A stretch of DNA of 64,000 bases from positions 230,774 to 294,773 of IMG/VR virus record IMGVR_UViG_3300044731_002337, one strand, 5' to 3'. Both the position numbers and the translations under genes were made by a program. Shown here piece after piece: positions 1 through 64,000 of the stretch. The notes beneath the pieces are model-generated. The model did no database searches and was not told the origin of the DNA. It saw nothing but the letters and a program-made list of their open reading frames with translations. How positions within the stretch are numbered: position 1 is the first letter of the stretch; every line of letters starts with the position of its first letter.

Positions 1-624
1 GAGGGAATATCCCAATATGGAATGAATTGTGGTACATTACCTTATCAATCGCCTCAACGATTAAAGGATGGCAAGTGTTCCAAGGCAGATGATATGTGGG
101 CTTTGGGAGTTATATTTTGGCAGATGCAAAATAAGAGATTACCTTATCCAGATCATTTCGATTGTGTTTTGGATTATCGATTCTTCTGGGCACAAGGAAT
201 TTGTGTAAAGGGTGTCACGTTAAGTGAGATATGTTGGAAGAAGGATGCATGTGTGAAGAGATTGATGGAGCATTTACAAATTTCATGGGTTACCGCAGGT
301 GTGCATGACTATGTTCCCGCAGGTGTGCATGACTATGTTACGCCACAAGATACGATGATGATGATGATGATGAAAAAGAGTAATCATAATAATAATAATA
401 AGACATGGGAGATTACAAGGGAGGAATTGGGTGAAGTGGAAGGAAAAGAGTGGATATGGAAATGGGTAAATAAGGTACAAAATGGATTACATAAACGTGG
501 AGCTACTTACAATCGGAATGAGTTGATAGGTTATGTAAAGCAATGTTTTGAATATATATGGTTAGAAGGTAAAGTGGATCCAAGTATTTTATATCATATG
601 TTATGTATTTCCGATGATGAATAA
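1..624 (+). CDS. Ser/Thr protein kinase, C-terminal part (5' truncated by window edge)
   Basis: CGTLPYQSPQ (GTxxYxxPE-like) and ADDMWALGVIFWQM (subdomain IX); frame is open from base 1. Confidence 0.8.
   Translation, partial: EGISQYGMNCGTLPYQSPQRLKDGKCSKADDMWALGVIFWQMQNKRLPYPDHFDCVLDYRFFWAQGICVKGVTLSEICWKKDACVKRLMEHLQISWVTAGVHDYVPAGVHDYVTPQDTMMMMMMKKSNHNNNNKTWEITREELGEVEGKEWIWKWVNKVQNGLHKRGATYNRNELIGYVKQCFEYIWLEGKVDPSILYHMLCISDDE
291..341 (+). repeat. 2x24-bp direct repeat element, in frame (TAGVHDYVPAGVHDYVT)
   Basis: taccgcaggtgtgcatgactatgttcccgcaggtgtgcatgactatgttac; 48/51 nt identical to 35701-35751. Confidence 0.95.
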
Positions 625-663
625 ATATTGATTTTTCAAAAAGTAAAGTTGTTGTTGTTGTTG

Positions 664-1119
664 ATGGAATCTTTATTTCCTGGGTTGATGGAAAGTGTGT
701 CGGGTGAATCAGAGGAGGCTCATGTAGTATCATTTTATGTAGTACAAGCCTTGTCTAGAATTCATTTTCCAGAACCTAAAACATTAACAAGAGTCGAGGT
801 CGAAGTTATGCAAGGGGAGCCTAGATATCATGTACCATATGAACAGAAAGAGATTCGTCTTTGGTGTGTTCCTGTAGAATTGCAAGTATTTCCACCTAGA
901 ATTATTAGATGCCGATTACCATCGAGTCGTCCTCATAGTACAAATTCCAATACACACCAATTGAGTCATCATCATTCATCGAAACAGTTGGTAGTGAAAC
1001 CATTATCATCTACGGTGACGGATATCTCCCGATTGGGATTTGACATTTCATATCTCCAGTCGTTTGTGTTTATACCTGTGACTCGCTTAGGGTTTGACAC
1101 TACATGTCTTCTTCCTTGA
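664..1119 (+). CDS. hypothetical protein
   Basis: ORF fills the gap between kinase and D5 genes; first ATG at 664; no recognisable motif. Confidence 0.5.
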   Translation: MESLFPGLMESVSGESEEAHVVSFYVVQALSRIHFPEPKTLTRVEVEVMQGEPRYHVPYEQKEIRLWCVPVELQVFPPRIIRCRLPSSRPHSTNSNTHQLSHHHSSKQLVVKPLSSTVTDISRLGFDISYLQSFVFIPVTRLGFDTTCLLP

Positions 1120-3161
1120 TTGAAAATCCAACGGGGCCATGGAAGAATGATCCTCGTTTGGTAGTGAATTGTACTCGTATTGGCGCTGTAAATGATGTGA
1201 TGAACATGATCTATCAACGGCCCTATGTAGAGGAGGAAGTGGAAGCACAATTGGTCACGTTTGCGGATCATCATTGGGAGGAAATGACACGTCACTTGGC
1301 TACTTTCCCCTTAAATGAAGAGAGAACTCAAGCCGAGTTATTAACTTTTTTACAATATTTCCATAAGCTTTTTTGTTTTAATAACAAGGGTGATATGGAG
1401 GCCTTGACACGTATTGGTAAAGTGTATAGTGATACGTTGGCCATGTCATCCAAGTATGAACAATTATATGGACAATTACAATTGGTGGAGACCCATTTAA
1501 CGCGTCAAGGTTTTTTGGATGTCAATACGCAAGTGGGTCGTGAATTGAAATGTATGATTACACGGATTTCCATGGCGTTACGAACCTCGTATGAAGTGAT
1601 TGTGGGGATACGTCTATTGCGTCATTCCAATGATCCTGGTCTACGTAGTGCATTACTTAGTATGACCTCGCAAACATTTAAACCCCCCTCTTCTGAAAAT
1701 CAAGGGGTGGAAAAGCAACCCAGGCAAAAACTATTAGACTTTTATTTGGAATATGCTTTCAATCGACAATATCGAAAGGCTGGTAATTATTTGTACAAGC
1801 CAGTGTTCAATGAGGAGGGCATATTCGTGCATGCCTATGAGAGACATCAATCGATTATGCAATTCATTTGTGAAGCATGTTTCCCAGAGACACAAAACGC
1901 TTTTTGGTTCAATATCCTGTCAAGCAACGTAGGGGTCATTCCTTATTTACATAGTATGTTAAAGGAATTGAAGTTTGAGAGGTTACCTATTTTGGAGTAC
2001 AATCGAGACATTTTTGCGTTTACTAATGGGTTGTATGTATTGCCATTGAGACAATTTTTTTGGTTCCGGCCACCACCAGGATGTCGTTCTACTAATGAGT
2101 TGAGTGGTAATTTGACGGCAATCAAGTATCACAAGTTGTTTTTCGATGATGTACGTATGACTCAGGAATTTATGGGTGGTGATTTACGTAATCCGTTGAA
2201 TATTACAATGCCCAATATCAAGTCCATCTTCACACTACAAGGATTTACAGACAGGGAAATGTTTTTCATCTTTGCGTTATTGGGACGATTGTTTCATATG
2301 GGTAAACGATTTGATAATTGGAGTGTTTTCCCATGGTTTTTGGGTATTGGTGCCACGGGTAAGAGTACGATTCTCAAGTTGATTGCCATGATGTATAACC
2401 CTGAAGACATTGGATATTTACCAAATAAGCCATCTGAAGCTTTCTCCTTGGCTACTGCTTATACTGGTCTATTGTTCTTGGCATTGGATATAGATAATCA
2501 CTTTTCATTGGATCAAGCTACGTTTTGCTCGATTGTCTCTCATGAACAAGTGGTGGTCAATGTCAAGAATAAGGATCAGATTTCGATGGAGTGGTTATCA
2601 CATGGGGCGGCCGCAAGTAATTTGATGCCTTCCAAATTTCATAGTGTGGGCAATAACTTGTCTCGTCGTATCATCAATATCGAGTTTGCGTACATTGTGA
2701 AGAATATGAATCCCAATCTCTTTGAAATGTGTCTACGAGAGATTCCAGAGTTTCTGCATGTGTGCAATTCATGTTACTTGATGGCGGCCGAGCGTTTCCA
2801 CAATGTGTCGTTCAAATCGGTGTTGCCTCAAAAATTCAAGGAAATGGAGAAGAGGTGTTTACGCGAGATGAATCCTGTTGACTCGTTTGTGAGTGAAGCC
2901 TGTATTGTATTGAGTATGGATGAGAAGAAGAGTATGAGTAAGAATGATTTTACCAAGGCTTACAAATGGTGGGTGGCTCAAAACAATTTACCACAGCAAC
3001 AATGTAAACTCAATAGTGTGGCCTTCAGCTCGTTACGTACGTATGGAGTCCATGAAGTGAATCATGGTCATGGTGGAGCCATTTTGGAAAACATTATTCT
3101 TCAACCCCACGTGATACCTCTCATTGCGGAATGGGAACAAAGTAAAGGTGGTGGTGGCTAA
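1104..3161 (+). CDS. D5-like SF3 helicase/ATPase (no AEP domain recognised)
   Basis: FAFTNGLY (D5_N-like), ALLGRLF...DNWSVFPWFLGIGATGKST Walker A, AAASN motif C, NLSRRI arginine finger. Confidence 0.9.
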   Translation: MSSSLIENPTGPWKNDPRLVVNCTRIGAVNDVMNMIYQRPYVEEEVEAQLVTFADHHWEEMTRHLATFPLNEERTQAELLTFLQYFHKLFCFNNKGDMEALTRIGKVYSDTLAMSSKYEQLYGQLQLVETHLTRQGFLDVNTQVGRELKCMITRISMALRTSYEVIVGIRLLRHSNDPGLRSALLSMTSQTFKPPSSENQGVEKQPRQKLLDFYLEYAFNRQYRKAGNYLYKPVFNEEGIFVHAYERHQSIMQFICEACFPETQNAFWFNILSSNVGVIPYLHSMLKELKFERLPILEYNRDIFAFTNGLYVLPLRQFFWFRPPPGCRSTNELSGNLTAIKYHKLFFDDVRMTQEFMGGDLRNPLNITMPNIKSIFTLQGFTDREMFFIFALLGRLFHMGKRFDNWSVFPWFLGIGATGKSTILKLIAMMYNPEDIGYLPNKPSEAFSLATAYTGLLFLALDIDNHFSLDQATFCSIVSHEQVVVNVKNKDQISMEWLSHGAAASNLMPSKFHSVGNNLSRRIINIEFAYIVKNMNPNLFEMCLREIPEFLHVCNSCYLMAAERFHNVSFKSVLPQKFKEMEKRCLREMNPVDSFVSEACIVLSMDEKKSMSKNDFTKAYKWWVAQNNLPQQQCKLNSVAFSSLRTYGVHEVNHGHGGAILENIILQPHVIPLIAEWEQSKGGGG

Positions 3162-3186
3162 TAGTATATTATATTTGTTTTTATTC

Positions 3187-3909
3187 TTATTTTGTGAGGA
3201 TGGATGGAGGTCTAATAGTACGATTGAAAAAGGTGATGACTGAAGCAGAAGTGGAGTCTTTATGCCATGAGTTACCGGTGATTGTATGAATATAAGGTCC
3301 GTCAAGAGTTTGTAATAATGGGGATAAGTGAATACGGTATTTCTTGTGATTAGGTAATGAATGATAGGCATCTGAAATAATACCTGGACCAGTGGTAAAT
3401 AATACATGGAAATAATAAATACGTTGTAATACTGATTTATAAGGATTGTATTTAAAAGGGGTGTATAGGAGGTACCAAACATGAACCCAAAAGGAGTGTT
3501 CAGGTATGGACCACATGAATGCATTGGTAAGATTTTGTGTGCCTACATCGCTATCCTTTTTACATATGCCGAGAACAAGTTGTTCATTCTGAAGTTTGGG
3601 GTAAAGTTCGGTGAAGAATTCCTTGGTGGGTACATTATCAAAGTCTGAATAGATGCCGCCATAATGATAGAGTACAAAGTAACGAAAGGTGTCGGCCCGT
3701 TGAATGCCATACGTATAGGCTCTAAATTTGGATAAAAACCAAGGGAAATGGGTAGCAATGAATTGATCAATGGCTTGGTCATCCCAATACATATACGTGA
3801 ATCCATATTCTTGTGCTAAGCGAGTCCATGTATGGTGTGAGTCAACCCATTGTGTTAAAAGAGTGTCAGGTGGACCTTTCCATGTCTGATGAATAATTTT
3901 GGGAATCAT
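3187..3909 (-). CDS. GT32 glycosyltransferase, SUR1/Och1 (MIPC synthase-like) family
   Basis: IPKIIHQTWK, FPWFL, IQRADTFRYFVLYHYGGIYSDFD (DxD), LTNAFM, TTGPG, GNSWH. Confidence 0.9.
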   Translation of the reverse strand: MIPKIIHQTWKGPPDTLLTQWVDSHHTWTRLAQEYGFTYMYWDDQAIDQFIATHFPWFLSKFRAYTYGIQRADTFRYFVLYHYGGIYSDFDNVPTKEFFTELYPKLQNEQLVLGICKKDSDVGTQNLTNAFMWSIPEHSFWVHVWYLLYTPFKYNPYKSVLQRIYYFHVLFTTGPGIISDAYHSLPNHKKYRIHLSPLLQTLDGPYIHTITGNSWHKDSTSASVITFFNRTIRPPSILTK

Positions 3910-4631
3910 GGTGTTTTTATTATGGCTTGAGAACGTGTCAGAATATCATGAAGCGCTTGAGTAGCGGACGCATTATTCGCTGGAGGAATGGCAAACATGG
4001 CAAACATCTTTTCCGTATCAAACATATTCACATGGTCCACAAAGAGAATCAATAAGATGCACACTACATGACGAAGATCCAATATAGAGGCTTGGGCAAT
4101 AATTTGAACTAGTGTCCCTAGAGGAATAGAGGAGTACGTGGTCATGAATTGATGCACCTGTGGCGATAAGGACTCTTTCCACCCTTCCAGTTTCATGGTT
4201 TTGATGAGATTATCATACATGTCATTAGTGGGGTCAGGAATGTCGTGAAGCATTTTCACCAAGTTGGTAATAATCGTATCATGTACATTGGGAAGCTGGA
4301 GGATACAGGGTTTGAAAATGGTATCAAAGTGTCGACAAAGGGTCTTGATAGCCGAATCATATTGTAAAGATTCTTCCAATGAGAGTGGCGGTTCGGTTTG
4401 GGTTGAATGATTGCGCCATTCCAACCAATCATATCCTCGATGATAAGCTAAATCATGAACCAATTGAGGAAATCCAAGGTGTTCTGAACCAAAATAGTTC
4501 TCCATCGCTTGGATAGGTGTGGTTTGGGCATAGGCTTTCAATACAGTCGAAAGAGAAACATGTGATGGAGGTATTGCTAACAATTGATCACCACTCTGAA
4601 TCCACATGAGAAGTAGTGGTAGTTTGTACAT
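3906..4631 (-). CDS. divergent Skp1-like (BTB/POZ) protein
   Basis: N-terminal IQSGDQ...LSTVLK and C-terminal LVQIIAQASILDLRHVV...TEKMFAMFAIP resemble Skp1 (LxSSD...SxTIK; LILAANYLDIKGL...PEEIRKTFNI). Confidence 0.6.
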   Translation of the reverse strand: MYKLPLLLMWIQSGDQLLAIPPSHVSLSTVLKAYAQTTPIQAMENYFGSEHLGFPQLVHDLAYHRGYDWLEWRNHSTQTEPPLSLEESLQYDSAIKTLCRHFDTIFKPCILQLPNVHDTIITNLVKMLHDIPDPTNDMYDNLIKTMKLEGWKESLSPQVHQFMTTYSSIPLGTLVQIIAQASILDLRHVVCILLILFVDHVNMFDTEKMFAMFAIPPANNASATQALHDILTRSQAIIKTP

Positions 4632-4923
4632 TGTGATCTTCTTGATTTGATCGGGAGATTGCCAAGTCTATCATATTAGCTAAATGAATATTAGAATGTA
4701 CGTGTGTTAATCTAGAATGTAACCATATAAAGCTATAATGAATAATTAATAAAATACTACCCAAGATATAAAAGATGGAAATATCAAATAGGGATGCAAG
4801 TCGTTGAACTGTAGTAGTAGTGCCTTCATGTGTTGATGTTGTTGTTGTTGCCATCGTAGTAGAAGAGTTCTGATTTCCATGGATAGGATCAGTTGTTGCA
4901 AAATAATCAGGTGCAAGGTTCAT
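4588..4923 (-). CDS. small membrane protein
   Basis: Thr-rich N-terminus, one hydrophobic segment, upstream A-tract on the minus strand. Confidence 0.55.
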   Translation of the reverse strand: MNLAPDYFATTDPIHGNQNSSTTMATTTTSTHEGTTTTVQRLASLFDISIFYILGSILLIIHYSFIWLHSRLTHVHSNIHLANMIDLAISRSNQEDHNVQTTTTSHVDSEW

Positions 4924-4982
4924 AGTTTTTTTTTTTATTCAATAAAGAAATATAAAACAAAAAAAGTAAAGGGGATTACGTG

Positions 4983-5570
4983 ATGGATTTACCGTATGAG
5001 TTTAAAAAAGTAACACTGGATAAGGATCATCGATGGACATATAAGGAGATGATGTTTTTCTTGGTATGGGTTCAAATTGTATCTGTATGTAATCTGGTAC
5101 TATTTGCAGGTACATGGATGGTGGAAAGTGATCGTTTTTGGATGTCAGTAACTAATTTACTCTTGAGATGGTTGTTATTATTGTTTACAGTGATAAGTAT
5201 TATTTTAGGAGTATTTATTATGACCCGACCTAAATCTGATTTCCAATTTGAATGGTGTTATCGAGTGAATGCGCCACAGGATATGGTTGATGATTACATG
5301 AATTACGATGTGTTGACGGATAATCCTTCTTATAGACCTCCATTGAATGCTTCGGTGAATTGGAAGAAGCAGAATCCTACACCGGCGCCAACGATAAGGT
5401 TTGATGCCTTGGAGAAAAATGTGGAGGAGTTGCAAGTGGAGTTGGAAGATAAAGAGGATCAATGGAGACGTGGAGATGTTTCCGATCTCATTTTACAACA
5501 ATCGAAACAAAAAAATACAGAAAAATCAAAGAACCAGAAGAAGAAGACGAAGAAGAAGAACATAAGATGA
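4983..5570 (+). CDS. two-TM membrane protein with coiled-coil and basic tail
   Basis: Two hydrophobic helices; ATGA overlap with the next gene. Confidence 0.65.
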   Translation: MDLPYEFKKVTLDKDHRWTYKEMMFFLVWVQIVSVCNLVLFAGTWMVESDRFWMSVTNLLLRWLLLLFTVISIILGVFIMTRPKSDFQFEWCYRVNAPQDMVDDYMNYDVLTDNPSYRPPLNASVNWKKQNPTPAPTIRFDALEKNVEELQVELEDKEDQWRRGDVSDLILQQSKQKNTEKSKNQKKKTKKKNIR

Positions 5571-7303
5571 ATCAATTAGTAGTACGTGTGAAATATCAAG
5601 CATTGCCCATGTATGAAGATGGAGTTACGACTAGATCAACCTATCTTTTGGATATATACAGTTTGATTTCTCGTATTTCATTGAATATGATTTTGGGGGC
5701 AATGGTGAAACATGGGATAGTGTATGAGGTCAATATTCGTACTGAGCATGTAGAGGTTCATGCGAAATATGCGGATCAGTTATGGGGAATGATAGCGGAC
5801 CAAGGGTGGGAACTTCACAATACTTCAACGCCCATGTTTGTATTTGATTTGTTAAAGAGGTTTGAGATGAAACGCAAAGTGGTGGATTCAATGGAGGAGA
5901 TACGTGATAAGATTACCCCCATGATATTTGACTGTATGAGGCCATATCAGCAGACATTGGTCAAGATTGGGGTCGAAAGGAATGATGTATTTATTGCGGA
6001 TGAAATGGGTACAGGAAAGACATTCACTGCATTGGGTATTGCGAGATATTGGAATGACAAGACCTTGATTATTACTTTGCCAAACATTATGTACAATTGG
6101 TATGACGAGATTTTGAATCGTATGGACTGGGATAGAAAGAGTGTTATGATATGTCAGAGTACTAAAAAAGTCATCAAATCGGATTGGGGGGATGAAGGAG
6201 TAAAGGTGATTATCATACCTTATGGCATATTATCAAATAAGGAGGTTAGGTCCAAATGTAAAGAGTGGGCTAACACGTTAGTTTTGGATGAATGTCATTC
6301 CGTAAAGAATTTAACAGCCAAGAGAACTCGAGCTGTATTAGATATTTCGCCTAGTATGCTGCATCGTATTATCTTGTCTGGATCGCCATTTGAAAAGAGT
6401 TGTGAAATTTATTCGCAAATGAAAGTATTGGATCCGTTAGGTACACCACCATTTTTCCATTACGATACCAAGAAAACTATTGTGTCACGTGAAGATTTTG
6501 CATCTCGTTATTGTGATCCCAAGAGAGTCATGTTCAAAGGTGGGTTCCCGCAATGGGAGTTTAAAGGGAATGTGCATCAAGAAGAATTGAAAGTCGTAGT
6601 ATCCCAATTCATGGTCAGGCGATTGAAAAAGGATGTGTGTACCCAATTACCTATGAAGGTCAGGCATCGACATGATTTACCAGAAGTGGAAGGAATGTTT
6701 GTCGAGGAGATATTGAAGGAAATGTATTCAGGAAGGGTTATTGATCGAAGTAAGTATACTGAGGCGATCACCATGACCTGTGAACACAAATTACCTCATG
6801 TCATTACCCATGTGAAGGAAGTATTATCAAATCAACTAGAACATGGAAAGATTGTCTTGTTTTTCCATCACATGAAGATGAAGGAAGCATTGATGGACAT
6901 ATGTGAAGAATTGGGACTTGAGTATATCATAATTGATGGAAGTGTTGGTGCAGAGCAAAGACATGCATTACAAGGTCGATTTCAAAAAGAGGAATCATGT
7001 CGTGTAGCATTGTTGTCGATTAAAGCGTCTGGAACGGGAACCAATTTTACGGCGGCATCCAATGTGATTATGACGGAGATATTGCCAACAGCTGCCGATA
7101 TGTTTCAAGCAGAGGATCGTTGTCATCGTATGGGACAAACTTCGGTAGTGAATGTAACGTATCTGGTATTACCCAAATCAGTGGATGAAGTGCATGTACA
7201 ATTGATTGTAAAGAAGTTTGTGAGGTCATCTGCGGTAATGGATCAAGAGAAGCAAGGTGTGGACATGACACGAAAACGGAAGATTCAAGTAATTTCTGAG
7301 TGA
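5567..7303 (+). CDS. SNF2-family ATPase, SMARCAL1/ZRANB3-like
   Basis: IADEMGTGKT, VLDECH, LSGSP, MVRRLKKDVCTQLP, IDGS, LLSIKASGTGTNFTAA, QAEDRCHRMGQ; start placed at the ATGA overlap (ORF extends to 5462). Confidence 0.92.
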   Translation: MNQLVVRVKYQALPMYEDGVTTRSTYLLDIYSLISRISLNMILGAMVKHGIVYEVNIRTEHVEVHAKYADQLWGMIADQGWELHNTSTPMFVFDLLKRFEMKRKVVDSMEEIRDKITPMIFDCMRPYQQTLVKIGVERNDVFIADEMGTGKTFTALGIARYWNDKTLIITLPNIMYNWYDEILNRMDWDRKSVMICQSTKKVIKSDWGDEGVKVIIIPYGILSNKEVRSKCKEWANTLVLDECHSVKNLTAKRTRAVLDISPSMLHRIILSGSPFEKSCEIYSQMKVLDPLGTPPFFHYDTKKTIVSREDFASRYCDPKRVMFKGGFPQWEFKGNVHQEELKVVVSQFMVRRLKKDVCTQLPMKVRHRHDLPEVEGMFVEEILKEMYSGRVIDRSKYTEAITMTCEHKLPHVITHVKEVLSNQLEHGKIVLFFHHMKMKEALMDICEELGLEYIIIDGSVGAEQRHALQGRFQKEESCRVALLSIKASGTGTNFTAASNVIMTEILPTAADMFQAEDRCHRMGQTSVVNVTYLVLPKSVDEVHVQLIVKKFVRSSAVMDQEKQGVDMTRKRKIQVISE

Positions 7304-7325
7304 ATACTAGAAAAAAAAAAAGGAA

Positions 7326-7757
7326 ATGGAAAAACATAATGTGAATAAAATGTGTATTCGAAATAATCCGGGTTCGAAAGAGATGATTCAGTCTGAAAAG
7401 AGGGTTCCGATTACCTTGTTACCTGCGAATACGAGTGATGCTATAGGTCGGTTAAAGAGTAATCCTAAATTTGAGAGTCTAGTTTTACGTACCCAGTTTG
7501 CGGCAGATACAAATACATTAAAGCATGTAAAGCCGATGATGTCATTGTATACGAATTATCCGAAAGAGGTAAAATTATTGTTTTCCGATTCGGCACTAGA
7601 ACGAGTGAAGCGGATAATTCAGGAGTATCCCTTGTTGGAGAGAAATGTCCACGCCGCGAGAGATAGGGATTGTGAACAAGTACCTGAAGGGGGGAGAAGC
7701 GGGTGGAGGAGGAGGAGGATACTTCCCCAAATTTATTATGCGGGGGGTTCTAGCTAG
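7326..7757 (+). CDS. hypothetical protein
   Basis: ORF preceded by an A11 tract; overlaps the next ORF. Confidence 0.55.
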   Translation: MEKHNVNKMCIRNNPGSKEMIQSEKRVPITLLPANTSDAIGRLKSNPKFESLVLRTQFAADTNTLKHVKPMMSLYTNYPKEVKLLFSDSALERVKRIIQEYPLLERNVHAARDRDCEQVPEGGRSGWRRRRILPQIYYAGGSS

Positions 7758-8523
7758 TCTCTTTCATGATGAGACAAGAGTAGCTAAAATCTTTCATGAG
7801 TTACGCAAGGCAGAATCGGGTGATACATGGATGGTGGAAATGCTCATGAACTTGAAAATTATGAACTTTGGAGGAACTTTATCCCCTTTCATACTCAAGT
7901 GTGAAAGCATACACGAAGAAGAACGTGTCATTGTATTTCCTTATTGCCATCAAATAGATATCATTCACTATATGGAGCGTAACCGTTGTTCGGAAGAGCT
8001 CCTGTTGAAATGGGTGGACCAAATGATTGATGCAGTGTATTGTTTACATGAACATCTCGAGATTGCGCATATGGACTTATCATTGGAAAACTTCATGTTG
8101 ACTCAAGATTTGGAAATACGTTTGGGGGATTTTGCACAAGCGTGTCATGCGAATTCAGTGTTAACTATTACGGGGTCAATTGGCAAGAAATCGTATGGGG
8201 CATATGAGATATTTGCGCGAGATACGGTGTATAATCCAAAGACTTGTGATATGTGGTCATTAGGCATTTGCATCTTTGCCATGTTTTTCAATTGCCTATT
8301 ATGGTTTTCTCATCGCGACTCTCGATTTATCGGTTTTATTCATAATCAAGGCCAGTTTTGGGAAAAGTTGGAAGAAGCAATCAAACAAGTAAAAGGGGAA
8401 CAACAAGATGTGATCACTTTCAAGATCCTCAAGTTGGTGAAAAGACTTGTGGTGTTGAATCCGGATGAACGCATGACCATTAAGGAACTAAAACAAGAAA
8501 TGATGACGATGATAATAAAATAA
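7645..8523 (+). CDS. Ser/Thr protein kinase (divergent)
   Basis: RVAKIF, HMDLSLENFML, GDFAQA, GKKSYGAYE, CDMWSLGI, NPDERMTI; start uncertain. Confidence 0.88.
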   Translation: MSTPREIGIVNKYLKGGEAGGGGGGYFPKFIMRGVLASLFHDETRVAKIFHELRKAESGDTWMVEMLMNLKIMNFGGTLSPFILKCESIHEEERVIVFPYCHQIDIIHYMERNRCSEELLLKWVDQMIDAVYCLHEHLEIAHMDLSLENFMLTQDLEIRLGDFAQACHANSVLTITGSIGKKSYGAYEIFARDTVYNPKTCDMWSLGICIFAMFFNCLLWFSHRDSRFIGFIHNQGQFWEKLEEAIKQVKGEQQDVITFKILKLVKRLVVLNPDERMTIKELKQEMMTMIIK

Positions 8524-8532
8524 AAACGGGAA

Positions 8533-8868
8533 ATGACAAATGAAAGCATTACAGTAAATATGAATGTAGAAGAAATAGACTTTATGATTGCTGATTTAAC
8601 TACGAAACTTACACATCAAAAACATGTTATATATATTTTGAAAACTAAGAAACATGATCGGTTTGCAGCGTTACAAGTGAATACAGCGTGTCACCGCATG
8701 AGTAAAATGCAAACTGATTTAGACTTCTTGCATTTATTAAAGCAGCAATTAGAAATGGGGACACAAGATGATCAATGGCTAATGGATTTCCCCATTTATT
8801 TGAGTACCATTCAAAAGATGAGGTTGAAATATGCCTCCTTATTGGCCAAGGCAGCCAACTTGAAATGA
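8533..8868 (+). CDS. hypothetical helical protein
   Basis: Tiles the gene map; no motif. Confidence 0.55.
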   Translation: MTNESITVNMNVEEIDFMIADLTTKLTHQKHVIYILKTKKHDRFAALQVNTACHRMSKMQTDLDFLHLLKQQLEMGTQDDQWLMDFPIYLSTIQKMRLKYASLLAKAANLK

Positions 8869-8874
8869 ACAAGA

Positions 8875-9186
8875 TCAAGCATCAAATTCATGGCGGGGAA
8901 CAGAGATTCGAATCTTGACATGTGAAATGGTAAAGTCCAGGATAATGAAGGGTGGATGATGGCGTCGAGAAGCAATATGAATGATTGGATCCGTTTTGGC
9001 CGTGTCGAGAATCTTGACAATTTGTGCTGCTATCACTTTAGATTCCTCCGGATACGTTCGAAAATACTTGCGTAAACATTCAATGGAAGTATAGGTATGC
9101 CGTGTAAATCGATCACTCTTCTTTGGTTGAAGACTTGCATTCGCCCGGGATAAAAAACGGGAAGCGCGTGACAAGTTCCGATCCAT
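8875..9186 (-). CDS. hypothetical basic protein
   Basis: Tiles the gene map; shares an upstream motif with 9263-10123. Confidence 0.5.
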   Translation of the reverse strand: MDRNLSRASRFLSRANASLQPKKSDRFTRHTYTSIECLRKYFRTYPEESKVIAAQIVKILDTAKTDPIIHIASRRHHPPFIILDFTISHVKIRISVPRHEFDA

Positions 9187-9216
9187 AATGATTCATGTTG
9201 CTTTATTTCCATCCAT

Positions 9217-9248
9217 GCGGAAAATCCAAAAAAAAACAGGAAAAATGT
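9217..9248 (-). promoter_or_regulatory. candidate promoter motif, copy 1 (minus strand T9-GGATTTTCCGC)
   Basis: gcggaaaatccaaaaaaaaacaggaaaaatgt, near-identical to 10133-10162; both lie upstream of minus-strand ATGs. Confidence 0.45.
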
Positions 9249-9262
9249 ACATAATAAAATTG

Positions 9263-10123
9263 TTATGACTCATTTATTTGTAATTGGTTCCACATGTATT
9301 TGGCGATGTCTACATTGGGTGAGGTTGGGTTTTCTATAATGAATTCTTGTAGGGTAAGAGTCATGGCGAGTCGATCTAGGCCGTGTTGATGATTCTGTTC
9401 GCTGATATGATAGGGAGAGCCAAAATCAATGAGTTTCAGTGTGAATGAGGGGGTTTTGAGGTAGCCAATATTAGATAGACACAAATCATGGTGAAATAGT
9501 TTGTGGTGAGACATGTAGTGGAGCATATCTTGAAGTTGTTTGACAATCATATCCGCTTCCGTTTGCGTGATGGGTGAGGAAGAGTGAAGTAGTAAGTCTT
9601 CTAGGGTTCCATCCAATTGTTGCATGAGGATGCAGTAATAAGTGGTTTGCAAATATGTAATGGTAAAGTGTTCAATGGGTACAACGCCCAGATTATGATG
9701 GTAAAATAGTCGCATATGGTCGACTTCATTTTGGTAATATAAAGAGTTGGTGGAGATTTTGAGAACAACTGGTTGACATTGAAAGAGGACAAGAAAGGCT
9801 ACACCAAAGCATCCATGATTAAGGTATTGGATAAATTGGAACTTGATAGGGGACAAGAGGGAGATGGATCGAATATGGTCAATGATGAAAAGTTGTTGTT
9901 GAGTAATGTGCGATTGGACGTTAGGGAGAAATTCATTAGCAATGTCCATGAACGTTTGTGTGGTGAGCCGATGATAAGTTGGATCATGGGTTGGTTGAGA
10001 TTGATAGAAACGGATAGCTGTATCTAGAATATAACGATTGCCATATGATAGATGTACATATCCTGGTCTGGAAGTAATTTGTGCAATCAGATCTTGTTTC
10101 ATTTTGTTCAATGTACAAGACAT
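9263..10123 (-). CDS. protein kinase-like protein with short C-lobe
   Basis: GCFGVAF Gly-loop, VVLKIS, NEV, HHDLCLSNIGY, KLIDFG. Confidence 0.85.
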   Translation of the reverse strand: MSCTLNKMKQDLIAQITSRPGYVHLSYGNRYILDTAIRFYQSQPTHDPTYHRLTTQTFMDIANEFLPNVQSHITQQQLFIIDHIRSISLLSPIKFQFIQYLNHGCFGVAFLVLFQCQPVVLKISTNSLYYQNEVDHMRLFYHHNLGVVPIEHFTITYLQTTYYCILMQQLDGTLEDLLLHSSSPITQTEADMIVKQLQDMLHYMSHHKLFHHDLCLSNIGYLKTPSFTLKLIDFGSPYHISEQNHQHGLDRLAMTLTLQEFIIENPTSPNVDIAKYMWNQLQINES

Positions 10124-10132
10124 GATGAAGCG

Positions 10133-10162
10133 GCGGAAAGTCCAAAAAAAATAGAAATATGT
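10133..10162 (-). promoter_or_regulatory. candidate promoter motif, copy 2 (minus strand T8-GGACTTTCCGC)
   Basis: gcggaaagtccaaaaaaaatagaaatatgt, about 10 nt upstream of the kinase ATG. Confidence 0.45.
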
Positions 10163-10217
10163 GAAGAATTCCGATGTTGGATATCGGGGTAATTCAAAGT
10201 GGGAAAAAAAAACAGAG

Positions 10218-10751
10218 ATGGAGTGGATACAAACTTATTTCCGTTGGGGTGGAAGGCTTAAGGGGGTTATTCTTGGTATTGTGGATAGACAATCAAGATT
10301 AGTTACTGATTTTACGGAACTTGCATTACGTGATCAATATTTCATCAAGAGCTATGATGTGGAATCGCCATTGGAAAGTGTGGCTATGAAGCAAGGCTAT
10401 GGAGAAGTGATGGAAGATGGATATACCTATGATTTTGTGTCGAGGAATATTGATTCACCTTTGGTATGCAAGAAGTTGGAACAATTTTTACAATCAGTTG
10501 GTAAGGAGGAATCGGCTCTGATTGGACAAGTTTCAAATGAAGTTCAAATAGAAGTGATTCGACGTTATGGTGGAATAGTGATTGATATTTCAAGTCCAGT
10601 AAATCGACCATTAATCTCTAGTGTCGAGGTGGAAGGACATGTATTGGAATTTCCTTTGGTTCACCCCTCTTTACTTAAAGTGGATGCTGTGATTCCATGT
10701 GCTACAGTGGACCAAGTCTTGACCAAGATATATGAGTTACAAAAGAAGTAA
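10218..10751 (+). CDS. dNMP kinase-like protein, P-loop degenerate
   Basis: C-terminal half LIGQVSNEVQIEVIRRYGGIVIDIS...VDAVI resembles dNMP kinases (ISDVRFxNE..IR..GG.VI.I); ILGIVDRQSR lacks GxxGxGK. Confidence 0.45.
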   Translation: MEWIQTYFRWGGRLKGVILGIVDRQSRLVTDFTELALRDQYFIKSYDVESPLESVAMKQGYGEVMEDGYTYDFVSRNIDSPLVCKKLEQFLQSVGKEESALIGQVSNEVQIEVIRRYGGIVIDISSPVNRPLISSVEVEGHVLEFPLVHPSLLKVDAVIPCATVDQVLTKIYELQKK

Positions 10752-10778
10752 ATAAATAAAAAAAAGAAGAGAGGAAAC

Positions 10779-11351
10779 ATGGCGATTAATGTGCATTGTT
10801 TTGAGAATATGTCGGTACCTATGAAATGTAAAGATTGTTCATGTTATCGAGCTGGAGGTAATGAAGGGTTAAGTGCTGAACGTTTGAGTCACATATTGAG
10901 TAATCGAACTAAAGATATTGTATTGATTGATACGCCGAATCAGGTAAATGAATTAGTGGATTGGGAGGATGTGGCGGATATTGATTATCATATTGTAGCC
11001 ATGTCTGAGGGTATCATGAAGTTTGCTTATGTAACAGATCGTCATGGTATATTTTCACCACTTTTACCTGAGCAAGTGATTGGAATGGATGTAGTGGAAG
11101 CATTACCTAATTATTGGTATGGAATGTTAAAGAGGTATTATATCCAAACATTGGAAGGAAGGTTTAAAACGGCCATGTTAATGAAGATTGGTATGATTCG
11201 ATTGGTTCATACATTTCCAATGAAGGATAAAAAGGGGCAGATTATTGGGGCATTGATAATGATATTACCGCCAAGTATTCGTTTTCAAGCTGGTTTAGAG
11301 GAGATTGGTCATGAAGAGAGGACGGTTCCTATATCGCAAGTCATGGAATAA
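10779..11351 (+). CDS. stand-alone PAS/PAC domain protein with Cys-rich N-terminus
   Basis: PEQVIGMDVVEALP, YYIQTLEG, LVHTFPMKDKKGQIIGALIMI match the PAS_4/PAC pattern; HC-x8-CKDCSC at the N-terminus. Confidence 0.75.
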   Translation: MAINVHCFENMSVPMKCKDCSCYRAGGNEGLSAERLSHILSNRTKDIVLIDTPNQVNELVDWEDVADIDYHIVAMSEGIMKFAYVTDRHGIFSPLLPEQVIGMDVVEALPNYWYGMLKRYYIQTLEGRFKTAMLMKIGMIRLVHTFPMKDKKGQIIGALIMILPPSIRFQAGLEEIGHEERTVPISQVME

Positions 11352-11373
11352 AAAAAAGAAAAGAAAGAAAAAT

Positions 11374-12867
11374 ATGAGTATTCGAAAGGTATTTACATCG
11401 AATAAGAGGGTATGGTTTGGTGTAGCTTTAGTATGTATTGCTGTAGGTGTGGTAACATCGATGATTGTGAAGGATAGGAATTCAAGTGGACCTGCAGTGA
11501 AAGAGGGGGAATATATTGCCAATAATACTACGACCGTGAAAGGGGGTGTTGATAAGGTAGTGAATGTGGGAGAATCAGATACGAATAATGATGTGGTGAC
11601 AATATATGATCCGTCAATTGTTCCAGCATTGACAAGTGTGACTATTCAGGATGTATACAACACGAGTTTTGAGGCACATTTTGGGGATGCAATACCGCAC
11701 ATGACAAACTATGGGAGTACTTTTTGGTATTTGGAGAATGGGGAGGTATGGATGTATGTGGCAGGAGGAACATTGAGAGTCTATAAGAGTGAATGGCAGC
11801 TAAACAGTACAACAGGTAGACATGAATTAGTTAGGGATACTTTGAAAGCCACATTTACAACAGGAATAGGTCAGGTGTATAATGTAATGTCAGTAGGAAC
11901 AACGAATACGGTATTGGTAGCATGTGATTGGAATGTAAACGAGTTGAGATGGCCAACGCAGGTCAAGGTGATTACGAATTATGCAGTGTCAAGAGACATC
12001 TCAAGAACCTATAAATTGATGAGGGACGAGTTGTTTGGTAGAGGAATTCGATTTGGTGATGTGATGAGAATGGGGGGTAGTGATGATTTGATTTATATTC
12101 TTGGAGAAGAGTATAGCCCAGAGACCAAGCATGGAATTATCTATGTGTATGATGTGGTAGACTTTGATTTGGTACGAATGATTGTCGATCCTAAATTGGT
12201 AAGTTTATTGGTTGCTGGATATGAGTATGAAGAAAGTGTTAGTTATAATGGTCATAGTCTATCATTTGATGTATCGCCTGATGGATTATCGTTGGCTGTG
12301 GGATGGCCTAATGGAGATATTCGTGATACCTTGATTGCACTACCAGGAAGTCAACAACATATGCCTAAAGGATTTTTCATGTTATTTAATGATCAAGGTA
12401 AAGCTGTTACAAATCCATTAGATCCTTATATGTACATTACACGAATAACGAATAAGGAGGTGGCTACGGATGGACGATTTGGAAAGGTAGTGAGGTGGTG
12501 GACATCGAATTATGTTATGGTCACGACAAATGCGGATAATATTATATATACGTATGAGGTATCTGGGCAATCAACTCCTACTCTAGTTACTAAATTACGT
12601 TTTGCTGAGCGTGTAGTAGATATCAAATATCCTCACTTTGTATTGACGACCAGTTTTTTGTATTATGTCGATTGGCAGAGACCATTTACATCATCATCAT
12701 CGTCATCATCATCGTCGGGTTCCACTATCTCTACAGGGCAAGTAGTTACTGTAAACTCATTTGGGACATTTGTGATAAGGGATAAGCGAGCAGTTTTAAA
12801 GTATCAAAGTGGCAGAGCTATAAGTAATGCTTCATGGTATGAGATCATTGGTACTACTACAGGGTAA
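11374..12867 (+). CDS. type II membrane protein with predicted beta-propeller ectodomain
   Basis: N-terminal TM; beta-rich; FG-GAP/WD-like segments (FDVSPDGLSLAVGWP, GRFGKVV); ATG follows an A-tract. Confidence 0.6.
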   Translation: MSIRKVFTSNKRVWFGVALVCIAVGVVTSMIVKDRNSSGPAVKEGEYIANNTTTVKGGVDKVVNVGESDTNNDVVTIYDPSIVPALTSVTIQDVYNTSFEAHFGDAIPHMTNYGSTFWYLENGEVWMYVAGGTLRVYKSEWQLNSTTGRHELVRDTLKATFTTGIGQVYNVMSVGTTNTVLVACDWNVNELRWPTQVKVITNYAVSRDISRTYKLMRDELFGRGIRFGDVMRMGGSDDLIYILGEEYSPETKHGIIYVYDVVDFDLVRMIVDPKLVSLLVAGYEYEESVSYNGHSLSFDVSPDGLSLAVGWPNGDIRDTLIALPGSQQHMPKGFFMLFNDQGKAVTNPLDPYMYITRITNKEVATDGRFGKVVRWWTSNYVMVTTNADNIIYTYEVSGQSTPTLVTKLRFAERVVDIKYPHFVLTTSFLYYVDWQRPFTSSSSSSSSSGSTISTGQVVTVNSFGTFVIRDKRAVLKYQSGRAISNASWYEIIGTTTG

Positions 12868-12931
12868 AAACAAAAAAAAATGGGAATATATTTTTTCATA
12901 CACCCCAATAAAAAAAAACAAGAGACAGAAA

Positions 12932-13195
12932 ATGTCATTGACCGATAACGAAAAGATTGGTATTGGCGTTGGCGTTGGAGTTCCACTTGGACTTTTAGCT
13001 ATAGCATTGTTAATTTTCATTGCTTTGGCATGGTATGATCCAAATTCGTGGGCAGGGAGGAAATGGGCTAGATTGAGAGGAGGTAGTACTGATACTGCTC
13101 CACTCTTAACAGATCTGCAGCAGCAACAACCATCAGATCAACAAGGTCTAGACGGTGTTGAACAGTTAAGTGCTTATTCTTTATCCTTCTTCTAA
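12932..13195 (+). CDS. small single-TM protein
   Basis: KIGIGVGVGVPLGLLAIALLIFIAL Gly-rich TM; ATG follows an A-tract. Confidence 0.7.
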   Translation: MSLTDNEKIGIGVGVGVPLGLLAIALLIFIALAWYDPNSWAGRKWARLRGGSTDTAPLLTDLQQQQPSDQQGLDGVEQLSAYSLSFF

Positions 13196-13231
13196 AAATT
13201 AAAAGATGTAAGAAAAAAAGAAAAAAAAAAG

Positions 13232-14407
13232 ATGATAGTAGGATATACGACGGGGACTTTTGATTACCTGCATGAAGGACATATTCGTATTTTACGCGGT
13301 ATGAGAAAGTTGTGTGATCGTCTGATAGTAGGATTGACCACTGATGAATTGGCGGTGAAGCAAAAGAGGGCAACTATCATGTCATTTGATCATCGTCGGG
13401 TATTGTTGGAGAGTTGTAAGTGGGTATCTCATGTAGTGGAGCATCATGGGGAGTCTAAAATTGTAGCGTATGAAAAGTTACGGTTTCATAAATTATTTAT
13501 TGGGGATGATTATTTTGGATCTCGAGAGTATCTTGAGGTTAATGAAAAGTATCCTGAAGTAGAGATTGTGGTGATTCCAAGGACTTCCAATGTGTGTACA
13601 TCGCAGTTATGGGAGAGTTTAAATAAACGTGTGTTACATGACATGAGTATTATGCATATGGGTGTAGGATCAAGTGTCATTCGTCGCATTGGTGAACGTT
13701 TGGTGACCAAGACAATTAATTTAGGGTACACTGAAGTCTATGGTGAGCGAACAGCCAATGTATATCATTTTCCTATTCCTGTACCTCGTAATTGGGCCAG
13801 AGTGAATACTCCAGCAGTACATCCAAATTATCCTGGAGTGAATGGATTCCGGGAGATTGATGGAGGTGATATGTGGCATGGAAAGTCATGGTATCCTTAT
13901 GATGAGCATCGTGTCATTTATCAATCACCTCAAAAGTGGAGTTGTGTCTATCCTTTGGAGGAGAAGAAGCGTCCAAGTATGGTAGTGGAATTGATCGGTC
14001 GTTATGGTGGTGATACATTAGCACATTGGGTGGAATTCAAGTATCATCGTGATGAATTTCGAAGGTTGATTAAGCAAGTTTTAAGGATCATTATGGAGGA
14101 ATTGGCGCCTCAAGATTTTGTGCATGGTGATGTGCATTGTAGGAATGTGTTGGTGGATGGTCGTGGACAAGTCAGTTTAATTGATTTTGGGTGGTGCACG
14201 CATGGATCGTTTGTGATGCAGAGTGATGAACGTGAGGAGCATCAAAGTCGAGTGAAGGATTTATTTGATGTGATGCATTTTCGAGATAGTGTGGAAAAGT
14301 TATTGGTGGAGGAATTGGGATTAAGTTCGTTGTGGGGCGTTCATGCGACGGATTTTCTGACGTTTTCGAATGTACACAATGATGATAGGGAGCCACATGC
14401 AGAGTAG
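13232..14407 (+). CDS. cytidylyltransferase (TagD/ECT-like) fused to a kinase-like phosphotransferase domain
   Basis: GYTTGTFDYLHEGH (HxGH), LIVGLTTD, IGDDY, PRTSNVCTS; C-terminal FVHGDVHCRNVLV...LIDFGW. Confidence 0.85.
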   Translation: MIVGYTTGTFDYLHEGHIRILRGMRKLCDRLIVGLTTDELAVKQKRATIMSFDHRRVLLESCKWVSHVVEHHGESKIVAYEKLRFHKLFIGDDYFGSREYLEVNEKYPEVEIVVIPRTSNVCTSQLWESLNKRVLHDMSIMHMGVGSSVIRRIGERLVTKTINLGYTEVYGERTANVYHFPIPVPRNWARVNTPAVHPNYPGVNGFREIDGGDMWHGKSWYPYDEHRVIYQSPQKWSCVYPLEEKKRPSMVVELIGRYGGDTLAHWVEFKYHRDEFRRLIKQVLRIIMEELAPQDFVHGDVHCRNVLVDGRGQVSLIDFGWCTHGSFVMQSDEREEHQSRVKDLFDVMHFRDSVEKLLVEELGLSSLWGVHATDFLTFSNVHNDDREPHAE

Positions 14408-15682
14408 GAATGAGGAGGCAATTAATAAAATAACATGCCAGTTGCATAAACCTTGTTCGGGTATAGGTGTTGTGGTAATATAGGGTTCATTGGTCTTGGC
14501 TTCTTGATCTAAAGTAGGGGCCCATCGTTCGATAATGTCCCGTTGTTCTTTGGAGAAGTTTTGGTGGCCACATGTGATATGATGGGAGCCAGTGATGTAA
14601 TTGTTAGCACCTTGAACATTGATTAATTGTTGGCAGATATCCACTTTGCAGTCACGATCCATCATGCGTCGAAAGATAAATCCTTGTTCAAGACATTTGG
14701 GGCCAAAACAGATGACAGGTAATTCTGGGTTATTGATGAGTTTCTCTTCGCGTAGACAGGTACATGCTATATCATTGGGTGTAGTGGTGCAAAGGTTTGT
14801 GATATATGTTTCGCATTCAGATATGGGTAAATAAAAGGGGATATCTCCAATATACCATGGTTCACGACGGACACAACTATCGTATTTATGTTGTTCTTCA
14901 GTCTTGTTGCAGGTGATGGTAATGGATTTGATGAATGAGAGGACTTTTTCCTTTTTCACATTGTAAATGTATGGGGTGCCAAAGGAAGGTGGAGCAAGAT
15001 AGACTGGTGTATTGGTGAGGTCGCTATCACGTTGAGGCAATAGAGGGTCGCCCATGAAAGGGTAATTTATGCTATTGGGAAAATATTCGACCACATCCTC
15101 TGAGGGCAGGTTTTCATAGGCGCCATCAACATTAACTCGTCTTTTCTGGTAGGTGTACTTGAGCCATTCTTCTTCAAAAAATGGGTTATCACCCGCGTTA
15201 AAGAGTACGGTACCATTTAACGTAATGGAGCGTGTAGTGATTGTCTCGACATACCGAATAGGGTAAGATTTACTGTCACTAAACCTAAATAATATTTCCC
15301 TATCATTCACTTGTATATTGGCTGAATAGATAAACATGTCGAATGCCGCCTGATGTTCTGATTTGGGTACAATGGCTTTGGTAATCGTCACCGTATAGTG
15401 TTGAGGAACTATGATGGACCTAATTGGATTGAATAGATCTATATGTGCAACAAAGTGGCGACCATGGCGCAATTCAAATACGCTATGAGATGTGTTAGCG
15501 ATGTTAGAGTTACGTTGTAGTGAATTATTATCATAGTTGAATAGAACAGAATTAGTGGTTTCTTGAAAATCAACACTCGAAGACATGGACCATTTCATAC
15601 CATTACAATCAGGACCACTAAAAAAGAAAGGCTGTGGAATAGTAGAAGGTACATAATTCTTAAGAAATTTATAACAATCCAT
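14321..15682 (-). CDS. poxvirus A16/G9/J5-like Cys-rich membrane protein
   Basis: CETYITNLC...ACTCL...ICFGPKC...DCKVDICQQLIN...ITCG followed by a C-terminal TM. Confidence 0.7.
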   Translation of the reverse strand: MDCYKFLKNYVPSTIPQPFFFSGPDCNGMKWSMSSSVDFQETTNSVLFNYDNNSLQRNSNIANTSHSVFELRHGRHFVAHIDLFNPIRSIIVPQHYTVTITKAIVPKSEHQAAFDMFIYSANIQVNDREILFRFSDSKSYPIRYVETITTRSITLNGTVLFNAGDNPFFEEEWLKYTYQKRRVNVDGAYENLPSEDVVEYFPNSINYPFMGDPLLPQRDSDLTNTPVYLAPPSFGTPYIYNVKKEKVLSFIKSITITCNKTEEQHKYDSCVRREPWYIGDIPFYLPISECETYITNLCTTTPNDIACTCLREEKLINNPELPVICFGPKCLEQGFIFRRMMDRDCKVDICQQLINVQGANNYITGSHHITCGHQNFSKEQRDIIERWAPTLDQEAKTNEPYITTTPIPEQGLCNWHVILLIASSFLLCMWLPIIIVYIRKRQKIRRMNAPQRT

Positions 15683-15730
15683 TATTATCTTTTTCTTTTT
15701 GTATTGTGAGAGCGTAATAAAAGACTAGTT

Positions 15731-18700
15731 TTATTTTGGAAAAGGTGTTTTGGGTCGTGATGGTTGTGGAATAACAGGAGGAGGAGGAGGAGGAGGTGAT
15801 GTATTGAGTAAGGCTTTGATGGCACGTACAGTATTATACCACATCGGTTGATCTTGTTCATAGAAAGGTTGTGTTTTAATGTAATCTTGATACTCTTGTA
15901 AACGTGTAGCAAGTTCAACAAAACGAAGAGTGAGTAATGGTTTCTGTGGGTTATTCAAATCTCTCATGATGGCATTAGGTAAGGCTGAAATAGGTTTACC
16001 TTGTAGTTTGAATGTGATGAAATAGATGGTGTAGAAGCTGAGTAATAGGGGAGATAGATTGAATTTGGGGCAGGTAATAACATTGCGAGCTTCTAAAAGT
16101 TGATCCCCTTCAATTTTGGAGCCATTGATCCATTCCACAGTGATACCTTCGCCGAAAGCTGTACTCAAGGCGGCATCCAAGGCATCATTGCTGAATATGT
16201 CCATGCCTAATTTACCAAGGAGATCAACGCGATAGAGTTTCTTGGTTTGGGGTTCATAGATGAGAATGTTGGTATGTTTGGCGTAAGTAGAGGCGCTACT
16301 GACTTTCAAGAAAGCTATGCAGAATTGTTTGGTACTGGATTTCATATGGGCGATGAACTGTTCATGACGGTGACCAAGTGAAGTACCATTCCATACCATG
16401 AAGAATTCCAGATTATTGGTAGGAATAGCTACATCAACACTATGTACCTTGTCAAGTAAAGTTCGAAGAATACTATAGAGAGTAATAAGCATAAATTGAT
16501 TGTTACCTGAAAAGCCTTCATGAAGTCGTTTCATAGTATCACAAATGGTTTGAAGTTCTTTTGGTGTATATTCACGTTTGATTTGCATTTCTGTTTGATT
16601 GAATTCTAGGATTTGACGGTCAATGCCTGAGAAAACGGATGACATACTTGAGATATCAAACATGCCAGCCACGGTATCTGCTGTATCATAGTAACGGAAC
16701 GCTCCATTTGATCCTTCATGAAGTAGGATGAGGTCTGAGGAGATAACTTCTTCTTTATTGGTGGCATGCCATTTGATTTTATAGGTATCATTTTGCACAT
16801 CTTTGGATAGGATGACGGCTTGATTGCCCTGATCACCAATGACATCGTTAACATTGAATGCGGGGACGACAGCTTTGTGGGGTACGAGAACGGGGAAACT
16901 ATCTTCAGGTTTCATGGGGAAAGCCATTCCTTCATAGTAGATGACGTTATGACGATTGATACGGCGGTGTACTTTGAAAGGAATTTGGATATTGTTGCGA
17001 TCTAAATGTTTATTACCTTCATAATCTACGGCATTTCGTTTGGCAATGTTAAAGACGACACGACATAGATTTTCGCCTTTGCATCGTTCAAGATGTAATG
17101 TCTCTCGATGAACTTTTTCAAAAATGAATTGGCCATCACTGGAGGTGGAGCATAAGAGGACGATGCGGGTCATGGCGCCGAATCCATGATAGAATTTTTG
17201 GTTCTTGGATTTACACATGCGGGCAATACGACTTGAAGTTTGTTCAAATTCAGTGCGGGTACGACATGGTTCAATCATATACAATATAGGCACATCATAC
17301 AAATCAATACCTTCACGATTGTTGGCATCATAGATAAATAATTTGATTCGTTCACCATGAGGATTTAGTTTTGTATCATTGAAATTGTCACGAATACCTT
17401 TAGCCCGTGGATCCTCTGGTGCTTCATTTTCTTCCTCTTCTTGTTCTTCTTGTATTGCTGCTGCCTTCCTATTCTTCTTATTCTTAGGGGCGGCGGCAGG
17501 AGCTGCTTTTTTATTATTGTTTTTGGGGGCAGGATCCTTTTGTAGAGATGAGATATATACGAATGAGATTTTGGTGGGGTCAGGTGAAGCGGATAGATCA
17601 TTTGTCATATCTTGAAACCATTCAGGGAAACAATGGAGAGCCCATACAATCATTTCGGAACCATATAAATCCTTTGCTGCATCAGAGGTAGTATTACAAG
17701 TAAGAGAATATTTTTGGTTGGGATTTTTTTGATGCTCTTTACGAATATGGGTCATGAATTGGTATACGACAGGACAAAACATTTCAATCCAATGTTGTTT
17801 GGGTACATCATAATTTGGCCTATTCGTTATATTATCTGCACGTTTACCAATGATATTGGCTTCACCATACACAACACCATCTTTAACTTCCTGTTTCTTC
17901 CTTCCAGCTCCCCCCTTCTTTGGTTTGGCTGGTACTTCTCCTTCTACTTCTTCTTGTACTTGTTGTTTCTTATTCTTTCTGGGTTTCCTTTCTGGTTTGG
18001 GTTTAGTTACTATTACTTCATCTTCTACTTCATCTTCTGGTACTTGTTGTTTCTTATTCTTTCTTGGTTTCCTTTCTGGTTTGGGTTTAGGTACTGATTG
18101 TTTCAAGTCTACATTCTTGTTATTCTTCCTTGTTTGAAGTTTGTAATTTTTGGCATGAGCGATGGGTGGTTCATCAAGGAGTAGAGGAGGTTGATGTAGT
18201 GCGAGCCCCATTTCTTCATGTGTAAGTTGGAATGGGTTAACGATACCTTGACGTAATTGTTTGGTGAGTTGTTCATCTGTCTTCTTACTGTAAGTACGTG
18301 TAACGCCATCATAATTGAAGAAATCGAGTGAATCTTTACGGTGAAGAATTTCCTCATTGGTGATCTGGGTATCTGTCTTGTATTGGGAATAAATGGTCTC
18401 TCGAAGACGCTTGATGGATTCAGGGGTAGCATCAAATCGGGTGCGTGAGAATTCGGCGTACCAGCGTTCAATGACATCTTGGTGTGGTAGGTGATTAGAC
18501 GAATCATACATCATGGAGAGTTGGAAAAAGCGTTGGTAGATATCTTCATGATCAACACCCTGAGCTTGTAATGTCTTGACGTGATGGAGAATCTGTTGAT
18601 AGTGAATTTGGAAAAGGGGAACACTAATGACTTCTGAAATGACTTTTTGGGCAAACTTGGTTGGATCTTTATTTGCTGGAGCATAGGTAGTGTTATGATC

Positions 18701-21127
18701 TAAGGCGCGTTCAAGCTTCAATAATGATTCAGGGGTTAATTGGTATGTATCTTTATTGATGTAGTCGTCCCATTTGTGATCACGAACGAGTGGGAGGCGA
18801 TTTTGTGGTTCTCTATGGAGTAAGTTTACGATCCAAAATAAGTCATTAGGGTCATTGTTCATAATGGTGGCAGAGACAGGGAAAAACCGGAAATCAATAT
18901 CTTGACCGGCAAAGATAGTGCTATTGTTGGTGAGTCTTTGCTGATATGCCTGGTAAAGGACATAGGCTAACAAGTCACGCCCACGTATCTTATCATCATC
19001 AATAAAACGGTATTTGATGTAATCGGGACCGTAAATATCCTGTTGTGTGAAACCTGGATGTTCAAAGATTTCGTGCCATGGACTTTTATCGCTTCGACTT
19101 AGGATGTTGTGTGCCTCATCAATGACAAGACATAGTTTACCTGTAATCTTTTTGGCCTTGGTTTGGGCAGCTTGTGTAATGTGTCGATTGGGGAGTTTTA
19201 ATTTGGCGGCTAGAGCATTCACGATTTCCTTGTATACACTGGTATCCGTCTTGGTTAAGCCAATGCCATATGTTTTCTTCAAATCTGCAAATACATTCTG
19301 ATTGTTAGCGTCGGTCATACGTGCAATTTCCTTGTCACGTAACTGGTTGGCTTCTTCTTCCGTTTTACCGTTACTGAGGGCATTGGTACGAACTAGGTCT
19401 AGCTTTTTGCGAGCAGCAACAGAGCACATATCTTTGATGTAGCCTTCCCAGAGTTGAGTGCGTGATTGGGAGTTGGGGGTGACCCAGATAAGTTCGTATT
19501 GATGGTGTTGGAAATTGTTGCTGATGAGATTGGTGACTTTACATGTTTTGCCGGCGCCAGTGGAATCCATGATGAGTAAGCCAGCCGATTCAGAGGTGCG
19601 ATCATATTGGTTGATGACTTCATATTGATGAGGTTCGAATTTAAACCATTTACCTTCCCATGAACATTTCATTTCGGTAAGATTTTTAGAATCAATGGCT
19701 TCTTTAGGTTTCACAAAATCAATATCTGCCTCCTTCTTATCATATCCAAAGGCTTGGTCGATCACATAGTTGGTATCGTGGTATTCCAACTTATAAATGG
19801 CAAATACCCAAGATGGAGATTTACGATCATGTTTCTCATAAGGAATAATGCTTCGACTAAGTTTAGGTTTCAATCGAGCAAATTGAGTTTCATCCATGAT
19901 TACTGCGACTTGGCCGGTATTGTCATCAATCGCTACGTATTTGGCCCGGGCATGTCTAGCCATAGCAACACCCCTTTTGAATCGTTCCACATTTGATAAG
20001 CCCCGTAGTTCCATACGATCCGCATATTTTTCAATCGATATGGTAGAGCGAATTTGGCCACCCAAGTAGTAGTGAAATTCGGTAGCGTGAGGTAAATGTG
20101 CTAATGCATTATCTGCTTTTGCCTTGACATGAAATACTTGGGCATCTGAAACGTTGATGTAGCTATCCGTTTCATATAATCGGTTTTGAAAATACAATAA
20201 TGGTTCAGCGAAATACCCTTGAAATATCTCGTGTTGCGAGTTGGTAAATACTTCAGCGGGTGCAAAATGTTTTAAAGCTGGGTTTTGTTTGGGTTGTGCA
20301 ATGGCGTGAGCTTTGGCAAGTTCTTCGTCTGTGGGAATTTCCATGAGTGGGCCGGGAAGAGGTAATGGTCGTAAAGGTGCTGGTGGTGGTGGTATAGCTT
20401 GTGATGCCGCCTCATTAGGTAAAGGTACCGATTTAGGTCCAAACAACTTTGCAAAAAATCCACGACCCTTCTTCTTCTTTTGACCTAATGTATCTGATTT
20501 CGGTCGAACTGCATTCATCTGTGGAGAAGGTATCACTTCTGTCTTGGGTAATACATTAGGTTTCACGGCTGGTAAAGGCGAAGGTATTACTTCTGTTTTG
20601 GGCAATACATTAGGCTTCACGGATGGTAAAGGAGTTTCTGCTTTGGTGACTGAGGAATAAGATACAAGCTTAGGTTGCTGTGGTGGTGGTGGTGGATTCT
20701 CTAATTGAGTTGATGAGGAGGAATAAGCTACAAGTTTAGTTGGTTTTTGTGGTGGTGGATTTTCTAATTGGGTTGATGAGGAGGAATAAGATACAAGTTT
20801 AGGTTGCTGCGGTGGTTTTTGTTGTGGTGGATTTTCTAATTGGGTTGATGAGGAAACAGAAGATGCATAAGGAACAAGTTTATTTAATGGAGCTTGGGGA
20901 ATAGGCAAGGTAGGATTTGTTGGAGCCATTGTTTGCATTTTGTTGAGTTGGGGACCTTTAGTTCTTCTTCCTTCTTCTTCTTCTCTTTCTAATGGTGGGG
21001 TTATTACTTCATTGGATGGTAAAGGTAAAGGTGCTACAGGTGGTTGTGGTGGTGGTCGTGGTGGTTTTGTGGTCACCTTGGGTTTCATTCCAGCCAGTAA
21101 TTGGGGTTTATAATTTTGTTGCAACAT
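15731..21127 (-). CDS. giant multidomain SF2 helicase (D6/D11-like) with Pro-rich N-terminus, Tudor-like and peptidase-like C-terminal domains
   Basis: GLLIMDSTGAGKT, LVIDEAHN, VSAT, REGIDLYDV, EQTSSRIARMC. Confidence 0.8.
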   Translation of the reverse strand: MLQQNYKPQLLAGMKPKVTTKPPRPPPQPPVAPLPLPSNEVITPPLEREEEEGRRTKGPQLNKMQTMAPTNPTLPIPQAPLNKLVPYASSVSSSTQLENPPQQKPPQQPKLVSYSSSSTQLENPPPQKPTKLVAYSSSSTQLENPPPPPQQPKLVSYSSVTKAETPLPSVKPNVLPKTEVIPSPLPAVKPNVLPKTEVIPSPQMNAVRPKSDTLGQKKKKGRGFFAKLFGPKSVPLPNEAASQAIPPPPAPLRPLPLPGPLMEIPTDEELAKAHAIAQPKQNPALKHFAPAEVFTNSQHEIFQGYFAEPLLYFQNRLYETDSYINVSDAQVFHVKAKADNALAHLPHATEFHYYLGGQIRSTISIEKYADRMELRGLSNVERFKRGVAMARHARAKYVAIDDNTGQVAVIMDETQFARLKPKLSRSIIPYEKHDRKSPSWVFAIYKLEYHDTNYVIDQAFGYDKKEADIDFVKPKEAIDSKNLTEMKCSWEGKWFKFEPHQYEVINQYDRTSESAGLLIMDSTGAGKTCKVTNLISNNFQHHQYELIWVTPNSQSRTQLWEGYIKDMCSVAARKKLDLVRTNALSNGKTEEEANQLRDKEIARMTDANNQNVFADLKKTYGIGLTKTDTSVYKEIVNALAAKLKLPNRHITQAAQTKAKKITGKLCLVIDEAHNILSRSDKSPWHEIFEHPGFTQQDIYGPDYIKYRFIDDDKIRGRDLLAYVLYQAYQQRLTNNSTIFAGQDIDFRFFPVSATIMNNDPNDLFWIVNLLHREPQNRLPLVRDHKWDDYINKDTYQLTPESLLKLERALDHNTTYAPANKDPTKFAQKVISEVISVPLFQIHYQQILHHVKTLQAQGVDHEDIYQRFFQLSMMYDSSNHLPHQDVIERWYAEFSRTRFDATPESIKRLRETIYSQYKTDTQITNEEILHRKDSLDFFNYDGVTRTYSKKTDEQLTKQLRQGIVNPFQLTHEEMGLALHQPPLLLDEPPIAHAKNYKLQTRKNNKNVDLKQSVPKPKPERKPRKNKKQQVPEDEVEDEVIVTKPKPERKPRKNKKQQVQEEVEGEVPAKPKKGGAGRKKQEVKDGVVYGEANIIGKRADNITNRPNYDVPKQHWIEMFCPVVYQFMTHIRKEHQKNPNQKYSLTCNTTSDAAKDLYGSEMIVWALHCFPEWFQDMTNDLSASPDPTKISFVYISSLQKDPAPKNNNKKAAPAAAPKNKKNRKAAAIQEEQEEEENEAPEDPRAKGIRDNFNDTKLNPHGERIKLFIYDANNREGIDLYDVPILYMIEPCRTRTEFEQTSSRIARMCKSKNQKFYHGFGAMTRIVLLCSTSSDGQFIFEKVHRETLHLERCKGENLCRVVFNIAKRNAVDYEGNKHLDRNNIQIPFKVHRRINRHNVIYYEGMAFPMKPEDSFPVLVPHKAVVPAFNVNDVIGDQGNQAVILSKDVQNDTYKIKWHATNKEEVISSDLILLHEGSNGAFRYYDTADTVAGMFDISSMSSVFSGIDRQILEFNQTEMQIKREYTPKELQTICDTMKRLHEGFSGNNQFMLITLYSILRTLLDKVHSVDVAIPTNNLEFFMVWNGTSLGHRHEQFIAHMKSSTKQFCIAFLKVSSASTYAKHTNILIYEPQTKKLYRVDLLGKLGMDIFSNDALDAALSTAFGEGITVEWINGSKIEGDQLLEARNVITCPKFNLSPLLLSFYTIYFITFKLQGKPISALPNAIMRDLNNPQKPLLTLRFVELATRLQEYQDYIKTQPFYEQDQPMWYNTVRAIKALLNTSPPPPPPPVIPQPSRPKTPFPK
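17950..18095 (-). repeat. in-frame duplication KPKPERKPRKNKKQQV x2
   Basis: Two near-identical copies of ttgttgtttcttattctttctNggtttcctttctggtttgggtttag. Confidence 0.9.
20525..20880 (-). repeat. in-frame repeats (VKPNVLPKTEVIPSP x2; KLVxY..SSSTQLENPP x3)
   Basis: Visible tandem peptide and DNA repeats in the helicase N-terminus. Confidence 0.85.
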
Positions 21128-21153
21128 CTTTCCTTCCTTTTTTTGTTTTTTTT

Positions 21154-21483
21154 CTACAAGTGTTGTGATTTTTTTAGTCTAAAACTTTTGAGTAAAGCAT
21201 CGGATATTGGGGGAGATGGATTTACTAATGAAAAGTATTTGGATACTTTACTCTTTTCCACATTTCGAATAATATTTTCAATTTGTGTTTTTTCAGCATG
21301 ACATGTACCACATAAAGGTACTAGATTATCAATATGATTAGATCCTCCATCACTCAATGGAATATGATGATCAACATGAAAACTGGGCTTTAACATTTCA
21401 TGACATTCAAAACAGGTCCACTTACATTTGTAAGCAATACGTAATCGCATCGCTGGACTAGGTTTATGACGCTTTTGAGACAT
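21154..21483 (-). CDS. HNH endonuclease
   Basis: CFEC...HVDHHIPLSDGGSNHIDNLVPLCGTCHAEKT. Confidence 0.92.
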   Translation of the reverse strand: MSQKRHKPSPAMRLRIAYKCKWTCFECHEMLKPSFHVDHHIPLSDGGSNHIDNLVPLCGTCHAEKTQIENIIRNVEKSKVSKYFSLVNPSPPISDALLKSFRLKKSQHL

Positions 21484-21537
21484 GTTCTTGTATTAATGTT
21501 TTTTTTTTTTGATTTCTTCTTTCTTTAAGAAGGGGAA

Positions 21538-22650
21538 TTAGGGATCGGAGGATGGAGAAGGTAAAAAAGCATCTACATGAAGATATTGCCCTCGAACTTC
21601 TCCTACCAAATACGAGAGAATAAGAATACCAATAGCAATAAGTAGCGCAATACCTGCATATACTATATATCGAGTAGCCACACCAATTGTATCAATCACT
21701 ACAGCAATAGGTTGAAACACCATATTACCTAATGAATCAAGTGTGATTTGTTTATCGAGTACGTCAGAGATGGCATTGATGAGGGTATCGCTAAGTATTT
21801 GGGTGGCGATGGAGCTCTCAGTGACTTGTTTGGTGATGGAGTTGTAGACGCTTTCTTGGGTGATGCCGTTAATAATACCATCAGACATGCGTAGAGTGAT
21901 CATTTGGTTATTTTGAATGTTGGAAAGTAATTGGGAGAGAAAAGTTTGGTTTACGACTTGAGTGGTACGGCTGACTACATCTTGAACAATTTTATTTACC
22001 GGGTTTTTACCACCCACAGCTTCAGCTACTACATTGAGAATGTCTGTATTTTCAGTAAGAAACTGTTTTAGAGTTGCTGAAAAGTCTTCGACAAACTGAT
22101 TACTATTGGTGATTTCAGAGATGCAGTCTACCGTAATCGCATGTTCAGAACTTCCCAAGATGGTCGACTGAGTGGTATTACTCAACACGCAGGCTTTACA
22201 ATGGCGTAATCCACAAAGATTTAAACGGGTTACAAGTGCTTCGTATTCATCCGTAATGGAAAGTTTAATAGTTGGATCCTTGTATAATAAATTTCGTTGC
22301 ATTTGATGTTGTTGTAAAATGCCTGCAAAATTGTCTTCGTAGCATTGGCGACATACAGGGTTGGCTTCATATACACTTGTTGTATTATTGGGGTAACATC
22401 CAATCGATATAAGTTGTCGACTCGATACTTGATTGGAACAGTTTTGAACACCTTTAAAAATGGAATAGGATATCACTTGATGAAAAGTATTGACAATGGC
22501 GACTTTCTCAGTTCGACAATTGTTTTTAGGTACTTTAGGGGTTTTTATACCAAATCCAGCATTCAGTCCTAACGAAACAGGATTAAAGGTAGCTGCCATA
22601 TTAACTCCAGTGATAAGACCACCAAGTAGTGAAGAACAATTACCACCCAT
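21538..22650 (-). CDS. myristoylated L1/F9-like virion membrane protein
   Basis: MGGNCS (MGxxxS), conserved Cys pattern, C-terminal TM; paralog of 28483-29562. Confidence 0.7.
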   Translation of the reverse strand: MGGNCSSLLGGLITGVNMAATFNPVSLGLNAGFGIKTPKVPKNNCRTEKVAIVNTFHQVISYSIFKGVQNCSNQVSSRQLISIGCYPNNTTSVYEANPVCRQCYEDNFAGILQQHQMQRNLLYKDPTIKLSITDEYEALVTRLNLCGLRHCKACVLSNTTQSTILGSSEHAITVDCISEITNSNQFVEDFSATLKQFLTENTDILNVVAEAVGGKNPVNKIVQDVVSRTTQVVNQTFLSQLLSNIQNNQMITLRMSDGIINGITQESVYNSITKQVTESSIATQILSDTLINAISDVLDKQITLDSLGNMVFQPIAVVIDTIGVATRYIVYAGIALLIAIGILILSYLVGEVRGQYLHVDAFLPSPSSDP

Positions 22651-22705
22651 AATAAGGTTTTTTTTTTGGAGTGGGAATAGTAAAAAAAAATAAAGCAGAG
22701 GAGGG

Positions 22706-23353
22706 ATGAGTCGATTGAGTGAACGTATTTATTTCAATATTTTAAAGTCGGTGTATATAATTTCTACGCATGGTAAGATCCCTAGTAAATTGAATAAGCA
22801 TGGATATGAGCCGGATAATTTGGTGGAAGGTAGTCAAAAATATCTGTACAACAAGTTAAAAGCTGGTGATTTACCACAGACCATTTGTGATTTTATTCGA
22901 AAATATTATAATCCAGAGGTTCAAGTATCAAAGAGAAGACGAAAGCGTCGTGTAGTAGTTCCTCCAGCTCCAGTTCCAGCGGTGGTTGTTGCGGGAGTAC
23001 TTCCTGCAGCGGTAGTGGCTCATGATGAAGAATGGAAGAATTATGTGATGCGTATTGGTCGTGGTCGTTCCTATTATATGAGTCAAGATCCGGCGTTAGT
23101 AGGGGGGATCAAAGAGTTTGTGGGTCGTAAAGCAGCTTGGTTTCGGTTAGAGCGAAATAGGATACAAGGAAAAGATTTGGCCAGAATTTATCGTGTTGAT
23201 CCAGCGAAGAAAGTGGAGATACGAAAGGCGATACATGACAATCAATTGGAAGTGGAGCAGAATTGGAAGGAGTTATTTTATTTGTATTGTGTGGTGACTA
23301 ATGATCGACGTGGAATTGCGAGTTACGGAAAGTTTATTAGGGGGTCAAAATGA
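22706..23353 (+). CDS. hypothetical basic protein with NLS-like KRRRKRR
   Basis: ORF follows an A-tract; no family recognised. Confidence 0.65.
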   Translation: MSRLSERIYFNILKSVYIISTHGKIPSKLNKHGYEPDNLVEGSQKYLYNKLKAGDLPQTICDFIRKYYNPEVQVSKRRRKRRVVVPPAPVPAVVVAGVLPAAVVAHDEEWKNYVMRIGRGRSYYMSQDPALVGGIKEFVGRKAAWFRLERNRIQGKDLARIYRVDPAKKVEIRKAIHDNQLEVEQNWKELFYLYCVVTNDRRGIASYGKFIRGSK

Positions 23354-23374
23354 ATCCAAATAAAAAATGAGGAA

Positions 23375-23989
23375 TTATGGCATGGCAGTAGTGGTTTGAT
23401 AAATGACATGTCCTGAGAAGATGAGTGGAGATGTAGTGATTGTAGTGGAAGGTGTAACAATTTGACATGTCATGGTATCGCACCATTGAGTATTGGGGAG
23501 TGTAGCGAATAGACGAACACTTACTGTAGGAACACCAGAGATATCACATGATCCAATTAAGGGGGTCATATGTGGGGCATAGATGCGTACGGGTAGAGTC
23601 ACATTGAATGTAATGGACGTAACATTTGTGAGGGGGGCATCTCGACATGTGATGATGAATAAAAACCGTAGATCGATGAATTCACCATAAGGTTTACCTA
23701 AGAATTGGGAGTTAGTGGTATCAATCGCGATATTGGAGATAGGGGCAGCATTGACTAATAAATTAAAGGTTGTATTTGTGATGGATGAATATTGCCAAAT
23801 TTCTTCTGTTTGTTGTAAGTCTATCGCTTGAATGATGGGGGAGTTGCGTAACGCGAGCATCACCTCTGCTTGAATATGATCATTGATGCTGGGGAATGTA
23901 TTAGGGAACCCTATGAGGATTACGCACAAGGTAGCAGCTCCCAAGGCAATAAATAGTGTAAAGAGTAGGAGTGAAGTTTGCCACTTCAT
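23375..23989 (-). CDS. type II membrane protein with beta-sandwich (RBP-head-like) C-terminus
   Basis: N-terminal TM; KPYGEFIDLRF...NVTLPV...FSGHVIYQT pattern shared with 57301-58020. Confidence 0.55.
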   Translation of the reverse strand: MKWQTSLLLFTLFIALGAATLCVILIGFPNTFPSINDHIQAEVMLALRNSPIIQAIDLQQTEEIWQYSSITNTTFNLLVNAAPISNIAIDTTNSQFLGKPYGEFIDLRFLFIITCRDAPLTNVTSITFNVTLPVRIYAPHMTPLIGSCDISGVPTVSVRLFATLPNTQWCDTMTCQIVTPSTTITTSPLIFSGHVIYQTTTAMP

Positions 23990-25959
23990 GATGTTTTTTT
24001 ATCTTGATAGTGTCGAAATTGTAATTTTTCAAGTTTTAGTCGATGTTGTCTTCTCATGTACCAATAAACTAATAAGGCAAAAATAGCAATACCCATAGCA
24101 ATAAAGGAAGTGATGCCTAACAATGTCATATCCCACATACCAGGTCCAGTACTGACTTGAGGTGCATTTTTGGTGATGGAAATGGATCCTGAATTTGGTT
24201 TCACACTTAAAATGGTACTATTGGTATTCGTTTGACTGGTACATATGACATTGGAAGTACTATTTAGATTAATAGCTGATCCATCAATATCAATCTTTTG
24301 TTCGCATACATTTTGGTTACATCGAAGTTCTTTTTGTAGTCTAGTTTTGTAGACATTGGATCGTGCATCATTACAAGAGTTGATTAAGCAATGGAGAGAG
24401 AGTGCGGTGGAATCTTGAAACATGTCTTGTAGCGCTTGGGCTTGAGTTACACAGGTACAAGCAGTCTTCAATCGATCATCAATATTCCTTTTGCAATACG
24501 AAATCATATGTTCATCACATAATGGTGATCCATGATAGTAGGCTTTAAGAGAGATATTGTCAATAGTAACATCCCACATTCCAGCACATAGCATGGCTTT
24601 TTCATAGTCCCATCCAAAGTTGTGGTTTTTGAATGCGATGTTGACTTCAGCGATGGTTCCTTCAATGCGCCAGGGTTTAGGGCAGGAGCAGCCTTCGATA
24701 CCGGGGTGTGTATCGTGGACGGCGGCGAATATGGTAGTGCGAAACATGATGTGGGCTAAATAATGATATAGACTATTTGGTACACAATCACATGGACTTG
24801 TTGTACTTATGGTTGCGGGATCTTCAACATTTTGACCAAGACCTGCACATTCATTGAGAGCTGTTCTAGGGTCATTAATATCTTGTATATTATAAGTGAG
24901 TTTAGGGTAAGGATCGACCCATTTACCTCGACGATAGATAGCACACACACGATCAAAAAGGTAGTCAGCTCCACCAGGTGTAGTACCGTTTGTGGCGTTT
25001 TGCCAGTCACTATAGAGCATCAAGTCACCTACAAAATTTCGACTACCCCAAGGATTACTATTAATGGTATCACCCCAGATCAAAGTAGTGCCGGGTGTAT
25101 AATTGTTAGAGTTGGATGGTCCATTCATGAAGTAGCTGTCTAATTGTTGGTAACGATCACCTGTAGTGCTTGTGCAAATAGTAAGGGGATTCAAGTTTTG
25201 AGTAAAATCTTTTTTCAATGCATCTGTACTATATTTCAAGAGTTGAGAGAGGGCGCCTTGAGCTGGAGTGAGCGCTTTTCTTCCCGTACTATTGTATTCA
25301 TTCACCATGTAACCTGTTTGTCTATAATATTTATTGTTATCGCTATACATTTTGGTCATTTCATCGCATCGACGGCCATTTTGGTAATAGATGCTCACTG
25401 AAGGTAAAAAGGGGGAGCCACAAGAGACAATACTCCGGTTCATTTTCGATTTGAATTGGTAGAGAGAGTCAACATTACCTGCTGCAATAGTGGAAGGATC
25501 ATTGTTTATGGTATTCGTACGACCAAACTCTGTACTATCATAATCAGAACATGCACTAATACCATCTGAGAAATGATTCCATACTAATGGTTTATCATTT
25601 AGATTAGAATAGACGCCTCCTTCTACCCATACTTGACCACGTTCAGTTACTCGTGTAGCTATATCCTCATCCCATTTCGCTTTGAACCCTACTTTCATGT
25701 TTGAAGGAATAATCATACTTTGGATCAAGGGTAAAGGGCAGTTTTGGGTGTCTGCCCATTGATTATTGGAGCACCAAATTGACTTGGGATTGAAATAACC
25801 CATTCCCACATGACGTGTTGTAGGCGTCCATTGTGACCCATTTCCAGGGCAATCTACATCACGAAAGAATTGGGGTAAAGTAGGAACACCTTGTTCATAA
25901 GAAAGAATCATGGGTAGAATGGAGCGTTGACATGGTGATGGTTTCGTATCTTTAGACAT
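23986..25959 (-). CDS. poxvirus A16/G9/J5-like Cys-rich membrane protein (large)
   Basis: CDEHMISYC...ACTCV...HCLINSC...YKT...CNQNVCEQKIDI...VICT plus C-terminal TM. Confidence 0.72.
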   Translation of the reverse strand: MSKDTKPSPCQRSILPMILSYEQGVPTLPQFFRDVDCPGNGSQWTPTTRHVGMGYFNPKSIWCSNNQWADTQNCPLPLIQSMIIPSNMKVGFKAKWDEDIATRVTERGQVWVEGGVYSNLNDKPLVWNHFSDGISACSDYDSTEFGRTNTINNDPSTIAAGNVDSLYQFKSKMNRSIVSCGSPFLPSVSIYYQNGRRCDEMTKMYSDNNKYYRQTGYMVNEYNSTGRKALTPAQGALSQLLKYSTDALKKDFTQNLNPLTICTSTTGDRYQQLDSYFMNGPSNSNNYTPGTTLIWGDTINSNPWGSRNFVGDLMLYSDWQNATNGTTPGGADYLFDRVCAIYRRGKWVDPYPKLTYNIQDINDPRTALNECAGLGQNVEDPATISTTSPCDCVPNSLYHYLAHIMFRTTIFAAVHDTHPGIEGCSCPKPWRIEGTIAEVNIAFKNHNFGWDYEKAMLCAGMWDVTIDNISLKAYYHGSPLCDEHMISYCKRNIDDRLKTACTCVTQAQALQDMFQDSTALSLHCLINSCNDARSNVYKTRLQKELRCNQNVCEQKIDIDGSAINLNSTSNVICTSQTNTNSTILSVKPNSGSISITKNAPQVSTGPGMWDMTLLGITSFIAMGIAIFALLVYWYMRRQHRLKLEKLQFRHYQDKKTS

Positions 25960-26012
25960 TTATTATGATATATTTTCTTTTTTGATTTCCTTTTTTTTTC
26001 TTCTAGTTTGGA

Positions 26013-26978
26013 TTATGACTTGATGATGGTAGGCGTGTGATCACAAGAGATAGCCAGCGTTTCCAATGAAGTGGTAGATTTCTTAAAGGTGAGACAATAT
26101 GCATCAGGAAGTAGAGGTGGTGGTGTATGATCAACAGCTGCTGATTTGGAGGGGGATAAATAGGGTTGAATATAAGATTGCCAAATAGAATCAAATATAG
26201 GTGTAGCGGACATGACCTGTGCTGATTCATGTAACCGGACACCTTCTATACTAGCATGTTTGGGTAGTAAGGTAGAATAGAAATGGGGTACAGGAATGGA
26301 GACAATAAAACGAATACGAAAGGGAATGTCGAGGGTTGTAGTGACTTTGGGTAGATGGTTGGTTAGATAATAGTTTGGAGCGGTAATAAGGGAGTGTTCT
26401 TCAAATGCTTTATCAAATAGTTCCATAGTAATAATATTTCGTGCTTTCATGCCCTTTTGCCAAATGTAATCGATGTAGTGTGAGGTGGATGATTTGGCGG
26501 TGGCTTGTTTTTGGTAAGGGTCCATGTTGGTGATGAGTTGGGAGGTAAGGGGAGCATAAGAGATGAGATATTCTGTTTCATGGATATAATAGAGATGAGT
26601 GGTTTGCATGAGGGGCATCCATACATGTTCAAAGAAATCAGTTGGAGTAGAGTGTTTTGTGAAATAGGGTTTACCTTTCCATGCTTGAAGTGTGAATTCA
26701 TATTCTCGTCGACCACAGATGAGTATGAGATGGTGTTTTAGTTTGAGTAAGAGTTTACAGATGAGTTCGAGGTCACGCCATATGATGGTTTTGGATTTCT
26801 TCTTGGGTAGCCAGTTACCTAGAATGACCAAGGTGGAAGTAGTGGGTTGAGGGATAAGTTGATGATGTCCTTCAGGGGTTCGAACAGCTTCAAACAAGTG
26901 ATTGATATCGATGAGTTGGGTAAGGAGAGTTTGATAATTTCCGTTACAATTGGAAAAACATAATAATGGGTTTTTCAT
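26013..26978 (-). CDS. calcineurin-like metallophosphoesterase fold, apparently inactive
   Basis: FSNCNGNY (GDxHG), VILGNWL (GDxxDRG), ICGRRE (GNHE), ISYAP (VHAG) in the correct order and spacing, metal ligands replaced. Confidence 0.55.
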   Translation of the reverse strand: MKNPLLCFSNCNGNYQTLLTQLIDINHLFEAVRTPEGHHQLIPQPTTSTLVILGNWLPKKKSKTIIWRDLELICKLLLKLKHHLILICGRREYEFTLQAWKGKPYFTKHSTPTDFFEHVWMPLMQTTHLYYIHETEYLISYAPLTSQLITNMDPYQKQATAKSSTSHYIDYIWQKGMKARNIITMELFDKAFEEHSLITAPNYYLTNHLPKVTTTLDIPFRIRFIVSIPVPHFYSTLLPKHASIEGVRLHESAQVMSATPIFDSIWQSYIQPYLSPSKSAAVDHTPPPLLPDAYCLTFKKSTTSLETLAISCDHTPTIIKS

Positions 26979-27820
26979 GTGGGCTGGATGTTTTCTTTTT
27001 TAGGAGGTAGTGGAATATGGTAACCTAGAGGTAGACATTCAATGTGAGATGGAACATGAAGTAGAAATTGTCTCAATTCATCTGGAGTATTATGGAAACA
27101 AAGTGGTAATTTATAACATTTATCCATATAGCATGACGTACATTCTGGTACAATATCAGCCTTGGATTTATCTCCTGTGAACATAATCTGGTATGGACCT
27201 CGACACAGTTCAGGTGGGAACAAAATAGGCAAGACACGTTTCATAGCGTGAGAAAGGGAAGGATGTAATGTAACGGTAAGTTGGTGTCGCATTGATTTCA
27301 ATAAAATTTCCAAACCAGTTCGATTGATGTAAATAGAAAGAGGCGTCGTTGAACTAAAGATACGTTGTTGTAACATGTGTTGCGATTGAGATAATGAGGG
27401 AATAGGCGTATAGGAATCATCATGTTTCTCAAACGAATCATCATAATAAAGGGTAGAACATACTAGAAAGGGTTGAAGAAAGGTAGAAATGGATGATGTA
27501 TCCCAAATTCGGAAATCACCTGTATATCCAGTGTAAATCTGGGTTGACTTATCATAGAGGATTATCCCTGTAGACCCAGCACAATGATGAGTAGGTATCA
27601 GTTGAATTGTATGCATAGGTGTTTCATAGTTTTGGAAATAAGCTAATGGAATGATACATAGTTTCTTATCAAAGGGTAGTAGTTGGTGGGTCATGGAAGA
27701 AGTAATAACAATACCACGAAATGATTTCTTAGGACCTTGAATGTGATCATGATGATGATGGGTAATAATAACAATGGTCTCTGTTGTAGAATGACGTGGA
27801 AAACGATCAATATGAATCAT
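26975..27820 (-). CDS. MBL/beta-CASP nuclease, SNM1/Apollo/Artemis-like
   Basis: IDRF, THHHHDHIQG, HHCAGS, YTGDFR, LYYDDSF, FHNTPDELRQF. Confidence 0.85.
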   Translation of the reverse strand: MIHIDRFPRHSTTETIVIITHHHHDHIQGPKKSFRGIVITSSMTHQLLPFDKKLCIIPLAYFQNYETPMHTIQLIPTHHCAGSTGIILYDKSTQIYTGYTGDFRIWDTSSISTFLQPFLVCSTLYYDDSFEKHDDSYTPIPSLSQSQHMLQQRIFSSTTPLSIYINRTGLEILLKSMRHQLTVTLHPSLSHAMKRVLPILFPPELCRGPYQIMFTGDKSKADIVPECTSCYMDKCYKLPLCFHNTPDELRQFLLHVPSHIECLPLGYHIPLPPKKENIQPT

Positions 27821-27841
27821 TAATTCTTGTTTTTTTTTATT

Positions 27842-28441
27842 TTAGCCTTTTTTAATAAGTTTTGTAATGGCTTGTTTGATATCTGGTGTAATAGGTTGAG
27901 TTGTTTCCAGATAACGTAAATAATGGTCAATGGTATCGAATAATGAAGGAACTGGACTTGGTGAGGCCGTCCTAGGGTTGAGAATGGAAGGGGAAACGGA
28001 TTTCGAATGTGGATGTGGTAAAGAAATGTCAACAAAACCTTGAGGTTGGTTCCGTGGTATAGGCAGTAAGCGCTCACATACTTGGCGTAAAGTTGGATCA
28101 GTAATCAGTGCTAAATATTCTGGGATACGATCACCTAAGAATTGTTGTACTAATGGATCTGGATTACGGATAACTATGTCTTCATGATCTCGAATTAGTT
28201 TTTTCGGTTTGGGAGGTTGTTTTTGTCTCGCCATATTACTAGATGATTCTGCATCTTCAGGATTAAAAGGTTGAATGGCTAATGAAGTACTGATCTCGGG
28301 TATGGATGGTGGTGGTAACATTGAGGATGATGGTTGAGAAATACGTAAAGAGGCAAACATGGAGTGAAAGGAATTACCCTTCATATGAAAATGTTGTTGA
28401 AAGAGTTTAGCCCATGTTTGTGTTGACTTAGACCATACCAT
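27842..28441 (-). CDS. hypothetical protein
   Basis: ORF flanked by minus-strand A-tracts. Confidence 0.6.
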   Translation of the reverse strand: MVWSKSTQTWAKLFQQHFHMKGNSFHSMFASLRISQPSSSMLPPPSIPEISTSLAIQPFNPEDAESSSNMARQKQPPKPKKLIRDHEDIVIRNPDPLVQQFLGDRIPEYLALITDPTLRQVCERLLPIPRNQPQGFVDISLPHPHSKSVSPSILNPRTASPSPVPSLFDTIDHYLRYLETTQPITPDIKQAITKLIKKG

Positions 28442-28482
28442 ATTTTGTTTGTTTTTTTTTTTGACTTTTTTTTTTCTTGTAT

Positions 28483-29562
28483 CTATTTGTTGAAATATTT
28501 TGGTAATATAATCTCTTTAGGGTTAGAGGAAAAGGAGAATAGAGGTTTGTGATAATAAGACGTGAGATGTGGTTGTGTCGAATGTAGTAGTTTTTCTTCA
28601 ACTTTATGTCCATCCCGTGTAAGACCAATGCTAATGTTTCGATATTCCCATATTGTAATGCTTAACACATAGAATGCAGCGAGACACATGACAATCATGA
28701 CGGCGATAATGATATATCCCATAGCAGAGGAAAGTACTTCTGTAATTTCAGAGTTGGCTGTAAGGAAACCTGCAGCTAATGTACCAGTAATATTATTTTG
28801 ATCATGTAACGTTTGAAGTGTTTCCCATTCAGAATCAGACATGATGGAGCTAAATACATTGTTATCAGCTAGATATTTGACTACCGAGTTGTAAGTTGAT
28901 TGTTGTGTAATACCACGGATAGTAGCCGAGTTACCAAAGCTATAATCAAGCACTTGGTTGTTTTTGGACACATTGCTCACATTGGTAAGTAGGTTATTGG
29001 TGACAATGTTTTTTACACGGTTACTGATATTATTAATTACGGATTGCGAGTCATTACCTCCAATGATGTTGGCTATGCTACCAAATACATCGTAATCTGT
29101 GCTGAGTTTTTGTGTTATAGCGCTGGTTAGTGATTGGGCGACTTGGTTTTGGATATCATTGGTGGCTTGACATTCGACAGACGTATTCACAACATTGCTT
29201 TGGGAAATATTTTCGATAACACATGCTTTGCAGTAATTCACACCACAGCTTCGTAATTCTTCAGCGACATAATGTAAATCTTTATTGATGTTGGGGCGAT
29301 AACTGATGTTTTGATCAACACGTGCTAGATTAAGATATCGTGCATATTCTTCCTTTTTTTTGTTGAGTACGCTTTGTATGCAGTTACGACAGGCATAATT
29401 GGATTCGTAAGCAGAGTTAAAGGAAGTAGTGTGACAATTGATTCGCAGTGCTTGGGTGCTTGTGGTTTGGCCGGCACAATTCATGGTGATGTTAGTGACG
29501 ATGTTGGCGGTCATTTCATTTAATTGATTTGTAATAACGCTACGACTCACAGTACTACCCAT
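28483..29562 (-). CDS. myristoylated L1/F9-like virion membrane protein
   Basis: MGSTVS, N/Q/S/T-rich helical body, conserved Cys, C-terminal TM. Confidence 0.78.
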   Translation of the reverse strand: MGSTVSRSVITNQLNEMTANIVTNITMNCAGQTTSTQALRINCHTTSFNSAYESNYACRNCIQSVLNKKKEEYARYLNLARVDQNISYRPNINKDLHYVAEELRSCGVNYCKACVIENISQSNVVNTSVECQATNDIQNQVAQSLTSAITQKLSTDYDVFGSIANIIGGNDSQSVINNISNRVKNIVTNNLLTNVSNVSKNNQVLDYSFGNSATIRGITQQSTYNSVVKYLADNNVFSSIMSDSEWETLQTLHDQNNITGTLAAGFLTANSEITEVLSSAMGYIIIAVMIVMCLAAFYVLSITIWEYRNISIGLTRDGHKVEEKLLHSTQPHLTSYYHKPLFSFSSNPKEIILPKYFNK

Positions 29563-29640
29563 GTTTTATAGGTGAATGTGATTATTTTTTCTTTTTATTT
29601 GGTGAAATTTAATAATCATAATAGGGAAAAAGAAAAAAAA

Positions 29641-30708
29641 ATGGCATTGATACTTGCGGGGGCAGCAGCTGGAGCGGGTGTAATAGGTGGATTGTTTGGA
29701 GGTGGAGGTACCTATTTGACTATTAATAATCGTATCGTCAATGATATGACAGTTAGAGTGGCTATGGAATCAAGTACCTCTTGTATCTCACAGCTGGAAG
29801 GTTCTGAAACATTTAGTATTGATAGTAGTAAAACTTCTTATTATGAGTTAACAGGGCCAGATAGTACATGTGTATTGTGTCAGAATGTATTGAGTACTGT
29901 ATTGGCAGATCGTCAGAATTTAGAGACCACGTTGCAAATTATGGGGGTACCTTTTCAAACCATCAATCCAGATTTCGTCAGAGACTATAACAATAATGAA
30001 TCCGATTTAAGTCCATGTGCACTCATGTGTAGAGATATTGTAGTGCAAGAGGTGTCACAAATTTCCAAATTTAGTTCGGATGTAAGTTGTCAAGTCTCCA
30101 CCACATCGAATACCGAGATTCAGCAATCGTTCAAGGCGAGTATTGAAAGTCATATGAAGAATCAACAGGATTTTTTTGGTAAAGTATTGGGTAGTTTATA
30201 TAAGTTGAAATCGAATATCACTACAGATTTGGCTAATGTCATGTCAGCTGCCATTTCAACCCGGTTACAACAGAATTTAGTGGCCGAGGCAAGAGTGTTA
30301 CAAGAGATAAGTATAGGTAATGCTGGAGGTAATTCTCATTCAGTGTATGTGAATAATGTGAAGCAATCATTTACATTGCAACAAGTAGGGACGATGAAGG
30401 TAGTGAATAATATTGTGGATCAATTGAAGCAAAGTGCACAGTTTAGTATTTTGCAGCAGTTGACAAATAAGAATGATACGATAGGTGGTTTATCAGAGGC
30501 TTTTGTTAAGTTTTTCAAAATTTGGAGCGTATTTATTAAGAATACAATTGGTCAATTGTTTGTGATATTTATTATGCTGCTCATCATTTTATTATTTTAT
30601 AAATCATATCAATATACCATGACCAGTGCAGCCATGCAAAAGAGAAACGAAAGGATTCACGATAAGATTAATGAAGATAAAGAAGCAGCACATAAGAATG
30701 AACTATAA
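29641..30708 (+). CDS. L1/F9-like virion membrane protein without N-terminal MG; Gly/Ala-rich leader
   Basis: Same Cys skeleton and C-terminal TM as 28483-29562; ATG follows an A-tract. Confidence 0.7.
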   Translation: MALILAGAAAGAGVIGGLFGGGGTYLTINNRIVNDMTVRVAMESSTSCISQLEGSETFSIDSSKTSYYELTGPDSTCVLCQNVLSTVLADRQNLETTLQIMGVPFQTINPDFVRDYNNNESDLSPCALMCRDIVVQEVSQISKFSSDVSCQVSTTSNTEIQQSFKASIESHMKNQQDFFGKVLGSLYKLKSNITTDLANVMSAAISTRLQQNLVAEARVLQEISIGNAGGNSHSVYVNNVKQSFTLQQVGTMKVVNNIVDQLKQSAQFSILQQLTNKNDTIGGLSEAFVKFFKIWSVFIKNTIGQLFVIFIMLLIILLFYKSYQYTMTSAAMQKRNERIHDKINEDKEAAHKNEL

Positions 30709-30718
30709 TAATAAAAAA

Positions 30719-31684
30719 ATGATGTTGAAGAAACAAGGTCCAAAAAGGGTAGAAGAAGAAACAGTTGAGGTATTGGATTTCAAGCCAATGTTAGCATATC
30801 ATTTCGTTGGTGAAAAAAAGAGTAAAAAACGAGGGTTTACAAGTGAATTATCAAGTGGGATAGATGAGGGGAAAGGTGTGGTATTTGAAAAGGGGAAAGA
30901 GGGACATTATGTGGTGAATCCAGTGGGATGGTATATGTCTAAAAAATTGAATGGTATTCGAGGTATTTGGTATAATGGGGTGATGAGATCAAGGATAGCA
31001 TTACAGGAAAAGGAAGTTAGGGTATTAGTGACACCTGAATGGATGAAGTTGGTATTACCCAATGATATTATTTTGGATGGCGAGTTATATTTAGGGAAGG
31101 ATCGTTTTTATGAGTCGATGAATATTATCCATGGTAAGATGGAGGTGTGGAAGGAGATGAAATATTATCTATTTGATTGTTATGTGGAGAATATGCCATT
31201 TGCAGCACGAGTAGCACGTTTGAGACAGGTACATGAAAAGATTGTGTTACGATGGAATGAATTATTTCCGGGGAAAGAGTGTCCGATTATATATCATAAG
31301 CAATATGTGATTGAGAGTTGGCCGCGAGCCTATGAGGAGTTTAAGAAATGGATAGTGGAAGATAAAGAGGAAGGGGCCATACTAAAGAATGGTAAAGCCA
31401 TGTACAAGCAGGGAAGAAGTTATGACATGTTGAAATGGAAAGTGCAGTTTAGAAGAAGGGCAATGATTGTGGGGTTTAATTTGAAAGGGGGTAAAGATGA
31501 ATTGAAATCATTGAAATGTGTATGGCCTGAAACAAAGGATTCCATGTTTTCTGTATCGGGTGGATTGAATGCTGGTTTACGTCGTGAATATAAAGATATT
31601 TTCCATATAGGTGATACAATTCTCATTAGTTATTATGAAGCCACGTATAATGATAAACCAGTTTCCGCCGTAATTATATTTTGA
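30719..31684 (+). CDS. ATP-dependent DNA ligase (minimal; KxNG motif I)
   Basis: KPMLA, SKKLNGIR, LDGELY, YYLFD, EGAILK, GRSYDMLKWK, OB-like C-terminus. Confidence 0.9.
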   Translation: MMLKKQGPKRVEEETVEVLDFKPMLAYHFVGEKKSKKRGFTSELSSGIDEGKGVVFEKGKEGHYVVNPVGWYMSKKLNGIRGIWYNGVMRSRIALQEKEVRVLVTPEWMKLVLPNDIILDGELYLGKDRFYESMNIIHGKMEVWKEMKYYLFDCYVENMPFAARVARLRQVHEKIVLRWNELFPGKECPIIYHKQYVIESWPRAYEEFKKWIVEDKEEGAILKNGKAMYKQGRSYDMLKWKVQFRRRAMIVGFNLKGGKDELKSLKCVWPETKDSMFSVSGGLNAGLRREYKDIFHIGDTILISYYEATYNDKPVSAVIIF

Positions 31685-31709
31685 TGAGGAAACAAAAAGG
31701 AGAGAAAAT

Positions 31710-31922
31710 ATGAAGCATGCTACATTGCCGGTCACCAACATTCGATATTCGTTCAAGGTAAAGGAGGGTAAGGCGGTGGTTGTGGAAAATATTCCATTAA
31801 CCTATAAGGCAATTGAAAAAAATTTGGAGGAGTTGGAAGAAAAGTTACAAAAGATCACACTACCAAATGATTCCAAGAGTATGATTCCAAGGTATTGTGG
31901 TTTAAAAAAAGAAAATAAATAA
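31710..31922 (+). CDS. small hypothetical protein
   Basis: ORF follows a purine-rich leader. Confidence 0.5.
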   Translation: MKHATLPVTNIRYSFKVKEGKAVVVENIPLTYKAIEKNLEELEEKLQKITLPNDSKSMIPRYCGLKKENK

Positions 31923-31940
31923 ATAAATAAATAAATAAGG

Positions 31941-32195
31941 ATGAGGTGGTTTCTTATTATGACGTTTATGTGTTTGGTATGGTATACATTTGTTCTTATT
32001 GTGGTACATAGCCGAATCAGGGGAATACTTCAACAACTAAATGAAATAGAAGAATTATCACCATCCTCGATTACGTATGAAAGGATAACTATTCCAGATG
32101 TACTTCAATTATCGAATGCACCTATAAGATCAGATTGGAATGGAAGGCCAATACTTAAGAAACACCTTAAAGACAATTATCGTGATGAAGAGTAA
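31941..32195 (+). CDS. small single-TM protein
   Basis: N-terminal hydrophobic helix; preceded by a (TAAA)n run. Confidence 0.6.
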   Translation: MRWFLIMTFMCLVWYTFVLIVVHSRIRGILQQLNEIEELSPSSITYERITIPDVLQLSNAPIRSDWNGRPILKKHLKDNYRDEE

Positions 32196-32230
32196 AATAT
32201 ACTACTACCAAAAAAAATAAAAGAAGAAAA

Positions 32231-33727
32231 ATGCCAGGTGATGGTGTAATTGGAAGTATATGTGTGCTAGTCGTTTATATCATTATCTTAGGCGTTAGTT
32301 TATCATGGCCATATAAACAAAATAAAGCTGCCAATGTGAATAATGAAACGAATAAAAGGTCAAAACATAGAACCGGCATCACAAAATCACAAAACAATAC
32401 AGAACAAACAACTAATGCCAATCAAACAGGAACAACTGGACAACCTACACCAGTGAGAAAACCAGAAAGAGAAGTTACAAACTTAACAAATATAGGTACA
32501 CCAATCAGACCACAAATACCGCAAACGCCACACGCAGTAGTTTCAAGACCAGCCAACATGATAAGTACACGATTGGGTCAATCACCGAGAACGGCTCCAA
32601 TGTCAGCCCATGCATCACGTACACCAATCAAACCACAAATTCCGCAGACGCCACAAACAGTTCCAAAATCAGCCGGCATGAGAGGTGCATTAATGAAAGA
32701 ACCACATACAACACCTCCAAGGTCAATCGACGAAGTCAGTACCACGAGTGAGGATAGTGATGATAGTGGGGTTAGTGAGTATGAGGAAGTCCGGGGTGGC
32801 GATGCTGCTACACCCGCGTTAGAGTTACCAAATGAACCCATAGGTAGCGGTTTGACGAAAGAAGAGGAAGAATATTTAGAAACAGAACAAAAGTGGGCTT
32901 GGGAAAGCATTGGCAAAACACGTGATAATATTAGAAATGTGTTTAATCGGTGGTACCTGGCAATACCAAAAGATACACAAAACTTAAAAACAGCTGTGGA
33001 AGAAGCGATTCAAAAAGAAAACACGCTCAAGTTCGGATTAAACTGGTTTGGACAACTTGACCCTGAAAAGCCTAGAGAAACATTAAACAACGCTATCATA
33101 GCATGGAACGATTTTGTGGGTACGAGCTGGGCAGGTCTTTCAAAATACGAAGCGGCAACTCATGTGGAAGTACTGAAAGAAAAGATAAAACAAAATATTA
33201 ACAAACTACTTATTGCAGGGTTGCGTAAAGTAAATGATGTAGATATAACGATAAAAGAAGAGGTTTATTATACCTTTGAAAAATATCAAGCTCTGATGAA
33301 TGAGGATAATATTGCAGAATTAGTGGAGCAGCACAAAGTAATTTCAAAGTTACGAATAGCGTTAACTCCACTTTTTAATTCGGTAAAAGATAACAATGAC
33401 GCACCGTTTGATTGGGCTAAACTAACCCTGAAAGACATTGAGGAACAAGTGACAGCGTACTTTGAAAGCAAGTTCATGAAAATAAGAGATTATGGTGATG
33501 AAGTTGGATTGTTAAGACGAGTTTGTCGGACAATAATAGATCAGTTCAATATAACAGTAACAGACAATACTATTAATGCGGAATATGTAATTACAAAATT
33601 TATCGAAATAATAAACAAGTGGAAAAATTCTAGAAAGAATAATAATAATAGTTGGAACCAGAATGAATTTATGGAATTTGTTGACCCCAGCCGAATATCC
33701 GGAAGGAAACGAAGAGCGAACAAATAA
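32231..33727 (+). CDS. membrane-anchored protein, tandem family member 1
   Basis: TM VIGS..VVYIIILGVSLSWPYK; disordered linker; shared domain (EYL...W...AV..AI..EN...FGL.WF). Confidence 0.8.
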   Translation: MPGDGVIGSICVLVVYIIILGVSLSWPYKQNKAANVNNETNKRSKHRTGITKSQNNTEQTTNANQTGTTGQPTPVRKPEREVTNLTNIGTPIRPQIPQTPHAVVSRPANMISTRLGQSPRTAPMSAHASRTPIKPQIPQTPQTVPKSAGMRGALMKEPHTTPPRSIDEVSTTSEDSDDSGVSEYEEVRGGDAATPALELPNEPIGSGLTKEEEEYLETEQKWAWESIGKTRDNIRNVFNRWYLAIPKDTQNLKTAVEEAIQKENTLKFGLNWFGQLDPEKPRETLNNAIIAWNDFVGTSWAGLSKYEAATHVEVLKEKIKQNINKLLIAGLRKVNDVDITIKEEVYYTFEKYQALMNEDNIAELVEQHKVISKLRIALTPLFNSVKDNNDAPFDWAKLTLKDIEEQVTAYFESKFMKIRDYGDEVGLLRRVCRTIIDQFNITVTDNTINAEYVITKFIEIINKWKNSRKNNNNSWNQNEFMEFVDPSRISGRKRRANK

Positions 33728-33800
33728 CAATTAAAGATAGGATATTCTTCAATAAGTATAAATTAAATGGCGAAATAGTAGTAATACAATAAAAATAAAA

Positions 33801-34748
33801 ATGCAAGATGGCAGTGTGATTGGAAGTCTAATTACGATAGTAGTGTATGTAATTATCTTGGGTATCAGTTTATCGTGGCCATACAAGCATGAGGCCAATG
33901 CACAAGTTGTCGAAAGCATGGGGGAAAATAATATAGAAACATCTACTAAACATGCCGCACAATCAAATAACGTTAAAGAATCTACATCAAGAATTGACGC
34001 TCCATATTTAACCAAAAAACGAAAACAACCAGACTATTCTAATGTCAAACCTCATTCCCCAATAATACCCAATTTACATCAAAAAAGTGAACCAGAGGAA
34101 AAGTCAGAATTATCAACGATAGTGGAGGAAGAAGAAACAGGAGACTCGGGGCCATGGGATGAGGAGAGTGATGCTGAAGAAGAATTATTTCATACAGTCA
34201 GCACAGTAGTGTTGGCACCGCCAGAAATTAGTACTGATGAAGAAGATGGGCGGGAGATCGATGCGAATGGTTATACCAAGAAAGAGAGGGACTATTTACA
34301 ACCATATAATACACAAATATGGGATGTAGTAGAATTGTGGAAATGGAAAAAGTGGTTTATAAAAAGGTTTGAGGATTACTACTTGACACTGGGAAAATTC
34401 AAGAATAGTGATTTAGTCTTGGCGGTAAAATCGGCAATAACAGAAGAAAACAAACAAACTTTCGGGTTGAAATGGTTTAAAAATCGTGATCTTAATACCA
34501 ATGATATTTCGGAATTAACTGAAGCTAAGCGGGAGTGGCAGAAATTTATGGATGAAAGAAGGATGAAAAAGAACCAACAATACAAAAACTATCCACCCGA
34601 TACTCACGCAAATCTTCTTCTCCAGGAGATTAAAGAACGAATTAATGAGAAAATATGGAATATTACAGATAAATTGGGAAAAATACAAGAAACTGATTAC
34701 GATACCAGGGAAAAATATGAAACATTAATGAAAAGATTGACGGAATAA
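33801..34748 (+). CDS. membrane-anchored protein, tandem family member 2
   Basis: TM VIGS..VVYVIILGISLSWPYK; LAVKSAITEENKQTFGLKWF. Confidence 0.8.
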   Translation: MQDGSVIGSLITIVVYVIILGISLSWPYKHEANAQVVESMGENNIETSTKHAAQSNNVKESTSRIDAPYLTKKRKQPDYSNVKPHSPIIPNLHQKSEPEEKSELSTIVEEEETGDSGPWDEESDAEEELFHTVSTVVLAPPEISTDEEDGREIDANGYTKKERDYLQPYNTQIWDVVELWKWKKWFIKRFEDYYLTLGKFKNSDLVLAVKSAITEENKQTFGLKWFKNRDLNTNDISELTEAKREWQKFMDERRMKKNQQYKNYPPDTHANLLLQEIKERINEKIWNITDKLGKIQETDYDTREKYETLMKRLTE

Positions 34749-34780
34749 ATTGACAAGATGAAGAAAAAAAGTAAACAACT

Positions 34781-36340
34781 ATGAATTATGGTGCAATAGT
34801 TATGATTCTCTTATACATTGTCATAGTACTGGCCATGCACTGGAATGTGGATGGAGTTCTACTACAAAGACAACGCATGAAAGGTGTAACATTATTAACG
34901 CCCAGAGATCAAGTGCCACAATCAAAGACCGGCAAGCAAGTAGCACAATCAAAGACCGGCAAGCAAGTAGCACAATCAAAGACTAGGAAACGAGTACCAC
35001 AATCAGAGACTAGAAATCGAGTACTAAAATTAGAGACTAGACATCAGGTAGTATCAAGACAATATGAAAAAAGGAGTGAAATATCAGAAGATTATGTTAA
35101 ATTTTTTTGTATTAAAAATGGAGTATTATGGGATACATATCAAGTGGAAACACGTAGGGACGTTTTGAAGGCATTTCGTGAGTATATACTTCCAATACCA
35201 GAGACTGAAGATTTACGTGAGATCGAACATTTTATTCGAGAAAAATTGGATACGACTCTGGGGTGGTTTAAGGTAAAATCTGAATCATTTAATAATGTAG
35301 TAGAGGAATTATATACTGTCATTGCAAAGTATACCGATGTTATGAACACAGTCATGGATCCTTTTCCATATCAATGGAACCCTGAAGATATAAATGCATA
35401 TAGAGTATGGTTACAAGAATGGGCTAAAGATAGAAACATTAATCCTATACCTAATTCATATGAAGAGTTTTGCGATATACGAGGTACTGCACAGATCAAG
35501 GCATCAAGAGGGACACCAGCACCGATAATACCAAAAGAAATAACACCGGAACGAAAGAGAGTATCACGCACAGAGAAACCATATAATACTGATACAGATA
35601 TTGTCGAGTTGATAACTACCCATGAATCCAGTAGTGTCAAGAGCGATTCAAGCTCAGGCTCAGGCTCAGATTCAGATACATTTCATGAAGTTCTATCTGG
35701 TACCGCAGGTTTGCATGACAATGTTCCCGCAGGTGTGCATGACAATGTTACCTCTTCGAATGAATCAGAAGTTACCACTTCAAGTGGATCAGAGAAAGGA
35801 CTGCAAAAGGCGGCTGAAACAATCTCTAAACCCAAATCTGAAGATGATATGTCTGAGGAGGAATTGAACTATTTGAAGTTTGAGAATGAGTTATGGGAAG
35901 GGGAGGATTTCGGTAAGAAAAAGTCGCGATTTTGGAAGGAGTTTCCACAAAAATATCTAGTTCTGACTCATCCACGTCCCTTTTTTCCTACTTCAAAACA
36001 GATAGACGTAGCAGTGGGAAATGCAATAGAGAGTGAAAAATCAAACCTTTTGGGATTAGGTTTATTTGGAAAATTGGATGCAGATAATATTTTAACATTG
36101 TTACAGTGTATTCGTGAGTATAAGAGGTTTATAAAATATTGGCAAAGAGATTGGTGGTGGTTTAACAAATATAATTATCGACCTGAAACACATGACAAAG
36201 ATTTGGAGAAGGTTGTTGGATGTAAACATTATAAAGATAAATCTAGTTATGTCCAATATACACCAGAATATCTAGCATGTGTTGCAAAAGTTAGCAAGGC
36301 AATTACGTGGTTTCAAAAGGAGCATCCAGCAAATTTATAA
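34781..36340 (+). CDS. membrane-anchored protein, tandem family member 3 (shared domain apparently twice)
   Basis: N-terminal TM; VAVGNAIESEKSNLLGLGLFGKLD and YRPETH match members 1 and 2. Confidence 0.8.
   Translation: MNYGAIVMILLYIVIVLAMHWNVDGVLLQRQRMKGVTLLTPRDQVPQSKTGKQVAQSKTGKQVAQSKTRKRVPQSETRNRVLKLETRHQVVSRQYEKRSEISEDYVKFFCIKNGVLWDTYQVETRRDVLKAFREYILPIPETEDLREIEHFIREKLDTTLGWFKVKSESFNNVVEELYTVIAKYTDVMNTVMDPFPYQWNPEDINAYRVWLQEWAKDRNINPIPNSYEEFCDIRGTAQIKASRGTPAPIIPKEITPERKRVSRTEKPYNTDTDIVELITTHESSSVKSDSSSGSGSDSDTFHEVLSGTAGLHDNVPAGVHDNVTSSNESEVTTSSGSEKGLQKAAETISKPKSEDDMSEEELNYLKFENELWEGEDFGKKKSRFWKEFPQKYLVLTHPRPFFPTSKQIDVAVGNAIESEKSNLLGLGLFGKLDADNILTLLQCIREYKRFIKYWQRDWWWFNKYNYRPETHDKDLEKVVGCKHYKDKSSYVQYTPEYLACVAKVSKAITWFQKEHPANL
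34910..35044 (+). repeat. 27-bp in-frame tandem repeat, about 5 units (QVAQSKTGK-like)
   Basis: caagtagcacaatcaaagaccggcaag and progressively diverged copies. Confidence 0.9.
35701..35751 (+). repeat. 2x24-bp direct repeat element, in frame (TAGLHDNVPAGVHDNVT)
   Basis: 48/51 nt identical to 291-341. Confidence 0.95.
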
Positions 36341-36997
36341 TTAGTATACTTGTTCAAGTTTGAAATGGGTGGTGATGAATTGTTGGTATGAGTTGATGGA
36401 GGTTTGAAATGATTCCAAGTCGGTTTGGTGTGGATGTTCAGTGATTTTGAATGCATTACAAAAGAGTTGGAGTTGATCGCGTGTATGGGTGAATTGGTGA
36501 ATAAATTGGAAAATAGAAGTACGCAAGTGAAGGATAACGTAGAGTTCTTCTTTTTGGGGTGTATGTTTTCCCTGAGGTAAGTGATCGACCATGGATTTCA
36601 ATTGAGTAAATTTATCATTCATCTGAGTCATGATATCTTGTAGAATGTGGTATTGTTCTTTTATGTAATTTGTAATGTGTTCTTGTGCTTTGGTGTCTAG
36701 TGGGATGGCTGGGAAGTTCTTGACGGATACATTTTTAATGGGTACTTTAGTAGCGATATAGGCTTCAACACGTTTTTGTTTGGTGTTACGTACCCAGACT
36801 GAAATGCAAATGTAGGCCAAGATGTTGAGTAATCCGGAGATGCCCGCCATAGTAGTATCTTTTTTGGACACTAGCGTCATGGTAACAATGAAAGAGGCGG
36901 AGAAAAGAGAGACGGCAATGATAACCCAAGGATCTAATAATTCACGTAATAGAGTAAATTGTTCTTTTAAGCGCATTTGTTCTTTTTCTTGGGGCAT
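36341..36997 (-). CDS. two-TM membrane protein with helical C-terminus
   Basis: Two hydrophobic helices followed by a coiled-coil-like region. Confidence 0.65.
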   Translation of the reverse strand: MPQEKEQMRLKEQFTLLRELLDPWVIIAVSLFSASFIVTMTLVSKKDTTMAGISGLLNILAYICISVWVRNTKQKRVEAYIATKVPIKNVSVKNFPAIPLDTKAQEHITNYIKEQYHILQDIMTQMNDKFTQLKSMVDHLPQGKHTPQKEELYVILHLRTSIFQFIHQFTHTRDQLQLFCNAFKITEHPHQTDLESFQTSINSYQQFITTHFKLEQVY

Positions 36998-37836
36998 TCA
37001 TGTTTTTCCAATGTGGAGAGAAAAGTGATACATTGAGTACAGCATTTCCAATTTTCATCTCCGACAAATTCGTCTGTATAATCGAATTCCCTTTTCCGTT
37101 TAGGGGCTTGTGATTCTAGTTGACGTTTCAATTCAATGCCGGTTTGTTGGTTGAGGTTGCGCCACGTATCCTTGGTTGATAACACATTGGACAAGAGAAC
37201 TGAAACCGGGAAATATTTTTTGAATGGTTTGGTGTTGAAAATGCGGGAAAGAGCTTGTGCATCAGCTAAGGCATTATGATGATCTGGCATGTCAAACCCG
37301 CACCAGCATAGATGTACAATATTGAGTCGAAAGGATTCAATCTTGGTCGTGGGATGGCAAATGGGTGATTCGTAGATGGATTTGTGTTTCTTGAGTAATT
37401 TATAAGAGTCAATAAAGCCGTAAACACGAGAGGAAGTCATCCATTCTTCAAAAGGGATGGGTGGATCGCTATTTAACATGTTACAATATAGAATCTTATC
37501 ATCAAAGGCCCGTCCATTATGGGCAATGAGGATGATAGGTTTTTGAAAAGTGGTTAGCCAGGTTTTAAATTGTTCGAGAACAGTGGTGAATGGCTGGGCA
37601 TTTTCCGCCTTGAGTTTGGCCGCAGAAATATGGTGAATATGTTCTGAGGTGATGGGTAGATTGGTAGTAATGTATTGATGAAATTCAGAGAGGACTCTTT
37701 GTGTGACTTTACCAATTTCAGAGAGTTTCTTAGAGGGTTCATAGATGGTAGCTACTGCACCCAATGAAATGATATGATCAATTTGGGTTTTTAATCCAGT
37801 TGTTTCTGTATCATAGAATACAAATACATGGGACAT
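36967..37836 (-). CDS. DEDDh 3'-5' exonuclease (DnaQ/TREX-like)
   Basis: FYDTETTG, AHNGRAFD, FIDS, HNALADAQAL. Confidence 0.92.
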   Translation of the reverse strand: MSHVFVFYDTETTGLKTQIDHIISLGAVATIYEPSKKLSEIGKVTQRVLSEFHQYITTNLPITSEHIHHISAAKLKAENAQPFTTVLEQFKTWLTTFQKPIILIAHNGRAFDDKILYCNMLNSDPPIPFEEWMTSSRVYGFIDSYKLLKKHKSIYESPICHPTTKIESFRLNIVHLCWCGFDMPDHHNALADAQALSRIFNTKPFKKYFPVSVLLSNVLSTKDTWRNLNQQTGIELKRQLESQAPKRKREFDYTDEFVGDENWKCCTQCITFLSTLEKHECPKKKNKCA

Positions 37837-37921
37837 TTTCTCTATCTTGCTTGAGAGTATTCCGATCTAAAATCACAAGAGGGAATAATTCAAACAAATA
37901 AACAAGAGAAAGAAAAAGGAA

Positions 37922-38617
37922 ATGTGGTCAGCGTTACCGGTTCGTTCGTCACAGAAGAGAAGAAGGGAAGTAGAGGAGTATCAAGCGCCTCCAAGGTTAC
38001 GTAATTGTCAAGTGGGAGATGAACAATTTACAGATGAAGATGGACGTATTGCATCGGAAGAAGAGGAGGAGGAAGAAGAGGAAGAAGAGGAGGAAGGATC
38101 TGATTCTTCTTATGTGGATGGGGAAGAAGATGACGAAGAAGAGGAGGAGGAAACGAGTGATTCGGAAGATGGGGATGAAGTGGAGGAGGAGGATGATGTG
38201 AATGAGTTATTGGTCGAGGCGAATAAGATTAAGGATAGGGTGGATGTGGAGACAAGGGGTAAAAGGGAAAGAGTTCGTCGTGAAGCATGGTTTCGTAAGG
38301 TAGTTAAAATATGGGAGGAATGGGAAGCGAGTAAGACGGAATTTAAGATTGTGAATCATAAGCCTCGTGGAACATTTTGGGGGAAGCATGAACCAGATTA
38401 TGCAATATGTGTACGTGGAGGTGGTAATGACTATTATGTATATATATTAGAATCGGGTGCCTTGCGATGTGAGTGTGAAGATTATGAAACGATGGAGATT
38501 CAAGAGATGGTACAGCACTTAAAAGAAAAACATCAACATGGCGTGTCAGCGTCTAGTACAAAAATATGTGGAGGAAACCAAACAGATGATGCCAGCGCTG
38601 AGTGCCTCCACAAGTGA
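37922..38617 (+). CDS. acidic (poly-Glu) hypothetical protein
   Basis: Long E/D tract followed by a globular region. Confidence 0.6.
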   Translation: MWSALPVRSSQKRRREVEEYQAPPRLRNCQVGDEQFTDEDGRIASEEEEEEEEEEEEEGSDSSYVDGEEDDEEEEEETSDSEDGDEVEEEDDVNELLVEANKIKDRVDVETRGKRERVRREAWFRKVVKIWEEWEASKTEFKIVNHKPRGTFWGKHEPDYAICVRGGGNDYYVYILESGALRCECEDYETMEIQEMVQHLKEKHQHGVSASSTKICGGNQTDDASAECLHK

Positions 38618-39248
38618 TAAAACAAATTGGTTATTAACTGAAAATTGGAAGTGTTATGTAGGTGGTACATCCTATGATATGAGTAATTGTCATAATGTAA
38701 ATGATGCAGAACCTGTATTCAAACTTCATCAATCTGGCTTCTTTTCATGGATCAATGAACGTGGAATGCAATGTATTAATCATATTACAGGAGTATTTAC
38801 TCAAGTGAAGGATAATAGTTCAGGTGGATATACGTATCAGCCACCATCAGCTACGAGTTCGGGTACATCACCTCATGAATGTTGGCAAGAATGTATGTAT
38901 GTCACAAGAGAAAAGAGTGCAACAGAGCCTTGTGTGAATTGTATTATGTTACAATTGAGTAGTAAACCAAGTTTATGTGTCCCTTCGATTACGAGGGAGA
39001 TGATGACGGATACGATTGAGTGTCAGATGATGTTGATACCAGAGTTATTAACGGAGGAGGCGGAGATTGATTTTCCTCAAGTGTGGCATATATTGCAAAC
39101 GGATTCACTTAAGAGTGGTGGATTGGATACGACTACTTTGATTCTTATTATTGTCTTTTCCATTGTGGGGGCTTTGATTACTTATATTCTATTTGACCGT
39201 TACTGGTTTCATGCATCATTGGCGACATTGAGTAAAAAAGATTCATAA
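38538..39248 (+). CDS. Cys-rich protein with C-terminal TM (probable virion membrane protein)
   Basis: Multiple Cys including CxxC and CxxxC; C-terminal TM LILIIVFSIVGALITYILF. Confidence 0.65.
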   Translation: MACQRLVQKYVEETKQMMPALSASTSDKTNWLLTENWKCYVGGTSYDMSNCHNVNDAEPVFKLHQSGFFSWINERGMQCINHITGVFTQVKDNSSGGYTYQPPSATSSGTSPHECWQECMYVTREKSATEPCVNCIMLQLSSKPSLCVPSITREMMTDTIECQMMLIPELLTEEAEIDFPQVWHILQTDSLKSGGLDTTTLILIIVFSIVGALITYILFDRYWFHASLATLSKKDS

Positions 39249-39985
39249 CCGAGTACATAAGTTGTATTGATGGATTGATAATGAATGTAACATGGCATAC
39301 TTACAATACATGGTTTGACTGTTTTCTTTGGAGTGGATGGTTGTTGTTGTTCATGGAGCCGTATCATGAGGTATCGATGTTTATCTTCTTGTATCATGGG
39401 GAAAAAGGGTATAGTTTCTTGTAGGTGGGGGAATTGCATCATGTAAGGTGTACCATGAGTGATAGTGAGTTGTCGAAAGGGTGAAGGTAGATGTGGTGGT
39501 AGAACAGGTGGATTCATGGGGATAGTCGCCGTAATGGTGGGTAAAGGTGGAGTATGTAAAGGATTATGAGGAATAATCTTGTGTTGTGTATACGGCCATT
39601 GAGGTTCATGTTTGATCATATAGTCAATGTAGAGTGACATGAACATGGTGAGTAATGGTTTAGAGTTGCCACAACGAAAGGAAAAAATGCTGCGATTATC
39701 ACGGGAGACATCAAATAGCTTTTCGATGGAGCAATGATGGTGGAGCAAGTAGAAGGTGAGATGTTGGTATAATAAGTTGGGGTCACATTTTTGGAAGCGT
39801 TGAATATCATGGGGTGTTAATTGGTAGCGATGCCAATAAGTAGGTAGCATGCATGGTGTAGGTGTAAAAGAAATGGAAAGAGTGAATTGGGCACGAGCAC
39901 GTGGTGTGACAATATGATGTTGTCGATAATGACGTTTACCTTCTTCCAACTCATAATGTAAAATAATAGTCTCTGGTATATCCAT
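39209..39985 (-). CDS. hypothetical protein
   Basis: ORF tiles the gene map. Confidence 0.6.
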   Translation of the reverse strand: MDIPETIILHYELEEGKRHYRQHHIVTPRARAQFTLSISFTPTPCMLPTYWHRYQLTPHDIQRFQKCDPNLLYQHLTFYLLHHHCSIEKLFDVSRDNRSIFSFRCGNSKPLLTMFMSLYIDYMIKHEPQWPYTQHKIIPHNPLHTPPLPTITATIPMNPPVLPPHLPSPFRQLTITHGTPYMMQFPHLQETIPFFPMIQEDKHRYLMIRLHEQQQPSTPKKTVKPCIVSMPCYIHYQSINTTYVLGYESFLLNVANDA

Positions 39986-40003
39986 TTTATTTGTTTGTTT
40001 GGA

Positions 40004-41068
40004 TTAATTCGACTCCTCTTCATCTAAACACAATTCCTTTTCCCATTCATTCATGAGTTGAGATATCTCATCATTTGCATGACCTGAAAATAGACTTGAT
40101 TCTTGCATAACTTTTTGCATAGACGCATCATCCCCATCTTTCATAGCTTCCATCACACGCTGAATTTCATGGCTATTCTCAGACCACAAGTATTTCTTCA
40201 CTGTATCTTGAAGCTCTGTATCTGAAAGCCATACAGTCTTCAATAATTCGATATGATTCGCAGGTAACCATTTCAAACAATCATCATAATTTTGAGTCGA
40301 AAAGGCTTGATATACATACACGCGTGACTTGTGATCTGGTAAGCTGATAGGTGAAGAGGAAGAAGAAGAAGAAGAAGAATTGGTATTTGTCTTTTTAACC
40401 CAATCATCCCAAGGATCAGGTACATTGGATTGTATGGCGGAGAGAACATATTGGATGGATTCAAAGATGAAGGCGACTTTCGATTCCCCTTGTTTCATGA
40501 GTCGTTTGAATAGCCGTTGAAATTCCTTGTTATGTTGTAGACAATTCCTAACGTGTCCCATGAGATCACCAGCAGAAATGCTTTGATTATCCTTGAGAAG
40601 AATGGTGAGAATTTTACGTACCTCTGGAATATTATTATAAATGGAATTCATAATGGATAGACGATAAATATCAACAAAGATATTCCAAAAAATTCCTTTG
40701 CTGGTATGATCAAATAAACTATAACGGTATACGAAATCATAACCTGGTGCATCAAAAATCATGGCAAAGATATCAATGCCTTCATTGTAAGTGAAAAATT
40801 GTACATCTCGAGCGAGTAATAAATTGGAGGCATCTTTACAGCTGGCAAAGAAACGTGTACATGCAACACTGGTCGTAGGATCTGCTTGAATGATCTTATA
40901 CCATTTCTGATAAGCCTCATTTGCAATCTCTAATTGTTCTTGTGCTTTCACATCTTCCTCAAAGTCGGGTGCTTGTAATCCCTTGTTTTGAGCTAAGATA
41001 AATTCAAGAAAGTTTTTATTGAAATTGACTTCAAGGTTGGAAATGCAATTATCGAGTGAGCTTGTCAT
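40004..41068 (-). CDS. hypothetical alpha-helical protein
   Basis: 354-aa ORF with an upstream A-rich leader. Confidence 0.7.
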   Translation of the reverse strand: MTSSLDNCISNLEVNFNKNFLEFILAQNKGLQAPDFEEDVKAQEQLEIANEAYQKWYKIIQADPTTSVACTRFFASCKDASNLLLARDVQFFTYNEGIDIFAMIFDAPGYDFVYRYSLFDHTSKGIFWNIFVDIYRLSIMNSIYNNIPEVRKILTILLKDNQSISAGDLMGHVRNCLQHNKEFQRLFKRLMKQGESKVAFIFESIQYVLSAIQSNVPDPWDDWVKKTNTNSSSSSSSSSPISLPDHKSRVYVYQAFSTQNYDDCLKWLPANHIELLKTVWLSDTELQDTVKKYLWSENSHEIQRVMEAMKDGDDASMQKVMQESSLFSGHANDEISQLMNEWEKELCLDEEESN

Positions 41069-41104
41069 GTCCTGTCCTCTTCTTTTTCTATTTCCTTTTA
41101 TTTT

Positions 41105-42235
41105 TTATTTCTTCATTTCCATTTTTTTTTGTGTTTGACAAGCACATACTTGCGAATAATAACGTGGTAGAATGACCCATACAAGAATACCCCAAAGCAA
41201 TAGTAAACCAATAACTAATAGTGTCATCCATGTATAACTAGCATGCCATCCAGAGAATACATGATTGGTGACAGTAGGTGAAATATGTCGTGTTAGTAGT
41301 ACTGAAGGTGTCCATTCTAAATCGACCTGTATTGGATAATGATCTGAAAGGGTATTTTCTATGGTCCAGGTATGATGTAATAATCCAATGGGAGTTTGAT
41401 AAGGTGGAACTTGGGGAATGATAATGGTTTGTGATAGATGTATGGGTTGGAACTCATTGGTGAGTAAAAGGGCATAATCAATCCATTCTTGTGGACAGCA
41501 AGGACATTGATGCATAGACCAATATTCATCAACACATCCATGAGGGTATTGAGCATTGGTATAATATTCAATATTATCTAACCCTACTAAAGGATTTTTA
41601 GTTGGATCCATGGTAAATTCTTGGGTTGATGATGATGATGATGATGATAAGGGTATATTGGTAGCTTGAAGGATTTGTAAGACATGTTGATTTTGGGAAT
41701 TGGGAATATTAAAGTCGCCAATAATCAATGTAGGCTCATGGGGAGGAATATGATGCTGATCAATAAAGTGATGCAATTGTTGGAGCTGTTCAAGACGAAT
41801 CGAATGGGCAGTTGGAGTTTGCCATGCATGCAAATGTGTCATAAATAGATGAACTGAAGTAGATGAATGAACATCCAATTGTACATACAACATATTCTTA
41901 TCTGCTAAACAATCTGAGCCTTCACAATCAGTACGATAAGAAATATCATTGGTCGCAAGAATAGGGTGTTTACTATATACGGTAATACCAGCACGAACAA
42001 TGTTGATATTGATACGTTGTTCGGTAAAGTGTGAGAAGCCTAAAGAGATCAAGGTTTTACGAAGTTCTAATTCTAAATGAATGGGGATAAGTTCTGCAAA
42101 CATGAATACGTCAACCTCATGATGGTAAGAGGTAATCCATTTGGCAATTTGGGTGAGACGTTCTTCTTGGGCGATAAAACGTAAAGGTTTGGGAACTGGC
42201 ATCATGACATTGAGGAATACAATACGTAATTTCAT
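41105..42235 (-). CDS. EEP-family phosphodiesterase, sphingomyelinase C-like, with C-terminal TM
   Basis: FLNV, FAEL, YSKHPI, DCLADK, THLHA, GDFNI, WIDY, LSDHYPI, then a TM. Confidence 0.82.
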   Translation of the reverse strand: MKLRIVFLNVMMPVPKPLRFIAQEERLTQIAKWITSYHHEVDVFMFAELIPIHLELELRKTLISLGFSHFTEQRININIVRAGITVYSKHPILATNDISYRTDCEGSDCLADKNMLYVQLDVHSSTSVHLFMTHLHAWQTPTAHSIRLEQLQQLHHFIDQHHIPPHEPTLIIGDFNIPNSQNQHVLQILQATNIPLSSSSSSSTQEFTMDPTKNPLVGLDNIEYYTNAQYPHGCVDEYWSMHQCPCCPQEWIDYALLLTNEFQPIHLSQTIIIPQVPPYQTPIGLLHHTWTIENTLSDHYPIQVDLEWTPSVLLTRHISPTVTNHVFSGWHASYTWMTLLVIGLLLLWGILVWVILPRYYSQVCACQTQKKMEMKK

Positions 42236-42306
42236 AATGGATTATGTTCTTCTTTTTTTTTTCATGAGTTCAAGTGAAAAACAAGGGGGGTAATGGTAAT
42301 ATAAAA

Positions 42307-42867
42307 ATGGCATGTGATGAAATATTGCGCGTGATAAAGGGGAATATGAAAAAGGTGGATTTATTACCACGTATGTATAGTGAAGTGGATTGTCAAGGGG
42401 ATATGATAAGTGTATGTCATGGACGTCATTCTATTCCATTCCCTATCAAATCCATGATTGTACCTATTACGTGTACATTGCAGTTTGTGGATTCAGAACA
42501 TCGATGGGATTCAGAGTATGATCATGAGTTACATGGAGAAATGATTCGTGATGTGGAAGAAGTTATTGAACAATGGTATAATGAGGCCAGAACAAGGAAA
42601 TTTTATCAGAGTTGGTCTGAAGCGGATGTAGTGATGGTTGAAAAGGATAAAGTCATGTCCTATTATGATCAAGTGAAAAAGAAATGTCAAGAAACCAAGG
42701 ATGATGAATGGTGTCAATATGTGACGGGTGATGATAATGAATATAAGGGTTCATTTTGGGAATGGATTGTTGTCATGATGTGTTTACTCGTCATTATTAT
42801 AATTTTTTGGTACCTATGGAATAAAAAAATAGATGAGCAGCAACAATTACGGGAAACAATACATTAA
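42307..42867 (+). CDS. small Cys-containing membrane protein related to the A16/G9/J5-like paralogs
   Basis: PRMYSEVDCQG...PIKSMIVP shared with 14321-15682 and 23986-25959; C-terminal TM. Confidence 0.65.
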   Translation: MACDEILRVIKGNMKKVDLLPRMYSEVDCQGDMISVCHGRHSIPFPIKSMIVPITCTLQFVDSEHRWDSEYDHELHGEMIRDVEEVIEQWYNEARTRKFYQSWSEADVVMVEKDKVMSYYDQVKKKCQETKDDEWCQYVTGDDNEYKGSFWEWIVVMMCLLVIIIIFWYLWNKKIDEQQQLRETIH

Positions 42868-43495
42868 TGGATTTCATTATTTCATGGAGGTTCGATATAT
42901 GAATCGTCCATTTAGTGAGCAACGTGATGCATGGATGGCTTTATCTGAAGAAAAGAAACAGGAATTGGATGGTATTGCATTTAGGTCCCAGTATCAACAA
43001 TCAGGAAATAATGTAGACATGGAGGAGACTAATGAGGCCAAGGGTATTACTAAAAAATATGATACAGGATATAATGTGTTTTGTGCCGAATTAACTAAAA
43101 AAACGAGTTACATTACAAAAGAGCAGTGGGATGGTTTGCGTGATGAGCAGAGACAGACATTGCAAGGGCTGATAGGGCAAGAATTGGAGAATGTCGGATT
43201 GGAGGAATTAAATACTATGATAGGGACTTGTTTGTCGAGTCGATGGAGTGAACGTCAAAAGAAGATGTTTCGAGAGATGGTACCTTCCATGACAGCTTCC
43301 AATATGGCGCAAAAGAATAAAGAAGCTGGTGAATTGTGGAAATCATTACCCGTAGAAAAGAAGAATCATTATGCTCGTATTGCTTATCTAAGTAAAATCA
43401 AATTTGTAGACCAATTGAAAAAAAGAAAACCTCCCAAGAAACACCGTGAAGCGTTATCTGATTTGTCGGATAAGATGACTCAATTAGAAGTATAA
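42833..43495 (+). CDS. HMG-box protein
   Basis: NGFHYFM...AWMALSEEKKQ and TGYNVFC...KEAGELWKSLPVEKKNHY. Confidence 0.75.
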   Translation: MSSNNYGKQYINGFHYFMEVRYMNRPFSEQRDAWMALSEEKKQELDGIAFRSQYQQSGNNVDMEETNEAKGITKKYDTGYNVFCAELTKKTSYITKEQWDGLRDEQRQTLQGLIGQELENVGLEELNTMIGTCLSSRWSERQKKMFREMVPSMTASNMAQKNKEAGELWKSLPVEKKNHYARIAYLSKIKFVDQLKKRKPPKKHREALSDLSDKMTQLEV

Positions 43496-43511
43496 TAATA
43501 AAAAAAGAAAG

Positions 43512-44165
43512 ATGTTTATTGGTATTGATTATTCACCTCTTTGTGTAGCCTTAGTAACTCGTGATGATCGTAGTGGTGAATTTTATAGTCAAGTAGCCTA
43601 TTATCATGGGGTACATGGACAGAGACAAGAATTGGTATACCCTAATTGGAAGATTACCGTTCATCGATTTCGACAGAATCAAGATGACATTGCTCATTAT
43701 CAACATATCAAACAATTTGTGATCAATGTGATTCGTCGTTGGAAGGAACGTTATGATGAGGGGGGAGAAGGAGGAGGTGAACCGATTGGATTGGAAGATA
43801 ATTTACATCACTATACAGGTTCGAATCAATTTGCACAAATGGCAGAGATTAAAGCGATTCTAGCCTTGGCATTTCGTGAATTGAATTGGAATTATATGTT
43901 GATTAGTGCGACATCAGCACGGGCTATGTGGATACGTATGCCACCTTCTATTCGACATGAATGGTCAAGACGTAATCAGTTGACAACAAAACGTCGTTTA
44001 TTGGAATTATTTCAGATTCGAAATCATTTTCGGTTTCCATCTCATCAACATCCTTATAGTGATATTATTGATGCCTATGTACAACATCAAGCAGTTTCGA
44101 CAAGACCTGTAGCTCCACCACGTCGTAATAAGTATGCAACTCGACTACTACGTGATTTCCTATGA
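43512..44165 (+). CDS. RuvC-like Holliday junction resolvase
   Basis: MFIGIDYS, IGLED, TTK, SDIIDAY acidic residues in RuvC order. Confidence 0.75.
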   Translation: MFIGIDYSPLCVALVTRDDRSGEFYSQVAYYHGVHGQRQELVYPNWKITVHRFRQNQDDIAHYQHIKQFVINVIRRWKERYDEGGEGGGEPIGLEDNLHHYTGSNQFAQMAEIKAILALAFRELNWNYMLISATSARAMWIRMPPSIRHEWSRRNQLTTKRRLLELFQIRNHFRFPSHQHPYSDIIDAYVQHQAVSTRPVAPPRRNKYATRLLRDFL

Positions 44166-44723
44166 TTGATGAGTCGCGATAATTTGGTCAATACGCTGTT
44201 GAGTATGTTGTAAGTATTGTCGTGCATCAAATTTGCGACACTTGTGAAGGATTTGGAGAAAGTGTTCTTGGGCTCGTGCGTACACAATGTCTTGAAAGGG
44301 TTTGAATGCGTGTACATCATCGGTACCACAATATTGTAAAATGGTTTCTTTAAAATCGGTAAGGTACTTGACAGCAAGTCGAAAATGTTGATACGCGATA
44401 TCTAGACTCTTTTGAGTAGGAAATGTTTCCTTAGTTAGAATACCACGTTCAATGGTAAGCATGTTATCCAAATACACTACTAATTGTTCATAATAAAAAG
44501 GGTTCAATTTAGACCAATGTTCCATGACTTTGAGGGCTTGAACAAGGTCATAATCTTGATAGATAGCATCCATATCAGGAATACTGAGTTGAATGGGCTT
44601 ACGTGTTTTGTAAGTAATGAGACGACTTGCTAATCCAGCAGCACTTAAACCAGCTGCTACAACTGCTAAATTTTTACCTTGTGAATATAAATCTTCTTTA
44701 GAAAGTGGGATATTGAACTGCAT
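44160..44723 (-). CDS. hypothetical protein with N-terminal hydrophobic helix
   Basis: ORF with A-tract leader. Confidence 0.65.
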   Translation of the reverse strand: MQFNIPLSKEDLYSQGKNLAVVAAGLSAAGLASRLITYKTRKPIQLSIPDMDAIYQDYDLVQALKVMEHWSKLNPFYYEQLVVYLDNMLTIERGILTKETFPTQKSLDIAYQHFRLAVKYLTDFKETILQYCGTDDVHAFKPFQDIVYARAQEHFLQILHKCRKFDARQYLQHTQQRIDQIIATHQS

Positions 44724-44857
44724 TTCTCTCCCTTTTTTTTGGTGAGTAGTTTTTTCAGATCATGTTTCTTGTTCTGTATTTTTTTTTTGAGTTTAAGGTA
44801 TTACTAGGAAAGGGTAAGAGGTAATTTATGGAAGGATAAATAAAAAAAAAAATACAT

Positions 44858-45409
44858 ATGTATGCAGGTGATCCTGGATATTTTGAGTATGATGACAAGT
44901 ATGCACCATTATGTGTGAAAACAGCTCGTCCTACAGGCCATGTTCCTGATATTGTACCCATTTTACAATCTTATTATAATGATACCTATTCTTATGGACA
45001 AAAACATGCATGGGCAATTCAACCATCAGGAATATCTGCGGCAGAAGCAGCTTTTTTATTGATGAAGGGGAGAATGACCAAGACTCCAACGCCATATCGA
45101 AAGAAACCACAACGAAATATGGTATGTATTACCGAACAAGAAGTGTTACATTGTTCCATCGAGGTTGTAAAATTATATAAACAAATGTTACAAATTGATG
45201 ATAACCATGCGAGTATTTTGCAGCATGTATTGCAGTTACCAAGTTATTATTGTAATGATATTGTTCCTCGTATCACGCAGCAGGTAAAGCAATTTTTGAA
45301 ACAGTATCAGTTAACGGCTCGTCAATATACCAAGGTATTGAAAGTGGCTCAACCTCAATTGTCACGAATCATTGCGCGGTATTATCAGGAACGAAAGGCT
45401 AAAGGGTGA
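44858..45409 (+). CDS. hypothetical protein
   Basis: ORF with A-tract leader. Confidence 0.65.
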   Translation: MYAGDPGYFEYDDKYAPLCVKTARPTGHVPDIVPILQSYYNDTYSYGQKHAWAIQPSGISAAEAAFLLMKGRMTKTPTPYRKKPQRNMVCITEQEVLHCSIEVVKLYKQMLQIDDNHASILQHVLQLPSYYCNDIVPRITQQVKQFLKQYQLTARQYTKVLKVAQPQLSRIIARYYQERKAKG

Positions 45410-45900
45410 GTGTAAAATAGGAAAAGGTAGATGATGGTTGCATGTCTCCAATGTAATTGTTGTTGAGGTTGTACAAAGAGATAGTGCGGTAAATGATGGA
45501 GTCCAAGTGGATGTAATGGGTGTTGGGTTATGTATATACTCCATATCACAAATAAAACTCGAAGTGGGTAATCAAGCCATAATAATATGAAAATGATCCA
45601 TGGTAAATAATGGAATTGAGTGAACTTGGGGAAGAATAAGAACCAACGATGTCCAATTCCCGGTAATGGATAAAAGGGTTTATGTAGTTGTGGTGTTGGA
45701 CGGAATAAGTATCGATGTTGCCAGGTTAGGTAGTTGATAGTCCATGGTAAAAGACATGTGGCGATCACAAAAGAGATGGATACATTAGGATGATAAATGA
45801 TCCAATAGAGAAGACGAAGTTGACTAACTAAAATAATATAGGGCCGGAAAGTATAATATTCCGATTGTCTCCTAAGGGGTAACTGAATGTGAGAATACAT
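45385..45900 (-). CDS. hydrophobic multi-TM hypothetical protein
   Basis: Aromatic and hydrophobic ORF filling the gap; head-to-head with the primase gene. Confidence 0.5.
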   Translation of the reverse strand: MYSHIQLPLRRQSEYYTFRPYIILVSQLRLLYWIIYHPNVSISFVIATCLLPWTINYLTWQHRYLFRPTPQLHKPFYPLPGIGHRWFLFFPKFTQFHYLPWIIFILLWLDYPLRVLFVIWSIYITQHPLHPLGLHHLPHYLFVQPQQQLHWRHATIIYLFLFYTHPLAFRS

Positions 45901-45915
45901 TTTTGGAAAAAAGAA

Positions 45916-47430
45916 ATGGAAGAGCAATATAAACCTTTTTCAATTCGGGAATCTCAAAACTTAAAGTCATTGGCATTTTTCAAACAACGTAATTGGGCAT
46001 TAACTACTGTGGACTTGAATGAGAATCGTTTATATTCGAATTTGAAATCATTATGCCCTTATCCACGATTCACTCAAATTTGTGGTGGCCATAATATTTA
46101 CTTTCCTTATGCAGAGAGATTCAATGTATTGGCCATGATTGCTTCGGATTTGAAACAAGAAAAGTTTGGTTATTTCAATCAGATTGCGTACAATGCACCT
46201 GGAGAAGGTTTTCGATTGGTCATTGATTTGGATGCGGAGAATCGGGTCTTGACACCACCTGAATTAGTGAAAATTACTGGCTTATTGGATAAGGTCTTGT
46301 GCAAGTATTATGCTGGACAAGCTTCTATCCCAATCTTTGTATCTACTTCGGGTCCCAAGTGGAAGAATGGTTCGGAATGCTTATCGGTGCATATGGTGGC
46401 CCATGTTCAAGTCTCATTTATGGAAGCTAAGCAATTGATTTATAGTTATCGTACCTTGATGACCTCGGAGGAAGGCGTGGACATGAGGGGATTAACCTTG
46501 GATGATGCTATTTACAAGGATAAGAGTAGCAAGACCATTTATGAATCGTGCAACCTGCGTATGATTTATTCTTACAAGAAGGAAAAGTGTATCAATCCGG
46601 AGGAAAATCATCAGAATTGTATGATGTGTATGGGAAGTGGTAGTTTGACAGTGACCAAGTTTTATGTCCCTAAATTTGTCATGTGGAATGGGAAATTGGA
46701 TACGGAATTGTTCAAGACGACACATGGAGATTTTGTTCAAGTGTTTCGGAATCATGGTCTATGGGTGGAGGCTGATCATGATGTAATGCAAGGGTATGCG
46801 ATTCCTCATGGCACCTTATCCTATGAGAATGAAGCCTCGTTTGAAGAAGATATTGTGCAAGGCAAGGTGAAGTCACGTAAGAGGAAACGAAGATATGATG
46901 AACAGCCTATTAGTGATACAAGCATGGTGAAACGTTTTCAATGTGCATTACGTCAGATTACGGATCATGGGGTTAAACCTTTCCCTCATATTAGGGTTAG
47001 ACATATGACTGAATATAAGTCGACGACGATTCATACTGTAACGATTTATGTCGTGGGAGAAGGAGCAGGCAATTGCTTGTATACCAAGGTGGATCATGGT
47101 GAAGGGCGAATCTTTTTTGAATATGATGTCAAGAATGTCAAGCTCAAATTGGGATGTTTTTCCGAAAAGAAGGCAACTTGTGCTCAATGGAAGGATAAGA
47201 AGTCGTGTATTGAATTTCCAATTGAGCCTTGGGTATTTACTGGAACTGATCCAAAACAATTACCTGAAGGAACTCACAATGCTGAAATTACGAGTCTAGT
47301 GACTAGGGCGCGTTATGCCATGACACAACAATTACCACCCGATACCAGTTTGTCTACCTTGATGAGACTCACATTTCAAAACCCTCATTGCCAATTCATC
47401 ATTTCATCACCGCAACTCTCATCCCAATAA
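45916..47430 (+). CDS. archaeo-eukaryotic primase (PrimPol/herpes-NCLDV type) with C-terminal Zn-binding region
   Basis: FRLVIDLD (DxD), SVHMV, DDAIYK...NLRMIYSYK, C-terminal C..H..C..C (CLY...DH...GCFS...C). Confidence 0.8.
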   Translation: MEEQYKPFSIRESQNLKSLAFFKQRNWALTTVDLNENRLYSNLKSLCPYPRFTQICGGHNIYFPYAERFNVLAMIASDLKQEKFGYFNQIAYNAPGEGFRLVIDLDAENRVLTPPELVKITGLLDKVLCKYYAGQASIPIFVSTSGPKWKNGSECLSVHMVAHVQVSFMEAKQLIYSYRTLMTSEEGVDMRGLTLDDAIYKDKSSKTIYESCNLRMIYSYKKEKCINPEENHQNCMMCMGSGSLTVTKFYVPKFVMWNGKLDTELFKTTHGDFVQVFRNHGLWVEADHDVMQGYAIPHGTLSYENEASFEEDIVQGKVKSRKRKRRYDEQPISDTSMVKRFQCALRQITDHGVKPFPHIRVRHMTEYKSTTIHTVTIYVVGEGAGNCLYTKVDHGEGRIFFEYDVKNVKLKLGCFSEKKATCAQWKDKKSCIEFPIEPWVFTGTDPKQLPEGTHNAEITSLVTRARYAMTQQLPPDTSLSTLMRLTFQNPHCQFIISSPQLSSQ

Positions 47431-47473
47431 AAATAAACATAATTACAAAAAAAAAAAAGAAAACAAGGAAGAA

Positions 47474-48484
47474 ATGTCTGATGTTTATTTATTACCATTA
47501 CGTTTAAATTTGGAGGAAGCTCCTTTTCCTACTATTATTTTTATGGGCAAGAGAAATTCAGGGAAGAGTTCTGGAATGAAGGCCGTATCCAAAATGTTGA
47601 ACAAGTATAAAGTATGTGTTTGGTCAGGAAATAGAGAGACTAGAAATAATTGGGCCAAATGTTTAGATAGTCGAGCTACTGTATTTGGAGCAGATAAACA
47701 TGGTGTATCCAAATTGAAATCGATTATAGAATACAATCAAAGTAAAGTTGATGAATATGATATTTTGAATAAGGGGGAGTTACCGGCGAAATATCATTGT
47801 CTATTTATCTTTGATGATGTTACGGGTACAAGGGCATTTCGAAGTGCTGAATTTATGGAAGATTTGTTTTCAAATGGTCGACATTATTATATTGCGATTA
47901 TCATTGCGACACAACATGTCAGACATTTACCACCTAGTGTTCGTAGTAATGCGGATTATATCTTTTTATATCATTTAAATAAGAGACCTTTAGAACAAAT
48001 ACATGATGAGTTGATTGAAGAGCCAGACGATAAACATGCCTTTATTGATTTAGTTCGACAAGTTACAGGTAAGAAGGATCCAGCTACAGGTAAACGAATT
48101 CGGTATTCCATAGTATATGATAACGTCAATTGCCATGATGACTTGTCTGAGCAGTTTAGTATTTTTTGGTCCGGTCCTAAGAAATATTTTGAGAATTTGA
48201 AATTAGGTCATCCTAAATGGAGGGAATGGAATAAGAAACATTTTATAGATATAGGTAAACAAGCTATCTTGAAAAAAGCACGTGTCAAGGAACAAAAGAA
48301 GAGATTAGCGTCTCATTATGTACCACAGTTTGCCCATTTACGTATGGATCATGATTATTATGTACCACCACAAGAAGGAGAAGAGTTGGAAGGTGAAGGT
48401 GAAGGATATGAAACACATCACATCTCTACCAAAAAAACTAGTTTACGTTTACATATGCCCAAAGTTATGATGGTAGCTGAATAA
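47474..48484 (+). CDS. A32-like virion packaging ATPase
   Basis: IIFMGKRNSGKS, LFIFDDV, FSNGRHY, ATQH..LPPSVRSNADY. Confidence 0.93.
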   Translation: MSDVYLLPLRLNLEEAPFPTIIFMGKRNSGKSSGMKAVSKMLNKYKVCVWSGNRETRNNWAKCLDSRATVFGADKHGVSKLKSIIEYNQSKVDEYDILNKGELPAKYHCLFIFDDVTGTRAFRSAEFMEDLFSNGRHYYIAIIIATQHVRHLPPSVRSNADYIFLYHLNKRPLEQIHDELIEEPDDKHAFIDLVRQVTGKKDPATGKRIRYSIVYDNVNCHDDLSEQFSIFWSGPKKYFENLKLGHPKWREWNKKHFIDIGKQAILKKARVKEQKKRLASHYVPQFAHLRMDHDYYVPPQEGEELEGEGEGYETHHISTKKTSLRLHMPKVMMVAE

Positions 48485-48550
48485 ACGCATCTAGATAATG
48501 AAAAAAAAAATCAAATGTAAAGGAAAGAAGAAAAAAAATAAATAATAGAG

Positions 48551-49903
48551 ATGAGTAGTAGTTGGTCACAAGATGTTATTGGTCTTTATGAAGATAGTGA
48601 ACGACTAGTAGTCGAAGTGGAAGACATTATTGAAGGAGTAGATATTCCAGAAAGGACTGAAGGAAAACATGAAAATGAAGAAGAAGAAGAAGAAGAAGAA
48701 AATGAATCAATAACTATTTTATCACATCATGTAGATGAATATATATATGATGAGGATGTACCAGGTGATGGTCATGAATTTTGTTTAAAAAGTATTCCTA
48801 GTGAAGTATCCTCCTTAGTGTATGTGGTGGCAAATCATGAACATTCCTTTGTACCTACCATGATGCTTTCAAATCGTCCTGGTCGTAAAGTATATGTTGG
48901 ACGTAATGAGTTGGTGTTAGTGACTGGCCATAATCAACATTTAGCCATGACACAAGATAATCAATTCCTTATTGCCCGTGAAATACAGATTCTGCGTGAT
49001 TTGATTGGGGTCGATCATGTCATGCAGATTAAACAAGCCATAATGTTTGATAACCCTGAATATTTTGGGTTTATTACGCCGTATTATCGTGGAGTTAATG
49101 CGACGAAAGCGATTCAGGGTAATTTATATTTGATTAGTAAGTTTATGAAACAGTTATTGGGGGCGGTAGCAGATATCCATGAGCGAGGTATTGTTCATCG
49201 AGACTTGTGTTTTGAAAATGTGGTGTGGAATCCATTACGTGAAGAATTGACTATCATTGATTTTGATTTGGCTGTACCATTACGTAAAGAGGGGTATTAT
49301 ATTCGAGCTGGGCGTGAAAACTATGATGCTCCAGAAAAGACGAAAGCCATGGACTATTTTGGGAATAGGGTAGAATGGAATTCAGAATCACCCAAAGTGC
49401 CACCTTATAATGAATTGGTCGATGAATATGCTTGTGGTATCATGCTATGGATGTTACTAAGTGAATCCACTGATGCCCCATCACATGCGGATATCAAGAA
49501 ATGGTATCAAAAAGTGCAACGAAAGAAACTAGATAAGAAAGACCCTGAAATTCATTTTACCATGGGATTGTTAGCCACATTACCTAGCAATCGAACATCA
49601 GCCCGTAATGCCTTGAATCATCCATTCTTAACCGATACAGAACCTGATAAAGCCTATATCGATTTTCGTGCAGAGATGGATGAATTCGTACATGAACAAG
49701 AAGAAGAAGAAGAAGAAGAAGAGGAGGAGGATACCGCAGATGATGAGGATGATGAGGATCCTGAATGTGAACCAGAGAAAGAAGAAGAAGTGGCAAAGGA
49801 AGATGGGGATGATGATGATCCAGAGAAAGAAGTGGTAAACAAAGAACTTGAAGATGAGGATGAGGATGAGGATGATTTGGTGATTGAAGAAATTGTGGAG
49901 TGA
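48551..49903 (+). CDS. Ser/Thr protein kinase-like protein with acidic termini
   Basis: REIQIL, VHRDLCFENVV, IIDFDLA, YDAPE, DEYACG, RTSARNALNHPF. Confidence 0.85.
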   Translation: MSSSWSQDVIGLYEDSERLVVEVEDIIEGVDIPERTEGKHENEEEEEEEENESITILSHHVDEYIYDEDVPGDGHEFCLKSIPSEVSSLVYVVANHEHSFVPTMMLSNRPGRKVYVGRNELVLVTGHNQHLAMTQDNQFLIAREIQILRDLIGVDHVMQIKQAIMFDNPEYFGFITPYYRGVNATKAIQGNLYLISKFMKQLLGAVADIHERGIVHRDLCFENVVWNPLREELTIIDFDLAVPLRKEGYYIRAGRENYDAPEKTKAMDYFGNRVEWNSESPKVPPYNELVDEYACGIMLWMLLSESTDAPSHADIKKWYQKVQRKKLDKKDPEIHFTMGLLATLPSNRTSARNALNHPFLTDTEPDKAYIDFRAEMDEFVHEQEEEEEEEEEEDTADDEDDEDPECEPEKEEEVAKEDGDDDDPEKEVVNKELEDEDEDEDDLVIEEIVE

Positions 49904-49946
49904 GTTTGTAATGCAGGCTATATGGACAAAAATTGGGATAAATAAA

Positions 49947-50564
49947 ATGGAGGATTTAGTACATGCGTTATCGAATGTGATTAATGTGGAGGAAGTGAAT
50001 CGTCGTCGTATTGCTGAGGAATTAGTGTTATCTTTAGTGAAACGAATGAATATGGCTGATTTTTGTTACACTGTACAGCCATGGTTTGGATTTTCATCAG
50101 CTGAGTTATCTGAGTTGGATGGTATTGAACATAAACGTGTAGAAAAGTTGTTCCGAAGATATCAAAAGTACAAGAAGCCTTATGTGACGTGGTGGTTCTT
50201 AGGGTATTTCAGACACATGTCCCCTGAACAATTGGGAGATTTCATTTCTCAAGTCATGGAGGAAGATATTGATGAACTTGATATTACCCATTTCCTCACC
50301 CGTTTCAAATCATTCGATGCTTCCCATTTTGATGAAAGTAAATTATTTCGGTATGACAAGAACTGGTATCGTGTCACATTCCGTAACATTCAATGGGATG
50401 ATTCTACCACCTTGAACCTTACATGTGAAGTCAAGTTGACCGACGAGGAAGTTCATGCTTTGGGTGTCAACCTATGTAAACCCATTCTCTTCAACCCACG
50501 TAATCGTGAACTGAATCGTAAATTGGTAGACTATCATCTCGCCAAAGCTGGTGTAGCTTCATGA
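49947..50564 (+). CDS. hypothetical protein
   Basis: ORF; start could also be 49911. Confidence 0.65.
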   Translation: MEDLVHALSNVINVEEVNRRRIAEELVLSLVKRMNMADFCYTVQPWFGFSSAELSELDGIEHKRVEKLFRRYQKYKKPYVTWWFLGYFRHMSPEQLGDFISQVMEEDIDELDITHFLTRFKSFDASHFDESKLFRYDKNWYRVTFRNIQWDDSTTLNLTCEVKLTDEEVHALGVNLCKPILFNPRNRELNRKLVDYHLAKAGVAS

Positions 50565-50656
50565 GGCAATAAAACTTTTCAAAAATAACAAACATGATTC
50601 TGACTCAAAAAGCATAGAAGAAAAAGAAGAAAGTAAAAAAAGAAAACGAAACGTAA

Positions 50657-51184
50657 ATGTCTTATGCATTGTTTAATGGTGTATGGGTATTAGATAAGAG
50701 TAGGAATTCCAATTTAAGCCCTCTATTAGAAGCTATGGGTAGAAGTCGTTTTGAAGTGAGTTGTGTTTCTTCAGCAGATGAAATTTTTACATTAGAGTTA
50801 ATAACACCTAAACATGGCCATAAAGATGCGATTACGTTTCATAAAAAGGTGGAAATTTATTTACAAGATACCGTATTGAAATTGTTCGCCATGTTTAAGC
50901 CCAGTATCACCCGAATCAAGTATGAAAATCAATTCTTGTGTGATGGTGTATCACGAGATCATCCGAATGATTCCAAATCGTTTGGTTCATGTAATGCAGT
51001 ATGTTATATTACAGCAGATAATCATATTATTATTCGATGGTATATGAATGATAAACGTCGCATTATGATATCAGATCATTTCATTCATTCCGATGGAAAT
51101 CTCATTGTGGATATTTCTATTTCTCATCAAGGGAAAAGCACAATCGAGGTCCAATCTAGAAAAGTATACATAAAGAAAAATTAG
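50657..51184 (+). CDS. FABP/calycin-like beta-barrel protein
   Basis: FNGVWVLDKSRNSNLSPLLEAMG (FxGxWxL..S.N....L.ALG) and terminal RKVYIKK. Confidence 0.6.
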   Translation: MSYALFNGVWVLDKSRNSNLSPLLEAMGRSRFEVSCVSSADEIFTLELITPKHGHKDAITFHKKVEIYLQDTVLKLFAMFKPSITRIKYENQFLCDGVSRDHPNDSKSFGSCNAVCYITADNHIIIRWYMNDKRRIMISDHFIHSDGNLIVDISISHQGKSTIEVQSRKVYIKKN

Positions 51185-51192
51185 AATCTATA

Positions 51193-51786
51193 ATGGAGAA
51201 GAAGATTCGTAAGAAGAAGCAAATTGAGGAGGGGGGAATGGTAGATTTAGGTGTTTTTACACAATCGCCATTAGCCAAGAAAACCAAAGTCGCAACCCAA
51301 AAAAATCAAAACAAGAAGAAGAAGAATGATGAAAGGTTTTACATGTTTAAAAAATTTGCCAAGGATGTATTTAATGACCCTTTGACCTTGGAAGATTTTC
51401 AACGTTGGTCACCCTACTTTAAGGCCACAATGACCTTGGCTGAATATAAGAGATTGCAAGGTCAAGTTGATATATCCATGATTGAATATGTATCTCTATT
51501 AAGTGCCAAACATCGTAATGTCTCCCATAAAGAGGATATGGAAGGTATTAATGAGAGTGGTTTAATGGCTATAACGGATTTTATTCATTGTACGGAATAC
51601 ATGGCCAAATGGCAAGTAGATTGGTTAGTGAAATTAGGATGGACTACTGATACGACAGGCTATAGTATTAATACGGTTTCATTCAGTTCTGCAGAATTAA
51701 TGACTTCAGGTGTGGAATGGCTTGGTATGGTCATCAAATTATCGTGTCGCATGATAGAGTTTGCTTCACCATTATCACCAGTATGA
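51193..51786 (+). CDS. hypothetical protein with basic N-terminus
   Basis: ORF; convergent overlap with the next gene. Confidence 0.6.
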   Translation: MEKKIRKKKQIEEGGMVDLGVFTQSPLAKKTKVATQKNQNKKKKNDERFYMFKKFAKDVFNDPLTLEDFQRWSPYFKATMTLAEYKRLQGQVDISMIEYVSLLSAKHRNVSHKEDMEGINESGLMAITDFIHCTEYMAKWQVDWLVKLGWTTDTTGYSINTVSFSSAELMTSGVEWLGMVIKLSCRMIEFASPLSPV

Positions 51787-52880
51787 TCATAATAACCCAT
51801 TACATGTAAAGGCCTTCGAATGTGATGTTCATCTAATAATTGTTCACGATAACGAATCATTTCAGTAAATTCTTTGCAAAAGTCTTGTACTACATAGATA
51901 CGTCCTTTCTTATGTTTTGGATGAACATTCAATAAAAACATGTGTTCCACTTGATATCCGTATTGTTGTAACATCCATTTAAGACCTGATTGTTGGATAC
52001 CATACGTATTGATCTTATTATTAGTAATATGTCCACATGGCCCATATCCATGAGTCACATTCCAGAAACTAGTATAATCAATATTATCGCATCGCTTCAA
52101 GTCAATAATGGATAGCAATTTAGGGTTTGATTTGTTTTGGAGAATAATATCTGGAGATCCGGCCAATAATGCTGGTGGATAACATAAAGGCTGCTCTGTC
52201 CAAAATATATCCCAATCCCAAAACTTTTTATCCTCATAAATCTTTAAAAATTGCTCAACACACACCTTATTCTCCGGATGAATGGTCTGTTGCTCAAATG
52301 GTATACCATTCAAAAATAACTCAATATTACGATGAAATTCAGTACCTAGATCTCTTGCTTCATCCCATTTAGCTTGAATATCCTCCACACATAAACAATT
52401 GTAATACTTATAACTTGGTTGATTCACACGTGTCGCATGAGACTTACTGTTAATCATTCGTTCTGATTCTTTGGTCGCATTAAACCCTGTGAAAAAACAA
52501 CTAATAAATTTAGTCAGCGAAATCACATTTTGAGAGGACCCATAAATATAATAACTATGACCTTCAGCTACAAATAATACAGCATCTTGCATGGGGTGAT
52601 AATTCTTTCGATTCCAGTAACGATGTGGTAATTGTCGATCCGCATAAATGAGTTGCTTCATATGTTCCACTGAAATATCTGGTGGATAAACTTCTTTTGT
52701 ACATAACAATGTTGCTGTTGACACCATCAATGAAGTTGGTTCGACAAATGGTTCACTACGTTGGAAATTATAGAGTGGAATGATGGGTGCTGGTGCTGTT
52801 ACTGCGGTTTTTGTTGTCTCCGTTTCATCCTCTTCCACTTCCATTTCATTAAGTTCAGTAATATCAATAGTAGTAGTCAT
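51660..52880 (-). CDS. PD-(D/E)XK exonuclease (RecB/Cas4/YqaJ-like)
   Basis: GTEFHRNIE, TEQ, AGSPDII, IIDLKR, YGIQ. Confidence 0.85.
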   Translation of the reverse strand: MTTTIDITELNEMEVEEDETETTKTAVTAPAPIIPLYNFQRSEPFVEPTSLMVSTATLLCTKEVYPPDISVEHMKQLIYADRQLPHRYWNRKNYHPMQDAVLFVAEGHSYYIYGSSQNVISLTKFISCFFTGFNATKESERMINSKSHATRVNQPSYKYYNCLCVEDIQAKWDEARDLGTEFHRNIELFLNGIPFEQQTIHPENKVCVEQFLKIYEDKKFWDWDIFWTEQPLCYPPALLAGSPDIILQNKSNPKLLSIIDLKRCDNIDYTSFWNVTHGYGPCGHITNNKINTYGIQQSGLKWMLQQYGYQVEHMFLLNVHPKHKKGRIYVVQDFCKEFTEMIRYREQLLDEHHIRRPLHVMGYYDHTGDNGEANSIMRHDNLMTIPSHSTPEVINSAELNETVLIL

Positions 52881-53023
52881 TGATTAGTAACTCTTTTTTT
52901 GTTATTATCTTATCTCAGTACTATCCCAATTCATTAAACCCATTCTGATCATGATGAGGAAAACAAGTAATAATTAAGGAATCAAAATAACAGAAAAAAA
53001 AAAGAAATAATACGAAAAAAAGT

Positions 53024-53257
53024 ATGAATGCACATGATGAGGCAGTCATTGAATATATCAAATCGGATCAGCCCAATGCATATACCATTATTCCATGGTC
53101 TAATGTGACTGTAGGTGAATACGCTAATCAATTAATTGCCTTTCACATATTACGCAAGAAGAATTTATTCATGGTACCAAATATGAAACCCAAACTTCGA
53201 TCAACTCGACAACGTCATAAAAATAAAGAAGTCATCAAAAAAAGAACTCCATCATGA
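53024..53257 (+). CDS. small hypothetical protein
   Basis: A-tract leader; ATGA overlap with the next gene. Confidence 0.6.
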   Translation: MNAHDEAVIEYIKSDQPNAYTIIPWSNVTVGEYANQLIAFHILRKKNLFMVPNMKPKLRSTRQRHKNKEVIKKRTPS

Positions 53258-53937
53258 ATCATCAAAGTTTTTTATGTGAACGCTTAACTGCTTCCTTACG
53301 ATTAACTTTTATTAAATTAGATAGTCAACTCAAACAATTTATCATTATGAGAAAATGTGAAATTACACCACAAAAGATTATCCAATTATTATCAACCAAC
53401 TTTTCTGCCCTCTATTTAACAATCATTTATCCTGGACATATCCAATGTAGTAGCGATTTCCAAAACTTTAGTTGGCATGCCAATTTTCAAATCGATCTCA
53501 ATACTGATTTTTGGGCCTTGTGTTGGTCCACTTTTATTGATCGAATTTCCATGGAACCACATATCCTGATTGATAATGTTTCACATGGAAATCGTGTTCT
53601 TGAATTATGGATTCAATCGATTATGGATCGTTTTTGGGGCCATGTTAAATTTCCAAGTCAATCAGAGGATAGGAATCGTCGTCACCATAAGTATAATGAT
53701 TCCTCATCCTCTTCTTCCTCCTCTTCTTCTGCAACAAGTGAGGATGAAAATGATGAGGTGGAGGAGGATAATCATATGGTACAGCATATGAATCCATTTC
53801 GTGTAACAATACCTCAATCACAACCGCCAATGAACAACAACAACAATAAGAAAAAGAGAGGAAGAAGAGTAGAAAAGAAAAAAAGAGATCCTTCCACTTC
53901 TCCATCCTCCTCTTCCTTTGATTCAGATGTTTCGTAA
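53254..53937 (+). CDS. hypothetical protein with low-complexity C-terminus
   Basis: Poly-S, poly-N and basic tail. Confidence 0.6.
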   Translation: MNHQSFLCERLTASLRLTFIKLDSQLKQFIIMRKCEITPQKIIQLLSTNFSALYLTIIYPGHIQCSSDFQNFSWHANFQIDLNTDFWALCWSTFIDRISMEPHILIDNVSHGNRVLELWIQSIMDRFWGHVKFPSQSEDRNRRHHKYNDSSSSSSSSSSATSEDENDEVEEDNHMVQHMNPFRVTIPQSQPPMNNNNNKKKRGRRVEKKKRDPSTSPSSSSFDSDVS

Positions 53938-55363
53938 AACTAAACAGTACATTAGTTTTGGGTTATTTGGGTTTGGAATCTTATTAATGCTCATTGGAAT
54001 TATCATTATCACCGTCATGGATGTAAAGAATAATAATACGATTGCCCATGATATTACTTATTCTTTTGAAACACAAAGTACACCACCAGATCAGTTTAGT
54101 AAACCAACACCCAAAGCTGTAAGTGATTTTCGTTTAAGAGATGCATCTATCTCTACCTTGATGTATTATAATGATTTCTCCATTACTTCACCACCAGTAT
54201 GGAAATTAAATTACAATGATAGTGATGCTGATATTAAAGATATGGTAACCAAGAACATGGATAAGACTTTTTCATTTTCGAATTTCGTCTTTTGGTATCA
54301 TGATTCCACATTAAATTTATTATGTTCTTCCCCTGATGGATATAGTCGATTATCCAATGTACTCATAGGTGAATCAGAGGGCACCATGACTATAGTTCCT
54401 AAGCCTATGGACTTGAGTATTGTCTATTTACCTCAACGTAACATACAAGCCAATGTGACCAAAGTAGGTCGAGCTATCGCATTGAGTCATGATAATCAAC
54501 GACTCTATGTCTCCTATTACCCTACAGACAATATTGAAGGACGTGTCTACCATAAAGACCAAACAAGTAGTAACTTCCCTTCCACACCTTTACTCAATCT
54601 TAAACATAAATTATGTGGCGCCATCTCCATCTTCCATTGGAATGATATCAACTTGGAATGGACCTTACAAACTACAATACAACATCCTTTTGGTAGCCGT
54701 ATTGAGATCAACGGTCAATTCGATCATTTTGGAAAATTCATTACACCTTGGACCATGCGAAACTATGTCACACAACAAGACACCTACATGTTTACCACAT
54801 TTTCCATTGGCCATTCCAACCTACACTATTTTATTACCTACCAAGAAGATGGTACATTGTACAATTATTTCTCCACCTATTTACTCAATGTATCCCAATT
54901 GATTGTCGATGAGTCATGGTTATTTATCGCCTCTGAATCTAATGAAGTATATACCTATTCATGGAATCATAACTTGAAAACATGTACTGAAGTTCAACGT
55001 ATTTTATCGATAAGTAATCCTCCCATTTGCTATTGGAATAAAATATTATATATATACCCTAAAGTCTATGAGGTTGACAATGGAAAATGGACTGAAAATA
55101 CACAAAAAAAATTAACTACAAGTGATTCACGAACTATTAAACAGTTGGTTACAGATCCATTACATCAAATTGTGGTGGCTGTAGGAGCAACATTCTATAT
55201 TATTTTCCCTATTTCCATTATTACGCCTACGCCATTAATTCGTGAAGGATTACTCCAAGAACCTAAAGTAGTACAAGTTCAATTTGTATCCCAAACTAGT
55301 TTTGTCATTATCATGTCCACCGAATCTGCCTTTTATTGTGACGTCTATAAAACTTCCGAGTAA
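53927..55363 (+). CDS. type II membrane protein with predicted beta-propeller ectodomain
   Basis: N-terminal TM; VGRAIALSHDNQRLYVS, GAISIFHW, DHFGKFI FG-GAP-like segments. Confidence 0.6.
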   Translation: MFRKTKQYISFGLFGFGILLMLIGIIIITVMDVKNNNTIAHDITYSFETQSTPPDQFSKPTPKAVSDFRLRDASISTLMYYNDFSITSPPVWKLNYNDSDADIKDMVTKNMDKTFSFSNFVFWYHDSTLNLLCSSPDGYSRLSNVLIGESEGTMTIVPKPMDLSIVYLPQRNIQANVTKVGRAIALSHDNQRLYVSYYPTDNIEGRVYHKDQTSSNFPSTPLLNLKHKLCGAISIFHWNDINLEWTLQTTIQHPFGSRIEINGQFDHFGKFITPWTMRNYVTQQDTYMFTTFSIGHSNLHYFITYQEDGTLYNYFSTYLLNVSQLIVDESWLFIASESNEVYTYSWNHNLKTCTEVQRILSISNPPICYWNKILYIYPKVYEVDNGKWTENTQKKLTTSDSRTIKQLVTDPLHQIVVAVGATFYIIFPISIITPTPLIREGLLQEPKVVQVQFVSQTSFVIIMSTESAFYCDVYKTSE

Positions 55364-55405
55364 ACTAATAAAGAGAGAAGATTAAAAAAAAAAACAAAAA
55401 TTATC

Positions 55406-55864
55406 ATGGATGAGTTTGATAAGATCTTACATGAAGAAACTCGTGAGGTAGAGACAGCAAGTCATTCAGGGCATAGTCTTGTTCCTTTACCTGAACCTAT
55501 GAATTTACCTGAACCCCTGGTATTACCTTCACCACTTGTCGGTATTACCATGTATCAACATCATCATCATGAGTATACCTCCTCCTCCTCTTGTAGTAGT
55601 CGTTCCTTAGTAAGCAAAGAAGATGCTTTGAATTTTACGGCATGGTTATGTCCAGAGAGGGAAGAACCATGTCACCCTTTACCTGAGCGACCCACTGAAG
55701 AAATTCCCGGATCCATATTTACAGATACCGCACAATTTGATGCATGGAAGAGTCGCCGAATCATTCAAGAAGATGATGCAGCAGCAGATAAATTAGTGAA
55801 AGATGCGTTCATCCAAAAACTGAAACCACCACATTCGGGAATACCAAAAGAAGACTTGCCATGA
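55406..55864 (+). CDS. hypothetical protein
   Basis: A-tract leader; ATGA overlap with the next gene. Confidence 0.6.
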   Translation: MDEFDKILHEETREVETASHSGHSLVPLPEPMNLPEPLVLPSPLVGITMYQHHHHEYTSSSSCSSRSLVSKEDALNFTAWLCPEREEPCHPLPERPTEEIPGSIFTDTAQFDAWKSRRIIQEDDAAADKLVKDAFIQKLKPPHSGIPKEDLP

Positions 55865-56796
55865 AACAACATACAATACTCCAAGTGGATTCCTTTCTCT
55901 CCATGTTACAAGGATGTCTTTTATGGTCAGACACAGTACGAATTGAAATTGATGCCGAAGAACATATCTCACTTGACCTTTCTGATCCGGAAGGGCTAGG
56001 ATGCATATCATGTTTCTCCTCCATGGAACCCATGAACCATAACCATTCCATTTCCCACCTCTTCCTCATTGATCAACTCATTGACGCATTACAAATGATT
56101 AGTAAACATAATCATCAACACGGTGTCTATTTACAATTCTCCTCGGATCGAGCCAAGTTTATCAATCTACAACACGAATACATGACACAAGATATCCCCA
56201 TTTGCGATTATAGACCGCTTCATAAATTCCACCATATCGCTTTCCCCACCACAGATTATATCTCACTCCATTATCCCAGCGCTGAATGGAACCACATGAT
56301 TCAAACCTTTTGTATCTTTGCTGGAAGTCGTGGATCACCATTACAATATCACATGGACATTGATAAAGACAAGAGACTCATCACGTTACATCTACATATG
56401 ACTACTGATGCAGGACATAGTGTAGATATGAACATCAAATGTAAAGCTGCAAATGAAATTGGACGTAATCTAGGCACATCAGACATTCAAGTCGATGAAA
56501 TTCCATTTTCGTCTTGCACTTCTTCCTCTTTACATGGACAAGTTTGTTTACATAATTTACTTAATTCATGTCGCTTAACCACTACATCACCTCATTCTAC
56601 CCTACTATTTCATCGCACTGGTATCTATCAACAAATTACACCATTCACACCTCCACCCAAACCGGCATTCCCTTACCAAACTGGACAACAACGCAACAAA
56701 ACACAACATGGACCCAGACCCACCCCTGAATTCCCATACTACATCCACATGTTCTACGTCAGTGTACCCGATCTCGATCCTTCCTCATTCTCATAA
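55861..56796 (+). CDS. divergent PCNA-like sliding clamp
   Basis: Pattern recalls PCNA: FLSMLQG...VRIEID..ISLDLSD; IDQLIDALQMI; TDYISLHYPSAEWNHMI (cf. EYSCVVKMPSGEFARI). Confidence 0.5.
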   Translation: MKQHTILQVDSFLSMLQGCLLWSDTVRIEIDAEEHISLDLSDPEGLGCISCFSSMEPMNHNHSISHLFLIDQLIDALQMISKHNHQHGVYLQFSSDRAKFINLQHEYMTQDIPICDYRPLHKFHHIAFPTTDYISLHYPSAEWNHMIQTFCIFAGSRGSPLQYHMDIDKDKRLITLHLHMTTDAGHSVDMNIKCKAANEIGRNLGTSDIQVDEIPFSSCTSSSLHGQVCLHNLLNSCRLTTTSPHSTLLFHRTGIYQQITPFTPPPKPAFPYQTGQQRNKTQHGPRPTPEFPYYIHMFYVSVPDLDPSSFS

Positions 56797-56900
56797 TATG
56801 TGCGCATACCAACCATAAGACATAAAACAAAACTACCAAATAACAAAAAAACACTCTTCTTCTTCTTCTTGTTTTTTTTTGTTGGTCTTATTCCTTGTTC

Positions 56901-57266
56901 ATGGGTCATTGGTATACTAAACCTATTCAATCCAAAGAATGTCGATTAATGGGCATCATGAATCCTGAACATACCATTATCTGGCCTTCTACATGGCAGG
57001 AATTAATTGATTATCTTTCACAAATGCACCCTGAAGCAAGACATATTCAATATTGTATCTTTTTAACAGCATTAGGTGAAAAAAGAATCTATAATGAAGC
57101 CTCTTATGCTGCTATGATACCCGCTCTCAAAATATATGATGGAAACATTCATGTCTACTCCGTTTTTCTATGGCAAGTCATTCTCCCCAATCAAGAAACC
57201 TTATGGTTATCAACCCATTTAGATTTAAAAGTATTACCTTCCTGGGAAAAAATTAAACATACCTAA
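56901..57266 (+). CDS. hypothetical protein
   Basis: ORF tiles the gene map. Confidence 0.55.
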   Translation: MGHWYTKPIQSKECRLMGIMNPEHTIIWPSTWQELIDYLSQMHPEARHIQYCIFLTALGEKRIYNEASYAAMIPALKIYDGNIHVYSVFLWQVILPNQETLWLSTHLDLKVLPSWEKIKHT

Positions 57267-57300
57267 TAAAAAAAAAGAACAAAAAAATATATTAATTACC

Positions 57301-58020
57301 ATGAGTGATGAAGGTGAAGAAGGTTACACTAGTCCGAAAAAAGTCAAAGCTTCAGATACAAACTTACGATGGGCTGTTGGAGTCTTAACATTACTTGTTG
57401 TGACTATTGCTGTATTTCTAGGTATACAATTAGTTAATCTAGATGAATTCCCAGGCTTCAAGAGTAAAGTCAATACTCTTATTGCCACTAAACTCTTACC
57501 TGTAACCAATACCATTAACGCCAATGCAGCTAGAACACCAAGTGAATGGATCTCCATGACACCTATAGTCTCAGTATTCAATGCTACTGGTAACACCAAA
57601 ACCACCACCACTTTTGCATATGTACTCAATACCAATCTACCAGCTAAAGCATCCTTCTTCTGGTACCGAAAAACAGGCAAGTTTGTAGAAGTCTATTATG
57701 TGATTGATGTCATACAAAGTAATGGAGCTGCTACTACTTCGACTGATACGGTACGAATATATATCACATTACCCACCAATCATAATGCCTATGCTACTGC
57801 AGCGTCCCAAAGAATACCCGCCAGTATCAATGTTACCCTCTTGAGCGATGTCAGTTTAAATACTATCATCCCCATCAAAAAAGTAGATCTCAGAACGAGT
57901 GACGCCCCACAAACTGGTAAATCCACCGAATTCGATCAATTGTATTTCGATATGGTATTCGGTTCAAGTGCAACCTACAATATCTCTCTATCAGGTACTT
58001 TTGTCTATGTTACACCTTGA
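57301..58020 (+). CDS. type II membrane protein with phage RBP-head-like C-terminal domain
   Basis: TM, then WYRKTGKFVEVYY...IYITLP...LSGTFVYVT, a pattern typical of tail-fibre/RBP heads. Confidence 0.6.
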   Translation: MSDEGEEGYTSPKKVKASDTNLRWAVGVLTLLVVTIAVFLGIQLVNLDEFPGFKSKVNTLIATKLLPVTNTINANAARTPSEWISMTPIVSVFNATGNTKTTTTFAYVLNTNLPAKASFFWYRKTGKFVEVYYVIDVIQSNGAATTSTDTVRIYITLPTNHNAYATAASQRIPASINVTLLSDVSLNTIIPIKKVDLRTSDAPQTGKSTEFDQLYFDMVFGSSATYNISLSGTFVYVTP

Positions 58021-58034
58021 TTTTTTTTTGTTTC

Positions 58035-58159
58035 CATCAAGGAGGTTACCTAAATTGCATCAAGGAGGTTACCTAAATTGCATCAAGGAGGTTACCTAAA
58101 TTGCATCAAGGAGGTTACCTAAATTGCATCAAGGAGGTTACCTAAATTGCATCAAGGAG
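58035..58159. repeat. perfect 23-bp tandem array (catcaaggaggttacctaaattg) x5 plus a 10-nt partial unit
   Basis: Units start at 58035, 58058, 58081, 58104, 58127 and 58150 (partial); no spacers. Confidence 0.97.
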
Positions 58160-59171
58160 ACACCAATTGAAGTCGTGATAACAATTCAAGTGTCACTTTT
58201 GGATGTTCGCACTTGTATTTCCCTTGATGATACATGACACTCTTAATTAATTGATTGGCTTCCATCTCTTCCTGAGTGACTATTGGCCCCATATTTCTCA
58301 ATGCATGTCGTGGCATAGTGATTAATGGTGGTGGAATAGCGGTCGACAAAGATCCCAATGAACGATGATACGATAACATATTACAATACACCATTGTTGC
58401 GGAAGAACGAACTTGCGGATCATAACGTAACATTGGTCGAATCACATGTTTCCATAACTTGTCATGAGGAAAATAAAGATCTAAAAATTGTAAATAGACC
58501 TCTTTATAATCTCTGGTCAAGTACCAATAGATTTGTTCATATGATAATAGACAATATTCTTTTGACATAATCTTACGTAATTGGTTATATCGCCACCAAC
58601 CAGGTTTATAATAACTATACAATAATCCCAAGGTAAAAATAATTTCTTTTTGTAATAATACTTCCAACCATAATATCCCTAATGCCCAAATATCTGAATT
58701 ACAATGACGGGTAATCATTCCAGCTACCTCTTGCAATTCAGGTGGTCGATAACGTACATGATACTCTTCCACCCATAATGAACTATGACTCTGCATTCGA
58801 GCATGACCATAATCAATCAATATCCCCCTTTGATCTTTTGTCATACATATATTATCCAACTTGATATCATAATGAATCACATGCAACGCATTATGCAAAT
58901 ACACCAATCCTGATATCACATCCCAAAAAATCTGAAACCAATTTACATCCATATTATATTGTAATGTCGCATGATAACGTGGCATCTTCATTGTCAAATA
59001 GTCATCTTGATACCCCAACTCATACACCTTGTTCAAATGTGGGTGATCCCCTGTTTGCAATAAAATATACGATTCTACAATAAACGTTGAATGACATTTT
59101 ATATGTATATGCTTTGATACATGCTTTCGATACAAATCTACATATCCATAATTACAACGTATTCTCTTCAT
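58152..59171 (-). CDS. Ser/Thr protein kinase (CDK-like YRPPE)
   Basis: NYGYV, IHYDIKLDNI, LIDYG, YRPPE, DIWALG, MLRYDPQVR. Confidence 0.85.
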   Translation of the reverse strand: MKRIRCNYGYVDLYRKHVSKHIHIKCHSTFIVESYILLQTGDHPHLNKVYELGYQDDYLTMKMPRYHATLQYNMDVNWFQIFWDVISGLVYLHNALHVIHYDIKLDNICMTKDQRGILIDYGHARMQSHSSLWVEEYHVRYRPPELQEVAGMITRHCNSDIWALGILWLEVLLQKEIIFTLGLLYSYYKPGWWRYNQLRKIMSKEYCLLSYEQIYWYLTRDYKEVYLQFLDLYFPHDKLWKHVIRPMLRYDPQVRSSATMVYCNMLSYHRSLGSLSTAIPPPLITMPRHALRNMGPIVTQEEMEANQLIKSVMYHQGKYKCEHPKVTLELLSRLQLVSP

Positions 59172-59258
59172 TTTGTTCTTTTTAATTATTATCCCTCCTT
59201 CTCCCTCTGAAAAAAAAAGACAAATCAACAAATATAAAAAAAAAAATAAACCAATACT

Positions 59259-60695
59259 ATGGCTGTTACAGGTCCACAAATAGCAACTATTGCTGTTGTA
59301 TGTAGCGTCATCTTCGCTTTACTCTTATTATTGCTATTTCGCAAATGGAATAACAGAAGAAATACAACACGACACAATTCATTTGCTAGAACACAAAAAC
59401 CACAAAGAATAACCAACAATGAACGAACTAGAGATATATCCAACACCACACAAAAACTGTCTGGTGTAGCATCTACTGGTTCGGGTAGAAATGATTCTGA
59501 CCCCACAAAAAACTTGTCTGATGGTAATGATTCTGGTGTAGCATCTGCTGTGTTGCGTAAAAGAAAATCTGACCATAATAGTGAATCTGATAAACCATGG
59601 AGACTCTCTAAACGTAACAAAAATCAAGAAACACATGAACAAAGAGTACCAAACCAACCAAATTCGATTGATATACCATTGACCTTAGTGCAGCCAGTTC
59701 AACCATCACATGCACTTGAAATTCGTCCAAATCAAGAACGAAACATGACGAAATTTGTAAGACTTTTCTGGTCTGATACATATAAGAATGTATTTGAACC
59801 TATTGTCACTGGCATCAACCAATTTTTAGGGTTCGTATTTGGGGGCAGAAGACCACGAAAAGCAGAAAATTCATTAGTAGAAACAGTCATGGTACATTTT
59901 GCACAACACGATGGTATGATAAGGTATCCACCACTATATCCACTCATTACTCTAGCTTATAATATCGTTGATCATAATTCCTTGGAGATGTACTTTTGTT
60001 ATATTATCACATGTCTGTATCAATCGAGTAATCTTTACATAATCACTCAAGCAATAATCACTAGTGAGTTAAATAAGAATTCACCGATTGTTCAAGCCGC
60101 AATTGATCTTTTTCCTTTTTTGCAATTGTATAAACGTAGAGGGAATATTCTCTTCCCAGAATTTGAAAAACTTATTCGCTATTGGATTGAATTGAACAAA
60201 TCCAAACTCAACTCGGACAGAATGATGATCGAAAAAGTCAATAGTGATAGTGAGTCAATACCATCTTCATCTACTTCCCCTGAGTCATCTGTTCTTGTTG
60301 CGCATCCCCCTATTGTTCAAGCGTACATCAACTATCTACAAACAGATATACATAATGATCCGGATCAGATTGATTTTGTACCATCACATTATGATCGACT
60401 CCAGATTGAGGATTATGCCCAACCAAATCAACTATCACGTAATAATCAACTCCAGATTGAGGGTTATGAACCATCAAATCAACATGTTAGTAGACGAGAA
60501 CACCCAACCTATTACAAAGTCATCTGTACAATAGAAGGGATTATAGTTGTTACTCTCATGGGCGCTCTTATCACATTACCAAATCGAGACGTGTATTATA
60601 CCAACACGGAACTTTCTTCAGATCTCCTAATAGCCTACAAAAACTTGATGTTCTTTCTTTTCGGACAATGGGGTAATGGACGTTATTACCAATGA
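59259..60695 (+). CDS. N-terminally TM-anchored hypothetical protein
   Basis: TM followed by a basic stretch and disordered linker; internal short duplications (SGVAS x2, LQIE.Y x2). Confidence 0.7.
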   Translation: MAVTGPQIATIAVVCSVIFALLLLLLFRKWNNRRNTTRHNSFARTQKPQRITNNERTRDISNTTQKLSGVASTGSGRNDSDPTKNLSDGNDSGVASAVLRKRKSDHNSESDKPWRLSKRNKNQETHEQRVPNQPNSIDIPLTLVQPVQPSHALEIRPNQERNMTKFVRLFWSDTYKNVFEPIVTGINQFLGFVFGGRRPRKAENSLVETVMVHFAQHDGMIRYPPLYPLITLAYNIVDHNSLEMYFCYIITCLYQSSNLYIITQAIITSELNKNSPIVQAAIDLFPFLQLYKRRGNILFPEFEKLIRYWIELNKSKLNSDRMMIEKVNSDSESIPSSSTSPESSVLVAHPPIVQAYINYLQTDIHNDPDQIDFVPSHYDRLQIEDYAQPNQLSRNNQLQIEGYEPSNQHVSRREHPTYYKVICTIEGIIVVTLMGALITLPNRDVYYTNTELSSDLLIAYKNLMFFLFGQWGNGRYYQ

Positions 60696-60778
60696 TCATA
60701 TCCATGGTATTTGTGAAAAGGGAATAAAACAAGAAAAGAAAAGAAACAAAGAAAGAAAGAAAAAAAAAGGAAGAAAAC

Positions 60779-60958
60779 ATGTCATCCTGGGAAGATTGGA
60801 CTTATTTTGGTCTCATTATTGCTTTATTCACATTGTTACTCTTTATTGCTATATGCTCCTTATGGCGTTGCTTCTTCCCCCTCATTCATTGCCGTATATG
60901 TCTACGTCAATTACAATGTAGCAATCCACAATGCAATAATAATAATAATCGAATATAA
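60779..60958 (+). CDS. 59-aa single-TM Cys-rich microprotein (not in the ORF track)
   Basis: MSSWEDWTYFGLIIALFTLLLFIAICSLWRCFFPLIHCRICLRQLQCSNPQCNNNNNRI; ATG directly follows a ~55-nt A-rich leader. Confidence 0.65.
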   Translation: MSSWEDWTYFGLIIALFTLLLFIAICSLWRCFFPLIHCRICLRQLQCSNPQCNNNNNRI

Positions 60959-61011
60959 TTCTTAAAAAAAAAGAAAAGAAAAAGAAACATAATCATCATT
61001 ATCGTCACCTC

Positions 61012-61878
61012 ATGAATACCTTGTTCACATGTGCTGTGATTCTCATGTTTTTACTCCTGATTCTTTACCTCTACATGATTACTCACACCACATATCGACC
61101 TTGGATCATGATCATGAGCTACCTAGATACAAACCTCAAAAACCTCTTTAGATCACTCGATAAAGATCCACGAATCATCAATCAAACTGCCATTCACATT
61201 AAAGCAGCAGACATCATCATGACAACACAGCAACAGCAACAGCAACAACAGCGGCAGAAAGAAGTTTGGGTATGTTTCCATGGAAAAGGAGGATCTGCTA
61301 ATCGTTTTGCTGAAATTAAAAATCGTATTTGTCCTGATCCACATGTTGAATTATACATGTATGAATATCCGGGACATGGATTCCGTTATCGTACTTCTTC
61401 CTTAGGTGATATGGAAACATGGATTGTTGACATTTCCACTTTCTACTATTATTTACGACATATCTATCCCCCTACTACCAAAATTGTCTTTTGGGGCTTC
61501 TCATGGGGCGGATACATTGCCTCCCAAGTCGCTGCTCGATTAGCTATCACCCCAACACCCGTTGATCAAGTCCTATTAATCAGCCCTTTTTCTCATTATT
61601 CAGATGTCGGTACACTAGGCAAACTACTCTCCACCCGAACCAATCATCTCCTCCATAACTTACGCATCCCTCATCACCAACAATTACAACATTGGCATGT
61701 ACTCCTACTACGCAGCGATAATACCATCAACCAATACTCAAAAGATAAATGGAAACCTCTCCATTCCATTACCGTCATCCATGATAAACCATACTATGAT
61801 AACACTACACACAACACCGTCATTGGATCCCCTGAATACTTACAATGGCTATCTACTATTCGACTCTCACCACAATAA
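61012..61878 (+). CDS. alpha/beta hydrolase (ABHD13/17-like) with N-terminal TM
   Basis: CFHGKGG, YEYPGHG, GFSWGG nucleophile elbow, SDNTI (Asp), THN (His). Confidence 0.85.
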   Translation: MNTLFTCAVILMFLLLILYLYMITHTTYRPWIMIMSYLDTNLKNLFRSLDKDPRIINQTAIHIKAADIIMTTQQQQQQQQRQKEVWVCFHGKGGSANRFAEIKNRICPDPHVELYMYEYPGHGFRYRTSSLGDMETWIVDISTFYYYLRHIYPPTTKIVFWGFSWGGYIASQVAARLAITPTPVDQVLLISPFSHYSDVGTLGKLLSTRTNHLLHNLRIPHHQQLQHWHVLLLRSDNTINQYSKDKWKPLHSITVIHDKPYYDNTTHNTVIGSPEYLQWLSTIRLSPQ

Positions 61879-61904
61879 AACATTTTTCTTTTTTTTTTAT
61901 TTAT

Positions 61905-62132
61905 TTATTTCAAACAATAATGACATTTGGTTAATCCCAACTTTTCTTGTCTTGGAATCATGGATACCAGTTCATGAAAATCAGTCACAGCGCAAGTCTC
62001 ATCATGTGGCGTCTTCAAAATGTCCTCCCATGTCATCTCCAACATTCCTCTCGCTTTCAAACTCTTTATCACCTCATACAACACCTTTGGACTAGCAATA
62101 TTATGTGAATTCATCATCATTATCATCATCAT
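61905..62132 (-). CDS. small hypothetical protein
   Basis: Short ORF ending in CHYC; support is weak. Confidence 0.35.
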   Translation of the reverse strand: MMMIMMMNSHNIASPKVLYEVIKSLKARGMLEMTWEDILKTPHDETCAVTDFHELVSMIPRQEKLGLTKCHYCLK

Positions 62133-62348
62133 TTCCTCCTCTTCTTCTTACCTCTTATTACTATCCACCAATCGAACCAAACATTCACGACAAGATGAGG
62201 ATAATTCCCCAATATTGGTCTTCTCCTCCTCCATACATGAACAACATTCCTCCATTTGTTGTGTTTCTTGTGTCTTGCTTTGTTATATATATATATCATT
62301 ATAAGGTTTTCTATGCCTATCGGGACTTGTCATCACCATTTTTTTTTG

Positions 62349-62741
62349 TTATAGTTTGGAAGGTAAACAGGATGATAATCGATAACGTGATAATTCTTCA
62401 GGATGCCAAGGTGTTGCTTTCATGACCACAAGAATCGTTTTAAATAATAATACATTACCTTTTTGTATATTGTCCACATGTAAATGTCTCATAAACCTTT
62501 CATATTCTTTTTGAACAATATATTCATTGGTTATTTGAAGTTGAGAAAAATGATCTGCAAAATGTTTACCAATTTGATACCACATTGTACTAGGAACATG
62601 CTTACGATATTTCAACTTACCATCATGAATCCAATATTCTACTTCAATTACCCATTCCAAATAAGCTACATTCAATGATTCATGTATACCCTCATACGTA
62701 TATCTACCTAATGGAGACACCACCAATAACTCTGGATTCAT
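62349..62741 (-). CDS. hypothetical protein
   Basis: ORF preceded by A-tract and (TAAA)n on the minus strand. Confidence 0.6.
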   Translation of the reverse strand: MNPELLVVSPLGRYTYEGIHESLNVAYLEWVIEVEYWIHDGKLKYRKHVPSTMWYQIGKHFADHFSQLQITNEYIVQKEYERFMRHLHVDNIQKGNVLLFKTILVVMKATPWHPEELSRYRLSSCLPSKL

Positions 62742-62920
62742 TTGCTGATGTTTATTTATTTATTTATTTTTTTCATTTCACATCTCACATCATAACCTCA
62801 CTCACTATCCTTATCCCCATGACAACAGGTAACTTCTCGTTCATTCGAAGAGGCAACATATAACAATACCATATTACCACAGAAAAAAAAAAGAAAAAAA
62901 TAACAAAGAAGGGAAACATT

Positions 62921-63985
62921 ATGGAATTTGGTATTCATTCACCTATAGGCATTACATGTCAGGATCAACATACATTAACCATTCATGACTTTATTCAAGA
63001 TCCTACTACCATCACATTACTTCACCAATTATTCCAAACCTATAATCACCCTCATTTTTTACCCCATGAAATAGAGAAGCTACATTACGTGGATGATTAT
63101 TTAGACATACCCCTCATACAAGCAACATTAGATTATTCTTATGAAGCATATCATCGTCTAATTCGTAATCAATGTACTATCATTCCCTCTTGGTACCTCA
63201 ATAATGCAGTCATGGTTGATATGGCACTTGAACATCACCATTATCCTACTTTTGTTCACGCTTATCAACATATGGCTGAAACAAATGATATCATATGGTG
63301 TATGACTGCTGCTCACTATCAACACCTTGACATTGTTCAATTCCTTCATCAGCGTATCATGAACAAACATAATCCACCTCCACCTCTCTATCTTGCTTAT
63401 TCCTTCGCCAATCACCTAGAAGGCTTAACTTGGATCCTCTCCTCTTGTCCATGGTATCCTATCGACTTACAAGTATACAAACAATCTGCTAAACTTGGTA
63501 ACTTGTCCTGTCTGAAATTACTACTCACGGCCAATACTAATACTAATACTAATATGACGGATGACGAATATAATGATATACTCTATGAGGCAGCTCTTCA
63601 TGGTCATCTTGATTGTGTTGACTACCTTGTATCACAACATCATTTTACTATGGATGAAACGATTTGTTGGGCGGCTGCTAAAAATGGCCATTTATCCATT
63701 TTACAATACCTTCATGAACACAACTGTCCGTGGGATCGAACCACGACTTTTGTGGCAACTACTTATAATCATCTACCCTGTTTAGAATACGCCGTCAATC
63801 ATGGATGCCCCGTAGATTGTTATACTAGTTCACAAGCCGCTGCTCAAGGTCATTTACACATCCTACAATTCCTACATCAAAATGCTTCCTGCCCTTGGGA
63901 CCACCATACCCTCCTCTTCGCACATCTACACAACCACACACACATCTACCATTACGCACTCACACACAACTGCCCCCAATCATAA
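62921..63985 (+). CDS. ankyrin-repeat protein (CPWD type)
   Basis: AALHGHLDCVDYL, AAKNGHLSILQYLHEHNCPWD, AAAQGHLHILQFLHQ..CPWD. Confidence 0.92.
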   Translation: MEFGIHSPIGITCQDQHTLTIHDFIQDPTTITLLHQLFQTYNHPHFLPHEIEKLHYVDDYLDIPLIQATLDYSYEAYHRLIRNQCTIIPSWYLNNAVMVDMALEHHHYPTFVHAYQHMAETNDIIWCMTAAHYQHLDIVQFLHQRIMNKHNPPPPLYLAYSFANHLEGLTWILSSCPWYPIDLQVYKQSAKLGNLSCLKLLLTANTNTNTNMTDDEYNDILYEAALHGHLDCVDYLVSQHHFTMDETICWAAAKNGHLSILQYLHEHNCPWDRTTTFVATTYNHLPCLEYAVNHGCPVDCYTSSQAAAQGHLHILQFLHQNASCPWDHHTLLFAHLHNHTHIYHYALTHNCPQS

Positions 63986-64000
63986 TCACTCGCCACTTCA

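What the first reader, a model, noticed from the sequence alone, without database searches (positions are those of the whole stretch)
47000..56000. Orientation-independent GC-skew inversion, a candidate replication terminus or origin
Seen: before about 50 kb the + strand is G-rich in both + and - genes. Hand-counted, selected 60-nt lines: 13981 G20/C6 (+ gene) and 26341 G22/C3 (- gene). After about 54 kb it is C-rich in both: 63901 G2/C28 (+ gene) and 58861 G6/C14 (- gene). Protein composition flips accordingly: His/Thr/Pro/Gln-rich proteins are on the - strand early and on the + strand late. Inference: strong replichore-type asymmetry, implying a fixed origin with bidirectional replication. 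By the usual bacterial polarity a G-to-C switch marks a terminus.
Basis: partly seen in the sequence, partly recalled or inferred. Interest (0 to 1): 0.66.

Follow-up and report, generated by a model that had tools for sequence, protein, structure and literature searches.

The report
Replication-polarity switch in a giant virus
The G-rich-to-C-rich flip is real and independent of gene direction. It sits in a 295-kb contig of an uncultured giant virus, not a bacterium, and most likely marks where two oppositely replicated arms of the genome meet, at a strength not described for such viruses in the papers I could search.

Summary
**Observation:** confirmed.
- At four-fold degenerate sites the position-linked GC skew of the + strand is +0.41 (95% 0.38-0.44) over 282 kb of the contig.
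- It is -0.49 (-0.56 to -0.36) in the last 12 kb.
- Gene strand adds only about -0.12 in both regimes.
- The flip is centred at window ~51.8-51.9 kb and takes about 4 kb.

**What the contig is:** a 294,773-bp IMG/VR record with Nucleocytoviricota genes (PolB, RNA polymerase 1 and 2, A32 ATPase, D5-like helicase). It lacks a detectable capsid gene and VLTF3, and CheckV rates it 55% complete.

**Artefacts excluded:**
- A second assembly has the same structure.
- Five other lineages are colinear around the switch; four of them span it.
- This rules out misassembly and recent inversion. The closest relative shares the skew strength.

**Best reading:** a replication-linked boundary between two genome arms. 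By the usual polarity it is a fork-convergence (terminus-type) point. An origin with reversed polarity remains a serious rival, because A, not T, accompanies G and the contig is incomplete.

The parts
1..46000 (.). Window part of the long arm (genome 1-282.5 kb) in which the + strand is G-rich whatever the gene strand
   Evidence: positional four-fold skew +0.41, with no gradient along 282 kb
46000..53250 (.). Transition zone of intermediate skew. The ML change point is at 51764 and the logistic centre at about 51.9 kb, with a 10-90% width of about 4.4 kb
51193..51786 (+). 197-aa ORF from the six-frame ORF list. My greedy gene set dropped it because it overlaps the next gene by 127 nt. It is the last + ORF of the left arm. 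The L007, L008, L012 and L013 contigs match it by tblastx
51660..52880 (-). 406-aa gene of unknown function lying on the switch. It is conserved at about 60% identity in the relatives. Its four-fold skew is intermediate (-0.14)
   Evidence: No Pfam or PDB match. The AlphaFold2 model has mean pLDDT 38.8, too low to use
52881..53023 (.). AT-rich divergent intergenic region of 143 nt. It is the largest non-coding stretch in the transition zone and holds no iterons or long hairpins. The matching spacer in relatives is only 30-123 nt
53024..53257 (+). Small conserved 77-aa ORF. The contig of the closest relative ends at the equivalent of its last codons
53254..64000 (.). Visible start of the second arm, where the + strand is C-rich whatever the gene strand. 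It holds 11 + genes and 2 - genes and runs to the end of the contig
   Evidence: positional four-fold skew -0.49; 12 of 12 genes negative
47474..48484 (+). A32-like packaging ATPase, a giant-virus hallmark gene 3.3 kb left of the switch and the anchor for the synteny comparison
   Evidence: Pox_A32, E 1.5e-08
58035..58159 (.). Perfect 23-bp x 5.4 tandem repeat in a convergent intergenic region. It belongs to a genome-wide repeat family and is not tied to the switch

Best explanation
**What it is**
The switch is the boundary between two oppositely replicated arms of the genome of an uncultured giant virus (Nucleocytoviricota).

**How it works**
- A strand-asymmetric mutation pressure tied to the direction of fork movement enriches one strand in G, and slightly in A.
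- The pressure reverses sign where the replication direction reverses.
- By the polarity known from bacteria and eukaryotic chromosomes (G-rich leading strand), forks converge here. That makes it a terminus-type point, not an origin.
- On this reading the contig holds one whole arm (at least 283-287 kb) and the first 12 kb of the other.

**Shown versus inferred**
- Shown: a positional, strand-independent skew that is stable over evolutionary time and flips within a few kb.
- Inferred: the link to replication and the direction of the forks.
For: **Positional nature**
- The positional four-fold skew is +0.41 on the left and -0.49 on the right, with the same small coding-strand term on both sides. 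Intergenic DNA flips too.
- The profile is step-like, with no gradient over 282 kb. The transition is narrow, about 4.4 kb.

**Not an artefact or a rearrangement**
- A second assembly of 299,086 bp from another sample carries the first gene, PolB and the last gene. Its extra 4.3 kb lies entirely at the left end.
- Five relative lineages are colinear around the switch. Four of them (L008; L011; L012/L013; L014/L015/L016) span it. The contig of the closest relative (L007) ends about 1.5 kb past it.

**Actively maintained**
- The closest relative (PolB 64% identical) has the same positional skew, 0.41-0.45. Synonymous sites are saturated at that distance, so the skew must be at equilibrium.

**Fits a mid-genome position**
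- CheckV rates the contig 55% complete, which implies about 536 kb. The switch lies at 282.5 kb.
- MCP and VLTF3 are absent even at E<=10.

**Favours a sequence-independent convergence zone**
- No sizeable or conserved non-coding element lies at the switch.
Against: - The AT skew has the same sign as the GC skew (A>=T where G>C). This differs from the cytosine-deamination pattern (G>C with T>A) on which the polarity rule rests.
- Most coding sequence lies on the C-rich strand on both sides: 61% on the left and 88% on the right. Under the terminus reading these genes would be head-on to replication.
- Two assemblies end within about 4 nt of each other at the right end. The last 5 kb holds an ORFan, an ankyrin gene and a hydrolase gene, as near a real genome end. 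If the end is real, the second arm is only 12 kb long and an origin fits better.
- More distant relatives show only a weak positional component, about 0 to +0.05 on the left and -0.08 to -0.19 on the right.
- There are no read-depth data.
Confidence: 0.5

Rival explanations
1. The switch is a fixed internal origin of bidirectional replication, and in this virus the leading strand is the C-rich one, the reverse of the bacterial polarity.
For: - The transition is narrow, which is natural for a fixed start site.
- Most coding sequence lies on the strand that would then be leading on both sides: 61% on the left and 88% on the right.
- A, not T, accompanies G, so the mutational cause is not the classical one and its polarity is unknown.
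- Two assemblies stop at the same right end, and variable-type genes lie there. A short right arm would pose no problem for an origin.
- The mimivirus skew switch near 380 kb is read as an origin in the literature (PMC2211322, PMC6466248).
Against: - The sign change (G-rich to C-rich, read 5' to 3') is the opposite of that at every experimentally mapped origin class I know of. This rests on my own knowledge.
- No AT-rich non-coding region with repeats lies at the switch. Spacers are 143 nt here and 30-123 nt in relatives.
- Gene orientation does not flip at the switch. + genes flank it on both sides, and the cumulative CDS-skew minimum is at genome 217.7 kb.
Confidence: 0.27
2. A strand-specific process other than fork direction sets the skew and changes sign at this point. 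Candidates are a genome-length single-stranded intermediate, polar packaging or recombination, or strand-biased repair or modification.
For: - The composition pattern (G much greater than C, A slightly greater than T) is not the classical replication signature.
- The skew is about equal in all testable neighbour contexts.
- Giant-virus replication modes are poorly known, and most giant viruses show no such skew (PMC7290515, PMC5871332).
Against: - No gradient runs along 282 kb, as would be expected if time spent single-stranded varied with position.
- No polar oligomers stand out beyond base composition.
- No known process of this kind produces a sign flip inside a colinear gene block.
Confidence: 0.12
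3. A structural cause: a chimeric assembly, an inverted 12-kb segment, or a terminal inverted repeat whose partner lies at the other end of the genome.
For: - The contig is a metagenomic assembly. The contig of the closest relative ends about 1.5 kb past the switch.
- The reads could not be inspected.
Against: - An independent 299-kb assembly has the same structure.
- Four diverged lineages are colinear across the switch.
- Four-fold sites would re-equilibrate after an old inversion, yet the skew on the right is as strong as on the left.
- No inverted copy of the last 24 kb exists elsewhere in the contig.
- A homogenised inverted repeat under a one-directional pressure would have a skew near zero, not -0.49. 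This last point is inference.
Confidence: 0.04
4. The skew simply follows gene orientation, through transcription-coupled or codon-usage bias.
For: - A coding-strand term does exist, about -0.12.
- It dominates in the more distant relatives, at -0.25 to -0.41.
Against: - + genes left of the switch and + genes right of it have opposite four-fold skew. The same holds for - genes and for intergenic DNA.
Confidence: 0.02

Closest known systems
GC-skew switch at the origin or terminus of bacterial chromosomes (replichores)
   Same: The skew is positional, independent of gene strand and step-like, and changes sign within a few kb.
   Different: - The replicon is a giant-virus genome.
- A, not T, goes with G.
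- Genes are not enriched on the G-rich strand.
- Only one switch is visible.
- No dif/Ter-like site and no KOPS-like polar oligomers were found.
Mimivirus compositional switch near 380 kb, read as a putative origin (PMC2211322; PMC6466248)
   Same: It is a giant virus with long segments of uniform strand asymmetry. The + strand goes from G+T-rich to C+A-rich at one point.
   Different: - In mimivirus the signal lies mainly in the AT skew and the CDS skew and tracks gene direction, with genes pointing outward from the point (PMC6466248).
- Here gene direction does not change at the switch. The GC skew at four-fold sites is 0.4-0.5 on both gene strands.
Giant viruses reported to lack a replication-type skew: faustoviruses, ASFV and pacmanvirus (PMC7290515); Bodo saltans virus (PMC5871332)
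   Same: Same phylum-level gene set: PolB, RNA polymerase and A32.
   Different: - In those genomes intergenic DNA is nearly unbiased and the skew follows gene strand, which is read as multiple or random origins.
- Here intergenic DNA has a skew of +0.22 on the left and -0.27 on the right.
Linear viral genomes replicated from their ends, such as adenovirus and poxvirus-type hairpin genomes. I cite this from my own knowledge and did not check it here.
   Same: In such genomes a G-to-C switch in mid-genome is where the two inward-moving replication fronts meet. This fits if the contig is about half a genome (CheckV 55%).
   Different: - Strand-displacement systems should give a gradient, not a plateau, and no gradient is seen here.
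- No hairpin or inverted terminal repeat was seen.

Membership tests
Replichore boundary (replication-linked skew switch) | The sign of the GC skew changes independently of gene strand, including at synonymous sites and in intergenic DNA | tested here: met
Replichore boundary (replication-linked skew switch) | Roughly constant skew along each arm (a step profile) | tested here: met
   no trend across eleven 25-kb bins of the left arm. Only 12 kb of the right arm can be seen
Replichore boundary (replication-linked skew switch) | A second switch of opposite sign elsewhere on the replicon | tested here: inconclusive
   None in 294,773 bp, and the skew is still strong at both contig ends. The contig is incomplete
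Replichore boundary (replication-linked skew switch) | T>A accompanies G>C on the same strand (classical deamination signature) | tested here: not met
   four-fold AT skew is +0.10 and +0.03 on the left and +0.01 and -0.18 on the right (+ genes and - genes in each case), the same sign as the GC skew
Replichore boundary (replication-linked skew switch) | Read-depth gradient from origin to terminus in replicating populations | not testable with these tools
Replication terminus (fork convergence) | G-rich to C-rich change read 5' to 3' on one strand | tested here: met
   the cumulative skew maximum is at window 51763
Replication terminus (fork convergence) | Genes mostly co-directional with the forks, so converging on the point | tested here: not met
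   61% of coding sequence on the left and 88% on the right lies on the C-rich strand. There is no orientation change at the switch
Site-specific terminus (dif/Ter with polar motifs) | A conserved non-coding site at the switch and strand-polar oligomers pointing to it | tested here: not met
   (no element found). Spacers are short and of varying length, 30-143 nt, in relatives; no 6- to 8-mer is polar beyond base composition
Replication origin | AT-rich non-coding region with repeated binding sites at the switch | tested here: not met
   the only candidate is a 143-nt divergent promoter-like spacer without iterons
Replication origin | C-rich to G-rich change read 5' to 3' | tested here: not met
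   the change runs the other way
Terminal inverted repeat of a linear giant-virus genome | An inverted copy of the segment at the other end of the genome | tested here: not met
   no inverted match of the last 24 kb within the contig. The genes in the 4.3-kb left extension differ in size and type. The true left end is still unknown
Nucleocytoviricota (giant viruses) | Family B DNA polymerase, A32-type packaging ATPase, D5-like primase-helicase and multisubunit RNA polymerase | tested here: met
   The nearest Atlas clusters to PolB are Nucleocytoviricota
Nucleocytoviricota (giant viruses) | Double-jelly-roll major capsid protein and the VLTF3 transcription factor | tested here: not met
   no match even at E<=10. 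The most likely reason is that the contig is incomplete (CheckV 55%), so this does not exclude membership

The most novel reading that the evidence does not exclude
A lineage of giant viruses replicates its several-hundred-kb genome by a rigid, bacterial-style programme with fixed start and end points. That programme imprints a position-linked GC skew of 0.4-0.5 at synonymous sites, with an unusual purine-type signature. On this reading the switch at window ~52 kb is either a defined origin with reversed polarity or a site-specific fork barrier, neither of which has been described in Nucleocytoviricota.
Probability: 0.3. Interest if true: 0.75.

Novelty: new variant of a known kind. Interest (0 to 1): 0.55.

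Why it matters
- How giant viruses replicate their DNA is largely unknown: where they start, whether starts are fixed, and how forks end.
- Published skew analyses mostly find no replication signal (faustoviruses, Bodo saltans virus) or one that tracks gene direction (mimivirus).
- A lineage with a strong, gene-independent skew and a conserved switch gives a concrete, mappable landmark for replication direction in an uncultured virus.
- It makes origin-versus-terminus testable by read depth alone.
- It offers a natural system for asking which mutational process (G much greater than C, with A>=T) acts asymmetrically at a viral fork.
- Practically, it shows that the contig is probably one arm plus the start of the next. 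This helps in finishing the genome.

Tried and rejected
**Not possible**

**Searches that found nothing**
- tRNA and Rfam scans of the window: nothing.
- Inverted or direct copies of the last 24 kb elsewhere in the contig: none.
- Polar 6- to 8-mers beyond base composition on the left arm: none convincing.
- A neighbour-context signature at four-fold sites (APOBEC-like TC, or CpG): none. The test is limited by codon structure.

**Function of the 406-aa gene on the switch**
- No Pfam or PDB match.
- The AlphaFold2 model from five sequences has mean pLDDT 38.8, so I ran no fold search.
- My PD-(D/E)XK nuclease idea, based on the PDIIL...IIDLKRC motifs, remains untested.

**Attempts to extend the contig or find the missing part**
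- The last 34 nt and the repeat core gave no match in IMG/VR.
- Right-arm proteins found no IMG/VR relatives.
- The 478-aa ORF near the right end has no homologue.
- The genome search cannot draw relatives for a virus record, and the relative's record is not held.
- The DNA of the 299-kb sister assembly is not retrievable.

**Other**
- A literature search for the sample accessions returned nothing.
- The large representative protein search was not used, because no claim here rests on the absence of relatives. No genetic code other than table 11 was used.
Full report
**1.

- Over window 1-50000 the + strand has G 11905 / C 7249 (skew +0.243). Over 54000-64000 it has G 1423 / C 2238 (skew -0.223).
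- A 2-kb sliding profile stays between +0.08 and +0.43 up to about 51 kb. It is negative from about 52 kb to the end.

The decisive test is whether this follows gene strand. It does not.
- With a simple non-overlapping ORF set (258 genes, 90% coding), third-position skew in + strand terms on the left is +0.46 for + genes, +0.28 for - genes and +0.22 for intergenic DNA.
- On the right the values are -0.36, -0.62 and -0.27.
- At four-fold degenerate sites the values are +0.283 and +0.521 on the left and -0.622 and -0.366 on the right.
- 191 of 206 left genes are positive and 12 of 12 right genes are negative.

Splitting this into a positional term and a coding-strand term gives:
- positional +0.41 [0.38, 0.44] on the left and -0.49 [-0.56, -0.36] on the right;
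- coding-strand -0.11 and -0.13, so the same on both sides.

Only the positional term flips. Proteins encoded on the C-rich strand are richer in Thr, His, Pro, Gln and Ser. Those on the G-rich strand are richer in Gly, Glu, Val, Lys and Met.

**2. Where and how sharp**

- The cumulative-skew maximum and the two-regime ML change point fall at window 51763/51764, with 5-lnL support of 51642-52201.
- A logistic transition fitted to four-fold and intergenic G/C sites, with gene strand as a covariate, centres at 51.9 kb. Its scale is about 1 kb, which gives a 10-90% width of about 4.4 kb.
- A pure step is worse by 4.7 lnL, and a scale of 3 kb or more is worse by over 4 lnL.
- The flip therefore takes a few kb. 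That is under 2% of the length of the long arm.

The point lies where the 3' ends of a 197-aa + ORF (51193-51786) and a 406-aa - gene (51660-52880) overlap. The next non-coding stretch is a 143-nt AT-rich divergent spacer (52881-53023). It has no iterons, hairpins or tandem repeats of note.

**3. What the sequence is**

- The window is the last 64 kb of a single 294,773-bp contig, an IMG/VR virus record classed as linear and rated 55% complete by CheckV.
- It carries these genes:

| Gene | Position |
|---|---|
| Family B DNA polymerase | genome ~208-211 kb |
| RNA polymerase subunit 1 | genome ~166 kb |
| RNA polymerase subunit 2 | genome ~185 kb |
| A32-type packaging ATPase | window 47474-48484 |
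| D5-like primase-helicase | window 1104-3161 |
| SNF2 helicase, Ser/Thr kinases, ankyrin proteins | several |

- The nearest Atlas clusters to the polymerase are Nucleocytoviricota.
- There are no tRNAs and no Rfam matches in the window.
- It is therefore a giant-virus contig, not a bacterial chromosome.
- Two near-universal giant-virus genes, the major capsid protein and VLTF3, are not found even at E<=10. Together with the CheckV figure, this suggests that a large part of the genome is missing.

**4. The whole-contig picture**

- The + strand is G-rich from base 1 to 282.5 kb and C-rich only in the last 12 kb.
- Four-fold skew shows no trend along the long arm (eleven 25-kb bins).
- It is still strong in the very first genes and the very last genes. 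Neither contig end is close to another switch.

**5. Artefact and rearrangement are excluded**

- *Second assembly.* A contig of 299,086 bp from another sample carries the first gene, the polymerase and the last gene. Its extra ~4.3 kb lies at the left end, where it reads through a 27-bp tandem repeat into kinase paralogues. It ends within about 4 nt of our right end.
- *No inverted repeat.* The last 24 kb has no inverted or direct copy elsewhere in the contig.
- *Relatives.*
  - IMGVR_UViG_3300048686_001337 (147.5 kb; polymerase 64% and A32 70% identical) is colinear with window 37.7-53.25 kb. Its contig ends about 1.5 kb past the switch.
  - JACCDN010079702.1 (10.3 kb) is colinear with window 47.1-58.0 kb, right across the switch.
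  - Three further lineages also span it in the same gene order: JACCDN010680401.1; Ga0453068_0009877 with SRR27335579_921861; and SRR13490363_13141 with two ENA contigs.

A misassembly or a recent inversion in this contig is thus ruled out. An old inversion would have re-equilibrated at four-fold sites, yet the right-hand skew is as strong as the left.

**6. Is the skew itself conserved?**

- In the closest relative, yes. The positional four-fold skew is 0.41 around the polymerase and 0.45 around A32, in the same orientation relative to the genes.
- In the more distant short contigs, total GC skew also goes from slightly positive to clearly negative at the syntenic place.
- At four-fold sites, however, most of their bias is coding-strand-linked (about -0.25 to -0.41). 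The positional part is weak: about 0 to +0.05 on the left and -0.08 to -0.19 on the right, from small counts.
- The strong positional pressure is therefore a property of this virus and its nearest kin. It is weaker, but has the same sign pattern, further out.

**7. Mechanism**

A pressure that acts on one physical strand whatever the gene direction, stays constant over 282 kb, reverses within a few kb inside a colinear gene block, and persists over deep divergence is what fork-direction-linked mutation bias produces. I therefore read the switch as the boundary between two oppositely replicated arms. That reading is an inference.

*For convergence (terminus-type):*
- the G-to-C direction of the change, under the usual polarity;
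- the absence of any sizeable or conserved non-coding element at the switch, with spacers of 30-143 nt across relatives;
- the fact that 282.5 kb is about half of the ~536 kb implied by CheckV, with the capsid and VLTF3 genes missing.

*For an origin with reversed polarity:*
- a narrow transition is most natural for a fixed start;
- A, not T, accompanies G (averaged four-fold composition on the left is about G 0.25, C 0.10, A 0.35, T 0.30), so the classical cytosine-deamination logic behind the polarity rule does not apply cleanly;
- most coding sequence lies on the C-rich strand on both sides, 61% and 88%;
- two assemblies stop at the same right end next to ORFan, ankyrin and hydrolase genes, as near a true terminus.

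Against giving much weight to the gene-orientation argument: orientation does not change at the switch, and the cumulative CDS-skew minimum is at genome 217.7 kb.

My estimates are:

| Reading | Probability |
|---|---|
| Terminus-type | 0.50 |
| Origin | 0.27 |
| Non-replicative strand-specific process | 0.12 |
| Structural artefact | 0.04 |
| Gene-orientation effect | 0.02 |

**8. Comparison with what is known**

- Skew switches at origins and termini are textbook for bacteria.
- Among giant viruses, mimivirus has a compositional switch near 380 kb that is read as an origin. It lies mainly in the AT and CDS skews and tracks outward-pointing genes (PMC2211322, PMC6466248).
- Faustoviruses, ASFV and pacmanvirus show nearly unbiased intergenic DNA and skews driven by gene strand, which is read as multiple or random origins (PMC7290515).
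- Bodo saltans virus shows no central skew peak (PMC5871332).
- My searches of the open literature found no giant virus with a gene-independent skew of this strength. That is absence from a limited library, not proof of novelty.
- I class the finding as a new variant of a known kind.

**9. Limits**

- No reads could be examined.
- The contig is incomplete, and the DNA of the longer sister assembly could not be fetched.
- The lineage is sparsely sampled.
- The family-level placement and the host are unknown.
- Gene calls are my own simple ORF set.

Noticed in passing
window 289-341, 35703-35793, 58035-58159; also genome 1-113, 31795, 41584, 42214, 44528, 72828, 161884, 175315-175550, 219613: A family of perfect or near-perfect 23-27-bp tandem repeats shares the core TTCATTCGAAGAGGTAAC (or its complement) at 12 or more sites. 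Many have a 24-bp period and lie inside ORFs. The contig starts inside one array, and two other assemblies also break at or just before that array. The 18-mer has no exact match elsewhere in IMG/VR.
   Followed up: partly
G000:C1:143975-144631 (outside the window): A 650-bp AT-rich non-coding block of degenerate repeats of roughly 50 and 100 bp, the largest non-coding repeat region of the contig. There is no skew change there.
   Followed up: partly
window 59259-60695 (+): This 478-aa ORF has no homologue in the 5.8-billion-protein word search or in IMG/VR. Conserved synteny with relatives stops just before it, at the kinase gene 58152-59279.
   Followed up: partly
window 55861-56796 (+) versus L011 5566-6381 (-) and L012 6261-7082 (-): The homologue of this gene is inverted in two relatives, and there its four-fold skew is near zero. 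This is a natural test of position against orientation, but the counts are too small to use.
   Followed up: partly
L007 13011-14312 (-), between the homologues of window genes 48551-49903 and 49911-50564: The closest relative carries an extra 433-aa gene here that is absent from the window. Its contig ends at the equivalent of window 53257, just past the switch.
   Followed up: no
window 51660-52880 (-): The conserved 406-aa protein on the switch has motifs reminiscent of PD-(D/E)XK nucleases (PDIIL...IIDLKRC). Its C-terminus (SAELNETVLI) is conserved and is encoded in the 127-nt overlap with the convergent ORF. There is no database match, and the structure model is unusable.
   Followed up: partly
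G000:C1:10034-22060 (-) and the 4.3-kb left extension of the sister assembly: Two adjacent ORFs of about 2000 aa each sit at the left end; the first carries a faint DUF3638 hit. Beyond the contig's left end lies a cluster of Kdo/Pkinase-type kinase paralogues. A Peptidase_S74 protein and a T4-type RNA ligase lie in the first 8 kb.
   Followed up: no
whole contig: Proteins identical to those of this contig occur in assemblies of at least four samples (JGI 3300044731, 3300059473 and 3300037541, and run SRR27430816). The virus therefore recurs across samples.
   Followed up: no

What the first reader, a model, noticed from the sequence alone, without database searches (positions are those of the whole stretch)
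58035..58159. Perfect 23-bp tandem array between convergent genes, sharing a GTTACC...TGCAT skeleton with the coding element
Seen: five identical units plus a partial one fill almost the entire gap between two convergent genes, and the partial unit contains the kinase stop codon. Each unit has the dyad AGGT-T-ACCT, and TTG-CAT-CAA spans each junction. Rotated, the unit reads GTTACC-taaat-TGCAT-caaggag, against GTT(A/C)CC-gcaggtg-TGCAT-gactat in the 24-bp element. It lies a few kb past the skew inversion. Inference: an iteron-like, replication or packaging site, or another member of one repeat family.
Basis: partly seen in the sequence, partly recalled or inferred. Interest (0 to 1): 0.65.

Follow-up and report, generated by a model that had tools for sequence, protein, structure and literature searches.

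The report
Variable 23-bp minisatellite, GTTACC repeat family
The perfect 23-bp tandem array between two convergent genes of an uncultured lake giant virus is real, and it is one copy-number-variable locus of a dispersed family of about 24-bp repeats with a GTTACC core that sits both inside genes and between them; nothing supports a replication or packaging site.

Summary
Window 58035-58159 holds 5.4 identical 23-bp units, filling 117 of the 131 nt between two convergent ORFs. The kinase stop codon lies in the last partial unit.

The window is the right end of a 294,773-bp contig of a divergent Nucleocytoviricota-like virus from lake water. Genome-wide, the array belongs to a family of 12 arrays plus about 10 solo units. 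All are built as GTTACC, a 13-15-nt core and a short linker.
- Arrays inside ORFs all have period 24 or 48. They are read in at least three frames and both orientations, giving different peptides.
- Intergenic arrays have periods 23, 25 and 27, and most abut a stop codon.

A second metagenome has the same 10.5 kb with no mismatch and exactly one unit fewer. A second viral contig with the same oligonucleotide signature carries the same family.

The array lies 6.3 kb from a skew switch of terminus-type polarity, next to no replication gene, and family members show no fixed orientation. The best reading is a hypervariable minisatellite tolerated in a 3'-3' gap. The family's spread needs a DNA-level, GTTACC-dependent process that remains unidentified.

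The parts
58035..58159 (.). Tandem array: 5 full 23-bp units plus a 10-nt partial unit, all identical. GTTACC cores start at 58045, 58068, 58091, 58114 and 58137. All six frames are closed (at most 22 open codons).
58021..58034 (+). T-rich spacer (T9 then GTTTC) between the stop of the upstream ORF and the array.
57301..58020 (+). Upstream ORF of 239 aa with no Pfam or PHROG match. The identical protein is found in 5 contigs of other samples.
58152..59279 (-). Convergent Ser/Thr protein kinase ORF (public gene call 58152-59027, 291 aa, GTG start). Its last two codons and TGA stop are supplied by the partial repeat unit.
289..341 (+). Family member of type B (GTTACC-GCAGGTGTGCATGAC), 24 bp x 2.2, in frame in another kinase ORF, where it reads VTAGVHDY.
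35703..35793 (+). Family members: two type-B units followed by two type-A units (GTTACC-TCTTCGAATGAA), 24-bp phase, in frame in a 519-aa ORF.
62818..62857 (-). Degenerate type-A unit followed by a second GTTACC, in an intergenic gap 64 nt upstream of the ankyrin gene.

Best explanation
The array is a hypervariable minisatellite (VNTR). It is one locus of a lineage-specific, dispersed family of about 24-bp tandem repeats whose units are GTTACC, a 13-15-nt core and a short linker.

Inferred model:
- Family units are seeded and spread at the DNA level, without regard to genes, by recombination, gene conversion or another process that depends on the GTTACC core.
- They then expand and contract by replication slippage or unequal exchange, which keeps the units of one array identical.
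- Selection filters the outcome. Inside ORFs only in-frame, stop-free arrays of period 24 or 48 survive, as peptide repeats of whatever frame happens to be open.
- Out-of-frame or stop-bearing arrays of period 23, 25 or 27 survive only where they truncate a dispensable C-terminal tail or lie between genes.

This array is of the second kind. It occupies a 3'-3' gap, supplies the last two codons and the stop of the kinase, and copy-number change alters neither protein. At this site it most likely has no required function.

Shown: the array, the family, the split of period by context, the use of different frames and orientations, and a one-unit difference between two assemblies. Inferred: the seeding mechanism, the selection filter and the lack of function.
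For: - Array and flanks.
- Family: genome-wide TRF finds 12 arrays of period 23-27 or 48 that hold GTTACC. Only 0.85% of random 23-mers of this genome hold the hexamer.
- Generalised motif GTTACC-N5-9-[AC]AT[GC]A: 55 matches at 23 loci against 3.3 in shuffles.
- Bridging unit at genome 161959: GTTACCTAAA followed by the type-B core, at the edge of another array. The 10-mer has 7 hits against 0.6 expected.
- Period by context: 8 of 8 ORF arrays are divisible by 3 and 3 of 4 intergenic arrays are not (Fisher p 0.018). 4 of 12 arrays are intergenic in an 89%-coding contig (binomial p 0.036).
- Frames: type A reads EVTSSNEP, LPLRMNEK or SFEEVTS, and type B reads VTAGVHDY, VMQTCGNN or SCKPAVTS, in Pfam-verified ankyrin and kinase genes among others.
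- Mosaics: A and B units alternate in phase at genome 175315, 266476 and 140419.
- Stop codons lie at or inside the array edge in 3 of 4 intergenic arrays here and in 2 in L056.
- Copy number: L009 from another sample matches 10,487 nt with 0 mismatches and one 23-nt gap. The ratio of repeat-unitig depth to flank depth is about 3.8-4.6 in one lake run and 5.3-6.4 in another.
- No coding capacity and no Rfam match.
Against: - GTTACC is invariant across about 20 loci, across frames and orientations, and across two viruses whose shared core proteins are only 50-60% identical. That degree of DNA-level conservation is hard to reconcile with purely neutral turnover and points to recognition by some protein. 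Arrays might therefore have a function.
- No recombinase, TnpB or GIY-YIG nuclease was found in the contig to drive spreading. The contig is only about half of the genome by CheckV's estimate.
- The 4-versus-5 copy difference comes from short-read assemblies, which can mis-size arrays near read length.
- The + strand of the array folds somewhat better than shuffles (z -2.3).
Confidence: 0.6

Rival explanations
1. Arrays of binding sites, like baculovirus homologous regions or iterons. A lineage-specific DNA-binding protein recognises the GTTACC-containing unit, and the dispersed arrays act as enhancers, origins, or packaging or partition sites. In-ORF copies are then dual-use sequence.
For: The hexamer and much of the core are conserved regardless of frame, orientation or coding status, and between two viruses. 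The loci are dispersed and multi-copy with variable copy number, as in homologous regions. Independence from orientation fits recognition of double-stranded DNA.
Against: - 8 of 12 arrays lie inside ORFs.
- Spacing between GTTACC and the second conserved block varies from 5 to 9 nt, which is poor for a rigid bipartite site.
- No member sits at the skew switch, and the switch has terminus-type polarity.
- There is no adjacent initiator gene or AT-rich unwinding region.
- No bZIP was found despite ATTGCATCA in the unit.
- GTTACC is neither enriched nor avoided outside the family.
Confidence: 0.2
2. Bidirectional transcription terminator or 3'-end formation element for the two convergent genes. 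The quasi-palindromic units would form an extended imperfect hairpin in either transcript, by analogy with the mimivirus hairpin rule.
For: The array lies between convergent genes directly after both stop codons. A second 23-bp family array (genome 41584) is also between convergent genes. The + strand RNA folds at -37.4 kcal/mol against -28.9 for shuffles, z -2.3.
Against: - The - strand, which is the kinase transcript, gives z -1.0 with a diffuse ensemble.
- Most family arrays are inside ORFs, where termination would be harmful.
- Only 4 of about 240 genes would be served.
- The simple terminator scan finds nothing at the array.
- No RNA run holds the locus, so 3' ends could not be examined.
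Confidence: 0.08
3. Relic of a coding repeat: the decayed C-terminal tail of a former repeat-containing ORF. In the frame used by half of the coding arrays, GAG GTT ACC TAA reads E-V-T-stop.
For: The + strand translation contains KEVT followed by a stop, matching the EVT of type-A coding arrays. GTTACCTAA-type units terminate two other arrays.
Against: The units are 100% identical, so the array was recently expanded rather than decayed. A period of 23 cannot have been coding. The array is preceded by the upstream gene's stop and a T9 run.
Confidence: 0.07
4. Assembly artefact.
For: Short-read assemblies can mis-size tandem repeats, and Logan unitigs break inside the array.
Against: The repeat is present in two independent JGI assemblies and in unitigs of at least three runs from different studies, with repeat-unitig depth 4-6 times the flank depth.
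Confidence: 0.02

Closest known systems
VNTRs of large DNA viruses, such as the African swine fever virus I73R-I329L intergenic repeat and B602L central variable region, and the white spot syndrome virus ORF94/75/125 repeats (from my own knowledge)
   Same: Short perfect tandem units, both in intergenic gaps and in frame in ORFs. Copy number differs between otherwise near-identical isolates. No known required function, and they serve as strain markers.
   Different: Those loci are unrelated to one another in sequence. Here at least 20 loci share one core and phase, and the same DNA unit is read in several frames and both orientations.
Repeat families of Emiliania huxleyi virus 86 (three families noted in PMC1440845; details from Allen et al. 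2006 are from memory)
   Same: A giant algal virus with several dispersed families of short repeats, some coding and some non-coding.
   Different: In EhV-86 each family is confined to one context: a promoter nonamer, proline-rich coding repeats, or AT-rich non-coding repeats. Here one family spans both contexts. There is no sequence similarity, and exact-pattern scans of IMG/VR found no other carrier.
Baculovirus, ascovirus and nimavirus homologous regions
   Same: Dispersed multi-locus tandem repeats with variable copy number and a conserved core.
   Different: Homologous regions are intergenic, with units of about 70 bp and a 30-bp imperfect palindrome, and their enhancer and origin activity is proven. 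Here units are 23-27 bp, mostly inside ORFs, without a consistent palindrome, and no activity has been tested.
Plasmid and phage iterons
   Same: Directly repeated units of 17-23 bp, head to tail.
   Different: Iterons sit at one origin next to the initiator gene and an AT-rich unwinding element. This array has none of these and has about 20 relatives elsewhere in the contig.
Rickettsia palindromic elements, the in-frame mobile insertions in ORFs (from my own knowledge)
   Same: A DNA-level element found in many unrelated genes, tolerated because it stays in frame, and also found in intergenic DNA.
   Different: Those elements are 100-150-bp single palindromic insertions, not tandem arrays of 24-bp units, and they occur in a bacterial host.
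Human minisatellites that share a core sequence (Jeffreys core; from my own knowledge)
   Same: Many hypervariable arrays at different loci share a short core, which is thought to promote recombination.
   Different: The organism, the unit and the core differ. In this virus most of the arrays are in coding DNA.

Membership tests
GTTACC-core ~24-bp repeat family of this virus lineage (defined here) | Unit contains GTTACC | tested here: met
   All 5 units have it. Only 0.85% of random 23-mers of the genome do.
GTTACC-core ~24-bp repeat family of this virus lineage (defined here) | Head-to-tail units with a period of 23-27 bp | tested here: met
   This array has period 23. The other arrays have periods 23, 24, 25, 27 and 48.
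GTTACC-core ~24-bp repeat family of this virus lineage (defined here) | Second conserved block [AC]AT[GC]A, 5-9 nt after the hexamer | tested here: met
   The unit has GCATCA after 6 nt. The motif has 55 matches against 3.3 expected.
GTTACC-core ~24-bp repeat family of this virus lineage (defined here) | Sequence intermediates link it to the other types | tested here: met
   Genome 161959 reads GTTACCTAAA followed by GTGTGCATGA, the type-B core. L056 1953 reads GTTACCTAAAATAAATTG at the end of a B-like array.
VNTR / minisatellite | Copy number differs between otherwise identical genomes | tested here: met
   L009 differs from the window's contig only by one 23-nt unit over 10,487 nt. Depth ratios differ between runs. 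Caveat: all of this rests on short-read assemblies.
VNTR / minisatellite | Non-coding tandem units of 10-100 bp | tested here: met
   There are stops in all six frames within 22 codons.
Replication iterons | Adjacent to the initiator gene and an AT-rich unwinding region | tested here: not met
   The neighbours are an ORFan and a protein kinase. The only AT-rich feature is a T9 run.
Replication iterons | Located at the origin, where the skew switches from negative to positive | tested here: not met
   The nearest switch is 6.3 kb away and goes from positive to negative, which is terminus-type polarity.
Replication iterons | Bound by the initiator protein | not testable with these tools
   This needs EMSA, ChIP or DAP-seq.
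Baculovirus-type homologous regions | Several dispersed loci of related tandem units | tested here: met
   There are 12 arrays across the 295-kb contig.
Baculovirus-type homologous regions | Intergenic location, with an imperfect palindrome in each unit | tested here: not met
   8 of 12 arrays are inside ORFs. Only this array has the 9-bp quasi-palindrome AGGTTACCT, and types A and B have no common dyad.
Hairpin-type 3'-end signal (mimivirus hairpin rule) | Stable hairpin just after the stop codon in the transcript | tested here: inconclusive
   z is -2.3 on the + strand and -1.0 on the - strand. No RNA data are available.

The most novel reading that the evidence does not exclude
The GTTACC family is not passive slippage debris. 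It is either a self-propagating 'mobile minisatellite', or a set of recognition arrays for a lineage-specific DNA-binding or recombination protein. On this reading a sequence-specific process seeds 24-bp units into genes and spacers irrespective of frame and orientation, and has kept the core intact in viruses whose core proteins have diverged to 50-60% identity.
Probability: 0.3. Interest if true: 0.75.

Novelty: new variant of a known kind. Interest (0 to 1): 0.5.

Why it matters
- The array by itself is an ordinary viral VNTR. It is useful as a strain marker for an uncultured lake giant virus, and it explains why assemblies break there.
- The family is the interesting part. One DNA unit is found in about 20 places, translated in three frames and two orientations or not translated at all. 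Its period splits cleanly by whether it must stay in frame, and it is shared with a second virus.
- That makes it a compact natural example of DNA-level repeat spread followed by a selection filter. It also implies an unidentified protein or process that reads GTTACC.
- Such arrays generate new peptide repeats in ankyrin and kinase proteins, and they truncate C-termini, so they are a source of rapid protein variation in this lineage.

Tried and rejected
- Exact and degenerate pattern scans of IMG/VR for the three unit types found either nothing or single chance matches without arrays.
The scan with the degenerate type-A pattern gave 57 single hits, and only L056 proved to be a family carrier.
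- Protein-based searches for related loci with both flanking proteins found no relatives in IMG/VR.
- Contigs of relatives with 59-60% identical PolB (L070-L072), syntenic with genome 204-214 kb, carry no family arrays. The window's contig has none in that region either.
- Searches for enzymes that could drive mobility found no Phage_integrase, TnpB-type or GIY-YIG match in the contig.
- The 339-aa ORF that carries the largest mosaic array has an RHSFAT-like motif, but no Pfam or PHROG match.
- bZIP lead: the unit holds ATTGCATCA, which I recall as a C/EBP-ATF-type site. No credible bZIP gene was found; the best hit was 14 bits, below the cut-off, and the controls rang in bacteria.
- Rfam found no match. 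The sigma-70 and intrinsic-terminator scans were uninformative.
- Look-up of the public kinase product failed. The record behind L082 is not searchable.
- NCLDV capsid and D5_N profiles did not match in the contig. An HMG-box match in the window (43241-43396) is below the cut-off.

Full report
**1. What is there**

Window 58035-58159 holds five identical copies of CATCAAGGAGGTTACCTAAATTG plus a 10-nt partial copy. Tandem Repeats Finder gives period 23, 5.4 copies and 100% matches.
- The + ORF 57301-58020 (239 aa, no Pfam or PHROG family) ends in TGA and is followed by T9.
- The - ORF 58152-59279 is a protein kinase (PF00069, E 7e-19). Its TGA is the reverse complement of 58152-58154, inside the partial unit. 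The array therefore supplies its last two codons and its stop.
- 117 of the 131 nt between the two stops are array.
- All six frames of the array are closed, and Rfam finds nothing.
Stems of 4 and 3 bp are not beyond chance by my estimate.

**2. Context**

The window is the last 64 kb of a 294,773-bp IMG/VR contig from lake-water metagenomes. CheckV estimates it at 55% complete.
- The contig encodes a Pox_A32-type ATPase, several kinases, ankyrin proteins and a very divergent family-B polymerase. The polymerase's nearest relatives are 60% identical, and by structure and language-model features it resembles Nucleocytoviricota polymerases.
- GC skew is about +0.2 over 282 kb, independent of gene strand. 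It flips at genome 282,536, which is window 51,763.
- The array is 6.3 kb past that point.
- Under the usual rule that the leading strand is G-rich (established knowledge), a switch from positive to negative along the strand marks a terminus or fork-convergence point, not an origin.

**3. The family**

Genome-wide TRF shows that nearly every high-scoring array of period 23-27 or 48 contains GTTACC.

| Type | Core after GTTACC | Loci (genome coordinates) |
|---|---|---|
| A | TCTTCGAATGAAC | 1-113, 41584, 42214, 44528, 72828, 161884, 175315, 266520 |
| B | GCAGGTKTGCATGAC | 31795, 175315, 219613, 231062, 266476 |
| This array | TAAATTGCATCAA | 288808 (= window 58035) |

- Solo or paired units occur at about ten further places, including window 62818-62857.
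- A and B units alternate in phase in mosaics at 175315, 266476 and 140419.

Four results place this array in the family:
- Only 0.85% of random 23-mers hold the hexamer.
- A generalised two-block motif has 55 hits at 23 loci against 3.3 expected.
- The unit at genome 161959 reads GTTACCTAAA followed by the type-B core, at the edge of another array. The shared 10-mer has 7 hits against 0.6 expected.

**4. A DNA-level element filtered by selection**
- All eight arrays inside ORFs have period 24 or 48. Three of the four intergenic arrays have periods 23, 25 and 23, and the fourth (27) carries stops (Fisher p 0.018).
- Intergenic placement is enriched: 4 of 12 arrays in an 89%-coding contig (p 0.036).
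- The same DNA is read as different peptides in different genes. These include Pfam-verified ankyrin and kinase proteins, and type B is read in both orientations:

| Type | Peptide readings |
|---|---|
| A | EVTSSNEP, LPLRMNEK, SFEEVTS |
| B | VTAGVHDY, VMQTCGNN, SCKPAVTS |

- Orientation on the contig is 6:6.
- In three of the four intergenic arrays, and in two arrays of the second virus, the stop codon of a flanking ORF lies in or at the first unit. This fits arrays arising inside 3' coding ends and truncating them.
- GTTACC is neither enriched nor avoided outside the family: 111 sites against about 116 expected.

**5. Variability**
- A 10,487-bp contig from another JGI sample (L009) matches the window's contig with 0 mismatches and a single 23-nt gap. 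It has four full units instead of five.
- Logan unitigs of lake runs break inside the array. The ratio of repeat-unitig depth to flank depth is about 3.8-4.6 in one run and 5.3-6.4 in another. My conversion, (array length - 30)/23, corresponds to roughly 5-6 and 6.5-7.5 units.
- These are short-read data, so the sizes are indicative only.
- The left end of the contig is itself a family array, so such arrays limit assembly.

**6. A second carrier**
- Among 57 metagenome hits to a degenerate type-A pattern, only L056/L082 (JACCDN010916741.1, a 35.7-kb contig) carries arrays. It has:
  - an A-like array;
  - an A-like unit, then three B-like units, then a GTTACCTAAA-type unit, directly after the stop of a NADAR ORF;
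  - a B-like pair inside an ORF;
  - several solo units, two of which are identical 26-mers in different genes in opposite orientation.
- The generalised motif has 10 matches at 7 loci in 17.8 kb, against 0.1 expected.
- Its genes (NADAR, Ras, hydrolase, HD, ankyrin) are densely packed and look viral.
- It shares no protein with the 295-kb contig.
- Its tetranucleotide signature correlates at 0.82 with the window's contig and at 0.89 with L070. Unrelated contigs give 0.1-0.5. L070 comes from the same NCBI assembly, encodes a polymerase 59% identical, and is syntenic with the window's genome.
- L082 shows no GC skew, so its assignment to that relative is probable rather than certain.
- The family cores are thus conserved at the DNA level across a divergence where core proteins are 50-60% identical.

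**7. Interpretation**

The best-supported reading (0.6) is a hypervariable minisatellite of this family, tolerated because it lies in a 3'-3' gap where frame does not matter. Slippage or unequal exchange keeps it homogeneous, and it has no required local function.

The invariance of GTTACC across frames, orientations and two viruses implies that some DNA-level process reads it, either a recombination step or a binding protein. That process is unidentified. No integrase, TnpB, GIY-YIG or bZIP gene was found in the contig.

| Rival reading | Confidence | Main point |
|---|---|---|
| Homologous-region-like or iteron-like binding arrays | 0.2 | Fits the DNA-level conservation, but most arrays are in ORFs |
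| Bidirectional terminator | 0.08 | Fold z is -2.3 on the + strand and -1.0 on the - strand |
| Relic of a coding tail (GAG GTT ACC TAA reads EVT-stop) | 0.07 | The units are 100% identical and period 23 cannot code |
| Assembly artefact | 0.02 | The repeat is present in independent assemblies and runs |

**8. Comparison and novelty**

As a single locus, this is a new member of a well-known kind, the viral VNTR. As a family, it is a new variant: a dispersed minisatellite family with a shared core that spans coding and non-coding DNA in several frames.
- I know of no described equivalent in giant viruses. Literature searches found none. EhV-86 has three repeat families (PMC1440845), each tied to one context.
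- Functionally it resembles core-sharing minisatellites and in-frame mobile insertions more than it resembles iterons.

Noticed in passing
window 1-64000 (whole contig); switch at window ~51,763: GC skew is very strong (about +0.2 to +0.4) and independent of gene strand over 282 kb. It flips to about -0.1 to -0.35 for the last 12 kb. The polarity is that of a terminus or convergence point. Contigs of relatives (L070, L071) also show skew.
   Followed up: partly
genome 1-113 (outside the window; left end of the contig): The contig begins inside a 27-bp x 4.2 family array that holds the stop codon of the first ORF. Family arrays appear to be where assemblies break.
   Followed up: partly
genome 143,975-144,631 (outside the window): About 650 bp of AT-rich complex tandem repeats (periods 50-106, units like TTTTATTCCAATTGAAAAACAT). 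It is unrelated to the GTTACC family and is a better candidate for a structural or origin-like region than the 23-bp array.
   Followed up: no
window 34910-35040: A 27-bp x 4.9 array encoding QSKTGKQVA-type repeats lies in the same 519-aa ORF that also carries type-B and type-A family units. A Logan contig breaks there.
   Followed up: partly
window 17949-18112 and 20526-20854: Longer tandem repeats (84, 54 and 63 bp) lie inside a 1798-aa ORF on the - strand.
   Followed up: no
window 58021-58029: A T9 run follows directly after the TGA of the 239-aa ORF. It resembles a T-rich early-termination signal of the poxvirus type. Its frequency after other stop codons was not measured.
   Followed up: no
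L056 7955-7980 (+) and about 8524-8549 (-): Two identical 26-nt solo units (GTTACCGCTAGGTCGCATGACACCGT) lie in two different ORFs of the second virus, in opposite orientation. One is inside a Pfam-verified alpha/beta hydrolase. They look like single-unit insertions.
   Followed up: partly
genome 174764-175783 (locus L087): A 339-aa ORF carries the largest A/B mosaic array. It has an RHSFAT-like motif upstream and a Cys-rich C-terminus, but no Pfam or PHROG match.
   Followed up: partly
genome 207981-210923 (PolB, P0001); L070 217-2061: The family-B polymerase is an orphan: only four metagenomic relatives at 43-60% identity, then 28% over a fifth of its length. The relative's contig encodes a kinesin next to the polymerase, and the window's genome has the homologue at 211949-213820.
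   Followed up: partly
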